Positions 1 to 64,000 of a DNA stretch of 64,000 bases are shown one piece after another (position 1 is the stretch's first letter; every line of letters begins with the position of its first letter). The position numbers and the translations under genes were made by a program. Where the stretch lies: positions 930,001 through 994,000 of the forward strand of contig CATNEN010000015.1 in NCBI GenBank assembly GCA_950097015.1. The letters run 5' to 3'. Under the pieces are notes generated by a model that made no database searches, was not told the DNA's origin, and saw only the letters and a program-made list of their open reading frames with translations. Source of the DNA: Macrostomum hystrix. Lineage: Eukaryota > Animalia > Platyhelminthes.

Positions 1-148
1 TGAAAGTGTAAAAGCGTAAACTGCACGACAAGCCCCCTAGCCTTCTCTCCGCGGCTGCGTCCCGATTAAATGTGGCCTCTCGGCGGAATCGAGCTCAGGG
101 ACCTCGGTGTGAGAGGCAAACGCGTTAAACGCTCTGCCACTCAGTCCC
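1..148 (-). mobile_element. tRNA-derived SINE, family A (copy 1; may continue off the window edge)
   Basis: The reverse strand reads GGGACTGAGTGGCAGAGCG (A-box-like) ... GAGCTCGATTCC (B-box-like) followed by a non-tRNA body. Homologous copies lie at ~7062-7172 and ~46950-47077. Confidence 0.7.
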
Positions 149-315
149 TAATCCATTAATTCCCAGTTTTTTAGTTTTTCTTTAATAATTATTTTATTTT
201 TCTCAATGCAGTAAAGTTTTGCGTCAAGTTTCATGGAACATGGCAGTCTTGCAACCAGTTTTATTGTATTTAAGCGTTATTTGCGAGGAAAAAATTCAGT
301 ATGTTGTTATTGTTA

Positions 316-2700
316 TTAAATTTTAATTTTATCAACTAAGTGATGTGGAGTGTGCTGCGGGAATCGAGTGGGAGTGTGAGCCAGCATAATTTTTCCAATT
401 TTTAGTAGCCAAATAATCGCGACCCACATAACAGCTGGCCGCAGAACGCAATCATTAATCTTAGGGCCAGACTTGGGGCGGAGGTGAATTAAGTAGCCGC
501 CGATTCCCCTTGTCTCGGATCTGTCTAGTCCCCTGTAGGAGTGACTGATCGCGGCCATAGCAATACTGTATGGACTAGTTTAGGTCATAATTCCCCTCCA
601 AACCGCGATCAGATTGTAGGGATCACTCATGCGTCTAGAGTGAGCATTAATTCTTCATGTCCCTTTTTCTTTACTGTAACCCGAGCCGAAGCTCGATTAT
701 GACCTTTCCCCCTTTAGATACATGTAACGACACTATAGGCAGGTCGGCGCCTGCGCTTCCCATATCCCGGCGGGATCACAATCATTGGCCGACTGCCGGC
801 AGACGCTCCTAGTGGGGCATCTGGCGATTCTCGCCGCCGCTTCAGTGGGCAATTGGGGTGGCATAATGCCGACCCGATTCCTCGCTGACAGGCTGGCGAG
901 CATGTGGGTTATTTGATGAATGCGAGGTTGACGGAACTGCAGGACTATTTAAGAAAGCGCGCTGCGCTGCCCCTAGGACAACCTTCCTCCGGACCTTTCC
1001 CGGAACCTCACCTTGGACCGACCTACCTCCCTTTGGACCAACCTTCCTCCCTTACCACCTTTTTCCCTTGTCCGGTCCCGGAACTCGGTCCGTGGACTCT
1101 CCCCCTACTAGATAGGACTTAGCCCCTGAGCCTAAGGCTCCTCAGAACAGCCGCAGGTAAATTACCTGCATAGCCCCTGAGCATTCAAGCCACCTTTTTG
1201 GGTGAGCTCCAATTGAGCCGTGCGCTCCTGCGATTTGGCCCCTTGCCAATCGCACTAGACACCCCCGTCCCTACTTCCTCTTTCAATTGCCCTTTCCCAG
1301 CGAGAACAACGGCCTGCAGCCCGTCAACCAGCATCGCAGATAAGTAACCCGCGCAGCGGACTTTTATTGCTATCCCTAAGGGATCTTTACTTAGCTAGTG
1401 GGTAATAAGGGCAAGGGCAGGGATTTGTTTTTTTTAGCCTAATAAACTATTCGTTACCAATATGCCAAACCTTAATAATTAGGCCAATTTAATAACAACT
1501 TAATTCCTTTTATCATGCTATTCTTTTCTCTTTATTTAATCGTTAGACAGCCCTCAATCATGAGTGGCTAACTCATTAGGGGGTGGGCTCTGGTGATGCC
1601 TAGCTGAAAGCTGCGGCAGGAGGATAACTGTGAGCGCGCATGAAAGTAATAAGGAGCTAGGGATTTGCGAGTAATATGCGGAGTGTAGCATGTGTTTCTC
1701 TGCTAGGGGTGGGGAAATTCCTTGGCGGGTTTTTCCTCTCTTTCTGGCGGATCAAGGAGTGCGTGTCAACCTCCCTTGTCAATTAAGTTTCCCTTCTGTT
1801 CCCCGCTTCTCGCTGCCGCCGCCATGGGAGCGAGGGGTGTGATCTAATAACCATCGCTTGCATAATCACTCAGCCAGTGTTCTGCTTAATCTCTCCTGCC
1901 TCTGATTTCCTCAACTCACACAGATTCGGATTTGCTAGTTATTTAATGTGTAGGCTGCAATCTAATGTAAGGAATGTGCCTGATGTTTCATGAGTAGGAT
2001 TCCGGCTATGGGTTTCTCATTCGAGTTCGGAGTACCACCTTTCTAGACCACTGTAGCGCAGTTTCAGGAATCCCCTGTTGAGGCGTGTCTCGATTCATTC
2101 TGGGGTCTTCGCCCTAGTCTAAAACGGAAGTTACAGAATGCCCTATTTTTCGGCTTGTCTGAGATCTGTGTGACAAACTAGGAGCTGTGAACTCCGGGGA
2201 CCCAAGTTCCCAAATGTCTGCGGTGGCAACGTAGGCGCATTGGGTGGTGGCGCTACCCTAGATCATTTTCCGCTTTGCCAATAGCCTTTCCGCATTTCTA
2301 AGACAAGAGCCTGGGCCGAATCGACCACTGCTACCAAGGTTAGGAGTCAGTTATGAACATGCTACTGATGACAGTAGGCTATCTAGCCCTGTCCTACCTG
2401 CTTGCGGGTAGTCCGATATCTCTTTAGACTTTAGCCGGTTTCGAGCACTGCTTGGGGTAGGCACGGCAGTCACGCCTGTGGCCTATGGGTTGAGTGGGAC
2501 TGGCCAGCCGGAGGCCGAGAGGACCACTCCCTGCATCCACTGTCTCTCCCTTCATCTCTCCCTTCATCCCTCTCCCCGCGATAAATCGCGAGGCTTTGCG
2601 GTGCGACTCCTAGCTCTATCGCCATTCCCACACTCCCTTTCTCTCTTGAGGACAGGTCATCGGATTGCAAAACCCGCACCCACTTCATAAGCATTTTATA
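316..2700 (-). pseudogene. Heavily decayed non-LTR retrotransposon relic, possibly RTE-like
   Basis: A GC-richer island in AT-rich DNA. Minus-strand frames are broken by stops but include RINAHSRRM...WRGIMT and LATKNWKNY, which loosely recall RTE ORF2 C-terminal motifs. Family and boundaries are uncertain. Confidence 0.3.
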
Positions 2701-3573
2701 TCAACTACTTTTGCAGTTTATCAGACTACTGCACAGTATCTAGATTTCTGGTGTATTATTTTTTACACCAGTGCTAAAATTATGTTTGTATTTTTGCGAA
2801 ATAACTTTTTGTGTAGTTATTTATAATCACCAACGTTCTAGCATTCATTCTCAATTATTTATATTATGCTGTTTGCATTTTTAATACATGTAATACAATA
2901 AATTTGTATAGTTCTCAAACAAGGTTTATATTTTACCCATAGCATTAAATGACAGAGGCATATAGCGGTAAAAACAGCATGCTTTTTTAACACTAGAACC
3001 TCCTAAAACTTACTTACAAAAAAATGAACGTTAAGTAGAATGGAAAACTCAATATGAATAAATTATCGTAATTTATTGTCTGTGCGAATTACCGCGTGTA
3101 TTTTATCTTTCATCGCAATTTTATAACTTTTTCAATTGAATTCGTTGCACTGTTCTTACAGTTGCAAATTAAATTTTATTTCGTAATTATGCGTCGTTAC
3201 TTATGTTTTTCTTTTTTGGGAGTTTAATGATACATAAAAACGAATATGACAGCTTTACGGGTTTTTTAGCTAATATAACAAACCTAACGCTTCTCTTAGT
3301 TACTTAAATACGTTTTATACACATTTTTATGCCAAATCACGATAAATCTGTTATTTATTTACTTAAGAGTTCAAAACAATTTTTTTCAATATTGTCTTGC
3401 TGCTAGGAGAAATAGTGCTTGTCGATTCAAAACGAAAGCAAAGAAAACATTAAGGTTAAATTTTAATACTGTAATCGTAATTTTACACGCGACTTGGTAA
3501 ACTTTAGTACCTCTACCTGTCCAACAGTTTCTGAGATATTTATATCCAAAAATCTTTAAAGCTCGCTGAAGAC

Positions 3574-6500
3574 ATGTCTGCTAGACCGAATCAATGTATC
3601 TGCCAAATCTGCAACTGTGGGTAAGACAAATACAGTACAAAATTTAATCATCTCATTTCTCTGGTGTTTATTTCATGAAAATTTAAGGTTTTATTTCCAA
3701 AAATATGTAAAACCGGTAAGAAAAATATTAAAGATAATCATGCATTTATGTAAACAGCTACTTATCTGATTTCATGCTTAAAAAGTAAACCACATATTTT
3801 GACTTTATTACATTACTTAAATGTAAATGATGGTATAAAAATCATTAGATTACACACGAAATTAAATTTATTATAAAATAAACAATGTAGTTATAAATAA
3901 CGCTAAGACTCAGAATATTATGTAAGCTTAACTAGATAACTCTACTACATAATAATATATGGTCATTTTTGTTTATATTTATAACTTTCAAAAACAAATG
4001 ATTCAAAAATGCGTACTTATAACTATGACTAAACCTTTAAATTTTTTATTAAACGTGTTGCTGTTTTAAAAAACTGAAGGTTTTCTATGTGATTGTAATC
4101 CATTTCTCTTTGACATCACCAGCCGTCACCGCTGCAAGGTGCACCCGAATCGACCAGTCCGCGACGGCCCGTGCCAGCTGTCTGAGTACGCCAACAAGTT
4201 CATCCCGCACCCGATGGTGCCCGTTGGTAGCTTCAAACCCACCGTGCGGGCGGCAGCCAGCGAGGGCCCCCTGTCCGACAAGACTACCCACCGAGTGGAC
4301 TTCGTGCCGCACCCGCTGGACCGGCCAAAGCCGCACCAGGCTGAGCAGTACCGCCCGCCCTCCGGCCAGTTCGACGGCGTAACCATGTACACCAAAGAGT
4401 ACACACCCAAGCGGGGCGAGCGAGCCGCTGCTGCGAAGCGCGAGGTGAAGCGCGGCGTGGCCGGGGAGTTCCGCGGCGAGCCGACCTACAAGCATGACTA
4501 CCGCCGCTGGGACATGCCCAAGCTGGAGCGCAGCCGCACAAACCCGCAGTGGGAGCCCAGCAAGACTCCATTCGCCGGCTTGCCGACCTACACCACAGAC
4601 TATGTGGCGCATCCCGGCCGGTGAGTCTTTGTCATTGTGCTCGAGTTCCGTGTGTTCAGACGCGGAGAAGTTTACTAAAAATGCAAGTTCTTAGAAACCT
4701 CCACTTAAACAAATTTTCTATGTAAAAGTCCACATAAACTTACACAATGTAATTTAGCATGAAAAAGTCATTCATCGATTTCGTCTTCAGCATGATCGAA
4801 TAGTAAGACGCCAATATAATTTAAAGGTAATACCTAAATCTGACTTTTACACAATCTACAGTAATAATGGATTTTATTTCCTTTGTTTAAAACTTTTTAG
4901 CGATAATTTTAATGTCTCAAATTCCTCCTCGTGTATTCACAGTGTGACTGGTTCAATGTGTCACTTAAAATCACGTGATTACGTCGAATTTGGCCCCGAT
5001 GGGCTTGTAGCCCAGTGATTAGAGCGTCGGACTCATGATTTGAAGGTCAGGGACTCGATTCTCGACTACACTAGAACAATTAGCAAGACACTTAACTCAG
5101 TGTTGCTTTACTTCACCCAGCTGGTAAATGGGTACCAGCATTAGCTGAGAGTGGGTGTGGCGTCCCCCACCCAGTCCATGGACTGAAAATCTGTACGCAG
5201 CCTTCAGATGCGCCGAGCATTAGCTGTGGCTGTGCTGTGGGCACGTCTGGCGATGGCGAAAGCGATGCGTGAATGCCAAAATAATATCTTCACATTCTTG
5301 CAGACCTTCCACCAGCTGCAAGCCAAACGAGGTGGCTCGCATGTCTTCAGAGCCGCTGGAGAGCCAGACCGACTACCGGCAGAGCTACGTGCCGCACCCG
5401 CTGGAGCGCCGGCGCGAGAAGGAGCGCCAAGCCTGGGCCCGGCCCTCCGCGCCTTTCGACGGCCTGAGCACCTTCGCACGCGACTTCACACCGAAATCGG
5501 CCGCGGCTCGGATCTCCATGAAGCCGGACGCCACAGCGTTTGCGTCTAACGCTCCGTTCAAGGACGACACGACCCATCGCGTGGACTTCAAGCCGTGGGA
5601 GCTGCAGCGACACGCCGTGCACAAAGCCGAGCCGTACGTAGCCCCGGAGGGCTGTCTGGACGGCACCACGACCTACGCCAAGGACTATCCGGCCCATCGG
5701 GTTGTCAAGGAGACTTTTTCGAGGCGCGTCGAGCGAGGACTGCCGAGTGGAGAGTTCAACGATTCCACTGACTACAAGTGAGGCCAATATTAGCATTGGC
5801 TCTATGTCCTCTTATTTTATGGAGCTATTGTGCAAATTTTATACCATTGGCTTTTAAAGACGCATAGATAATCGCGAGGCAATTTTCAGAAACTCAGAAA
5901 AATGTTGGATTTTATATTATTTTTTAATTTAGTTTCTTTCCTTTGGCATTGACAGGAGTTCTAGGTAATACAGGAAGTCGTCAATGCTCGTTGACAAAGT
6001 CCATTTTGTGTTGGCAACCGCAGAGCTTGGAAACTGACAGAATGGGTTAGGGTTAGTTCAACGGAATAAATAAGTAGAGCGTCGATGGAAACAGAGAGGC
6101 TTCGCATGCAGGCCTGCAAGAATGCCCTGCCTCATTGTTGACTGAGCTGGCCCCACTAAAATAGAAATGAAAATAGCAAAGTTTCGCCCTGTGTGGCATG
6201 GACACAAACTGGGCAATCAAGGCCTGCCCACCTTCACCCACCTCCTGTCCATTTCTCAGCCCCCGTAGCTTTTCAACTTGCTCTTTTGTCTTCGGCTCTT
6301 CATTTTTTGTCGCTAGCTAGCCCACACTCGAGAATGTCTCACGCCTTCTATACTATTTTAGCTGTTCTAGAAGGGCTTTTGCCTAGGATTTTCTCAATTC
6401 AGGTGTCTGGGTTCTTAATGGATGGGCCACTAGTGGCCGTGTGGTCCGAAAAACAGTCTATTTTGCCTGCTTGAAAGTCTTTTGCTACGAATTTCAGTTA

Positions 6501-7522
6501 GACTACTAACAGTAGCGGAGCAAGCTTATAAATTAAAGCGAAAATTGCTTTCCCAGGGACAACTACAAGAAGTGGGCGCTGGCTGGTCGCGAGCGGGTCG
6601 GACCGAACCAGACTTACCAGCCCAACGCGGCGCCATTCGAGGGCCAGAGCACCACGGCCAGCCACTACGTGCCGCACCCGATGGACGTCAGGCGCAGCTT
6701 CAAGCCGTCGCAGGACGCGGCCAGGACCGAGGGACCATTCGACGGGACCACGCTCTACCGGTGAGTGAAATAGCCGAAACTGTTTTCTTCAAACCGAAAC
6801 TCACAAACTCACATTCGAGCTCAGAAACCTTGGTACAAGAGTCGCAAAGAGAGAGTGAGAAAGTAAAATTATAATTGTAAAACTATTCAATATGCAAAGC
6901 GATTTGTTTCCAGAAAACAAAGCCAATTTCGTTTTAAAAATCAAAACTCTTGATTTCAAAATTATAACAACTTAATTAAATTGTCTAAATCCTTTAATTA
7001 GTAGTTCTGCGAATAAAGTCTTATTTAAAAGCCACATCAAAAAGTTCTGCCCATTCCGCTGAACCCTGAGCGCATAAGCATAAGGTGTATTCGTTTGCCC
7101 CAAAATGTGACCTCGCTACGGAATCGAGCTCAGGGACCTTGGAGTGAGAGGCAAACACGTTAGACAGGTCTGGCAATCGTCCCCCAGACGAAAAGCAATA
7201 CCCAAAGTCAGCAGTTTAAAAAATCCAAGCACCTATCCTGGTATTCGCACAAAAGTTCTCACATAGAAGATTGACCCAATTATAATTTGAAGCACCTGAA
7301 AGCAGTCGTGAAACTTACCCTCCCCCATCGACCTGCAGCATGGAGTACGTGCCGAAGCACGTGGAGCCGTGCCCGGCGGCACTGCTAGACACACAGGCCT
7401 CGCGCTATCGCTACCAGGCCACTGACGACATCGGGCACAAGTTCTACGCGACGAAGAACGGCCAGGCGGAAGCCACTGTCACGGACCTCAGCACAGGCCA
7501 GCTGGTGACAGCTGTCAACTGA
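3574..7522 (+). CDS. SAXO1/2-like: Stabilizer of axonemal microtubules (SAXO/FAM154 family), ~468 aa, 5 exons
   Basis: Exons 3574-3620, 4123-4620, 5304-5777, 6557-6760 and 7339-7522, all GT-AG, phases match, total 1407 nt. The N-terminus MSARPNQCICQICNCGRHRC matches the SAXO CIC..C.CGRH.C motif. Repeated Mn-type motifs follow (F.G.TTY..DY..H/W, e.g. GEPTYKHDYRRW, GLPTYTTDYVAH, DGTTTYAKDYPAH). Confidence 0.92.
5001..5275 (+). mobile_element. tRNA-derived SINE, family B (in SAXO intron 2)
   Basis: tRNA-like head, then a core GCAAGACACTTAAC...TTCACCCAGCTGGTAAATGGGTACC, then the palindrome CAGTCCATGGACTG. Colinear with the copy at 55264-55560. Confidence 0.75.
7062..7172 (-). mobile_element. tRNA-derived SINE, family A (degenerate copy in SAXO intron 4)
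   Basis: GGAATCGAGCTCAGGGACCTTGGAGTGAGAGGCAAACACGTT closely matches bases 86-126. Confidence 0.65.
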
Positions 7523-8629
7523 ACTGGACTAACTGACGGTCTGTTTCAGTTGTCAGGTCGTCCAAGAGGCAGCGAATCGGCAGGATGACATATTTTTTCT
7601 ATTCAAATTGGCGCGCAAATTTTATTGACTGAAATATGTTCGCTGGAGTTTGCTTATCGAGCTCGTTGCTTTTGGATCTAACCTGTCTGCTAGGCTCTCC
7701 CATATTACTAAGCATTCCCTCTTCAGTCAGTCTACCTCTTCTCTCTTCTGCTCTCTCTTATTCTCTCGTTAAGTTTCTATTTTTAACCTTGATATTACGC
7801 AATTCGGCACTGAGACAGTTAAGTGAGTGTCATGTGCTCTCGACGTACGCCATGAGTTGGATATATAGAAGTTTTCTATTTAGTTACCATTTGCTTCTGT
7901 TTAACTGTATTGACGTCAAAATTCAGTTTTTTAATCTAACTTGAACTAATTTGTCTTGCTGGATTCCGAATTTTATTCCACATTTTTACTTTTCATTGAT
8001 TTTTCGTTTCCTGAAGAGGAAAATAATGATTTTTTGATTTTCTATGTGGTGCACTCTGAAATTCGCCCAATCTTTGACTGGAATCTGCAGGACTTTCCTC
8101 GAATTGCTTGCTAATTTCAGTTCTCCCATCGCTGAATAGAACCAATTCTATTTTGGCTTCAGACCATTGACACAGGGAACCTGCGCTGTCTAAATGCAAT
8201 TGCAATTTCCCTACTTTCTAAGAAACCACTGCTTCGCTTCAAATTTTTGTCGTGTGTGTTCTGATTCCAGGAAAAGTCTATTTATTCACAAAGTACCATA
8301 GTTATTGTGTACTCGTAACAACAATAGTTAACATGAATACAGTATTTTGCAGCATGACGCATAAGCTGGCTGGCTTATTGATTTCTGATTATTGCCTCGA
8401 AAACTGAGTAACTCAACACTTGTCGACGTGTTTCTCTTAATTGGCTTGTTTTGTTAGAATCTGCACGAATCCTGATGCCGTATGAAAACTGCAAGCTTAG
8501 ACATCAACCAAAGGCAATGCCAGATAGTCTACCTAGCTACTTGCTATGACTGGATGCAGCACTGGTGAGAAAATAACAATTTACTTCGGGTGTGTCATAA
8601 GTAATGTCACTGAGGGTAAAACAGACCAA

Positions 8630-9718
8630 CTAACAATCGCAGATGAACGAAACTGTATCAATCAACAACATAGTGTCCCCAATATCAATCACCCTCTGGC
8701 AGTGCTCGTACAGCTTCTCTACCTCAGCCTGCAGGTGTTTTTCCTCCAGCTGTCGGAACCAGTGCAACGCGGTTTCTTTGACCTCATCATGGTTTGCGAA
8801 ACTTCTCTGGGAAAAGTCTGCCTTCAGCCATTTAAAGAGAAACCTGTCGCACAAGTTGAAGTCTGGGCTGTAGGGACTCTGCCAGAGCAGATTTACTCGC
8901 CGTCCAGCCAGAAAATCCGAAACAGCCTGACAGGTGTGGGGCCGTGCGTTGTCCATCTGCCACAGAACTTCGTTCAGGTGAATCGGGTTTGACCGGAGCG
9001 TGCGCCAGAGGTTCCCAGTGTGTCGGACAAAGTCGATGAAGTACTGGCCATCGACCTTGGTGTTTGGCGGAGTTGTACAGATGGAGACTCGTTTGTTTGG
9101 CGTGAATGCCACCAGCAGCATGGTCTTCTTGTCTGAGATGGACCTCCTGGTCACAGTCAGCCTGGAGTCCCCAGCTCCCAGCCAGCAGCGATTGTCTGCC
9201 TTGCTGCTTTTGCCATCCAGGTGGAGCCAGGTCTCATCCTCAACAACCAGGCAGTTTAGGATGTCATCCAAGCCCCGGCTGCTGAACACCTTGCGGATCT
9301 GATTGGCGCAGTTCATACGGGCCTGACGTTGGTCCGCAGTGAGGTCATGGGGCACCCAGACCAAGCAGACGTTTCGGAGATGGAGATCCTCTGTCAAGAT
9401 GCGATGGACTGTCTTGAAATCAATCTCCAAGCAGTCCGCTAGCTCCCTGACAGACTGCCGCGGGTCTTCCTTGACCAGGTCGCTGATGACTTCGATGTTC
9501 TCTATTGTCCTGGTTGAACATGGTCGTCCAGATCTGGCGGCATCTCCCAATTCGAACCCAGGATCAGTAAAGTTCTGAAACCACCTGTAAATTGTCCTGC
9601 GAGTTGGGCAGTTGTCTGGCAGTGTGTTCCGGAGATCCTCCTCTACTTCAAGTGCAGATTTTCCAAGCTTGAAGCGAATGAAAGCGTAGAACTGGATGTG
9701 CGTCTTGTCGTGATTCAT
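8630..9718 (-). CDS. mariner transposase, ~362 aa
   Basis: N-terminal HTH regions, WVPHDL linker, catalytic VEDETW, QMDNARPH and SPYSPDFNLCD, with 34 residues between the second and third Asp. First ATG is at 9718. Confidence 0.93.
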   Translation of the reverse strand: MNHDKTHIQFYAFIRFKLGKSALEVEEDLRNTLPDNCPTRRTIYRWFQNFTDPGFELGDAARSGRPCSTRTIENIEVISDLVKEDPRQSVRELADCLEIDFKTVHRILTEDLHLRNVCLVWVPHDLTADQRQARMNCANQIRKVFSSRGLDDILNCLVVEDETWLHLDGKSSKADNRCWLGAGDSRLTVTRRSISDKKTMLLVAFTPNKRVSICTTPPNTKVDGQYFIDFVRHTGNLWRTLRSNPIHLNEVLWQMDNARPHTCQAVSDFLAGRRVNLLWQSPYSPDFNLCDRFLFKWLKADFSQRSFANHDEVKETALHWFRQLEEKHLQAEVEKLYEHCQRVIDIGDTMLLIDTVSFICDC

Positions 9719-10696
9719 GTTGAGTTTTGCTCGTTGCAAAAAGAAGATTTCATCGCGTTGCGCTTGCTAAATCTGATTAACAAATTCTTGCGACAGTTTT
9801 GGCCATAGACATTAAAATTGCTGCTCAGGTGTGGTGGCAACTTCTCAATAAATGTACTTTCAGAATCTATATATATAAAAGTGAAAACTCTGTCTGTGTG
9901 TGTGTGTGTGTGTGCAACCTTTTGTCTTTATAGACGCCGAAACCGCTCAACCAAATCGCACCAAACTTTGCACATACCTAAAACCACCTACGATTTTTGA
10001 GCAGTTTTTTGCACTTTTGAGCAGGAAGGAAATGATTTTTCGGGAATTTGAGTAGCCTATTGCACTCAGCGTAGGTGGTTTTAGGTATGTGCAAAGTTTG
10101 GTGCGATTTGGTTGAGCGGTTTCGGCGTCTATAAAGACAAAAGGTTGCACACACACACACAGACACACAGACAGAGTTTTCACTTTTATATATATAGATA
10201 GGCTACTCAAATTCCCGAAAAATCATTTCCTTCCTGCTCAAAAGTGCAAAAAACTGCTCAAAAATCGTCAAAAAATCACTCAATTCGACATATCGTCGCC
10301 CCACTTTGTCAGATTTTCTCCAAATTTGATCCACTTACACTTTACATGTTTTCCAACAATGCTGTCAATTTTGAACATCTCTACTCAATCCAGAGCAAAG
10401 CTGCATCATCTCAAAGTGAGTCACTTTTTGTTTTCCGAGGACAGCCACCCCAACTCCCCTCCGCCACTCTGCGGGCCAAATTTTATTACAGCCACCCCCT
10501 CCCTTCCCCGGGCGCCGAAGCCCCAGACTGTACATTGTATTTCAAGCCGTGAATGTACACAGCCCAAACCCCTAGACTGTCTACTGGCCCCCAAGCAGCA
10601 CTGAGACTGAGTGCGGTGAGTGCGGTGGCGTTCCAGTGCGCAGGGCTCTCCGGTCGATATTTCTCTCCAGCCAGCCTGGGATAGAAGAAAGAGAGA

Positions 10697-11308
10697 GGCT
10701 GGTCAGAGAGGGAAATTCTGTGTCCTAGAAATGATGCCGCCAACGAAATTAACTACCAACTGCTTCAGGAGTTGCCAGGTGCAGTTTTCACCTACAAGTC
10801 AATTGATACAACGTTGACTGATGACACCGCTGTGGAGTATCCTGTTGAGTTTCTGAACTCTCTAGATCCTCCTGGAACTCCATCGCACAACTTGCAGCTG
10901 AAAGTTGGGGCACCAATTATGCTCCTCCGCAACCTGAATGCGCCAAGGCTGTGTAACGGCACCAGACTGATAGTCAGGCGGCTCTTCCCACACGTGATTG
11001 AGGCCACGATAATGACTGGATATGGCAGAGGAGAGTCTGTGTTCGTTCCCCGGATTCCAATTATCCCCACGGACCTGCCATTTCAGTTCAAGCGACTGCA
11101 GTTCCCTGTGAGAGTGTGCTTTGCGATGACTATTAACAAGGCTCAGGGACAGTCGCTGAAGGTGGCTGGCATCAACCTGGAGACTCCTTGCTTCTCGCAT
11201 GGGCAGCTTTATGTCGCCTGCTCCCGTGTTGGAACTCTAGCTGGCCTATTCATTTTCGCACCAAGGGGAAGAACGAAGAATGTGGTGTATCCCCAGGCCT
11301 TGAGGTGA
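10697..11308 (+). pseudogene. Helitron RepHel C-terminal PIF1-like helicase fragment (~200 aa, open frame)
   Basis: WSEREILCPRND...LKVGAPIMLLRNLNAPRLCNGTRL...FKRLQFPVRVCFAMTINKAQGQSL...FSHGQLYVACSRV...TKNVVY are hallmark Helitron helicase motifs. No Rep domain is present. Confidence 0.9.
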
Positions 11309-11460
11309 CTCGCAAGCAATTAATAGAAAAGTAGTCACGAATTGACCTTGACCTGTCTAACTCTGAACTGTGAAACAGTTTAATTTTGTTTCTTTGACAT
11401 TGTTATTGTTATGCCATGGCTATTTTCCTTATGTATACGCGTGTACATGCATACTGTATA

Positions 11461-11733
11461 CAGAGGCAGATTTAGGGGGGGGGGCGGGGGGCAGTCGGCC
11501 CCCTAAATTTTAATCATGGGAATAAGATGCCCTCACCAGGGGCGCCAGTCGCAGCACTGGCGCCCCTTTTCGGCCGCTGGCGCCCCTTTTTCAGCCGCTG
11601 GCTCCCGTTTTCAGCCACTGGCGCCCTTTCTTGGCTCCTGGCGCCCTTTTTCGGCCGCTGGCACCCCCTCTGTGATTCTCATGGCGCTCCCCTGACAGAC
11701 CGCCCCAAAACAAAATTCCTGGATCTGCCACTG
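11461..11733. mobile_element. hAT-type MITE (273 bp) nested in the Helitron
   Basis: TIRs CAGAGGCAGATTTAGG / CAGTGGCAGATCCAGG (reverse complement of the right end). Perfect 8-bp TSD ACTGTATA at 11453-60 and 11734-41. Confidence 0.9.
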
Positions 11734-12512
11734 ACTGTATAGAGGAGTGGCTAAGAGACATGTTTCTAAAGAAGTAATCAAGAGGGGGCTGTTTGGACAA
11801 ACTTTTCACTTATTTTTTACTTAAAACGCCCTTAAACAAACTCTTCACTTTTCATTAATGCAGTAAATAAATAAATGGTGACCTTCACTATAAAGTTAAT
11901 ACAGAGACGTGAATTGCTTACTGCTTTGCTTTAAATTTCTGCCCCAAAAACAACGGGCAAAAAAAGCTAGTATAATATATTTGGATGATTATTGCTTTGG
12001 GTTCCCGCACAACAACCACAGTGACATTACTTATGACACACCCGTAGTAGATGTTCATTTCGTTGCAAATAAATGTGAAGCTTCACGCGCATAAACATCA
12101 AAAGTGGTCTGAAAAACAAATCCTTCGGAAGCGAAAACTGTTTTCAGATTTCAAACATTTCAATGTATTTGGACTCGTGCACTGCACCCTGTGTTGCAGT
12201 ACTAAACTGGATGCTAGACAGTCCACAGTTGCTTTGCACTGCTATGCAATCACAAGGACTGAAGAAAGTACTCCAGCACTTAACGGATTATTTGTCACGG
12301 TTTCAGCATAAACAAAATCGTTAAGTCCTTGCGAACGCAAAAGGTGCTGCGGTGATCACCCCATGCCTAACAGAGAGTATTTAACAGTAGTTCAGACACG
12401 GACTATCCTGACTGCCTCACACTCTGCACAAACTGCAAACGCATAGTTCTAAACAGAAAGCTTTCAAACTAAATCTCTGTGCAATGCAATGAAATCCTTC
12501 AGTGGGCAAGTT

Positions 12513-15275
12513 ATGGAAACTGCAGCGCTGGCTCTGCTGCTCTGCTCGCTGGCAGCTGGCCAGGTCTCCCAGTGCGCAGCCACAGGCTCACCGGAGCTCC
12601 GCTTCGTCGCCCAGCTCAATATGAACGGCTGCGCGCTGTTCGTGCACGACACGGGAGCGAGCGACGGTCCTCACTTGGCAGTCGAGCCGGTCATGTGCGT
12701 GACGGACAGGCTTGAAGGCTTGAGTCCACTGTATGACGCAGTCACTGACGTGCTGTACCTGAGTATTCCTGTGCTGCTCAGAGATGCTGGAATGCTCGCA
12801 GCAGCTCAGCGCCATCTGGAGCACCTGTCACCGAGATCTGTGAGCTTCCTGACCATTTCAAGCATCCAAGCATCCATGGAAACCAACGTCACAGTGCAAG
12901 TTGATAGCTTCATTTGGAGCCCTGACGAATCTACGGGTTTCATCCGACTGCGAAGCCGAAGTGTAGTCGACATTTTCTTGTTTGCGTAAGTTCCCAGCAA
13001 TCAGCTCACGCTGCTAGGAATATAATAGAGTTCGATTGGATTTTAAATCGCAGCTCACGTCCTTTTCCGCAGATCAAAAATTCGATCAGCTCCATCGGTG
13101 GTGTTAAACAATCTGGTGCTGACCGCATCGACTCGTGTGAATGACACCTGCCATCAGCTCAGCTACCGCCCGATGCTGCAGAACCAGACCTTCTTTGATG
13201 CGGAAGAGGTGAGACAAAAATACTCCCTTCCGGCATGCCGTCAGCTGCGGTTCATCCGCTCGATCAACCTCGAGAACTGCACTGCTCGAGTGCACCAGAG
13301 ACTCGACATCAAGGGCCACTTACTCATCGAGCCTCTGCTCTGCCACAACATCAGCAGCTTGAGCAGCGAGTCAGTCATGTATGACTACAGCCGTAGCATG
13401 TACTACCTCAAGCTGCATGTAGTGCTACAAGATGAGGCCACACTGGAAGCTGTGAGGTCTCAGCTTGCTGATCTGTACCCTCGCTCGGTCACCTTCATGA
13501 AACTGTGGAGTGCTCAGAGCATTGTGAGCTCGGCCTTGAGTTCTCGCTTCTCAATCGGTCCGCTGATGGTGTCTGCAGACTGGAAGACTGCTCAGCTGCA
13601 GTTGTTCTGCAGATTCGAGAAACAATGCCATGTGCTGAGGTCTGTGTAAAGATGTACTTTCTTAGGATAAATGAAAATACAAAAAAATTCATTTTTCAGG
13701 TCCGGAATAATTTTCGAGCCAGTCAACTTGTTTCGCCACATTGGGTGGCAGGTGACGTCGATAGTGAGTCAGCTGTGCCTTGCCAAGTCGGACAAGCCGC
13801 GGTTTCTGTGGAGAATGAGACAAACTGGAGCAGAGTTTCAGCAGGCTCGGTTCATATGTGATCTCCCAAACTGTGATCTCCCCTCGAAGTTTCTCAGCGT
13901 GAAGCAGGTTGGCCGGAACTTCATCAAGATCCAGCAGAGGACCACCGGGAGTGTCAGTTTCCAACGCACCTGGGCTGAGTATGAGGCGGGGTTCGGCGAT
14001 GAGACAGACTTCTGGATCGGTGTGTGAATTCGTCTGCTTTTGATTTCCAAATTATGAGTAAAGAGGAAAAGTGTGTTTGGAGGCGAGTTTAGCTGTTGAG
14101 CTGAGTTAAAAAAGAATCGTAGTGGTAAAATGAGGTGTTAAAAAAGACAAGAAAATTGGAAAGTAATCTCTTGCAAGAACAGGTGGGAGAAGAGATTTCT
14201 GTGGCTAATGGTTGATTGACCAAAGCAAACAAGCTAGAAGCTGCGCGAGGTTCGACCCCTATTTTTGTGTGTGACTAACCGAAAGCATTGATAGGTTAAA
14301 GGCCACCATCAGTCATAGATGATGTCATATAACCACTTTTTTCTTCAATGAGACTGACTGACCATGTGGCGAGAATAGTCTTGTCCATATCTTCTTTTGA
14401 CGTTGGGGCAGGCTACTGGGTTGGTCAAAATAGATGAAAGCCTTTGGTTTCCTGGAGCACGGGTAACTTGAACGGATCTGTCGAGAGCACCCTTGTGGTT
14501 CCCTATATCTAGGTAGGTGCATCTTCAATCTTCAATGGACTCTCTAAATCTAATAACTTTTGCGTTCTCAGGGGCTTGTATTAGAAAACAAGTTCCCTCC
14601 AAAACAGGTTTGTTCCAGTTGAGCTGAAAAACTCAGATTGTAGGAATTTGATCATGAGACAGCTTAATATAATAGCGATGTGAGAGTACTAGTGTTACCT
14701 TGGCTTTCGTTTTACTGTATTCTTATATAGTTAGATTATTTACAGTCTGGTCAGTCCCGGTCTACGCAAGCCGCTTCACAGCAAAATAAATTAATCAATT
14801 ATCAGCTGAATCTGGCCATTCACATCAGCGCCTCCGAATTCTGTCCGACCCCGCAGGTCTCTTCGCCATCCACTCGCTGAGCGCAGGCGGTGCCACACTC
14901 AGAGTGGAGATGGAGCTGTTGAATGGGACTGAGCTGCATGCTGAGTATGCTGGATTCCAGGTTGGAGACGCCAGCACCAAATATGAGATGACGTACCGAG
15001 AGATGCTGAGGGACAGGTCCAATGCTGGATTCGATGCCATGGTGACTCACAAAGACATTCGCTTTTCCACCATGGACAGCGACAATGACAAAAACAGCTA
15101 CGGATCGTGCTCGAATACTTGGGGCAAGGGTGGGTGGTGGTTCAACCATTGCTATTACTTCAATCCAAACGGAATCTTTCCTTCAGGACAGACAACAGAC
15201 TGTACCTACATGGCGACACAGCTGAGGTCCCAGTGCTTGTCTCTCCGCTCAGTGCGGCTTCTGCTGGAGCTGTGA
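12513..15275 (+). CDS. Secreted fibrinogen-related protein, copy 1 (signal peptide + 2 unrecognised repeat domains + FReD), ~592 aa
   Basis: Exons 12513-12985 (alternative ATG 12489), 13073-13639 (or 13645), 13700-14019 and 14857-15275, with consistent phases. Signal peptide METAALALLLCSLAAG. FReD motifs IQQRTTGSVSFQRTWAEYEAGFG..FWIG, FSTMDSDND and GGWWFNHC..NPNG. Confidence 0.88.
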
Positions 15276-16307
15276 TCAGCAGCAGCTGAGGAATCGGCCA
15301 AGGACAGCAGAAAATTAAACTTCTCCGCTGCAGCCAGTGGCAACTAAATTCTGAAACAATCTGATACAATAACCGCATGAGTACAGGAGGAAATTACTAT
15401 TTAATTACCTTACTATATGCAAAATTGAACTAAAAGTCAGAGCTCAAAAATCTAAATGACTAGATGAGATCATACTGCTGCGGGATTTAGTAAGATCGGA
15501 TTAAATATACTCAAATTTATACTCACACTGCTCATTCACCAGCTGTTTTAGTATTGATCTGACGCTATTGAAGACAACCATGATAGAAAGAATTTTGCTG
15601 TATGCCTCAGAGACCTCGGGAGCTGGGGAGTCTTGGAACAATGGACCATTGGACAGAAGTCTAATTTAAAGAATAAGTTTTAGGGATTGTAAAGCCATTC
15701 TCAAAGTAAATCCAAACTACTGACAGCAACGACTCCCGTTCAGAACTGGGTATGTTCCGACTTCTTTACTGCATACAGAAAATACGTACTCAGTACTGGG
15801 CTTCACTCTCTAATCGACAAGACTCTATTATCTCGAAATTAGTAACCGATTGGACTTATGAACAGCAGCGTGATGCAAAACTGTCTCCTGACCACAAAAC
15901 AGAATCCATAAATCTTCATAGGTGAACTTTGAAGCAGAATTTACAAGATTCTGGAGACAATGGGCTGAGAAATCTGTAAAACTTAGTTATTTTTAGTTTA
16001 AGACAATAGAAAAATATTTGCATTTTCTCTGTCCCGAAATTAGAAGCATCCTAACCAACTTTCGTCTGGGAAAACACAATTTATCGTGTGGAACATTTAG
16101 GTAAGACCTAGAATTCTTTACGGTGATAGGACTTGCACAAAGTGTAGCTCAGAAGTAGAAAAAGAAGTCCATTTTCTCTTAAAGTGTCGCTGGAGTCCAT
16201 ACAGTTCAAGCAGGGAGACATGCACACACCTAATGGTACAAGAGAGTAAAGAACTAACAGGAAAACTTATGGACAATTTCATAAAAAGACAATTTCAAAT
16301 TAAAGAA

Positions 16308-16553
16308 AGGTCCACTGTCGGATTCGATGCTATGGAGCACCACAAAGGAGCGCGCTTCTCCACCATGGACAGCGACAATGACAAAGTGCTCGAATCGTGC
16401 TCGAATGCTGGGGGCAAGGGTGGGTGGTGGTTCAATAATTGCCATTTCTTCATTCCAAACGGAATCTTTCCTTCAAGAAAGACTTTAGACAGGGCCTACA
16501 TGATATGGTACACCATCTCTCTCCGCTCAGTGCGGCTTCTGCTGGAGGTGTGA
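16308..16553 (+). pseudogene. Orphan 3' half of a FReD terminal exon (third P-subdomain variant), followed by homologous 3' flank
   Basis: GFDAMEHHKGARFSTMDSDNDK...GGWWFNNCHFFIPNG...LRSVRLLLEV*. Homology begins abruptly at AGGTCC (16308). The upstream part of the tool's ORF is non-homologous. Confidence 0.8.
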
Positions 16554-18842
16554 TCAGCAGCAGCTGAGGAATCGGCCAAGGACCGCAGAAAATTAAACTT
16601 CTTCGCCGCAGCCAGTGGCACCTCAATTTCCACTGTGCTGTAACAATGTATTCACCAGCCTTATCTGAAACAATAGCTGCAATAATATTCAGAAAAACTT
16701 CCCATTTAATCAGCTTGCTGAATGCACAATTAAACTTGTGAATTGATTATATTGCATGGTTAATTCAGTAAGATCGGAGTAAATATATTTAACTCTGTGC
16801 TCACGCTGCTCAATAACCCGTTTGTTTTAATGAGATTTAAGACTTTCGAAGACAGCTCGAAACCGAAGTTAGCGAACAATACAATGAAGTAGCTCACGTC
16901 TTGTGAGAAAGCCCAATAAAATGGAAACCTGTATCATATGAGAGTCCTTCTTTAGCTGTGAGTAAGGAACTCTGCCCTTCTGAAATAAAAGCCTGCTCAG
17001 GCCACCTGGAACTCATTAGTCTGAGCATTTAATTGCACATTGACTGCTCATGACGCTAATACTGTCTTGATTAAAACCGACAATCACGCGCATCACGCTA
17101 CTGAGGCTCAGTAGGTAGAGTGGAAAATCAGTAATCAAAGTCTATCAGAAATCCAATGCTGCCAATAAACTGATCCAGCTGCCAAAGCGCTGAGGAAATC
17201 TGGTGATAAGCTACACTTATCCTACTACTCACCGCAAACAGCAGTAGTATGATGCCAATTCATTTCTCAGGTCTCCGAATTATCGTTCTAATAATTAATA
17301 ATCTCAGAACGCACTGTTAAAATACGCAAAGGTATTGAGTCAAACAAAACCGACAATATCGCCCTTAGAAACAGGAGCACCAAGGTCTGAAAGCCGCCAC
17401 GCACAAAGTTCAGCATCTCATTTTCAACTCAGCTGGTTCTGTGAGCTCTCAAATCACTCAGCCCCAGAGGTAAAGAAAAGAAGGCTCTCAGATGTCAGCG
17501 ATTGATTTTCGCCTGCTTGGCAAATCGAATGCTGCTCGGAGTTCAAGTAGTTTTCCTCAAGCCACTTGCACCGAAAGCCTGACAGACAGGCCACTTGCAT
17601 GACGTCACCGCTTCGAGTTCCAAGCGTCTAGTTGCTGGGGGCAGACTAAAAAAAGACTGAAATTTATTGTAAACAAAATTTCTGTGCCCGCACAACATCG
17701 CCGATGCTGGCAGTAGGATTATCCCTGCATGGCGGGAGGCTACGCATGGATTAAGCTCACCAGAGTCACGCAAGCGGTCGCTCAGGTGTTGCTGCGCTGA
17801 ATCTGTTGGCTGGCATGACACACGAGATCCGCCTATTTGCTTATCCCCACTGCCTCACTGCTACAGGGCACTGCGGTGCTGCACTCGGCAGTCGGGTCGC
17901 TGAGCCGATAATTGCATGTCCTACCCCGAGCCGCCACCACCCACCCTCTGCGGTGAGTATACTGTATTATGGAGCTCTGAGTTGAGAAGCTGGAGAGACA
18001 AGCACCACCAAACCCTCATTTTCCTGCTGCCAGTATGGGCTGACTGGCCCAAATTTCCTTAAAATTTATTATTAACTGTAGCTGAAACATGCAAAATGGG
18101 GGTTTGACGTGGAGTTGTCGCTGTATTTCTAGATTCAGAGCTCTATGAATGTATAGATTCGACTCTTCTTTGTACTCAAGTCGCCCATCTGAGCAAACAG
18201 CCTGTGCCAAGCCCTACTAAACTCCCGTCCTGGCTAATGAGACATGGAGGCTCCGGTTTCGGGATCGTTCGGGATAGCCCAATCTTGTCTCGTCTAGTGT
18301 TTCTATATTTTTCATTTTTTATCCTTTCACCAAACGAGTCCTTGCTATAGCACTGCCTATGTCGAGCGTCGAGGTATCGCTTAAAAAACCGCTTTCCCGA
18401 CTGTCCGCAGTCATTGCCGGAGCAAGTTCAGAACCTTCGGAACCTTCAGAAATTATTTCAAATTTTTCTTTTTTTTGAGCATTGTTTTAAGCGTTATTCG
18501 ATCAAAAAATAGCTTATTTAATAATAATAATTATAAAACTTTATTCGACGAACACTGATCGAAACCGTTTTCTAAAGTGCTCGACGATTTTCTAAATGTG
18601 TCCAACGATTTTCTAAATGTGTTTAACAGTTTTCTAAATGTATCTACCGTGCCACATGTAACAGGAGATGTAACATGAGATATTTGTTGCCTTCTGGGCT
18701 GAGTAAAACGATGGACACATCGTTTCTATGCTATTTGGGGGCAATGGTTTCCTGTCAAAGAAAAAGGGCGAAAATTTCTTGCTGCGAGTTTGGTAGCCTG
18801 CAAGTAGCCTCCATTCTGGTATTATGGAGGTTCTCTTCTGTT

Positions 18843-19402
18843 TGGAGAACATTAGTTCTCTGCTGCTGGGAGAACATTAGTTCTCTGCTGCTGGGAGGAC
18901 ATTAGTTCTCTGCTGCTGGGAGGACATTAGTTCTCTGCTGCTGGGAGGACATTAGTTCTCTGCTGCTGGGAGGACATTAGTTCTCTGCTGCTGGGGGAAT
19001 TAGTTCTCTGCTGCTAGGGGGGAATTAGTTCTCTGCTGCTGGGAGGACATTAGTTCTCTGCTGCTGGGGGAATTAGTTCTCTGCTGCTGGGGGAATTAGT
19101 TCTCTGCTGCTGGGAGTATTAGTTCTCTGTTGCTGGGGGAATTAGTTCTCTGCTGCTGGGGGAATTAGTTCTCTGCTGCTGGGGGAATTAGTTCTCTGTT
19201 GCTGTGGGAATTAGTTCTCTGCTGCTGGGAGTATTAGTTCTCTGCTGCTGGGAGTATTAGTTCTCTGTTGCTGGGGGAATTAGTTCTCTGCTGCTGGGGG
19301 AATTAGTTCTCTGCTGCTGGGGGAATTAGTTCTCTGCTGCTGGGGGAATTAGCTCTCTGCTGCTGGGAGTATTAGTTCTCTGCTGCTGGGTAAATTAGTT
19401 CT
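18843..19402. repeat. SatB-1: 23-25 bp tandem array (ATTAGTTCTCTGCTGCTGGG+GGA/AGGAC/AGT)
   Basis: Tandem units are directly visible, and the unit is related to the 20985-23492 array. Confidence 0.95.
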
Positions 19403-19683
19403 CATGGCAAAACCAGCGTTTGAATCATTCTAAGCCAGAGTCTGAATCATGGCTAAACCAGAGCTTGAATCATGGCTAAACAAGAGTTTGAATCATGGCT
19501 AAACAAGAGTTTGAATCATGGCTAAACAAGAGTTTGAATCATGGCTAAACCAGAGTTTGAATCATGGCTAAATTTAAGTTTGAATCATGGCTAAACCAGA
19601 GTCTCAATCATGGCTAAACCAGAGCTTGAATCATGGCTAAACAAGAGTTTGAATCATGGCTAAACCAGAGTTTGAATCATGGA
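19403..19683. repeat. SatC: 23-bp tandem array (CCAGAGTTTGAATCATGGCTAAA), ~12 copies
   Basis: Tandem units are directly visible. Confidence 0.95.
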
Positions 19684-19844
19684 AAAAATTTTATTTTGTC
19701 ATTGAATCGAATTCTCTAACTTTTGATTTTGTTGTGTTATATCATCATAATGATATTCAATTAATTCATTTAATTGTTGTACTTCTCAATTTTCTACAAA
19801 AGCAGCTAATATAAATATTCAACAGGCAAAAATTTTCAACTGAG

Positions 19845-20400
19845 GATCATTATCAATAGGGAGTAATCATCAAATGAGGGATCATGATCAACTGGGGGAT
19901 CATTGTCAACTAAGGGGTCATTGTCAACCGGCGGATCATTGTCAAATGGGGGATCATTGTCAACTGGGAATCATCATCAATGGGGATTATCATCAATGGG
20001 GATTATCATCAAATAGGGGATCATGGTCAACTGGGGGATCATGGTCAACTGGGGGATCATTGTCAACTGGTGGAACATTGTCAACTGGGGGATCATCATC
20101 AACTGGGGGATCATTGTCAACTGGGGGATCATTGTCAACGGGGGGAACATTGTCAACTGAGTATCATCATCAATGGGGATTATCATCAAATCGGGGATCA
20201 TGGTCAACTGGGGGATCATTGTCAACTGGGGGATCATTGTCAACTGGGGGATCATTGTCAACTGGGGGATCATTGTCAACTGGGGGATCATTGTCATCTG
20301 GGGGATCATTGTCAACTGGGGGATCATTGTCAACTGGGGGATCATTGTCAACTGGGGGATCAATCTCATCTAGAGGATAAATGCCATCTGGGGGATCATT
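19845..20400. repeat. SatD: 18-bp tandem array (GGGGGATCATTGTCAACT)
   Basis: Tandem units are directly visible and explain the GDHCQL / NWGIIV / STGGSL pseudo-ORFs. Confidence 0.95.
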
Positions 20401-20429
20401 TTATCTTTAAGAAGCTGTAAATTCAGCTG

Positions 20430-20983
20430 TTTACCAGTATTCTTAAAGTGTTTATCAGTTTTCTAAATGTTTTTACCAGTATTCTAAATGTTTTTACCAG
20501 TATTCTAAATGTTTTTAACAGTATTCTAAATGTGTTTACCAGTATTCTAAAAGTGTTTACCAGTTTTCTAAATGTTTTTACCAGTATTCTAAATGTTTTT
20601 AACCGTATTTCAAATGTGTTTACCAGTATTCTAAATGTGTTTACCAGTATTCTAAATGTTTTTACCAGTATTCTAAATGTTTTTAACCGTATTTCAAATG
20701 TGTTTACCAGTATTCTAAATGTGTTTACCAGTATTCTAAATGTTTTTACCAGTATTCTAAATGTGTTTACCAGTATTCTAAATGTGTTTACCAGTATTCT
20801 AAATGTTTTTACCAGTATTCTAAATGTGTTTACCAGTATTCTAAATGTGTTTACCAGTATTCTAAATGTTTTTACCAGTATTCTAAATGTGTTTACCAGT
20901 ATTCTAAATGTGTTTACCAGTATTCTAAAAGTGTTTATCAGTATTCTAAATGTTTTTACCAGTATTCTAAATGTTTTTAACAG
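20430..20983. repeat. SatA: 21-bp tandem array (TTTACCAGTATTCTAAATGTG); a degenerate short version lies at ~18567-18645
   Basis: Tandem units are directly visible (FTSILNV pseudo-ORF). Confidence 0.95.
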
Positions 20984-20984
20984 T

Positions 20985-23492
20985 AGGGGAGGAATTACTG
21001 CTCTGCTGCTGGGGGGATTACTGCTCTGCTGCTGGGGGGGGATTACTGCTCTGCTGCTGGGGAGGAATTACTGCTCTGCTGCTGGGGGGAATTACTGCTC
21101 TGCTGCTGGGGGGGAATTACTGCTTTGCTGCTGGGTGGGGATTACTGCTCTGCTGCTGGGGGAATTACTGCTCTGCTGCTGGGGGGGAATTACTGCTTTG
21201 CTGCTGGGGGGGGAATTACTGCTTTGCTGCTGGGGGGGGAATTACTGCTTTGCTGCTGGGGGGGGAATTACTGCTTTGCTGCTGGGGGGGGAATTACTGC
21301 TTTGCTGCTGGGGAGGAATTACTGCTCTGCTGCTGGGGGGAATTACTGCTTTGCTGCTGGGGGGGAATTACTGCTTTGCTGCTGGGGGGGGAATTACTGC
21401 TCTGCTGCTGGGGGGGGGAATTACTGCTCTGCTGCTGGGGGAGAATTACTGCTTTGCTGCTGGGGGGGAATTACTGCTTTGCTGCTGGGGAGGAATTACT
21501 GCTCTGCTGCTGGGGGGGGGGAATTACTGCTCTGCTGCTGGGGGAGAATTACTGCTTTGCTGCTGGGGGGGAATTACTGCTTTGCTGCTGGGGGGGAATT
21601 ACTGCTTTGCTGCTGGGGGGGGGGGAATTACTGCTCTGCTGCTGGGGAGGGAATTACTGCTCTGCTGCTGGGGGGGGGAATTACTGCTCTGCTGCTGGGG
21701 GAGAATTACTGCTTTGCTGCTGGGGGGGAATTACTGCTTTGCTGCTGGGGGGGAATTACTGCTTTGCTGCTGGGGGGGGAATTACTGCTCTGCTGCTGGG
21801 GGGGGGGAATTACTGCTCTGCTGCTGGGGGAGAATTACTGCTTTGCTGCTGGGGGGGAATTACTGCTCTGCTGCTGGGGGGGGGGGAATTACTGCTCTGC
21901 TGCTGGGGGAGAATTACTGCTTTGCTGCTGGGGGGGAATTACTGCTTTGCTGCTGGGGGGGAATTACTGCTTTGCTGCTGGGGGGGGGGAATTACTGCTC
22001 TGCTGCTGGGGAGGGAATTACTGCTCTGCTGCTGGGGGGGGGAATTACTGCTCTGCTGCTGGGGGGAATTACTGCTTTGCTGCTGGGGGGGAATTACTGC
22101 TTTGCTGCTGGGGGGGAATTACTGCTTTGCTGCTGGGGGGGGGGAATTACTGCTCTGCTGCTGGGGGGGGGAATTACTGCTTTGCTGCTGGGGGGGAATT
22201 ACTGCTTTGCTGCTGGGGAGGAATTACTGCTCTGCTGCTGGGGGGAATTACTGCTTTGCTGCTGGGGGGGAATTACTGCTTTGCTGCTGGGGGGGGGGAA
22301 TTACTGCTCTGCTGCTGGGGGGGGGGAATTACTGCTTTGCTGCTGGGGGGGAATTACTGCTTTGCTGCTGGGGAGGAATTACTGCTCTGCTGCTGGGGGG
22401 AATTACTGCTTTGCTGCTGGGGGGGAATTACTGCTTTGCTGCTGGGGGAGAATTACTGCTTTGCTGCTGGGGGGGGGAATTACTGCTCTGCTGCTGGGGG
22501 AGAATTACTGCTTTGCTGCTGGGGGGGAATTACTGCTTTGCTGCTGGGGGGAATTACTGCTTTGCTGCTGGGGGGGAATTACTGCTTTGCTGCTGGGGGG
22601 GGGGAATTACTGCTCTGCTGCTGGGGAGGAATTACTGCTTTGCTGCTGGGGAGGAATTACTGCTCTGCTGCTGGGGGGAATTACTGCTTTGCTGCTGGGG
22701 GGGAATTACTGCTTTGCTGCTGGGGGGGGGAATTACTGCTCTGCTGCTGGGGGGGGGGAATTACTGCTTTGCTGCTGGGGGGGAATTACTGCTCTGCTGC
22801 TGGGGGGAATTACTGCTTTGCTGCTGGGGGGGAATTACTGCTTTGCTGCTGGGGGGGGGAATTACTGCTCTGCTGCTGGGGGGGGGAATTACTGCTTTGC
22901 TGCTGGGGGGGAATTACTGCTTTGCTGCTGGGGAGGAATTACTGCTCTGCTGCTGGGGGGAATTACTGCTTTGCTGCTGGGGGGGAATTACTGCTTTGCT
23001 GCTGGGGGGGGGAATTACTGCTCTGCTGCTGGGGGGGGGAATTACTGCTCTGCTGCTGGGGGAGAATTACTGCTTTGCTGCTGGGGGGGAATTACTGCTT
23101 TGCTGCTGGGGAGGAATTACTGCTCTGCTGCTGGGGGGAATTACTGCTTTGCTGCTGGGGGGGGAATTACTGCTTTGCTGCTGGGGGGGGAATTACTGCT
23201 CTGCTGCTGGGGGGAATTACTGCTTTGCTGCTGGGGGGGAATTACTGCTTTGCTGCTGGGGGGGGGAATTACTGCTCTGCTGCTGGGGAGGGAATTACTG
23301 CTCTGCTGCTGGGGGGAATTACTGCTTTGCTGCTGGGGGGGGAATTACTGCTTTGCTGCTGGGGGGGAATTACTGCTTTGCTGCTGGGGGGGGGAATTAC
23401 TGCTCTGCTGCTGGGGAGGGAATTACTGCTTTGCTGCTGGGGGGAATTACTGCTTTGCTGCTGGGGGGGGAATTACTTCTCTGCAGCTGGGG
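20985..23492. repeat. SatB-2: AATTACTGCT(C/T)TGCTGCT + variable G-run array, ~2.5 kb
   Basis: An 18-nt core plus G-runs of variable length, with strong G-strand asymmetry. Confidence 0.95.
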
Positions 23493-24442
23493 AGACACTG
23501 GTTTTTTACTGCTGAGGGGATAGTTTTCACATGTACTTAAGTAGCATTAAGCTGAGTTGTATCAAACGTAAGTTACTTGTGTAATTTTGCCCCGATGGGG
23601 CTCTTGGTGTACAGACTGAATGTCTCAGACAGACTATTTTTGTATTTAGTGAGAATTCAAATTTTCGTTGAATCGCAATCACATACGAGTGTATATTTGC
23701 AATCAGGGAAATTAATACTGACGACATGAGTTTTCATTTTTGTTTGCTTTCAGGTTTATTTTGTCCTTCTGCATTACACAATATTTTTGTTTGAACAGTA
23801 GTGCCCCCCAAAGGGGGGCTTAGTGTGCTAGTCTACTATATTAAAAATGAAATGCTTGGTTGGTCGGTTGTAATTGATTTTCTTCCAAACGGCTCAACCA
23901 ATTTTCACCATTTCTTCACCAAAAGATGCCAAATATAGGGAAAATTATACACGTATTTTTATTAAGCTTAACTTTATTGCTAAGGGGATTAAATATTCGA
24001 AAAACATGTTTTTTGACCATTTCAAAGGTCAAACTATCTTGGCTTATTGAGAATTTGATTCACTGACTGCCACTGAGTTAGAATTGCATCATCAACTTGC
24101 GCAACACCCACTAGCTGACTGAGTTAAAAGCCTGCACTCTGGAGACAAATTGGAAATAAATGTACACAACAAACCGCGAGACTGAGTGTACTCTATTTTC
24201 TTACTTCATTGTACAAAGCCAGAACTTTGAGAATTCATTTTATAAGGCTGATTTTTGCACCCACTAACCAACAGTCGGAATAGCCGATGTGTAGGCACTA
24301 GGAATAGGTTAGGCTAGGCTAGGGTTCGATTCTGCACTGCCTCAAAACATTTAGACTAATTTTCAGCCAGTAGTGATTAAAGATTTTTTTTATTTATTTT
24401 TTTCATTTCGTAAATAAAATATCATAAATCATAGCACACCGG

Positions 24443-25470
24443 CAAAACCAGAGTTTGAATCATGGCTAAACCAGAGTTTGAATCATGGCTAAACCAGAGT
24501 TTGAATCATGGCTAAACCAGAGTTTGAATCATGGCTAAACCAGAGTTTGAATCATGGCTAAACCAGAGTTTGAATCATAGCTAAACCAGCGTTTGAATCA
24601 TGGCTAAACCAGAGCTTGAATCATGGCTAATGCAGAGTTTGAATCATGGCTAAACCAGAGCTTGAATCATGGCTAATGCAGAGTTTGAATCATGGCTAAA
24701 CAAGAGTTTGAATCATGGATAAACCAGAGTTTGAATCATGGCTAATGCAGAGTTTGAATCATGGCTAAACAAGAGTTTAAATCATGGCTAAACAAGAGTT
24801 TGAATCATGGCTAAACCAGAGTTTGAATCATGGCTAAACCAGAGTTTGAATCATGGCTAAACCGGAGTTTGAATCATGGCTAAAACAGAGTTTGAATCAT
24901 GGCTAAACAAGAGTTTGAATCATGGCTAAACCAGAGTTTGAATCGTGGCTAAACAAGAGTTTGAATCATGGCTAAACCAGAGTTTGAATCATGGCTAAAC
25001 CGGAGTTTGAATCATGGCTAAACCAGAGTTTGAATCATGGCTAATGCAGAGTTTGAATCATGGCTAAACAAGAGTTTCAATCATGGCTAAACCAGAGTTT
25101 GAATCATGGCTAAACAAGAGTTTAAATCATGGCTAAACCGGAGTTTGAATCATGGCTAAAACAGAGTTTGAATCATGGCTAAACAAGAGTTTGAATCATG
25201 GCTAAACCAGAGTTTGAATCGTGGCTAAACAAGAGTTTGAATCATGGCTAAACCAGAGTTTGAATCATGGCTAAACCAGAGCTTGAATTATGGCCAAACC
25301 AGAGCTTAAATCATGGCTAAACCAGAGTTTGAATCATGGCTAAACCGGAGTTTGAATCATGGCTAAACCAGAGTTTGAATCATGGCTAAAACAGAGTTTG
25401 AATCATGGCGAAATTAGAGTTTGAATCATGGTAAAACGAGAGTTTGAATCATAGCCCACCAGGGTTTAAA
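24443..25470. repeat. SatC 23-bp array, ~45 copies
   Basis: Tandem units are directly visible. Confidence 0.95.
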
Positions 25471-25524
25471 ACATGGCGAAACCTGAGTTTGAATCTTGGC
25501 TAACCCAGCGTTTGAAAAATCAAC

Positions 25525-27446
25525 GTCAATTGGAAGTCATCATCAAAATGGGGATCAAGGTAAACTGGGGGATATTTGTCAACTGGAGGATCTTGGTAAG
25601 CTGGGGGATAATTGTCAACTGGGGGATCATTGTCAACTGGGGGATCGTTGTGAACTAGGGGATCATTGTCAATTAGAGGGTAATGGTCAACTGGGGGATA
25701 ATTGTCAACTGGGGAATCATCATCAAATGGGGGATCATGGTCAACTTGGGGATCATTGTCAACTGGGGGATCATTGTCAACTGTGGGATCATTGTCAACT
25801 GGGGGATCATTGTCAAATGGGGGATCATTGTCAACTGGGGGATCTTTGTCAACTAGGGGTTCATTGTCAACTGGGGGTTCATTGTCAACTGGGGGATCAT
25901 TGTCAACTGGGGGATCATTGTCAACTGGGGGAACATTGTCAACTGGGGATCTTCATCAATGGGGAATCATCATCAAATGGGGGATCATGGTCAACTCGGG
26001 GATCATTGTGAACTGGGGGATCTTTGTCAACTGGGGGATCATTGTGAACAGGGGGATCTTTGTCAACTGGGGGATCATTGTCAACTGTGGGATAATTGTC
26101 AACTGGGGGATCATTGTCAACTGGGGGATCATTGTCAACTGGGGGATCGTTGTCAACTGGGGGATCATTGTGAACAGGGGGATCTTTGTCAACTGGGGGA
26201 TCATTGTCAACTGTGGGATAATTGTCAACTGGGGGATCATTGTCAACTGGGGGATCATTGTCAACTGGGGGATCGTTGTCAACTGGGGGTTCATTGTCAA
26301 CTGGGTGATCATCATCAACTGAGGGATCATTGATAACTGGGTGAACATTGTCAACTGGAGGAACATTGTTAACTGGGGATCATCATCAATGGGGAGACTT
26401 CATCAACTGGGGGATCATTGTGAACTGGGGGATCTTTGTCAACTGGGGGATCATTGTCAACTGGGGGATCATTCTTAACTGGGGGATCATTGTCAACTGG
26501 CGGATCATTTTCAACTGGGGGATCATCATCAACTGGGGGATCATTGTCAACTGGGGGATCATTGTCAACTGGGGGATCATTGTCAACTGGGGGATCATTG
26601 TCAACTGGGTGATCATCATCAACTGGGGGATCATTGTCAACTGGAGGAACATTGTCAGCTGGAGGAACATTGTTAACTGGGGATCATCATCAATGGGGAG
26701 ACTTCATCAACTGGGGGATCATTGTGAACTGGGGGATCTTTGTCAACTGGAGGATCATTGTCAACTGGGGGATCATTCTCAACTGGGGGATCATTGTCAA
26801 CTGGCGGATCATTTTCAACTGGGGGATCATTGTCAACTGGGTGATCATCATCAACTGGGGGATCATTGTCAACTGGGGGAACATTGTCAACTGGGGGATC
26901 TTTGTTAACTGGGGGATCATTCTCAACTGGTGGATCATTCTCAACTGGGGGATCATTGTCAACTGGGGGATCATTTTCAAATGGGGGATCATCATCAACT
27001 GGGGGATCATCATCAACTGGGGGATCATTGTGAACTGGGGGATCATTGTCAACTGTGGGATCATTGTCAACTGGGGGATCATTGTCAACTGGGGGATCAT
27101 TGTCAAATGGGGATCATTGTCAACTGGGGGATCGTTGTCAACTGGGGGATCATTTTCAAATGGGGTATCATCATCAACTGGGGGATTATCATCAACTGGG
27201 GGATCATTGTGAACTGGGGGATCTTTGTCAACTGGGGGATCATTGTCAACTGTGGGATCATTGTCAACTGGGGGATCATTGTCAACTGGGGGATCATTGT
27301 CAACTGGGGGATCATTGTCAAATGGGGGATCATTGTCAACTGGGGGATCGTTGTCAACTGGGGGTTCATTGTCAACTGGGGGTTCATTGTCAACTGGGGG
27401 ATCATTGTCAACTGTGGGATCATTGTCAACTGGGGGATCATTGTAG
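25525..27446. repeat. SatD 18-bp array
   Basis: Tandem units are directly visible. Confidence 0.95.
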
Positions 27447-27644
27447 CTTTAAAAAGCTGTAAATTCAGCTGCTAAAAAGTATATACTAGACGAATTAAAA
27501 GTATTTCTGCTCCCCGAAGTTTGAATCATAGCCAACCAGAGTCTGAATCATGGCAAAACGAGAGTTTGAATCATAGCCCACCAGGGTTTAAAACATGGCG
27601 AAACCTGAGTTTGAATCCTGGCTAGCCCAGCGTTTGAAAAATCA

Positions 27645-28582
27645 ACGTCAACTGGGGAGTCATCATCAAAATGGGGATCATGGTGAACTGGGGGATAATC
27701 GTCAACTGGGGGATCATGGTAAACTGGGGGATAATTGTCAACTGAGGGATCATTGTCAACTGGGGGATCATTGTCAACTGGGGGACCATTGTCAACTGGG
27801 GGATCATTGTCAACTAGGGGGTAATGGTCAACTGGGGGATAATCGTCAACTGGGGGATCATGGTAAACTGGGGGATAATTGTCAACTGGGGGATCATTGT
27901 CAACTGGGGGATCATCATCAACTGGGGGATCATTGTGAACTGGGGGATCATTGTCAACTGGGGGATCATTGTCAACTGTGGGATCATTGTAAACTGGGGG
28001 ATCATTGTCAACTGGGGGATCATTGTCAACTGGGGGATCATTGTCAACTGGGTGATCATCATCAACTGGGGGATCATTGTCAACTGGGGGAACATTGTCA
28101 ACTGGGGGATCATTGTCAACTGGGGGTTCATTGTCAACTGGGGGTTCATTGTCAACTGGGGGTTCATTGTCAACTGTGGGATCATCATCAACTGGGGGAT
28201 CATTGTCAACTGGGGGAACATTGTCAACTGGAGGAACATTGTTAACTGGGGATCATCATCAATGGGGAGTCATCATCAACTGGGGGATCATTGTGAACTG
28301 GGGGATCTTTGTTAACTGGGGGATCATTGTCAACTGGGGGATCATTGTCAACTGGGGGATCATTGTCAACTGGGGGATCATTGTCAACTGGGTGATCATC
28401 ATTAACTGGGGGATCATTGTCAACTGGGGGATCATTGTCAACTGTGGGATCATTGTTAACTGGGGATCATCATCAATGGGGGATCATTGTCAACTGGGGG
28501 ATCGTTGTCAACTGGGGGTTCATTGTCAACTGGGGGTTCATTGTCAACTGGGGGATCATTGTCAACTGGGGGATCATTGTAG
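27645..28582. repeat. SatD 18-bp array, preceded by a short SatC remnant at 27520-27640
   Basis: Tandem units are directly visible, with the same SatC-SatD linker as at ~25450 and ~30550. Confidence 0.95.
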
Positions 28583-29271
28583 CTTTAAAAAGCTGTAAAG
28601 TCAGCTGCTAAAAAGTATATACTAGACGAATTAAAAGTATTTCTGCTCCCCGAAGGGGGGCAAAACTTGCTAGTCTACTATACTAAAAATGAAATGCTTG
28701 CTTGGTTGGTTGGTTGTAATTGATTTTCTCCCGAACGGCTCAACCGATTTTCACCATTTCTTCACCAAAAGATGCTAAATATGGTGACAATTATACACGT
28801 ATTTTTATTAAGCTTAACTTTATTGCTAAAGGGATTAAATATTCGAAAAACATGATTCGAAAAACAAGGTAAAACATCTTGGCCTATTGAGAATTTTACT
28901 CACTGCCACTGAATTAGAATTGCATCGTCAAATTGCGCAACAACCCCTAGCTGATTGAATTTAAAGCCTGCACTCTGGAGACAAATTGGAAATAAATGTA
29001 CACAACCAACCGCGAGACTGAGTGTACTCTATTTTCTCACTTTGTTGTACAAAGCCAGAACTTTGAGAATTCATTTTATAAGGCTGATTTTTGCACCCAC
29101 TAACCAACAGTCGGAATAGCCGATGTGTAGGCACTAGGAATAGGTTAGGCTAGGCTAGGGTTCGATTCTGCACTGCGTCAAATCATTTAGACTAATTTTC
29201 AGCCAGTAGTGATTGAAGATTATTTTAATTTATTTTTTCATTTCGTAAATAAAATATCATAAATCATAGCA

Positions 29272-30615
29272 AACCTGAATTTGAATCATGGCAAAAATAG
29301 AGCTTGAATCATGGCTAAACCAGCGTCTGAATCATGGCTAAACCAGAGCTTGAATCATGGCTAAACTGGAGTCTGAATCATGGCTAAACAAGAGTCTGAA
29401 TCATGGCTAAACCAGCGTCTGAATCATGGCTAAACCAGAGTCTGAATCATGGCTAAACCAGAGTCTGAATCATGGCTAAACCAGAGTTTGAATCATGGCT
29501 AAACCAGAGTCTGAATCATGGCTTAACCAGAGTTTGAATTATGGCTAAACCAGAGTCTGAATCATGGCTAAACCAGAGTCTGAATCATGGCTAAACCAGA
29601 GTTTGAATCATGGCTAAACCAGAGTTTGAATCATGGCTTAACCAGAGTTTGAATCATGGCTAAACCAGAGTTTGAATCATGGCTTAACCAGAGTTTGAAT
29701 CATGGCTAAACCAGAGTCTGAATCATGTCTTAACCAGAATTTAAATCATGGCTAAACCAGAGTCTGAATCATGGCTTAACCAGAGTTTGAATCATGGCTA
29801 AACCAGAGTCTGAATCATGGCTTAACCAGAGTCTGAATCGTGGCTTAACCAGAGTTTGAATCATGGCTAAACCAGAGTCTGAATCATGGCTAAACCAGAG
29901 TCTGAATCATGGCTAAACCAGCGTCTGAATCATGGCTAAACCAGAGTTTGAATCATGGCTAAACCAGAGTTTGAATCATGGCTTAACCAGAGTTTGAATC
30001 ATGGCTAAACCAGAGTCTGAATCATGCCTTAACCAGAATTTATATCATGGCTAAACCAGAGTCTGAATCATGGCTTAACCAGAGTTTGAATCATGGCTAA
30101 ACCAGAGTCTGAATCATGGCTTAACCAGAATTTAAATCATGGCTAAACCAGAGTCTGAATCATGGCTTAACCAGAGTCTGAATCATGGCTAAACCAGAGT
30201 CTGAATCATGGCAAAACTGGAGTCTGAATCATGGCTAAACCATAGTCTGAATCATGGCTAAAATAGAGTCTGAATCATGGCTAAACCAGCGTCTGAATCA
30301 TGGCAAAACCAGAGTTTGAATCATGGCTAAACCAGAGTCTGAATCATGGCTAAACCAGCGTCTGAATCATGGCTAAACCAGAGTTTGAATCATGGCTAAA
30401 CCAGAGTTTCAATCATGGCTAAACCAGCGTCTGAATCATGGCTAAACCAGCGTCTGAATCATAGCCAACCAGAGTTTGAATCTTGGCTAAACCAGAGTTT
30501 GAATCATAGCCAACCAGAGTCTGAATCATGGCAAAACGAGAGTTTGAATCAGAGCCCACCAGGGTTTAAAACATGGCGAAACCTGAGTTTGAATCTTGGC
30601 TAACCCAGCGTTTGA
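29272..30615. repeat. SatC 23-bp array, ~58 copies
   Basis: Tandem units are directly visible, and the GAGTCTGAATC variant is enriched relative to unit 2. Confidence 0.95.
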
Positions 30616-30624
30616 GAAATCAAC

Positions 30625-33600
30625 GTCAACTGGGGAGTCATCATCAAAATGGGGATCATGGTGAACTGGGGGATCATAATAAACTGGGGGATAATTGTCG
30701 ACTGTGGGATCAATGTCAACTGGGGGATCATTGTCAATTGGGGGTTCATTGTCAACTGGGGGATCATTGTCAACTGGGGGATCATTGTGAACTGAGAGAT
30801 CATTGTCAAGTGGGGGGTAATGGTCAACTGGGGGATAATTGTCAACTGGGGAATCATTATCAACTGGGGATCATCATCAACTGGGGGATCATTGAGAACT
30901 GGGGGATCTTTGTCAACTGGGGGATCATTGTGAACTGGGGGATCTTTGTCAACTGGGGGATCATTGTATACTGTGGGATCATTGTCAACTGGGGGATCAT
31001 TGTCAACTGGGGGATCATTGTCAAATGGGGGATCATTGTCAACTGGGGGATCTTTGTCAACTAGGGGTTCATTGTCAACTGGGGGTTCATTGTCAACTGG
31101 GGGATCATTGTCAACTGGGGGATCATTGTCAACTGGGGGAACATTGTCAACTGGGGATCTTCATCAATGGGGAATCATCATCAAATGGGGGATCATGGTC
31201 AACTCGGGGATCATTGTGAACAGGGGGATCTTTGTCAACTGGGGGATCATTGTCAACTGTGGGATAATTGTCAACTGGGGGATCATTGTCAACTGGGGGA
31301 TCATTGTCAACTGGGGGATCGTTGTCAACTGGGGGATCATTGTGAACAGGGGGATCTTTGTCAACTGGGGGATCATTGTCAACTGTGGGATAATTGTCAA
31401 CTGGGGGATCATTGTCAACTGGGGGATCATTGTCAACTGGGGGATCGTTGTCAACTGGGGGTTCATTGTCAACTGGGTGATCATCATCAACTGGGGGATC
31501 ATTGATAACTGGGTGAACATTGTCAACTGGAGGAACATTGTTAACTGGGGATCATCATCAATGGGGAGACTTCATCAACTGGGGGATCATTGTGAACTGG
31601 GGGATCTTTGTCAACTGGGGGATCATTGTCAACTGGGGGATCATTCTTAACTGGGGGATCATTGTCAACTGGCGGATCATTTTCAACTGGGGGATCATCA
31701 TCAACTGGGGGATCATTGTCAACTGGGGGATCATTGTCAACTGGGGGATCATTGTCAACTGGGGGATCATTGTCAACTGGGTGATCATTGTCAACTGGGT
31801 GATCATCATCAACTGGGGGATCATTGTCAACTGGGGGAACATTGTCAAATGGAGGAACATTGTTAACTGGGGATCATCATCAATGGGGAGACTTCATCAA
31901 CTGGGGGATCATTGTGAACTGGGGGATCTTTGTTAACTGGGGGATCATTGTCAACTGGGGGATCATTGTCAACTGGGGGATCATTGTCAACTGGGGGATC
32001 ATTTTCAACTGGGGGATCATCATCAACTGGGTGATCATTGTGAACTGGGGGATCTTTGTCAACTAGGGGATCATTGTCAACTGTGCGATCATTGTCAACT
32101 GGGGGATCATTGTCAAATGGGGGATCATTGTCAACTGTGGGATCGTTGTCAACTGGGGGTTCATTGTCAACTGGGGGTTCATTGTCAACTGGGGGATCAT
32201 CATCAACTGGGGGATCATTGTCAACTGGAGGAACATTGTTAACTAGGGATCATCATCAATGGGGAGACTTCATCAACTGGGGGATCATTGTGAACTGGGG
32301 GATCTTTGTTAACTGGGGGATCATTGTCAACTGGGGGATCATTCTCAACTGGGGGATCATTGTCAACTGGGGGATCATTTTCAACTGGGGGATCATCATT
32401 AACTGGGGGATCATTGTCAACTGGGGGATCATTGTCAACTGGGGGATCATTGTCAACTGGGGGATCATTGTCAACTGGGGGATCATTGTCAACTGGGTGA
32501 TCATCATCAACTGGGGGATCATTGTTAACTGGGGGAACATTGTCAAATGGAGGAACATTGTTAACTGGGGATCATCATCAATGGGGAGACTTCATCAACT
32601 GGGGGATCATTGTGAACTGGGGGATCTTTGTTAACTGGGGGATCATTGTCAACTGGGGGATCATTGTCAAATGGGGGATCATTGTCAACTGGGGGATCAT
32701 TGTCAACTGGGGGATCATTTTCAACTGGGGGATCATCATCAACTGGGTGATCATTGTGAACTGGGGGATCTTTGTCAACTAGGGGATCATTGTCAACTGT
32801 GCGATCATTGTCAACTGGGGGATCATTGTCAAATGGGGGATCATTGTCAACTGTGGGATCGTTGTCAACTGGGGGTTCATTGTCAACTGGGGGTTCATTG
32901 TCAACTGGGGGATCATCATCAACTGGGGGATCATTGTCAACTGGAGGAACATTGTTAACTAGGGATCATCATCAATGGGGAGACTTCATCAACTGGGGGA
33001 TCATTGTGAACTGGGGGATCTTTGTTAACTGGGGGATCATTGTCAACTGGGGGATCATTCTCAACTGGGGGATCATTGTCAACTGGGGGATCATTTTCAA
33101 CTGGGGGATCATCATTAACTGGGGGATCATTGTCAACTGGGGGATCATTGTCAACTGGGGGATCATTGTCAACTGGGGGATCATTGTCAACTGGGGGATC
33201 ATTGTCAACTGGGTGATCATCATCAACTGGGGGATCATTGTTAACTGGGGGAACATTGTCAAATGGAGGAACATTGTTAACTGGGGATCATCATCAATGG
33301 GGAGACTTCATCAACTGGGGGATCATTGTGAACTGGGGGATCTTTGTTAACTGGGGGATCATTGTCAACTGGGGGATCATTGTCAAATGGGGGATCATTG
33401 TCAACTGGGGGATCATTTTCAACTGGGGGATCATCATCAACTGGGGGATCATCATCAACTGGGTGATCATTGTGAACTGGGGGATCTTTGTCAACTGGGG
33501 GATCATTGTCAACTGTGGGATCATTGTCAACTGGGGGATCATTGTCAAATGGGGGATCATTGTCAACTGTGGGATCGTTGTCAACTGGGGGTTCATTGTC

Positions 33601-34320
33601 AACTGGGGGTTCATTGTCAACTGGGGGATCATCATCAACTGGGGGATCATTGTCAACTGGGTGATCATCATCAACTGGGGGATCATTGTTAACTGGGGGA
33701 ACATTGTCAAATGGAGGAACATTGTTAACTGGGGATCATCATCAATGGGGAGACTTCATCAACTGGGGGATCATTGTGAACTGGGGGATCTTTGTTAACT
33801 GGGGGATCATTGTCAACTGGGGGATCATTGTCAACTGGGGGATCATTGTCAACTGGGGGATCATTTTCAACTGGGGGATCATCATCAACTGGGGGATCAT
33901 CATCAACTGGGTGATCATTGTGAACTGGGGGATCTTTGTCAACTGGGGGATCATTGTCAACTGTGGGATCATTGTCAACTGGGGGATCATTGTCAAATGG
34001 GGGATCATTGTCAACTGTGGGATCGTTGTCAACTGGGGGTTCATTGTCAACTGGGGGTTCATTGTCAACTGGGGGATCATCATCAACTGGGGGATCATCA
34101 TCAACTGGGTGATCATTGTGAACTGGGGGATCTTTGTCAACTGGGGGATCATTGTTAACTGTGGGATCATTGTCAACTGGGGGATCATTGTCAAATGGGG
34201 GATCATTGTCAACTGTGGGATCTTTGTCAACTGGGGGTTCATTGTCAACTGGGGGTTCATTGTCAACTGGGGGATCATTGTCAACTGGGGGATCATTGTC
34301 AACCGGGGGTTCATTGTAGC
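30625..34320. repeat. SatD 18-bp array (~3.7 kb) with a 716-bp higher-order repeat
   Basis: Tandem units are directly visible. Identical pseudo-ORFs recur exactly 716 bp apart (32056/32772, 32256/32972, 32306/33022). Confidence 0.95.
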
Positions 34321-34410
34321 TTTAAAAAGCTGTAAATTCAGCTGCTAAAAAGTATATACTAGACGAATTAAAAGTATTTCTGCTCCCCGAAGGGGGGCAA
34401 AACTTGCTAG

Positions 34411-37400
34411 TTGCTTGCTAATTTCAGTTCTCCCATCGCTGAATAGAACCAATTCTATTTTGGCTTCAGACCATTGACACAGGGAACCTGCGCTGTCTAA
34501 ATGCAATTGCAATTTCCCTACTTTCTAAGAAACCTCTGCTTCGCTTCAAATTTTTGTCGTGTGTGTTCTGATTCCAGGAAAAGTCTATTTATTTACAAAG
34601 TACCATAGTTATTGTGTAACCACAATAGTTAACATGAATACAGTAGCTTGCAGCATGACGCATAAGCTGGCTGGCTTATTGATTTCTGATTATTGCCTCG
34701 AAAACTGAGTAACTCAACACTTGTCGACGTGTTTCTCTTAATTGGCTTGTTTTGTTAGAATCTGCACGAATACGAGTACTGATGCCGTATGAAAAATGCA
34801 AGCTTAGACATCAACCAAAGGCAATGCCAGAGAGTCTACCCAGCTACTTGCTATGACTGGATGCAGCACTGGTGACAAAATAACAATTTAGTTGTTCATT
34901 TCGTTGCAAATAAATGTGAAGCTTCACGCGCATGAACATCAAAAGTGGTCTGGAAAACAAATCCTTCGGAAGCGAAAACTGTTTTCAGATTTCAAACATT
35001 TCAATGTATTTGGACTCGTGCACTGGACCCTGTGTTGCAGGACTAAACTGGATGCTAGACAGTCCACAGTTGCTTTGCACTGCTATGCAATCACAAGGAC
35101 TGAAGAAAGTACTCCAGCACTTAACGGATTATTTGTCACGGTTTCAGCATAAACAAAATCGTTAAGTCCTTGCGAACGCAAAAGGTGCTGCGGTGATCAC
35201 CCCATGCCTAACAGAGAGTATTTAACAGTAGTTCAGACACGGACTATCCTGACTGCCTCACACTCTGCACAAACTGCAAACGCATAGTTCTAAACAGAAA
35301 GCTTTCAAACCAAATCTCTGTGCAATGCAATGAAATCCTTCAGTGGGCAAGTTATGGAAACTGCAGCGCTGGCTCTGCTGCTCTGCTCGCTGGCAGCTGG
35401 CCAGGTCTCCCAGTGCGCAGCCACAGGCTCACCGGAGCTCCGCTTCGTCGCCCAGCTCAATGTGAACGGCTGCGCGCTGTTCGTGCACGACACGGGAGCG
35501 AGCGACGGTCCTCACTTGGCAGTCGAGCCGGTCATGTGCGTGACGGACAGGCTTGAAGGCTTGAGTCCACTGTATGACGCAGTCACTGACGTGCTGTACC
35601 TGAGTATTCCTGTGCTGCTCAGAGATACTGGAATGCTCGCAGCAGCTCAGCGCAAGCTGGAGCACCTGTCGCCGAGATCTGTGAGCTTCCTGACCATTTC
35701 AAGCATTCAAGCATCCATGGAAACCAACGTCACAGTGCAAGTTGATAGCTTCATTTGGAGCCCTGACGAATCTACGGGTTTCATCCGACTGCGAAGCCGA
35801 AGTGCAGTCGACATTTTCTCGTTTGCGTAAGTTCCCAGTAATCAGCTCACGCTGCTAGGAATATAATAGAGTGCGATTGGATTTTAAATCGCAGCTTACT
35901 TCTTTTTCCGCAGATCAAAAATTCGATCAGCTCCATCGGTGGTGTTAAGCAATCTGATGCTGACCGCATCGACTCGTGTGAATGACACCTGCCATCAGCT
36001 CAGCTACCGCCCGATGCTGCAGAACCAGACCTTCTTTGATGCGGAAGTGGTGAGACAAAAGTACTCCCTTCCGGCATGCCGTCAGCTGCGGTTCATCCGC
36101 TCGATCAACCTCGAGAACTGCACTGCTCGAGTGCACCAGAGACTCGACATCAAGGGCCACTTACTCATCGAGCCTCTGCTCTGCCACAACATCAGCAGCT
36201 TGAGCAGCGAGTCAGTCATGTATGACTACAGCCGTAGCATGTACTACCTCAAGCTGGATGTAGTGCTGCAAGATGAGGCCACACTGGAAGCTGTGAGGTC
36301 TCAGCTGGCTGATCTGTTTCCTCGCTCGGTCACCTTCATGAAACTATGGAGTGCTCAGAGCATTGTGAGCTCGGCCTTGAGTTCTCGCTTCTCAATCGGT
36401 CCGCTGATGGTGTCTGCAGACTGGAAGACTGCTCAGCTGCAGTTGTTTTGCAGATTCGAGAAACAATGCCATGTGCTGAGGTCTGTGTAAAGATGTACTT
36501 TCTTAGGATAAATGAAAATACAAACCATATTTTCCTTTTTCAGGTCCGGAATAATTTTCGAGCCAGTCAACTTGTTCCGCCACATTAGGTGGCAGGTGAC
36601 GTCGATAGTGAGTCAGCAGTGCCTTGCAGAGTCGGACGAGCCGCGGTTTCTGTGGAGAATGAGACAAAGTGGAGCAGAGTTTCAGCAGGCTCGGTTCATA
36701 TGTGATCTCCCAAACTCTGTAGTGCAAAAAGTATCTTGCTACTCGAAGTTTCTCAGCGTGAAGCAGGTTGGCCAGAACTTCATCAAGATCCAGCAGAGGT
36801 CCACTGGGATCGTCAGTTTCCAACGCACCTGGGCTGAGTATGAGGCGGGGTTCGGCGACGAGACAGACTTCTGGATCGGTGTGTGAATTCTTCCGTTTCT
36901 TATTTCCGGAAATTAAAGTCTTGCGCTGTGAAACTCTTGCAGGCAAATGGAAAAAGTGGTGCATGATATGAAAGAGCTGAGAAAGGAATCTTGGTGGCAA
37001 CAGGAACTGTTTTTCCAGATGGGTTAATGCCTTTGGCTTTCTGGAGCACGGGTAACTATGAAGGTATCTATGGAGAGCACCCTTGTGGTTCCTCAGACAT
37101 ATTCAACAGACTCTCTAAATCTAATGATTTTAACTTTTTTAGAGGGCTTGTATTAAAAGACAAGTTTACCTAAAACAGGTTTGTTCCAGTTGAGCTGGGA
37201 ATCTCAGATTGTCGGAATTTGATAATGCGAGAGCTGAATAGAACTTTGATAAGGCTATTAATGAGCTTGATTTGCTACTAGTAAAATGAGTGTTAGAACT
37301 ACAAAAGTGGTTTAGTATAGGTATCAGTGTCAGTCTCGTATTTGAACTTTTCTTGTTTGTTCTAAAACTGATAAAACGATACCAGAATTCGCGTTTCAGG

Positions 37401-40047
37401 CTTGAAAAGATTCCAGAGCAACACCTGTGATTCAACTGTGATTCAACTGTGATACAAGTGTGTTAAAACTGTGCTACAGCTTTTTTTCTGGCAACTGCAT
37501 TAGCTACGAGTACAATGCAGTAGTTTTCGAAGTTCGTTTTAAATGCCAGTTATACATATACTATTTTACTTATTTATTGCGGTCTCGCAAGCAGTTTCAC
37601 AGCGAAATGCAATTTATCGATTGTCAGCTGAATCTGGCCATTCACATCAGCGCCTCCGACTTCTGTCCGACCCCGCAGGTCTCTCCGCCATCCACTCGCT
37701 GAGCGCTGGCGGTGCCACACTCAGAGTGGAGATGAAGCTGTGGAATGGGACTGAGCTGCATGCTGAGTATGCTGGATTCCAGGTTGGAGACGCCAGCACC
37801 AAATATGAGATGACGTACCGAGAGATGCTGAGGGACAGGTCCAATGTTGGATACGATGCTATGGAGCACCACAAAGGAGCGCGCTTCTCCACCATGGACA
37901 GCGACAATGACAGACACCGCAGCGACTCATGCTCGAATGCTTTGGGCAAGGGTGGGTGGTGGTTCAGTGAATGCCATGAGTTCAATCCAAATGGAGTTTT
38001 TCCTTCAAGAGAGAGATCAGACTGGGCCTACATGATATGGTACACCAACTCCGAGTTGTTGTCTCTTCGCTCAGTGCGGATTCTGCTGGAGGTGTGATCA
38101 GCAGCAGCTGAGGAATCGGCCAAGGACCGCAGAAAGTTAAACTTATTCGCCGCAGCCAGTGGCAACTCAATTTCCACTGTGCTCTAACAATATATTCACC
38201 AGCCTTATCGGAAACAATTAAATAGCTGCAATAATATTCAGAAGAAATCCCCATTTAATCAGCTTGCTGAATGCACACTTAAACTAGTGAAATGATTATA
38301 TTGGTTAATTCAGTAAGATCGGAGTAAATATAATTAACTCTATGCTCACGCTGCTCAATAATCCGTTTGTTTTAATAAGATCTAAGGCTTTCGAAGACAG
38401 CTCGAAACCGAAGTTAGCGAACAATACAATGAAGTAGCTCACGTCTTGTCAGAAAGCCCAATAAAATGGAAACCTGTATCATATGAGAGTCCTTCTTTAG
38501 CTGTGAGTAAGGAACTCTGCCCTTCTGAAATAAAAGCCTGCTCATGCCACCTCGAACTCATTAGTCTGAGCATTTAATTGCACACTGACTGCTCACGACG
38601 CTAATACTGTCTTGATTAAAACCGACAATCACGCGCATCACGCTACTGAGGCTCAGTAGGTAGAGTGGAAAATCAGTAATCAAAGTCTATCAGAAAGCCA
38701 ATGCTGCCAATAAACTGATCCAGCTGCCAAAGCGCTGAGGAAAGCCGGTGATAAGCTACACTTATCCTACTACTCACCGCAAACAGCAGTAGTATGATGC
38801 CAATTCATTTCTCAGGTCTCCGAATGAAAAGAACGCACAGTTAAAATACACAAAGGTATTGAGTAAAACATAACCGACAATATCGCCCTTTGAAACAGGG
38901 GCACCAAGGTCTGAAAGCCGCCACGCACAAAGTTCAGCATCTCATTTTCAACTCAGCTGGTTCTGTGAGCTCTCAAATCACTCAGCCCCAGAGGTAAAGA
39001 AAAGAAGGCTCTCAGATGTCAGCGATTGATTTTCGCCTGCTTGGCAAATCGAATGCTGCTCGGAGTTCAAGTAGTTTTCCTCAAGCCACTTGCACCGAAC
39101 GCCTGACAGACAGGCCACTTGCATGACGTCACTGCTTCGAGTTTCAAGCGTCTAGTTGCTGGGGGCAGACTCAAAAAGACGTAAATTTATTGTAAACAAA
39201 ATTTCTGTGCCCGGCACAACATCGCCGATGCTGGCAGTAGGATTATCCCTGCATGGCGGGAGGCTACGCATGGATTAAGTTCACCAGAGTCACGCAAGCG
39301 GTCGCTCAGGTGTTGCTGCGCTGAATCTGTTGGCTGGCATGACACACGAGATCCGCCTATTTGCTTATCCCCACTGCCTCACTGCTACAGGGCACTGCGG
39401 TGCTGCACTCGGCAGTCGGGTCGCTGAGCCGATAATTGCATGTCCTACCCCGAGCCGCCACCTCCCACCCTCTGCGGTGAGTATACTATATCATGGAGCT
39501 CTGAATCTAGAGACTGGAGAGGCAAACCCCACCAAACCCCTATTTTCCGGACCAGTATGGGCTGACTGGCTGGCCCAAAGTTCCTTAAACTTGATTTAAG
39601 CACAGCTCTGTAGCTAAAACAGGTCGGTGCACAAGCTTCAACTATAGAGAATTTAGGAGAAAACATTTGAAGTTATGTTGCACGATACGGCCATGTAAAA
39701 TGGGGGTTTGACGTGGAGTTGTTTCTGTAGTTTCTAGACTCAGAGCTCTATGACTGTACAGATTCGGCTCTTCTTTGCACTCAAGTCGCCCATCTGAGCA
39801 AACAGCCTGTGCAAAGCCCTACTAAACTCCCGTCTTGGCTAATGAGACATGGAGGCTCCGGTTTCGGGATCTTTCGGGATAGCCCAATCTTGTCTCGTCT
39901 AGTGTTTCTATATTTTTCATTTTTTATCCTTTCACCAAACAAGTCCTTGCTATAGCACTGCTTATGTAGAGCGTCTATAGGCTTCGCTTTAAAAAACCGC
40001 TTTCCCGACTGTCCGCAGTCATTACCGGAGCAAGTTCAGAACCTTCG
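34411..40047. repeat. Segmental duplication, copy 2 (paralogous to 8104-18439)
   Basis: Colinear with copy 1 and lacks the mariner composite and the extra FReD 3' segment. Confidence 0.9.
35354..38097 (+). CDS. Secreted fibrinogen-related protein, copy 2, ~597 aa
   Basis: Exons 35354-35826 (alternative ATG 35330), 35914-36480, 36544-36878 and 37679-38097. Frames are intact, with the same architecture as copy 1. Confidence 0.88.
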
Positions 40048-40399
40048 TCCCAGTTTTTTGCTCGCGGGCTTCCCGCATTGGATTCGCGCCCGCAGTGCAT
40101 CGACATGGGGCATGAAATATTTACACGAACTGTTCGCACCCATGTTGTTAGTGTGGCTGCCAGAGGGACAGACCGGCGGATTATGCGGGAAGCCCCGCGT
40201 TGCCGCAGCCGCAACCAAAGTGCACGCGGCGCATCTTTCATGATGGAGCTGGCCTGATTAGCCCCAGCAGGAGATGCGGGCGCAGCGGCGGCCGGATAGG
40301 AATAAGCCGGCCAGACAACAAGCCTCCACCAAATCCGGAAAATCCTCTTGCTTTACCTTGAGAGAAGAATGTGTTTTTTGGAGAGTAGTGGGTGATAGG

Positions 40400-40445
40400 G
40401 GGCGAAACATGGCTGCCACCTATTGGCTGCTGAGATTGGGACGCG
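40400..40445. promoter_or_regulatory. Candidate INPP1 proximal promoter: YY1-like AAACATGGC plus two reverse CCAAT boxes
   Basis: AAACATGGCTGCC at ~40405 and ATTGG at 40422-26 and 40435-39, ~140-170 bp upstream of the ATG. Motif match only. Confidence 0.35.
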
Positions 40446-40577
40446 TTGGCTTGGCAGACCCATTCTCTCTTCCCCTCTTTGCTTTTTAGTAGCACAACCT
40501 GACTGACTTAGAACTTCCCAACTGTTTGCGTTATATCCCTTCTTGACCTGCCCCAGTACGATTTAGACTTTGTGAAT

Positions 40578-43500
40578 ATGAAGGCCTCCGACCTGCTGTG
40601 CGAACTGCTGAATGCGGCCGAAAAGTCTGCCGAACTGGCCAGAGCGATCCGACGCGAGGAGTCGCTGTTTCATCTGCTCATCGAGGAGAAAACTGGCGAC
40701 GACAAGGGGAAGCGCTTCGGCTTCGACTTCAAGACGTTGGCGGACGTATTGGTACAGGAGATGGTCCGGCATGACCTGGAGAAAAAGGTTGGTTAAAGCT
40801 TTCCGACTCAGGACCTCCCACCTGTTCCACCCAGTTTTTCATTTCGGAACCTCGAATGGAGTAATGCACCCGACTATAGCACGAAGGTCTTTAAGCTCGA
40901 ATTTGCTGCAAACCAACGTTGGTTTGGGTCGCAGACGCAAATGTATGTGAGTGTGTCTCTGCGTGCATATACATGCCCTTATGGATCAGCGCGATGGTGA
41001 GAATTGCATCTCCACTGGCTGTGGCTGTTGGTCGACTGTCGCCAAATTATGCCGCAGAACCTACGGACGGCTGCGAATGTTGTTACACTGTCATATCAGA
41101 ACAGTTCAACCCTCTGTTATGCCGTGGCTTTTCTCATGCACATTTCCGTTTTAATTAGCTTTATCTCAATTCATCTCCATTCTAATGTAAAATTAGAAAT
41201 TGAATTTAAAAGCTTTCAGATCAAATTAGGGCCCATTGGCCCAGCCAGCAAAATACTCAGATGAGACCCCTTCTAACTGGCTCCATCCGAGCACCTCTTC
41301 CGAATTTGGCATCGCACCGAAGATGACGGCTGCGAGTTTTCCTCTCCCTCTCCCGTCTTTCCCGCAGACATTTTTCCATTCACTTTTTCAATTCACTTGC
41401 TAATTTCCTCAGCCCCTGCTGTCTCGTGGGACAGTCGAGGCATTTGCTAAATTGCAGGGCCGGTTGAACTGGCCGCAGATTGAAAGCGGGGCTCTGAGTG
41501 GCACACAGCCCACGGCGATCTGGCATGTGCTGTGGCGTAGAATTAAATCTTGACATCATTTCACTCAACTTGACTCAAACGAATAATTTGACTCATTATT
41601 CGTCAATTAAGGAGTTCACTAGCCCAATGGAATATCAATCAATTACAAATTATCAGCACTTTGTCGAAATATTCCCTTTTTAATCCAACCTATAGTGATT
41701 GCCTTGATTTTTCTGAAAGCCGGGAAACGGATTGAAGTTTCTGAAAGATCACGGAAAAAAAGAATTGACAGCGGAATTCAGCTGCGCCTGATACCCTACC
41801 GACCCGACTTGAGCCGAGCCAGCAGACTAGCTGGCCCAGAGCTCTGAAAAATCATTTCCTGCCGATCGATAGCTCAGACTGCTCACCCGGTCTCCCTCGC
41901 CCGGGAAGACCTCACCCGGCAGCCCTCGGTGATCGACCAGCATGGCACTGCTGGGGTGGGGAGCTAAGTGAGGGCTGCAAATAAATCTAGCAGTTCTCGC
42001 GAGTTAACGAAAAGAAACTTGCAAAAAGCTTTGTGGTCGGGCGTGGCTCATGATAGCAATTCCGGTAATTCGAGACGCGAGTCCGCTCATGAAATCATGA
42101 CCCCCTCGTTCGCTTTACCAGGCCTGATTGGTTTAGAGTTTTGATCGAAATAACGAATTCATTCGATCGGCAAACATTTTTATTTCGACAGTGTGAGCGT
42201 AGCTATGCTGGCGTAAAGTTTGTGCCTTGATTCGATGGTTTAATTTAGTCTTGGCTTCAAGTTCCAGCATAGTCGCTCTATGAAAGGCGAACAGTGTTCT
42301 TTACTGCAAATTGTTACTCACTGCAGAGATTAGCGGCCCAGCAGAGAGCTTTATCGCTTCATAGCTTCATACGTCCTGAGCGGCTCATGCAGGGCTGCCT
42401 TTGGCACGGCTCGCTCAGCCGTGAAGGTCCCAGTCTCTCTTAAATCCTTCGAGAGTTAGAACTCCTCTGATGAGGAAAGCTTGCGCGGGAGCCTCTCTAT
42501 TTTCTGCATGGCCTGAGCAATTCTGGAGTCCAGAACCGCTTCGGTAACCCGAGTAACGAGCTCTGGAAAATATTCATCGGGTTTAACTAAGCAGCCTTTT
42601 GAGAGCACAAACAATAGTTAACTAGCGGATTCTATACTATAAGACCGGTGCTTCAAAGACTAAAATCGATACGCTTTGTTGTCAGGGTTTTACACTGGTC
42701 GTTGCAGGGACTGGTTTCATGCATTTCGCTTTCTATTAAGGTCGCACTCTCCAAACGCTTGGCTGACAGATGCAGAAATTAAATCAGCTTTCGTTTCCTT
42801 AGACTTGAATCTCCTAGAGGAGTTTTTCTAGCAAAAGCGGAATATTTTACTGTGTTTACTTCCGTTAGGAAAGTTCGAACGCCAAATTCACTGATTGCCA
42901 TTGTGCTGCATCGCGAGGTGATAATGGCTACACGAGTGTTCGATAAGTGGGCCAGGCAGTTTACGCGGCATGGCCTGTTCTTCCCTCGGTCTCGGGCGCA
43001 CGCGCGCATTACATCGCAAACGAGTTTAAACCCAGGCCTGCCGTTGACCCATTCGGTGTCTTCGGTCGGCAGGATTGCAGTGCGCGGCAACACGAGGGAC
43101 TGCGAACCCTTCTGTTCCCCTTCCACCCCTTGTAAAAAACGAATGCCCGCTCGAAGCTTCACTTTCAGCTTTCCTGCCCTCGCAGCTGCAACGCTTGGCT
43201 GCATCACTGGAGCATTGCTTGCGTTGCAACTGCAACAAGGAACATTTTATTAGTACTTCAGTTTGCATGGGTAGCAGCAGGGGCGAATATTTGTTCCGAA
43301 TTTTGGATGTGTTTCTGCTGAAACGCAGAGGCTTGGCTGACTGCTTGTTATGAAGCTTGGAGAATTTTTTTTCGAGGAAATTCTCGATGCAGTTTCGAAA
43401 GGAGGCTTCCATAGATCTTGCCCTGCTGTAGATGCTACCTCGTAGTGACGCTTTCTTACTGGATGACAGATTTTTCGGTACAAAACTCGCGCGAACCCGC

Positions 43501-46500
43501 AGTTCCCAGGTCTTGGCAAGCGGGTCTCCGGTGAAGAGAACAACAAGTTCACCAACACGGTGGGCGACACTGTCACCGTGGAGATCAAAGAGAACCGCAA
43601 GAAGACGCAATCTCTGCTCAGTGAGTAGCCACAATTTCTCTTGTCCTCGCTTACATCAGTAGTATAGAAGTAGTACACAATGTCATCAATAAATGTGTTT
43701 GCTAAAATATAAACTGCAATCTACGGCCAGAAATGTCGTTCACAGAGCGATAGAATTAGCTTCTGGCCATAGACATTCAAGGCGCGAAACAATCAAGCTT
43801 CTTTGGTAGACTGTGAAAAACCCTCCAAAATGGTACATTGAGTTGAGTTCATTCGAATTGAATTGCATAAACCTTATTATTTTATATAAAATAGAATTAA
43901 GTTCGGTTTATATTTTAGTCCCAAGTCAGAATCGCAAGGATACTACGAGTAATTGAGCCCCTCAGTTGTACAGCTTATTAATCAGCAGCACAACTTTCGG
44001 TATGGTTTTGAGTTACATTGCTCGTGTATCTAGGATTACGAGTACACAATCTCTGTCCTGTCTCTGGGATGTAGGGATAAAGATCGGCTGCATTCCCATG
44101 CTTCACTGTGGGTATTTTGGGATTTATGCAGAGACCTGCTCGATAGAATCTTAGAAGTAAATTTATAACAAAATACTTTCAACCCTAAAGGGCAGATTCT
44201 TGTGAATTATACTTAAGTTCCACTAAAAGAATGCTTCTTCCAGACGTTTTAACCCGGTGCGTATCACACACAAATGCTTCCATCAGCTAAAATTCTGGAC
44301 GGCAACGACCGAGCAGCCAGTGTGCTCACAGGTCTCGTACACGAAGAGGTGTCAGTGCCCAGGCCGGCGCAAGCTGATCAGCTGGACTCCGTTCAGCTGG
44401 ACAAAAAGTCCATCGGACTTTGGATTGACCCCATCGGTGAGCTGGGAATCAGACAGTGGAGCCATTTAGTTCAGCTGGTGTCTACGCATTCAGCTCCAGT
44501 GTCCAATGATTGATCGATAAATATACGAAACTTTCGATTAGTTTCTAAAATGCACTAAAACTTGGACGAAAAGACAGAACGTTTTCCAAACCCTCCATTG
44601 AACAACTTATCAAACCCTATATTGAACAACTTATCAAACCCTACATTGAACAACTTATCAAACCCTACATTGAACAACTTATCAAACCCTGTATTGAATA
44701 ACTTATCAAAGCCTATATTGAACAACTTTTCAAACCCTACATTGAACAACTTATCAAACCCTATATTAAATAACTTATCAAAGCCTATATTGAACAACTT
44801 ATCAAACCCTAAATTGAACAACTTATCAAATCCTATATTAAACAACTTATCAAACCCTACATTGAACAACTTATCAAACCCTATATTAAACAACTTATCA
44901 AACCCTACATTGAACAACTTATCAAACCCTATATTAAACAACTTATCAAACCCTATATTAAACAACTTATCAAACCCTACATTGAACAACTTATCAAACC
45001 CTATATTAAACAACTTATCAAACCCTATATTAAACAACTTATCAAACCCTATATTAAACAACTTATCAAACCCTACATTGAACAACTTATCAAACCCTAT
45101 ATTGAACAACTTATCAAACCCTACATTGAACAACTTATCAAACCCTACATTGAACAACTTATCAAACCCTACATTGAACAACTTATCAAACCCTGTATTG
45201 AACAACTTATCAAGCCCTACATTGAACAACTTAGCCTTCATGCAGTCAAGAATCAACAGACACAGATGTAAAAAATCAAAACTGAACTCTTTCAGACGGT
45301 ACAGCGGAGTACATCTCAGGCGGTCGGGATCCCGAGTTCCGGCCAGGTGAAACGGTGAGTCAAAACGGCCTGCCAAATGTCACCGTGCTCATCGGAGTGT
45401 ACGACAAGGCCAGCGGGTTGCCTGTGATGGGAGTCATCAATCAGCCGTTCTTTCGCACTACAGACGGCAAGGCGTGAGTCTGGGACCTGCCACTCGACTG
45501 TACTTTTTTGAAGTGATTTTTATAGCGATGTTTTTAGAAACCAATCAAAGAGAGTGGCTGCATATCAACTTTGGGATCTCTGTGATTTCTGAGGTCGCAG
45601 AAAACGCAGCTGAACACCGAATTTGGCTAAACTTTCAAGATTGAAGGAGGACTCTAAAATATTTTTGTGTTTCTGTTCGGTAAATTACTACCCTGAATCT
45701 TCAATACCAGCATTTCTGTATTGTAGCTCGTAAAAAAGCTTGTAAAAATTGGATTTTTAAGGACTTTCAAGAAACATTCGCAAGGAGATTCATGTAGTCT
45801 CCCAATCTGGAGAACGCTGGTACATTTAACATTTTCTTCTATCTTTTTTCGCTTTGCTGGGAATCTAAAGCTGATCTCTCTTCCCAATGTCAGACATCAA
45901 AAGGATAATAACTGGGCCATGCTAGGACTAGGAGGAGAACTAGGGATCAGGGATGAAGGATTTAAGGGCCGGCAGTCGCTGTCCCGCTTAATTCAAAGGT
46001 ATCGCTAATAAAGTGGGTCAGTGTTGGAGTCTGGGATTGAAGTTCCAACAACATTCACAACATTCGAGAGGGAAGCAAGACAAGCTGCGTGCTGGATAGA
46101 GGGGCTGAGGGGATTTTACCGGAAAGATTGATTAGATTGTGTCAGGGGATCATCAAGGTGGGCAACAAAAGTCAGAGGAGGAGCCCAAGACAAAACAGCC
46201 GGTAGCTACGAAGATGGAAGCAGATGTCAAGAGACGGATCAACAATTCATGCAGTCAGTCACATCTGTTTTATAAGCAGCGAGAGAGGAATGAGTTGATT
46301 AGTAATTAGGACCAAGAGCTATGATTAAAGGGCCATCCGCTTCGGAGTTAATTAAAAGCTCTTATAAAATTGTCGTGTAACAAGAATGCGAAAGCATCTC
46401 TTATTAAAACAAACAGGGAATTTTTATTCGCTTTAAAGCACAGCAAAAGGGTGTCGTTTTACCACAAGACAGAAATTTTAAACAGCTGAAATATCTCGAT

Positions 46501-47784
46501 ATATGTTACTGTATTTTGCTCTCGCTTATGAGCTCAGAAGACTGAGCATTTTGGATTATCGACGTTGTTAAATGTGCGTCTCAACTTCAGCAGTTAGATT
46601 TTTCAGCTACCCAAAACCGACAGACTCACTTTGATTGTAAAAGTACACATAAGTACTTATTTAGCACACATGGACAGACATCAGACTTCGAAATTCGATT
46701 CGCGATAATGTGGAATGGAAGGGTGGAGTTATTAATAATAATAGCAATAATTTGCAGGAGGGCTTTTAGTGACACTAGACCCGCAGCCAGCGAGGAGGCA
46801 ATTCTGCCCATTTCGCTGACTCCTGAGCACACACGCACACAGATACCGCACGCAGGCCAACGCTCACACAGGTGTGTACATCTGCCCTGACTTTCTCATC
46901 GTCAGACAATGTACACAATTCACTGTGCCTTGGAGGTTGGCCCTCTAGGGCGTGAATTGCACGGCAAGCCCCTAAGCCTTCTCTCCGCGGCTGCGCCTTA
47001 AATAAATGTGGCCTCGCCGTGGAATCGAACTTAGGGACCGTGGTGCAAACACGTTAACCGCTCTGCCACCGACCCCCCGAAGGGTGGAGTTGCCCGCAGG
47101 TGTTTTCTGGACAATCCTGTCGAATCTGTTCGTCTGCCTGTCTTGACTTAAGTGCTGGATTTATACACGAAGAACTTTTCTCTTCACCCTTCCTCCCCCA
47201 GCTGGACAGGCCGCGTGGTCTGGGGCGCTTGTCTGGGCGACCTGCGCATCTGGCAGACTCCGGGCGCGGCCCCCACAGCCGACGGGGACTCGGCCGGCGC
47301 CACGGCTAAGCCAACCGTGCTGACCTCGATGTCCGACTGCAAGAAGCTGGGCACCTACCTGTGCGACGATTTTGAGATTCGCACCGCACCAGGTGCCGGC
47401 TACAAGCTGCTCTGCGTCATCGATGGCCTGTGCTCAGCCTACGTGCTGTCTAAGGACAACACCTACAGGTGGCGTACACTCACAGCGGTCTTTGCTAATC
47501 CCGACTTTGATTTTCTAATGCACTGTTCCGATCACTCTTAACGCAGGTGGGACACTTGCGCTCCTCATGCGGTACTTCGCGCAATGGGTGGCGGCGTTGT
47601 GAAGCAAGCTCCTGCGCTGGCAGCCAAAGATCTCGCCAGCAGCCTGGCCGATCTGCAGGTCACCTACCACAAGCCGGAAGCCAAAGCCGCCGGCTCCAAC
47701 GCCTGGTGCAACATGCAGGGCGTCATAGCCTTCAGGGACGCGGCCATCTTGGCCCGCCTGGCCGGCAGTTTGGCCAGGAAGTGA
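40578..47784 (+). CDS. INPP1: Inositol polyphosphate 1-phosphatase, ~386 aa, 6 exons
   Basis: Exons 40578-40787, 43503-43620, 44287-44436, 45296-45473, 47202-47468 and 47547-47784, phases match. Motifs: SEKAA-like AEKSAELARAIR, DFKTLADVLVQE, GEE, WIDPIDGT, GVINQPF, GAGYKLLCV and WDTCAPHAVLRAMGG. Confidence 0.95.
44593..45236. repeat. 24-bp minisatellite (ATTGAACAACTTATCAAACCCTA[T/C]), ~27 copies, in INPP1 intron 3
   Basis: Tandem units are directly visible. Confidence 0.95.
45900..46260 (+). pseudogene. Possible decayed LINE 3' fragment
   Basis: A purine-rich island whose broken frame RKD*LDCVRG...AQD loosely recalls RTE C-termini. Confidence 0.2.
46950..47077 (-). mobile_element. tRNA-derived SINE, family A (INPP1 intron 4)
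   Basis: GCCTTCTCTCCGCGGCTGCG...AAATGTGGCCTC...GGAATCGAACTTAGGGACC...GCTCTGCCAC is colinear with bases 30-140. Confidence 0.75.
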
Positions 47785-48546
47785 GCGGCGGGTTCTCAAC
47801 CAGCAGATTTATTAGACTGTCTGTCTGCATGTTCAAGGTCATTGTAACGAGAGCGACTAAAAGTTAATTACTCGTACTTTAAGGTAGAGACATATAGAGA
47901 GATGACGCCAATGTTAAATTTGGACTCAAACAATATTCGCTTTGACAACAGCAGTAATGCTACATAGAAACCATTGTTAATCATACATGTATAACATGCA
48001 GTTCTTTTGTTACATATAGTATGGCTTTTGTGCGCATTGGCGTATTGACTTTTATGTCGTCTGCATTGAAACCGATATATAGCCCCTTTTCTTCGGTAAG
48101 TCTTAAAAGTGGCTGTAATTTTATTAGAATATTACTAAAAGTAGGTGGGTGTGCATCAACCCGATAGAAGTACATTCCCTATGTAGTAATTATTTATGTA
48201 TTAGTTTCCTGTCGCCTCTATTAGTCAAAAGTTACATTAACAGCTGAAATAAATCTAGAAATCATGCACTTATTGATGTTTTCTGTGATTATACTTTCAA
48301 GATTTAGTATACAAACGATTACATGCTTTTTGAAATGTTTGTGTTCGTCAAGAATGTTACAGATGCTAGCTTTTAGTGTTCTTTATTTGTTATGTGCAAG
48401 TCAATATTATACAAATAACTTAATTAACTAATTATATCCTAAACTATATCTTGTCGTAAGCTTCCATACATTTTCTCGTTCCCTTGATTTTTCTGTTGAA
48501 CAATTTTTTTACAAAGTAAGATTGTCAGTTTGATGATAAAAGCAAA

Positions 48547-48893
48547 AACTGGCTGCATATGCAACTGGCTGCATATGCAACTGGTTGTCTATGCAACTGG
48601 CTGTCTATGCAACTGGCTGTCTATGCAACTGGCTGTATATGCAACTGGCTGTATATGCAACTGGCTGTCTATGCAACTGGCTGCATATGCAACTGGCTGT
48701 CTATGCAACTGGCTGCATATGCAACTGGCTGTATATGCAACTGGCTGTATATGCAACTGGCTGTCTATGCAACTGGCTGTATATGCAACTGGCTGTATAT
48801 GCAACTGGCTGCATATGCAACTGGCTGTATATGCAACTGGCTGTCTATGCAACTGTATGGTTGTCTATGCAACTGGGTGTTTGTGCAACTGGT
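48547..48893. repeat. 16-bp minisatellite (CTGGCTG[CA/TC/TA]TATGCAA), ~21 copies
   Basis: Tandem units are directly visible between the convergent 3' ends of INPP1 and the LamG gene. Confidence 0.95.
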
Positions 48894-48974
48894 TGACGTC
48901 TATCCCACTTTTTCTGCGCAACTGAAATGAATCTATTTGAGTTTATATTGAGTTCCAAACAGGCATCATGAAAG

Positions 48975-50048
48975 TTAGGCGATCAGCTTGAAGAATTCCA
49001 ACACCTCAGTCTCCGTCATGTACGCGTTGCCAATAGCGATGGCTCGCAAGGTACCTTTGAAATAGTTAGGATCGTTAAGCCGTTTGCCGAAGCGAAAGCA
49101 AGGCTCGTTAAGAAATGCGAGCTCCCCGGCAAACGTGTAAACTTCAACAACCGAGGAGGCCAGGAACGAACTGTTAAGGAAGAGCCTCATGGTGTTCGCT
49201 GTGGAAGAGGTGGTGAAGCCTAGATTCAGCCACTCACTAGCGCTGTAAGTTAGAGAGGCTGCTTTCCAACGCCGAAGCGGCTCGGAAGCTCCGGTCTTCA
49301 CGGCGACATACATTGTTGAGGCGGCTGGGAACTCCCACACGTGACTAAAATGGTGACTCGTTTCAAAGTCGGAGCAGTTGTAAAAGTCGACCAGCGCCTG
49401 CACCCGGGGCATTCTCTTCATCCTGAGCAGCACAGTATTGCCCGCGCTCAAGTCGGTGTCACTCCTGTTCATCCGCAGGTGAGAGCCGAAACCATTGAAC
49501 TCGGCACCTTCCTCCGTCCAGCGCACATCCACAGGAAAGACGCGATTCGAGTCCTCATCGGCCTGGCACACCAGGTTGTCGAATCTGCTCGTCTCGTCTC
49601 CGAGCCAAATGCTAGTCAGCTTCGAATTGAGCGAATGCAGCGCGTACAGTATGGGAAATCGAATTAGAACCTGACAGCTGGCGTTCGGAGCCGAAATTAG
49701 CTGGCGGCAAACGGCCTGGTAGCGGAAGAGCGAACACCGAAGAACGTCCTTCTTGAACTGCGCTACCACTAGGCCTGTGGGAAACTGAACCGTCGCCAGG
49801 ATCGTGCAATGCAAATCACTCAGTGTCTGGGTCAGGTGGAATGCGACAGTCTCAGAGAGGCACTGCACCTGCAGTGGAGTCCATGTGACTCCCAAGTTGC
49901 AGTGACATGTCTTGAGAACCCACATAAAATTCAGAGCCATCCAAATCGTTCTACCTGAAATTAATTATGTTATTACCTTGAATTAGTTAGCAATCGAATC
50001 TGAACTCTAATACTGACACAAAGGACTCTCGGCCTTACCTGCTTTCAT
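48975..50048 (-). CDS. Secreted protein with a C-terminal concanavalin A-like/LamG (LamG_3, pentraxin-like) domain, ~329 aa
   Basis: Exons 50048-50039 (ATG AAA GCA G|gtaagg) and 49954-48975, in frame. Hydrophobic N-terminus MKAGRTIWMALNFMWVLKTCHC. The C-terminus WLNLGFT...MRLFLN...FRFG...YFKGTLRAIAIGNAYMTETEV fits the LamG_3 pattern. Confidence 0.72.
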
Positions 50049-50880
50049 GATTAGGCAAATGATTTTCAAGATTTCGAAATAAACTGTATAGCTTTCGCAA
50101 TGTTAGTTGTTGCGGGGGCTCAGGTATTGCTTAACTTGCCTACATGCATGGCCTTATAAACCAGCAGCTCTGACAGGCAGTTCATGCCTCGCCAGAAGAT
50201 GAATGACAGCAGCGTTCTTGAGGCAGCCTCAAGTATCTTTAGGCTTTGTAGTGTTTGCAGAAAAAAATTCTTAAACTTGTCTGTCTAGAATTAAACAATT
50301 GAAAATTGACAACTATGAGATCTATGAGTAGGCATATGTCAATTTCTCCTTCAAAGCGTCTACACGAAAAAAACCGATTGCTTCTCGGATGTCCTGATCC
50401 CAAAACGTGTTGGATGTAATTATGAGCGCTAAAACGACTAGAATTTACCTGGGCTGAGTGACGGAATTCAAGGTGCGGCTGCAACTTTAAAAGCAGACAA
50501 TTTGAAGGAATTATTGAGATTTTTGTGAGCTCTGCAGGTGTTGTGCTTGATTAGTACACTTCAGCTTCTGTGCGCTCGTGCCCACTGATTCGCAGGGCTG
50601 GGCCCGAGCACGTACAACACCCAACCCTCCGCAATGGTGACTCAACTCTCGCTGGTCTTACGGTATCTTCTGTTAACTTTTCACTACTCTGAAAGATTGT
50701 TAGAAATGACACCTGGGCCCAGTTTTTACGGCAGAGCTTCAGCTATTGCGTAGAAGGCGAAGCGAGGGCAGGAAAATGTGCCCCTTAATGGTCATAGACC
50801 AACTAATGCCCGCTTACTTTTTCCGAGCAGATAATACGCTCGTACGCCATTAACGCCCACAAAGGATGGGTATCAACTTT

Positions 50881-51037
50881 ATTGTGCCATAGACATTTCT
50901 GCCTCAGTAACCCGCCCCTATTGGCATTAATTAATCTATGGGCCATAGTGTTCTGCCCGCCGTTTGCCATTTGCAGCTCAGTAAAAGACCTTGACCAATT
51001 GGATTGCTTACTGAGGCAGAAATGTCTATGGTACAAT
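50881..51037. repeat. Small inverted-repeat element (24-bp perfect arms, extendable to ~30 bp)
   Basis: CCATAGACATTTCTGCCTCAGTAA (50887-50910) and its exact reverse complement at 51008-51031. No TSD was identified. Confidence 0.7.
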
Positions 51038-52078
51038 AGCAGTGATACCCATTCACGCCCGTAAAGCAAATGACAAAAATTATAGAAAAAAGTTTCAATA
51101 TCGACTCCGATTTTTCTCACTGACACGCGATTTACGATTTAAAATCGTTTTGAATCATAAAAAGGTAGGCATTTTAACTTGAATTTCACTCAATTTGTAT
51201 TCTATGTGTATTCCTAAAGTGAAACAAATCATAAATTTTAATTTAGCAGTTAACAGAAGAACGTTTGTCCGAGCTGCAGCTGGGATGCGAAGCGGAGTTG
51301 TCGATAAAAGTGCATGGAAAGCTCAGAGACGATACAGTAAAAGTTCAATAGAATACTTTCCTTACGCCATACTGTCCACTTATCACCATTGACTGGGAAC
51401 AAGGCAGAAGAAAAAATAGCAAAAAATTGTGCGAATGAAAAATAATATTCAAAACTTTTGATTGACAGAATAGACAAATACTACTGAAGAAATTAAAATA
51501 TATGAGTAGTGCAGATCGGTTTTAAAAAATAAATGTTTCATAAAAAAGCAAGCTTTTAATTTGGTCCATAGAAGAGAGCATTAATTTTTTAATAATTTTA
51601 CACAAAAGTTAATTTAAAGTACAAGATAAACCTGTCTTGTTAAATCAAATATAATTGCACCGTTTCTATTCAAAACCATCAAGTCAATTTTTTAATAAAA
51701 AAATCAAAAAGCCAAAGCAACAAGTCATAAATGATACATAAAACTGCTTCCAATTTGCCTACTTTGAGTAGGCAAGCGAGAACCTTGTTGCAAAAAAGAA
51801 AAAGAAAAGCGATAATTTTTTTGCTCGTGATATTCTTGGCGACTGAGTCCGTCAGCTGCGTTGTTTTATCAAACTGATTAACGGCAAGAAACTTCTAGCA
51901 CTAGAGAGGATTTTGAATTAAGTACTTTCAGATCAGGCACTGATTGGTTAAGATGCGGGGATAGAAAAAAAGCACGTAAAATTATGCACAATCTGTACAG
52001 CAGTTAAAAAGCGCAGATTGAGATCAGATAGTTTGTGAGACGGCAAAGGGGACAGGGAGGGGGCCCTCAGCCGGCGGA

Positions 52079-55000
52079 TCAGATCAGTCTCCAGTCGTTG
52101 TCCCGATGGTCGCCCAGGACAGCGCGGCCCTGCCGCTCGCTAATGACATCTTCGCCCTCGTCGTCGACATCGTCTATGGCCGGGACATCCGCGGCGCAGC
52201 TCTGCCAGCTGTCCAGAGCCGACGAGTGGCTGCTGACGATGCGGGCTGGATGCAAGACTGGCTGGAGCACGGCTAGCGGCAGGGGGTGGTCCGAGTATTC
52301 GTTCGACACCACCGTCGGCTGCTGATTCAGGAGGTGCCGCCGATGCCGCAGCGGCACGGTGGAGGCTTCCGCGTCGGCAACTGTTGGAGCAGTGGCCGAG
52401 CCCATTTCGCGCTCGATGCACTTTTGCGTCTCCGCGGGGTCGCCAACCTCGCAAGAATGTCGGCTGGATCTGTTCTTACTAAGAACCCTCTGCTGCTGCT
52501 GCTGCTGGCGCTTCTTCAGACGAAGCAAATAGCCAAACAGGAAGCCGATGAGAAAGCCGAGGATGCTCAGAGTGATGAGCACGGATGCGAAGGTGGCCAT
52601 GGGAATTCCGCCAGCGCTGGCCGCCCCGCCCCTTCCTGCAAGGGTGGCGGCCGCGACGCCGACCTCCGGTCTGGGCGGACTCGAAGAAGCCTCAATCGGT
52701 TTCAACATAGGCCGAGTTGATGAAGGAGCCTTCAGGCCTGTCAATCAAATAACTACAGTCTGCCAGAGAGATTTCAAATAGCTGCAAAACAGCTCACTAA
52801 AAACTTACCACCTGAGTCCAAATTTCTTGGACTGGTGGGGCAACCAGTGTGAGCTCCAGATGAGACATTGCTCAGCCTGAAATTTTGCGGAGATTAAGGG
52901 TGAACTCACAGACTCAGGGTGTGCTCAACTCACCACTGCAGCAGGCATTGTCACAGACTCAGGGTGTGCTCAACTCACCACTGCAGCAGGCATTGTCACA
53001 GACTCAGGGTGTGCTCAACTCACCACTGCAGCAGGCATTGTCACAGACTCAGGGTGTGCTCAACTCACCACTGCAGCAGGCATTGTCACAGACTCAGGGT
53101 GTGCTCAACTCACCACTGCAGCAGGCATTGTCACAGACTCAGAGTGTGCTCAACTCACCACTGCAGCAGGCATTGTCACAGACTCAGGGTGTGCTCAACT
53201 CACCACTGCAGCAGGCATTGTCACAGACTCAGGGTATGCTCAACTCACCCAGCGGGCTCAGTAGCAAACAGGCAGGCATGGCTGTCCAGTCGCCAGCTGC
53301 AGCTAGGGTCTCTCAACGCCACGCACGAAGAGCAGCTCTTCGCTAAGCCGCATCGCGACATCGGCAGCCAGACGCCGACGCCGGCGTTATCGGAGACAGC
53401 GAAGAGACGGCCGGACCGAGCCATCAGGCTGTCGATGCGACCGGGGCTGCCAGCAGCCGGTGGGAACAGCTGCAGGGTCTCGATCGCGTATGCCGGAATG
53501 TTGCTGGCCGCATTCGGGACAAACACCTTGATGAGGCTGCCGGACTCTGCGGGGTAAGGGGAGCAGAAATTCCGAGATTCAGGTGGAGTTTTCCAATGGT
53601 GCAGTTGTTCTGGCCAAGTATTTTGCCCCCCCCAGTGTCAGATGAATTGTAGTTGTTTAATTTGCTAGACAGACTTAACTGCGGAGAACAAACAATTATT
53701 CGGCTAAATGGATATCAGCCCACGCCTGATAATAACAAATCAACTAAAATTGTGCCACTCTATTGCATGAATGAACTGCTAAGTAGCAGTTGTTAAATTA
53801 GCAGTTTGGCTGTGCCACTGACGAACAACAGAGAGATTCTAACTCTCTAACTGCGGCAAAGATAATGAAAACTGATCCAGTGGCTATTTGGATGTTTCGC
53901 AGAATAATCCGAAGCAAAGATCGACAATTTGAGGAATGCGAACTAGTAGAGGATCTAGTTATCTAGTCAGCGTCCAACTGCACACGATCATTGAAGACTC
54001 TGTGTCGACGGAGTATTCCACGTCAGCCAGATAAAATTCACAGTTTTTTGGCAGAATTGCTACGTCCATAAAACAAAGACTTAGCAGTCTGCTAAACCAC
54101 CATTTTAGCTATAGCAGCTATTTAGCAGTTACCAGTGCATCGTGAAATTGGTCTCTGATGTCGGTGCCGATTGTAAAGCTTAAATAGTAAACTTAACCAA
54201 ATATGAACTATTTGAGTCTATTTTATCTATTTTTTAAGGACCAAGACTCGAACTCCCGACCTGAGACTAAGAAACTCAGCGAAGAATCGAACCTGTTCCG
54301 AAGGCTAGAACGTCGCCTGCATCAGCCGACTCCAGCCAGAGCACCGATGCGATGCCAGCTCCATCAGGCACAGGGTTGAAAGTGAGCACACTTTCCGATA
54401 TGAGCGGCCTAGCCAGGAGGGGAGCAGTGTGCTCAACTCCGAGATTGCTTAATTGCAGCTGCTTGGCCTCCTCAGTGGTCCAGTTGCAGCGGGTGGGATT
54501 CGGCCTGCCGGCGGCCTCCGCGTAGGCGGATCTCGACAGCCTCTTGGCGGTGTAGGACAGCAGGCCTTCCTGCACCAGCTGGATGAACTCGGAGCTCGAG
54601 ATCAGCGACTCCGCCTCGGCCAGGTCGAATCGGCAGAGGGCGCGGTGGCTGGCGGCACTGGCTGGCGAGTTCTGCAGCGAGAACAGGCCGTAGAATGCGC
54701 CCGGCTCTGAGGGCCACACCTCCGTGACCAGCTCTGCGGCGGGAACAGCGAGAGGGGATGTTTGAGCAATGGGATAACTTTTCGTTGGGTGGGATTACGA
54801 GTGCGTCCCTTATATTACAGGATATTTGGGAGGGATTTCCTCATTCAGACAGGGAATAGTTAAGTGGGATTTCAGACACGGATATTCAAGTGGGATCTTT
54901 TCCTATAGGGGATATTTAGTGCGATTATGTCTATTTCAGAAAGCGGCTGTTTAATAGACTTTACAAAATAGGATTCGAATTTTGTATTGAATTCTCAATT

Positions 55001-58000
55001 AAAATGGTTATGACTGAGGATTTTTTATTCAGATTTTGCCTTAAAAAACTAATGTGAGTAGTGTGGCGCGATGTCTTTATTACCAAGCTGGTATTGTTAT
55101 CATGCTGTATCACCCAAAGCCGGTCTGTTTAAAACAATCATTTTAAGAAGGGTCACTGACGAACGGCTAGCGGTTTTCAACTGCGATTTACGAATAAGCC
55201 CTCCCCATGTGGTAAGGAGTGCTGACTAAAGTGCCCGAGTGCTGTTCCCATAGTACACTTCAAGAGGTTGTAACCTAGTGGTTAGGGCGTCGGACTCACG
55301 ACTTGAAGGTCGGGGGTTCGATTCCCGACTCCACTGAAACAATTTGTGTCCTTAAGCAAGACAAATAACTCTGCATTGCTTCAGTTCACCCAGCTGTTAA
55401 ATGGGTGCCAGCATTAGCTGCGATAATTGAAGGTGGGTGTGGCGTCCCCCCAGTCCATGGACTGAGCAGCTGTACGCAGTCTTCAGATGCGCCGCGCAAT
55501 AGCTGCCGCTGTGCTGTCGGCTGCACATCTGGCCCGATTGGGACAGGTGTAATCAACTATAATTATTTTTATTACTATTACACTTCAAGTACTGAATCAC
55601 TGCAGCCTCAGTCGGGCAAAGGATAAGCATCCTAAGCATCCTAATTAATCCCCACCCAGATACACCGAAGACGCAGCCGAGAGACCGCAAAAGTCGCCCC
55701 CGCGGCATCGCATAGAAAACTGGGCGAGTTGCCGGCCTTGACAGCCAACTGGTAAGGCAGCCATGGAGACAGAGGCACCAACTAGACATCTGCAAAAGTA
55801 CATTGTGACTGAAAAGCCGGCTGAAAGTATTCGCAGATGGGCAATGAGAGTGGCCAGAAGGGGCAGGAGGGTAAGGGCGAAAATCCCCCGAGGAAAAGAG
55901 TCTCTGGCCGGGCCAAAACTTTGCTGAGGCGTCGGAACCAGACAGGGCTGGCTGGGCAGCGCATGGGGATAAGATCCAAGCGAATTCTAGATCCCATCCC
56001 TGGCGAAGAAAGGCCAGGAGGCAGACCAGAGGTTAAAAAATCTATCGGACGGAGATAGATGAGGCACAGAGGTAGAGAACAGGCTGGGAAGAAGTCGAAG
56101 GGATCAAATTGACTGCACAGGATTTGCCCAGCTCCCCAGAGGGAAGAAATGAGCCATGGCAGCACACGGCCTTGGCTGGGACAAAAGGTGAGAGAGACGG
56201 CAGGCGTCAATGTTATTGGCAGATACCCACCTATGTGTGAAGCATAAGGGGTCACGATATTGACGATTAAGATAAATGAGTGGTATGAAAATCCTAATAA
56301 TCCCATTGGGAGTCTAAATAAACTATAATGCGACATCTTATCGGACTAGAGCTGCAAATCTCTACTTTTAGGCTTGAGTGGTTATAGTTAGTAGATGAAG
56401 GGAGCGGATAGTTAGTGGATGAAGGGAGCGGATAGTTAGTGGATGAAGGGAGAGGATAGTTATTGGATGAAGGGAGGGGATAGTTAGTGGATGAAGGCAG
56501 GGGATAGTTAGTGGATGAAGGGAGCGGATAGTTAGTGGATGAAGGGAGCGGATAGTTAGTGGATGAAGGGAGCGGATAGTTAGTGGATGAAGGGAGCGGA
56601 TAGTTAGTGGATGAAGGTAGGGGATAGTTAGTGGATGAAGGGAGCGGATAGTTAGTGGATGAAGGGAGCGGATAGTTAGTGGATGAAGGGAGCGGATAGT
56701 TAGTGGATGAAGGGAGCGGATAGTTAGTGGATGAAGGGAGCGGATAGTTGGTGGATGAATGGAGCGGATAGTTAGTGGATGAAGGGAGCGGATAGTTAGT
56801 GGATGAAGGGAGCGGATAGTTAGTGGATGAGCGAAGGTTCGGTACAGTATTTCGTGCAACAGTAAATGTGGATAAAAAGCTAAACCAGAAACGCAGCAGA
56901 AAAGCATATATGGAAGCGAAGACGAGGAATTGACGGAACAGCCTGGTGTATTTTGCCCACCCCTCCCCGCATGGCCCAGTGCAGCACTAGATATCATTGA
57001 ATTGAATTGCGTAGCAGACCTAAGGCCGAGCACAGACTATCTACACACGCAGAAGATTAATCACCCGCATGCGGGCTGTACATGCATCTATTTTCATATA
57101 CTTTAATTATTGCCATGGACTACAGTAAGCCCCAGCCAGCTGCCAGGTAGGGCCAAGGTCGAATTGTTAAGAAGACGCTGAATCATACCTTACCACCTGA
57201 AGCTAGTTTGGATTATCAAATCCCTGCCATCACCGCTAGGGTGGATTTTATGATACATGTAAAGACATGGCTGCTAGATCAACGTTGGCGCGAAGCCTTC
57301 CTGTCTGATGCATGTAAAGACAAGCCATGTTGGCGTGAAGCCTTCCTGCCTGATGCATGTACAGACATGCCATGTTGGCGTGAAGCCTTCCTGCCTGATG
57401 CATGTACAGACAAGCCATGTTGGCGTGAAGCCTTCCTGCCTGATGCATGTCAGTTCGTTTAGGCGTCTCGTATCGAATCAAGAACAGAACACTGACCAAT
57501 TATTGACCTAACAATCTGATGGCATTATCCTGTGGAATCTGCTGCACTACGCTATGGATAAAAAGCTCTAGGCCTTATCAGGCCACCGATGCCCGCATTT
57601 TATAAGAGGCTTTTATAGCTCGTAACATCTGCATAAAATCTGCTATCAATGGAATGCTTCATTATGTGGGTGGGCGAAGCAAAGCATGTATAACTAACTA
57701 CATGCAAGCACTAAAGAAGGCTTTATAATAGCCTCCACACAATGACTGTAGACTGTCTGATAAGCAGAAGACGTCAGTTTTATTTGTGCCTAATAATTAC
57801 TTAGCAGTATGGTGTAATGCGCTGAGTCAACAGTTTTAGTGAGTACATAATTAATCACTGTCTGCATTTGAAAGCGCAGGTGGCAACGAGACTATTGCTG
57901 TAAGTAAGAAATTGGCAGGTGAGACTCTGGAATGAATGGTGCGATACATTTTTGGGGGAGAAAGAGAAGAGTACAGGAAGGAAAGACGGTGGGGAGAAAG

Positions 58001-60484
58001 TACAAGACAGAGCAGAAGAGATGTAAAGAGGTGTTAGGAGAGATGCTATAAGAAAGCACATAGTGCACACTATGCGGGATTTCAAATAGAAATGAGCATG
58101 TAAAAAAGGCCAGCTATAGCAGCACTAGAGAATAAGCTTTCATTTTTTAAGTGTCATCTATTCAGACAAGCACTGAATACTGAGATTTTAATACTTGAGA
58201 ACAAGCTGGATGAGAAAGGATAGCCTGCAATAATTCACGAAATTCTGAAATGTAACACTTGCAACAATATTTAAAATGTTTTCCAGCGAAGGCAGAAAGA
58301 TTTCCCGAGAATCCGAAAATGCCAAAAACCGCTTAGGATTCGAAACATCTTTGTAGAAAGTAATCTAAATACAGCAGATCACAGAAGACCATGTTCGCGA
58401 GGTCAATTCCCAGGGTCACAGGGCTAGATGGGAGGCTAGGTAATGGGAGAATGAGATACCCAAATTTAGCTAGAAGTTGTTAACAACACTTGGTCCATTC
58501 TCGGTGGTGGGAAAACGCACAGACGGGACAAAAGCGCTGATGCGATCTGCTGCTTACTAAAGATTCCACAGTGGGGATAGAAGAATTGGGGAATCCAGAA
58601 GACTGGGCATGACAGGAAATAAAAAAACAACGGCGATTGCGTAACCACTGCAGCCGTGTTGCCTGAATTATGAAAAAACTGCATACTGTAGTGCTAATGG
58701 GACATTGACAGTTGGATCTGTGACTAGAGTGGCTTATGGAGGCTTAATCTTTATTGTGGATTTGAGGCTCCGTAACTCACAGTCTTCCATCATTTTCTGT
58801 AAATTCTTTTTCAAAGAACTGAACTGAAAACTGTTAATTAGAATTCGGTTCAGCGCGGTTGGCAGACCCAGGGTGAATCGAACTTGCACTCGGGCTGCAC
58901 TCAGCGCACGGCAACTATAAATATCCCCACTGCTCAGTAAAGTCGGCTACAGGGGGAGATTGTTATAGCTTTTGATTTATGATTGGGCAGCTGCACAATT
59001 CGGCCATTAAGCAGGAACAACCATTCTAGTTAAGGCGAAACACAATTGTGCCAACAGACTCTTATGAAGCAATACGATTGCCAAAAGAGAATGTACTTTT
59101 ATGCTCTGCGCATTGCAATGCTGGATCTGTAACTGATCGCGGGGAATTCCTCACCTAGGACATCGTAGTCCACGCTGCCATTCCTGCAGATGAGTCGCAT
59201 CTTAAAGAATGACGACATCACGCGAATTTTCTCCGAAGCCGGCTGACCGCCCGGATCGTTCAGACAGATTCGAGCCAGCCGAGTGAACCGGGGAAGCTGC
59301 GGAAGGCATGCGACTCACTTCATCAAATCTATGAATAATCTGCGCTTAACATGAGTCACTTCAATTTAAGATAACACCTAATAAGATGCCAAACTGTCAG
59401 CAGGTCGCACCTTGATAATTGCGGACGAACTTCTGAAAGAGTCGCCACTAACGCTGCTGTAGTAGTTGCTAGCCTCAAATGCCTCCTCTGTGAACAATGT
59501 ATAAAGTTTCTCGCCCCTCGTTGCCATGGCAACCGGACGCGCCGATCTTGAAATCCAGGGTTCTCGATTTCTGCGGGACTGAAAATCTGCGGTGAGCCAG
59601 CCGATGCGGTCGAACCTCGGCCAGCGCAGCTCGATGATGTCCAGAGTGTCGTGCATCTGCGGATAGCTGCTGATGAAGGCATGCGACTTGTTAAGCCGAA
59701 TGGACACCCGTGGCGGCTCCAGTGGCCAGCTGGGCATCAGAAAACTGGTTAGCAACTGCGGATGGCATTTGACTGCATTGCACTCAGGAATGATAGAAAG
59801 AAACCATTTTATTCACTCTTGCATAAGCTTGGCTCTACTTACAGAGTATGAAGTTGGACTGTGTGACCATTCAACTTGTTGCCATGGTAACTCAGCGCTG
59901 ATGTTAAAAAATTGACAAGTGCCAGAGCCACTTCTAGTCATTCCTGACTGCACTGAACTTGCTGCAGAGGCAGCACAGACAAATGCAGTAGAAGCTGGAT
60001 TTCCGAGAAGGTACAAGTACTTCACCTTCATTGGCCACTGTTCTGATCCCACCACTGCCACCACTTCAGGCTCAGCTTGCAGATTTGACAGGTTAAGTTG
60101 GTAGAGCTGATTGCTAAAGGAAAATTTATCAAATATGTAGCCATTATCTAATTTGAGTTTTACTGCCAATTGTAAAAGAAACTATTAATTACTTACAGAC
60201 CACCCAGGTACACATGGTCATTAGTTGATCCAACAAGCTTGATGGAACCACCTTCTAGTTTTATGAGCTCAAATTGCTCAAGTAAATCTTAAAGATTGTC
60301 AAATTGTTTTTGTAATAGTATGCAGTACTATTAAAACAAATACAAAAAAATAAAACTTCTTACCAGAATATTTATACAAACTGTTGCTGCTTATGGGGTA
60401 GATAGTAGTAGAATATCCTGAGGCTGCATTCCAGGTGGATAGCACTGTGGAGCCAAAAAGTACAATTAAAATCGTACAATACAT
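52079..60484 (-). CDS. Transmembrane semaphorin (signal peptide-Sema-PSI-TM-cytoplasmic tail; class 1/6-like layout), ~811 aa, 9 exons
   Basis: Exons 60484-60364, 60287-60197, 60113-59843, 59755-59411, 59296-59155, 54733-54293, 53546-53249, 52876-52809 and 52737-52079; all phases match, total 2436 nt. Motifs VYLGGLNQLYQL, RLARICLNDPGG...FFKMRLIC, FGTESGSLIKV, PSI CSSCVALRDPSCSW, and TM FASVLITLSILGFLIGFLFGYLL+RLKKR. Confidence 0.9.
52903..53248. repeat. 45-bp minisatellite, ~7.5 copies, filling semaphorin intron 7
   Basis: Unit CACAGACTCAGGGTGTGCTCAACTCACCACTGCAGCAGGCATTGT. On the gene strand each unit contains GTGAGT. Confidence 0.95.
55264..55560 (+). mobile_element. tRNA-derived SINE, family B (semaphorin intron 5, antisense to the gene)
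   Basis: A box TAGTGGTTAGG, B box GGTTCGATTCC, core CCTTAAGCAAGAC...CACCCAGCTGTTAAATGGGTGCC and the palindrome CAGTCCATGGACTG. Colinear with 5001-5275. Confidence 0.8.
55800..56200 (+). pseudogene. Decayed RTE-like LINE 3' fragment
   Basis: Frameshifted KRILDPIPGEERPGGRP / YRTEIDEAQR*RTGWEEVEGIKLTAQD resembles the RTE ORF2 C-terminus (R.RGRP..W...V......W......AQDR). Confidence 0.4.
56383..56832. repeat. 24-bp minisatellite (TAGTTAGTGGATGAAGGGAGCGGA), ~18 copies
   Basis: Tandem units are directly visible. Confidence 0.95.
57283..57450. repeat. 45-bp minisatellite, ~3.5 copies
   Basis: CATGTTGGCGTGAAGCCTTCCTGCCTGATGCATGTACAGACAAGC is repeated. Confidence 0.9.
59520..59533. promoter_or_regulatory. 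Perfect RFX X-box palindrome GTTGCCATGGCAAC inside semaphorin exon 4
   Basis: Exact match to the canonical RFX/DAF-19 consensus GTTNCCATGGNAAC. Function is not shown. Confidence 0.45.
59878..59891. promoter_or_regulatory. RFX X-box GTTGCCATGGTAAC inside semaphorin exon 3
   Basis: Exact match to GTTNCCATGGNAAC, 358 bp from the other X-box. Confidence 0.45.
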
Positions 60485-60658
60485 GGCTCATCTAAGTTAT
60501 GCATGGGCAGTCACATCTGAAATTAGATTTAAAATTTACCAAGAAACTCATATACTTTTAATTATTTTCACTATAATAATTAGGACTATAAAAAATGACA
60601 TTTTTATAGGAAATTATAGCATGTTTTGCATATTTAAAAGTTTTAAGCTTATTTTTAT

Positions 60659-61989
60659 GGAAGTGCTTATTCCCACGGTCCCGTGCTGATAATTTCAATT
60701 TTATCCACATGGATCCGTGCCAATAATTTTCTGCTTATCCACACGGCAGCTTGTATGAATAGGTCTACTTTTAAGTCGTTACCTATTCTTCTCTGAGCAT
60801 AAGGCTTTTGCTTCAGAGTATAGACATAGTATATAGTGTACACTATCAATGCATAGTGTAAAATAATAACAATCATGTATAGTAGGGTAATGTATCATCA
60901 ACCAAACAAGAATGTGTATTTTTTTAACTTCAAACCTAAGCTACAGATTTTCTATTTAAGATATGATGATAAATCAAAAGCCAAATTATAGAAAACTGTT
61001 ACATCTTTCTAAAAAGTATCTGCTTTTGCTATTTTGTCAAATAGAAAAAAAGTTATTCCTGCTTTTTATCTAAAACCGAACAATAATTTTCATGTATCTT
61101 CAAACCAAACAGAGAATTTGATGTTTGGTTTTACAATTTGAGTGAGTGGTTTAATCTTATTTTAAGGAGTGAACTATCATGAATTATGTCATTTGAAAGC
61201 ATTTTTCATGCTCTATAAGTATCTACATTTATGGTTATTTAATTGGCAAGCAGCCACATACAATCTTCATCTAAAGTATATACTGAAAAAATGTTGTTAA
61301 AAAGTATGCTTTTGCAATAAAAATTTCTACTGAAACATCAATATCTTTCTTTCCTCTTAATGATTCATTGCACATCATGCCTCAGCTTGTAGATAATTTC
61401 TTCAACTTTCAAATTAGTTGTTCTTGAAACACAATAGCTTGTTTCTGTCTTGCACGAGACCAAGGAAGGAGTCAAAATTCTTGTTTGGTTTTGAAGATAC
61501 ACTGTTTGGTTGATGATACATTACCCTACGTGTGACAAGTTTGGTGCTGACTAGAATTCTACTGGTTGACTTGTATGATTTTCTTTGATTGACTTTTTAC
61601 TTTTTAAGTCAATACAATTTGAATGAAAACAGGTAATGATGACAAAATATTTATTAAGTTGTTATTAAAATAATTAAAAAGGATCACATTAATGTGGGTT
61701 AATGAATGTGTAGGTGTAAATGTAGAACACTGTCGTAACATACTGGCAAATTTGTCGATCTATTGGCTTGAGGGTTGAACAAAACGTTCAAACCTGAAAG
61801 GGCCTCATTTCAAAGAAAAGAACAGTGTGGATAAAATTGAAATTAACGGCATGGCATATATATATAAAGAGTTTTAGACCTATTCATACAAGCTGCTGTG
61901 TGGATAAGCAGAAAATTATCAGCATGGATCCATGTGGATAAAATTGAAATTAGGCCTATAGGCACGGGACCATAGGAATAAGCACTGCC
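60659..61989. mobile_element. Non-autonomous Mutator-like (MULE) element, 1331 bp
   Basis: ~110-bp imperfect TIRs starting GG(A/C)AGTGCTTATTCC, with a perfect 9-bp TSD TATTTTTAT at 60650-58 and 61990-98. Confidence 0.85.
60883..61528. mobile_element. Internal inverted-repeat element inside the MULE
   Basis: TIR TAGGGTAATGTATCATCAACCAAAC at both ends, with subterminal GTATC(A/T)TCAA(A)CCAAACA repeats (~61094 and inverted ~61470-61500). No clear TSD. Confidence 0.55.
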
Positions 61990-63201
61990 TATTTTTATAG
62001 CTTATACAAAAAATGAGTCACAATGTTGTCCTGTACACACTGCTTTCATCAATAAATAATTAAGTATAAACAATTATAGGGCCTACTGTCATATACACTA
62101 GGCCTACACTTAAATTTATAAGTTAAATTTAAATCTTAAAAAGTTAGGCCTACCAACTAGCAAAAAAGCTAAATTATTGTCATTGAAACAAAGAAAAAAA
62201 CTAGTTACCAGTAAATTCCTAACAGAGATAGTCCTTCAAAAGCATTATAAAAGCATTTACTAAGATTCAACTTGTAGCTAATAACTTCTAGCAATAACTA
62301 CTAGTAACTTAGTAAGACAGAGACTATAGCATGATTGCTAATTCTTATCATGTCACAGATAATTAGTCCACGCATAAGAATATAGGGAAGTGCTTCTTTC
62401 GTAAAAGAAAGACATGCTAAGAAGTTATGCTGTGCCCTATTCCTAAGATAGTGGTAAAGTACTCTTTACCACTACTACCCATGCTACGTATCAGAATATG
62501 CATACGAACTCAAATGTTCGTACATGGGGGTAAGTATGGCCTTTTAAAGATATAAGATATGAAATATAAAGATATAAAATTCGTTAGGACTTTTTTAAGC
62601 AACATTTGAAGAACTATGCGCTTTATGATAATTTATTAAAAAAGTAATTTTAGTTTGTTGTTTGTTTGACAAATCTTACACCGCTCCTATGTATTGATAC
62701 AAACTTTTTAGATATTCGCAAATAATAAGTATGAATCTTTCGTTATTTTAGGGCCAAATATTACTGGCTTATAAACTCCATTTGTAAAAATGGAATGTGG
62801 TAAATACAACTGACAGCATTTGCTAAGAAAATTTCAGTTAAATTGCATAGTACAAACTTAATGATGAACGCCATTTTAGTTATATTTTAAAATCGAATGC
62901 TGCACGAGGTGACGAGTGATCCATGCACGGTTTATAAGGCTTAATATGTGCATAATCAAAGCTGATAGGTAGATACGTATTGATTGCGATTAAATTTTGC
63001 TATTCTATACTAATTTATTTTATTCAACCATTGAACTATTGTATTATAATTATAATATCCCTAGATTCTTTATTTATTCTTATACCTGATAGTAGCTTTC
63101 CAATAAGACTTCCAACCTATTAAAATTTCTTCAAATAATTATTATAGCATGACCTTTCTGCCTTGCGTCAACCAGGCATCGACCAGTAGGAATGGCTTAC
63201 T

Positions 63202-63655
63202 GGATCCTAGACACTTCGTCATCTTACAACTTCGTCATCTTACAACTTCGTCATCCACTTGGAAGGTAGTGACACTTCTTCATCCAGCCAATTGGCATGC
63301 TTTAAAGTTTGGTCAGTTCGTCATCTTCCAATAACAAGCAATCAAGTTCGTCATCAATAAAGTGAGGGTGGGGACGTGGGGTGGTGGGGCAGAGGTGTGA
63401 ACACACTTCACACTCTAAATTATAAAAAAGAGGTGTCAAAACTGATTTTATTATAAGTGTTGAAAGATAGGTGCCAACACGATGTGAGGAGGGGTGGGGA
63501 GGGGTGGTTCTGTTCTAACTTTGAAAACTTTTGTTTTATAGATGACGAAGTGTCCACAAGTCTAAGTCTCTTTGTTATCCACCCTCTAAGATATGATATT
63601 GGACAGATCATCATCTGGATGACGAAGTTGTAAGATGACGAAGTGTCCAGGTACC
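63202..63655. mobile_element. MITE-like element with CTTCGTCATC subterminal repeats
   Basis: Ends GG(A/T)(T/A)CCT(A/G)GACACTTCGTCATCTTACAACTTCGTCATC are inverted relative to each other. TSD is unclear. Confidence 0.6.
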
Positions 63656-64000
63656 GGCTTTGGCCTACTGACGCTAAAATGTCTATAGCACAATAACACT
63701 AATGCCTATGCTCAGACCCTTTAATGAGAAATTAAAGGGTGCTGTCAGGCTCATCATTCCCATAAAGCATTAGTATTAATACACTATTATTGCAAGTAGG
63801 GGCCTATATTGCATGCTATTAGTTAGGCCCCTAGTTAAATACTAACACCTAATGTGATATAAAATGTATAAAAAAGTAATTTGCAAAATCTAGCCTAGTT
63901 AGCTGTTTTTTAATTTAGCATTTGCAACACATGTAGGGCCTAGCCTAGACATTTTGTTTTTAGCAATCCTCTTGTTTTGCATGTTTACAAAATGTTTTAC

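Follow-up and report, generated by a model that had tools for sequence, protein, structure and literature searches.

The window analysed here, i.e., the whole stretch of 64,000 nucleotides of Macrostomum hystrix DNA, contains two genes for lectin-like fibrinogen-related (FReD) proteins (copy 1 and copy 2) and an orphan half-exon, and the locus that they form is a clear new case of a route by which recognition families are already well known to diversify, namely the combination of a conversion-homogenized framework with reshuffled ends. The locus is probably explained by gene conversion of a constant core, P-subdomain ends that are old mosaics, replacement of the 3' end of copy 1, and selection for differing binding specificity. 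A search of the accessible literature yielded no description of this family in Macrostomum.

Results

Anatomy of the locus

At least 137 FReD exon matches are present in the 220-Mb genome, the assembly of which consists of 42 contigs, and approximately 16 close paralogues sharing a core of ~190 bp are mostly clustered on contig 15. The family product is probably a secreted protein, predicted from its sequence to comprise a leader, two unnamed modules (one per exon), and a FReD that is split over exons 3 and 4. The features of both copies and of the orphan are listed in Table 1. Exon 1 of copy 1 encodes a hydrophobic leader, judged on visual inspection to be a signal peptide, followed by the first unnamed N-terminal module, and its donor (TTTGC/gtaagt) fits the frame. 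Exon 4 of copy 1 (14857-15275) begins at 14857 in phase 1; in copy 2, the exon 3 donor lies at 36878/36879 and the exon 4 acceptor reads cccgcag/GT.

Table 1. Features of copy 1, the orphan and copy 2, as positions in the window.
Feature	Position	Strand	Description
Copy 1 exon 1	12489..12985	+	Open frame; start codon, second ATG at 12513; boundaries approximate
Copy 1 exon 2	13073..13645	+	Open frame, splice candidates; second unnamed N-terminal module; boundaries approximate
Copy 1 exon 3	13700..14019	+	FReD start (A/B part); donor ATCG/gtgtgt at 14019/14020
Copy 1 non-collinear part of intron 3	14055..14757	+	Left part of the foreign segment; unalignable to copy 2
Copy 1 constant core	14758..15014	+	Last ~100 bp of intron 3 and exon 4 codons 1-52; B-subdomain strands
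Copy 1 variable half of exon 4	15015..15275	+	P-subdomain; mosaic cassette of foreign origin; stop codon 15273-15275
Copy 1 3' flank, type B	15276..15576	+	Differs from the copy 2 and orphan flanks
Dispersed-repeat fragment	15574..16309	+	Both ends truncated; right end joined to the middle of an exon
Orphan half-exon	16305..16553	+	Original variable half (codons ~52-138 and stop) of a copy-2-like gene
Orphan 3' flank, type A	16554..18439	+	Collinear with copy 2 flank 38098-40047, 92-100% identity in 100-bp windows
Copy 2 exons 1-3	35330..36878 (~35330-35826, 35914-36486, 36541-36878)	+	Open frames; collinear with copy 1 at 96.3% identity
Copy 2 exon 4	37679..38097	+	Core 37679-37836, then variable P-subdomain half 37837-38097 including stop
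Copy 2 3' flank, type A	38098..40047	+	Collinear with 16554-18439

The amino acid identity between copy 1 and copy 2 amounts to 97.2% in exon 1, 96.0% in exon 2, and 83.9% in exon 3, in which an indel is located that had escaped the earlier note; in exon 4, 49 of the 52 residues encoded by codons 1-52 are identical, as compared to 53 of 86 for codons 53-138. The near-identity of the upstream parts that had been claimed for the FReD copies thus applies to exons 1-2 and the first half of exon 4 in this pair, but among the ~16 close paralogues it holds for the first half of exon 4 only, as the identity of exons 1-3 drops to 35-50%. The break within exon 4 is pronounced: the 156 nt that precede it contain 4 differences, and the 258 nt that follow contain 58 (Fisher p = 3e-9). 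The three sharply different terminal peptides described previously are found at the expected places in copy 1, the orphan, and copy 2.

These ends represent three distinct P-subdomains, but the orphan is not a free-standing variant, since it is the collinear partner of the 3' end of copy 2. It is without a core and without an in-frame acceptor, the sole preceding AG being out of frame with exon 3 as read from the sequence, and AATAAA signals are present at 16915 and 16984 in its 3' flank.

Domain identity, fold and binding pocket

All three exon 4 ends matched PF00147 (Fibrinogen_C; curated cut-off 22 bits), at 76.8 bits for copy 1, 83.3 bits for copy 2 (E-value 2.9e-23), and 49 bits for the orphan (E-value 8.7e-13), and exon 3 of copy 2 matched profile positions 28-77 with 29.2 bits. 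The exon 1 and 2 products of copy 2 matched no Pfam family at E <= 0.01, including IgSF domains and collagen-like stalks. An AlphaFold2 model of the exon 4 product of copy 2, which represents the exon 4 part only and not the spliced protein, had a pLDDT of 83, with values of 93-97 in the core and only 53-61 for residues 71-100, and Foldseek matched it to L- and M-ficolin, TL5A, and FIBCD1 (TMq 0.76-0.81, probability 1.00). Together with the HMMER alignment to M-ficolin and fibrinogen gamma, this fold match confirmed the assignment of the variable part as the P-subdomain.

The scaffold that had been noticed as conserved, i.e., the Ca-site Asp pair, the Cys pair, GGWW, and PNG, is indeed retained: both Cys and the second Asp are present in all 15 sequences (orphan included), the first Asp is absent only in p1202, and the Asp, both Cys, GGWW, and PNG occur in intact reading frames in at least 14 copies. 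In FIBCD1, Asp393 and Asp395 bind Ca and the adjoining Cys401-Cys414 disulfide links the Ca site to the S1 acetyl pocket; the pocket residues Tyr405, His415, Tyr431, and Ala432 are shared by FIBCD1, TL5A, and both L- and M-ficolin (PMC3908420). The equivalent positions read L-H-W-A in copy 2, W-Y-C-T in copy 1, G-H-R-A in the orphan, and R-L-Y-S in paralogue p1437; all four positions vary, and none of the paralogues examined had the full canonical Y-H-Y-A. The lack of conservation of the canonical acetyl pocket across the family makes it probable that ligand specificity is diverse. Moreover, paralogues differ in the loop that separates the Ca site from the first Cys, with loop lengths of 2-17 residues.

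Homogenization of the core by gene conversion

The core sequence is confined to FReD genes, with 19 copies in the genome, and its identity is 95-98% among contig-15 copies, 88-90% for contig-38 copies, and 81% for the copy on contig 1. Synonymous and non-synonymous differences per site (pS and pN) were determined according to Nei-Gojobori, and mean pS was 0.077 in the core versus 0.46 downstream. Between copy 1 and copy 2, pS was 0.02 in exon 1, 0.04 in exon 2, 0.11 in exon 3, 0.03 in the core, and 0.22 in the variable half, and codons 26-55 are 100% identical. In paralogues that have diverged to a pS of 0.5-0.9 in exons 1-3, the pS of the core is still 0.00-0.11 and that of the variable half 0.5-0.7; the chance of finding no difference in 36 synonymous sites at a pS of 0.5 is 1.5e-11. 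The core is thus synonymously identical between diverged paralogues within the cluster, but not in the off-cluster copy on contig 1, which has kept the core amino acids (pN ~0.16) at a pS of ~0.6. This copy indicates that the synonymous identity within the cluster results from conversion and not from nucleotide constraint.

Gene conversion within the cluster would keep the ~190-bp core, consisting of the end of intron 3 and codons 1-52 of exon 4, near letter-identical, and in the closer copies exons 1-2 may be kept alike by the same process. In deep paralogues, the similarity does not end sharply, and decays gradually over codons 51-82.

Age, mosaicism and possible selection of the variable halves

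Across the break in exon 4, pS between copy 1 and copy 2 rises approximately eightfold, from 0.03 to 0.22, and pN rises from 0.02 to 0.22, which corresponds to an omega of ~1.0. The combined rise of synonymous and non-synonymous differences indicates that the ends are older, recombined segments behind a front that is kept alike by gene conversion. The suggestion of the earlier note that a near-identical front and a divergent end reflect positive selection on recent duplicates is therefore not supported, that note having itself named an equal synonymous rise in the 3' half as evidence against it, and, more generally, such a pattern is by itself no evidence of positive selection and requires inspection of the synonymous sites.

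The variable halves are mosaics. In that of copy 1, the best-matching paralogue switches every 10-20 codons (e.g., p1346 with 0.98 at columns 96-110, and the orphan with 0.90 at columns 116-130), and copy 2 and the orphan show 31 differences, for ~20 of which both states are found in other paralogues. The PHI test was significant for the variable half in windows of 30-60 nt (p <= 0.003) and of 100 nt (p = 0.008-0.03), and not with all 14 sequences, including deep ones; the statistic could be inflated by adjacent changes within a codon. Tree topology differs among segments of the variable half, and AU tests on the 255-column variable alignment did not reject clades of p1202 with p1365 and of copy 1 with the orphan, which makes the tree-based evidence for swaps weak. 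The P-subdomain halves would thus belong to older lineages that escape homogenization and exchange short blocks, making each of them a mosaic.

Selection was assessed by comparison of the site models M2a and M1a, in the analyst's own implementation and on an alignment that recombines. Such tests are known to be inflated by recombination. In the variable half, 2ΔlnL was 44.9 with 8 sequences and 53.4 with 14, as compared to 0 in exons 2 and 3 and 8.5 in exon 1. With a separate tree for each segment, the summed 2ΔlnL was 48.9 (df 6), and removal of copy 1 and of gap-adjacent columns left 42.3, nearly all of which came from columns 130-167 (M0 omega 2.8). The favoured class had an omega of ~4-5, and its support was robust for the last third of the P-subdomain only; once strict filters were applied, no significant signal was left in the first two thirds of the variable half and the pocket positions were not flagged. 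A weaker form of the positive selection proposed earlier may therefore be retained for the variable half, in which M2a outperforms M1a as it does not in exons 2-3, but after filtering it is limited to columns 130-167. Likewise, its proposed location at the binding site agrees with the inclusion of the equivalents of Tyr405, His415, and Tyr431 (three of the four canonical pocket positions) among the flagged sites, but these flags appeared only in the unfiltered run with eight sequences and were lost in the stricter one. Selection for differing binding specificities may thus preserve the diverged cassettes and drive additional amino acid change, mostly after the PNG motif, with the canonical pocket positions likewise varying among paralogues.

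An overall omega of ~1 is also expected from relaxed constraint, and a neutral history, in which the core is converted and the P-subdomains drift and recombine under little or no constraint as in a decaying family, would agree with this omega in shallow comparisons, the absence of a full canonical acetyl pocket from all paralogues, the low model confidence for residues 71-100, the several broken copies and relics in the cluster, and the tail of copy 1, which resembles a compensated frameshift and has lost a conserved Trp. Nevertheless, such a history is unlikely, considering that a third or more of the codons in the variable half have an omega of 0.00-0.09, that the scaffold residues stand in intact frames in so many copies, and that M2a is significantly better than the nearly neutral M1a here and not in exons 2-3 of the same genes.

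Alternatively, copy 1, copy 2, and the orphan could be recent duplicates, the ends of which diverged because positive selection acted on newly arisen point mutations while the remainder of the genes did not change. The 96-99% identity of the flanks and exons 1-2, the site-model class with omega above 1, and the few unique, mostly non-synonymous changes of copy 2 in columns 119-133 are in line with this possibility, the pure form of which is refuted by the rise in pS and by an omega of 1.0 that is not well above 1. Further evidence against it is provided by the recombinant nature of the variable half, by the distinct intron and 3' flank that accompany the copy 1 end, and by the occurrence in other paralogues of most of the states in which copy 2 and the orphan differ; we consider this history improbable as a whole.

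Probable replacement of the 3' end of copy 1

When the orphan is put in the place of the variable half of copy 1, where it is collinear with positions 37834-38097 of copy 2, nearly every 100-bp window shows 94-100% identity between the two loci, and a few windows, mostly bearing gaps, show 77-92%. The main exceptions to this collinearity are intron 3 and ~200 bp of P-subdomain coding sequence (82-90%). At the left join (14054/14055), the identity between the copies changes from ~96% to unalignable; the best paralogue match of intron 3 of copy 1 is 77-80% over part of its length only, and intron 3 of copy 2 is 87% identical to that of p1134 over the whole length. On the other side of the cassette, positions 15353-15576 are 89% identical to the type-B flank of p1134 and p1272, and the type-A flank is common to the orphan, copy 2, p1246, and p1365. 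The dispersed repeat that follows has at least 40 copies in the genome (71-94% identity), and other copies run at least 45 bp past 16309, so that the fragment is cut before its natural end. The right junction has a microhomology of only 2-5 bp.

Swapping of 3' cassettes, as the earlier note had considered, is directly visible at the copy 1 locus and in paralogue p1365, which combines exons 1-3 similar to those of p1202 (pS 0.00-0.11) with a variable half that is nearer to copy 2 (pS 0.14 versus 0.23) and a type-A flank. Occasionally, whole 3' ends may thus be exchanged between genes. In copy 1, the region from inside intron 3 to the core/variable boundary of a copy-2-like gene would have been replaced by 2.25 kb (14055-16309) from an unsampled paralogue lineage, and the copied segment would have comprised intron 3, exon 4, the type-B flank, and part of the downstream repeat. 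The left join would have formed in homologous sequence and the right join non-homologously with the 2-5 bp of microhomology, and the old variable half would have been left behind, no longer translatable, as an orphan 1.03 kb beyond the new stop codon. No sequence more than 85% identical to the copy 1 cassette was found elsewhere in the assembly, so that the direction of the replacement and its repair mechanism are inferred. The same map could also have arisen through a deletion between two tandem genes.

It is doubtful that the 190-bp core is more than a by-product of conversion and serves as a platform that is dedicated to homologous exchange and prone to breaks at its 3' edge, at which P-subdomain cassettes, including silent relics such as the orphan, pass from gene to gene at a useful rate in the germline or even somatically. 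Two independent breaks do lie within ~10 bp at this edge, i.e., the orphan junction (16305-16309) and, in the copy at C38:23.29 Mb, a deletion that removed ~230 bp from the variable half, and the orphan shares a local patch with the adjoining active cassette (columns 116-130); however, just one such orphan exists in the subfamily, other relics break elsewhere, and the similarity of deep paralogues decays gradually. If such a platform did exist, flatworms would have a cassette-based way of varying a lectin binding site.

An assembly chimera of two haplotypes or paralogues at the copy 1 locus is very improbable. The cluster does contain several paralogue pairs with identical exon 4 at a distance of 97-138 kb, which could be recent duplications or redundant assembly, but the junctions are clean, the orphan is 18% divergent from the copy 1 end, the number of contigs in the assembly is only 42, and a foreign block with a truncated repeat and microhomology is typical of a repair product and not of a read-overlap error. 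Least probable of all is the delivery of the new 3' end by a retroelement, through a read-through transcript primed at a nick in exon 4 or a long target-site duplication, since the inserted block, although ending in a repeat that directly adjoins the orphan and carries in its tail a Cys/His motif that presumably resembles the end of a non-LTR ORF2, contains an intron, the repeat stops at least 45 bp short of the end shared by other copies so that the junction is not a target-primed 3' end, the 'duplicated' halves are 82% identical as compared to 96-99% for the surrounding duplicate loci, and a longer repeat copy contained no Pfam domain, including reverse transcriptase.

Discussion

The combination of core conversion, old mosaic ends, and 3' end replacement can be compared with several known systems. 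The family, the lectin or immune function of which is putative, resembles the acetyl-group-binding FReD lectins, namely ficolins, tachylectin-5A (TL5A), and FIBCD1. The resemblance consists of the fold, the PF00147 domain, the Ca-site Asp pair, and the pair equivalent to Cys401-Cys414. The four pocket residues that are conserved in those proteins all vary among the flatworm paralogues, and the N-terminus of the flatworm protein is formed by two unnamed modules instead of a collagen-like or coiled-coil stalk.

The FREPs of Biomphalaria likewise constitute a FReD protein family in a lophotrochozoan, and they are secreted, as is predicted for the flatworm proteins. The classic diversity of FREP3 was reported for the IgSF region and was suggested to be in part of somatic origin. 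In FREPs, the FReD is preceded by one or two IgSF domains, whereas Pfam searches detected none in the flatworm exon 1-2 products, and the flatworm variation is germline and located in the P-subdomain, behind the homogenized core of the same exon. In a review, gene conversion and point mutation are given as the sources of FREP diversity (PMC12074976).

A parallel in process may be seen in MHC, KIR, and the chicken Ig pseudo-V genes. In these systems, conversion homogenizes the framework and the ligand-contact parts stay diverse and mosaic. The chicken possesses an array of pseudo-V donors, whereas the flatworm locus has one orphan, without evidence of somatic conversion. By analogy, the orphan may be regarded as a silent fragment that shares a local patch with a neighbouring active gene, copy 1. 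The window provides a clean, dated example of germline binding-site diversity in an invertebrate family of putative lectins, in which one complete cassette replacement is preserved together with both of its junctions and the displaced half-exon.

Gene copies and exon structure

The neighbouring FReD (fibrinogen-related) genes copy 1 and copy 2, and the orphan, a half-exon behind copy 1, were delimited by peptide matches and splice signals (see the table). The last-exon sequences of all three match Pfam Fibrinogen_C, and the peptide strings reported earlier for the three 3' ends are correct as quoted. Protein searches, alignments and folding were performed exon by exon throughout.

Features of the copy 1 and copy 2 loci (window positions; boundaries of exons 1-3 are likely ones, from splice candidates)
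Feature	Copy 1 locus	Copy 2 locus	Identity or phase	Basis
Duplicated block	8104-8586 + 12048-14054	34411-36915	95-96%	self-comparison
Duplicated block	14758-15350	37580-38172	87%	self-comparison
Duplicated block	16305-18439	37834-40047	92-94%	self-comparison
Last-exon peptide match	14859-15272	37681-38094		tblastn with last-exon peptide
Orphan peptide match	16299-16550			tblastn with last-exon peptide
Orphan half-exon	16305-16553			
Exons 1 + 2	12489-13645	35330-36486		splice candidates
Exon 3 donor	14019/14020	36878/36879		splice signals
Exon 4	14857-15275	37679-38097	phase 1	splice signals
Type B 3' flank	15353-15576			
Inverted repeat at core edge	15006-15018	37828-37840		
Insertion relative to copy 2	8587-12047			
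Helicase fragment	10685-11305			PF21530, 1.7e-19

Amino-acid identity between copy 1 and copy 2 amounts to 97.2% in exon 1, 96.0% in exon 2 and, with an indel present, 83.9% in exon 3. Within exon 4, 49 of 52 residues are identical in codons 1-52 versus 53 of 86 in codons 53-138, a strongly non-random step (Fisher p = 3e-9) that bears out the near-identical front and divergent P-subdomain end described in the earlier note. The end of intron 3 together with codons 1-52 is referred to here as the core, and the rest of exon 4, the P-subdomain, as the variable half. Exons 1 and 2 each contain one copy of a module of ~165-190 residues that belongs to no Pfam family, and the module copies of the two exons are ~35% identical to each other. 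The single match of copy 1 exon 4 in a word-based protein search was a Macrostomum lignano hypothetical protein (62% identity), a likeness that fits a genus-level origin without proving it.

The FReD family in the genome

At least 137 FReD exon matches are present in the 220-Mb, 42-contig assembly, and the close subfamily comprises ~16 copies on contig 15 (C15; 930-1445 kb) as well as copies on contigs 1, 3 and 38. Seventeen loci were fetched and the exons were located in each. Codons 1-52 of exon 4 are almost identical in all contig-15 copies, even at 35-50% identity in exons 1-3. Four paralogue pairs 97-138 kb apart have an identical or nearly identical exon 4 (C15:1134028/1272165, 1245724/1345638, 1202491/1319358 and 1236009/1333399), with 0, 0 and 2 differences within the three pairs compared; they reflect either large duplications of very recent date in the cluster or redundant assembly.

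Relics were encountered at two loci on the reverse strand: a copy-2-like exon 3 with the start of intron 3, ~2 kb downstream of paralogue p1365 (locus L037, ~6740-7348), and 45 codons of exon 1, with 91% identity to copy 2, downstream of paralogue p1423 (L043, ~5761-5895). Moreover, locus L062 (C38:23288500-23294500) carries at ~4040-4300 a paralogue with exons 1-3 and the core, from which ~230 bp of the variable half is deleted. Its homology to copy 2 ends at ...ATGCTGA, at most ~10 bp from the orphan start point, and resumes at the last ~12 codons; this deletion adds another breakpoint at the core's 3' edge, independent of the first.

Probable displacement of a half-exon at the copy 1 locus

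Self-comparison of the window revealed a segmental duplication, and since 16305-18439 matches 37834-40047, the orphan together with the whole stretch downstream represents the collinear partner of the 3' end of copy 2. With the orphan swapped in silico for the end of copy 1, almost every 100-bp window of the two loci showed 94-100% identity, and a small number, mostly gap-bearing, were at 77-92%. The two main exceptions beyond these were an unalignable intron 3 and a P-subdomain coding stretch of ~200 bp (82-90%). The best paralogue match of copy 1 intron 3 reaches 77-80% over part of its length only. The 3' flank of copy 1 is of a second type (type B), 89% identical to that of paralogues p1134 and p1272, and the other type (type A) is common to the orphan, copy 2, p1246 and p1365. 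From position 15574 on, the flank continues into a dispersed repeat present at least 40 times in the genome, possibly a non-LTR tail; no Pfam domains were found in the open frames of a longer copy of it. In other copies this repeat runs at least 45 bp past its join to the orphan, and the junction displays only 2-5 bp of microhomology, which together identify it as a non-homologous repair joint and not a retrotransposition end.

In the simplest history, a 2.25-kb segment (14055-16309), copied from another paralogue lineage together with its downstream repeat, would have taken the place of the sequence between the first bases of intron 3 and mid exon 4 in a copy-2-like gene, and the former variable half-exon would have stayed behind as the orphan; the repair mechanism behind this replacement is one that we infer. 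The swapping of 3' cassettes, as proposed in the earlier note, is thus upheld by the assembled sequence, in which the orphan is collinear with copy 2 and the end of copy 1 comes with a differing intron 3, flank type and repeat. The same arrangement could also have arisen by deletion between two genes in tandem. As to replacement, no donor of the copy 1 cassette was found in the assembly, where the best matches reach at most 85% identity (coding) and 89% (flank), so the donor is either unsampled or lost. Retroelement insertion or a long target-site duplication is rejected, because the repeat stops before its shared 3' end and the half-exons are only 82% identical. Alternative splicing to the orphan as last exon is likewise dismissed, as its sequence offers no acceptor in frame and is missing the core strands.

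The core/variable boundary carries a short inverted repeat (GGAC-AG-GTCC) with the orphan junction at its midpoint; with arms of 4 bp, this may well be due to chance. Upstream of copy 1, the 3.46-kb insertion includes a Pif1-type helicase fragment and is Helitron-like. The ~16 kb between the duplicated gene units (18830-34410) consists of several nested tandem-repeat families with a strong G-over-C skew.

Homogenised core and mosaic variable half

Synonymous (pS) and non-synonymous (pN) divergence were determined per region by Nei-Gojobori counts. Between copy 1 and copy 2, pS (pN) is 0.02 (0.01) in exon 1, 0.04 (0.02) in exon 2, 0.11 (0.06) in exon 3, 0.03 (0.02) in the core and 0.22 (0.22) in the variable half. 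This equal rise, the outcome named in advance as contrary to positive selection on fresh mutations, speaks against that explanation of the divergent ends and marks them as older segments. Across 66 pairs of copies from contigs 15 and 38, pS averages 0.077 for the core and 0.46 for the variable half, and in pairs at pS 0.5-0.9 in exons 1-3 the core pS is still 0.00-0.11. The contig-1 copy has kept the core amino acids (pN ~0.16) at a pS of ~0.6; therefore, the synonymous identity of the core belongs to the cluster and reflects gene conversion as opposed to nucleotide-level constraint. The homogenised tract begins 7-100 bp inside intron 3. Core DNA is found only in 19 FReD copies (95-98% identity within contig 15, 88-90% for contig 38 and 81% for contig 1), a restricted occurrence that rules out a mobile element.

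Paralogue p1365 is identical or nearly identical to p1202 in exons 1-3 (pS 0.00-0.11), whereas its variable half is closer to copy 2 (pS 0.14) than to p1202 (0.23), and its flank is of the copy 2 type. Recombination testing gave a positive result: the pairwise homoplasy test (PHI) was significant in the variable half of 8-9 shallow sequences (p <= 0.003 with 30-60 nt windows, 0.008-0.03 with 100 nt), and was not significant over all 14 sequences. Maximum-likelihood trees of the variable-half thirds disagree, and the best-matching paralogue of copy 1 switches every 10-20 codons. AU tests of the variable-half tree yielded p = 0.20 for a p1202+p1365 clade and p = 0.21 for a copy 1+orphan clade, and weakly rejected a copy 1+copy 2 clade (p = 0.035). 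Of 243 nt compared between copy 2 and the orphan, 31 differ, where the flanks predict ~8.5 (p = 2e-9). About five of these differences are private to each sequence and ~20 have both states in other paralogues, as expected from block copying. In codon-alignment columns 116-130, the best local match of the orphan is the adjoining active cassette (0.90 vs 0.79).

Possible selection on the variable half

Omega (dN/dS) over the variable half is ~1.0 in shallow pairs; many scaffold residues are nonetheless invariant. Site models (M0, M1a, M2a) were fitted with a self-written Goldman-Yang-type codon likelihood. M2a was favoured over M1a with 2dlnL of 44.9 (8 sequences) and 53.4 (14 sequences), placing 16-22% of codons at omega 4.6-5, and in the same pipeline exon 1 reached 8.5 and exons 2 and 3 each stayed at 0.0. 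With one tree per third, 2dlnL summed to 48.9 (df 6). Removal of copy 1 and gap-adjacent columns left 42.3, nearly all from the last third, where M0 omega is 2.8 (columns 130-167). Given a recombinant alignment and self-written code, this signal is suggestive only.

The copy 1 tail (15205-15245) reads YMATQLRSQC where other copies have YMIWYTNSEL, and its best alignment to copy 2 requires 4-nt and 1-nt deletions followed by a 5-nt insertion. It looks like a compensated frameshift, by which a usually conserved Trp was lost and two cysteines were gained.

Predicted structure and binding site

Exon 4 could be aligned to M-ficolin and fibrinogen gamma by HMMER. The AlphaFold2 model of the copy 2 exon 4 product, based on a 25-sequence alignment, has a pLDDT of 83 (core 93-97; residues 71-100 53-61) and has structural matches in ficolins, TL5A and FIBCD1 (TMq 0.76-0.81). 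In FIBCD1, the Ca site is formed by Asp393, Asp395 and the carbonyls of residues 397 and 399, a disulfide links Cys401 to Cys414, and the acetyl pocket consists of Tyr405, His415, Tyr431 and Trp443, with Ala432 at its base (PMC3908420). Equivalents were placed by means of the two cysteines and the HMMER alignment. The Asp and Cys pairs are kept among the paralogues, with the exception of p1202, which lacks the first Asp, and the loop from the Ca site to the first Cys spans 2-17 residues. All four pocket-equivalent positions (columns 103, 118, 138 and 139) vary, so that the predicted canonical binding surface does carry variable sites, as had been anticipated. In the unfiltered run with 8 sequences, 16 codons have a posterior >0.8 and three of the four positions are among them (hypergeometric p = 0.02); none of these three was flagged in the strictly filtered run.

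Comparison with known systems

The family resembles FIBCD1-type acetyl-pocket lectins in the Ca-site Asp pair and the Cys pair but differs in the pocket residues; no paralogue has Y-H-Y-A, and the family consequently does not qualify as acetyl-pocket lectins. A description of a Macrostomum FReD family was not found in the searchable literature. In snail FREPs, gene conversion and point mutation are the accepted source to which diversity is attributed (PMC12074976). The process described here is a known way of diversifying, in a newly seen case.
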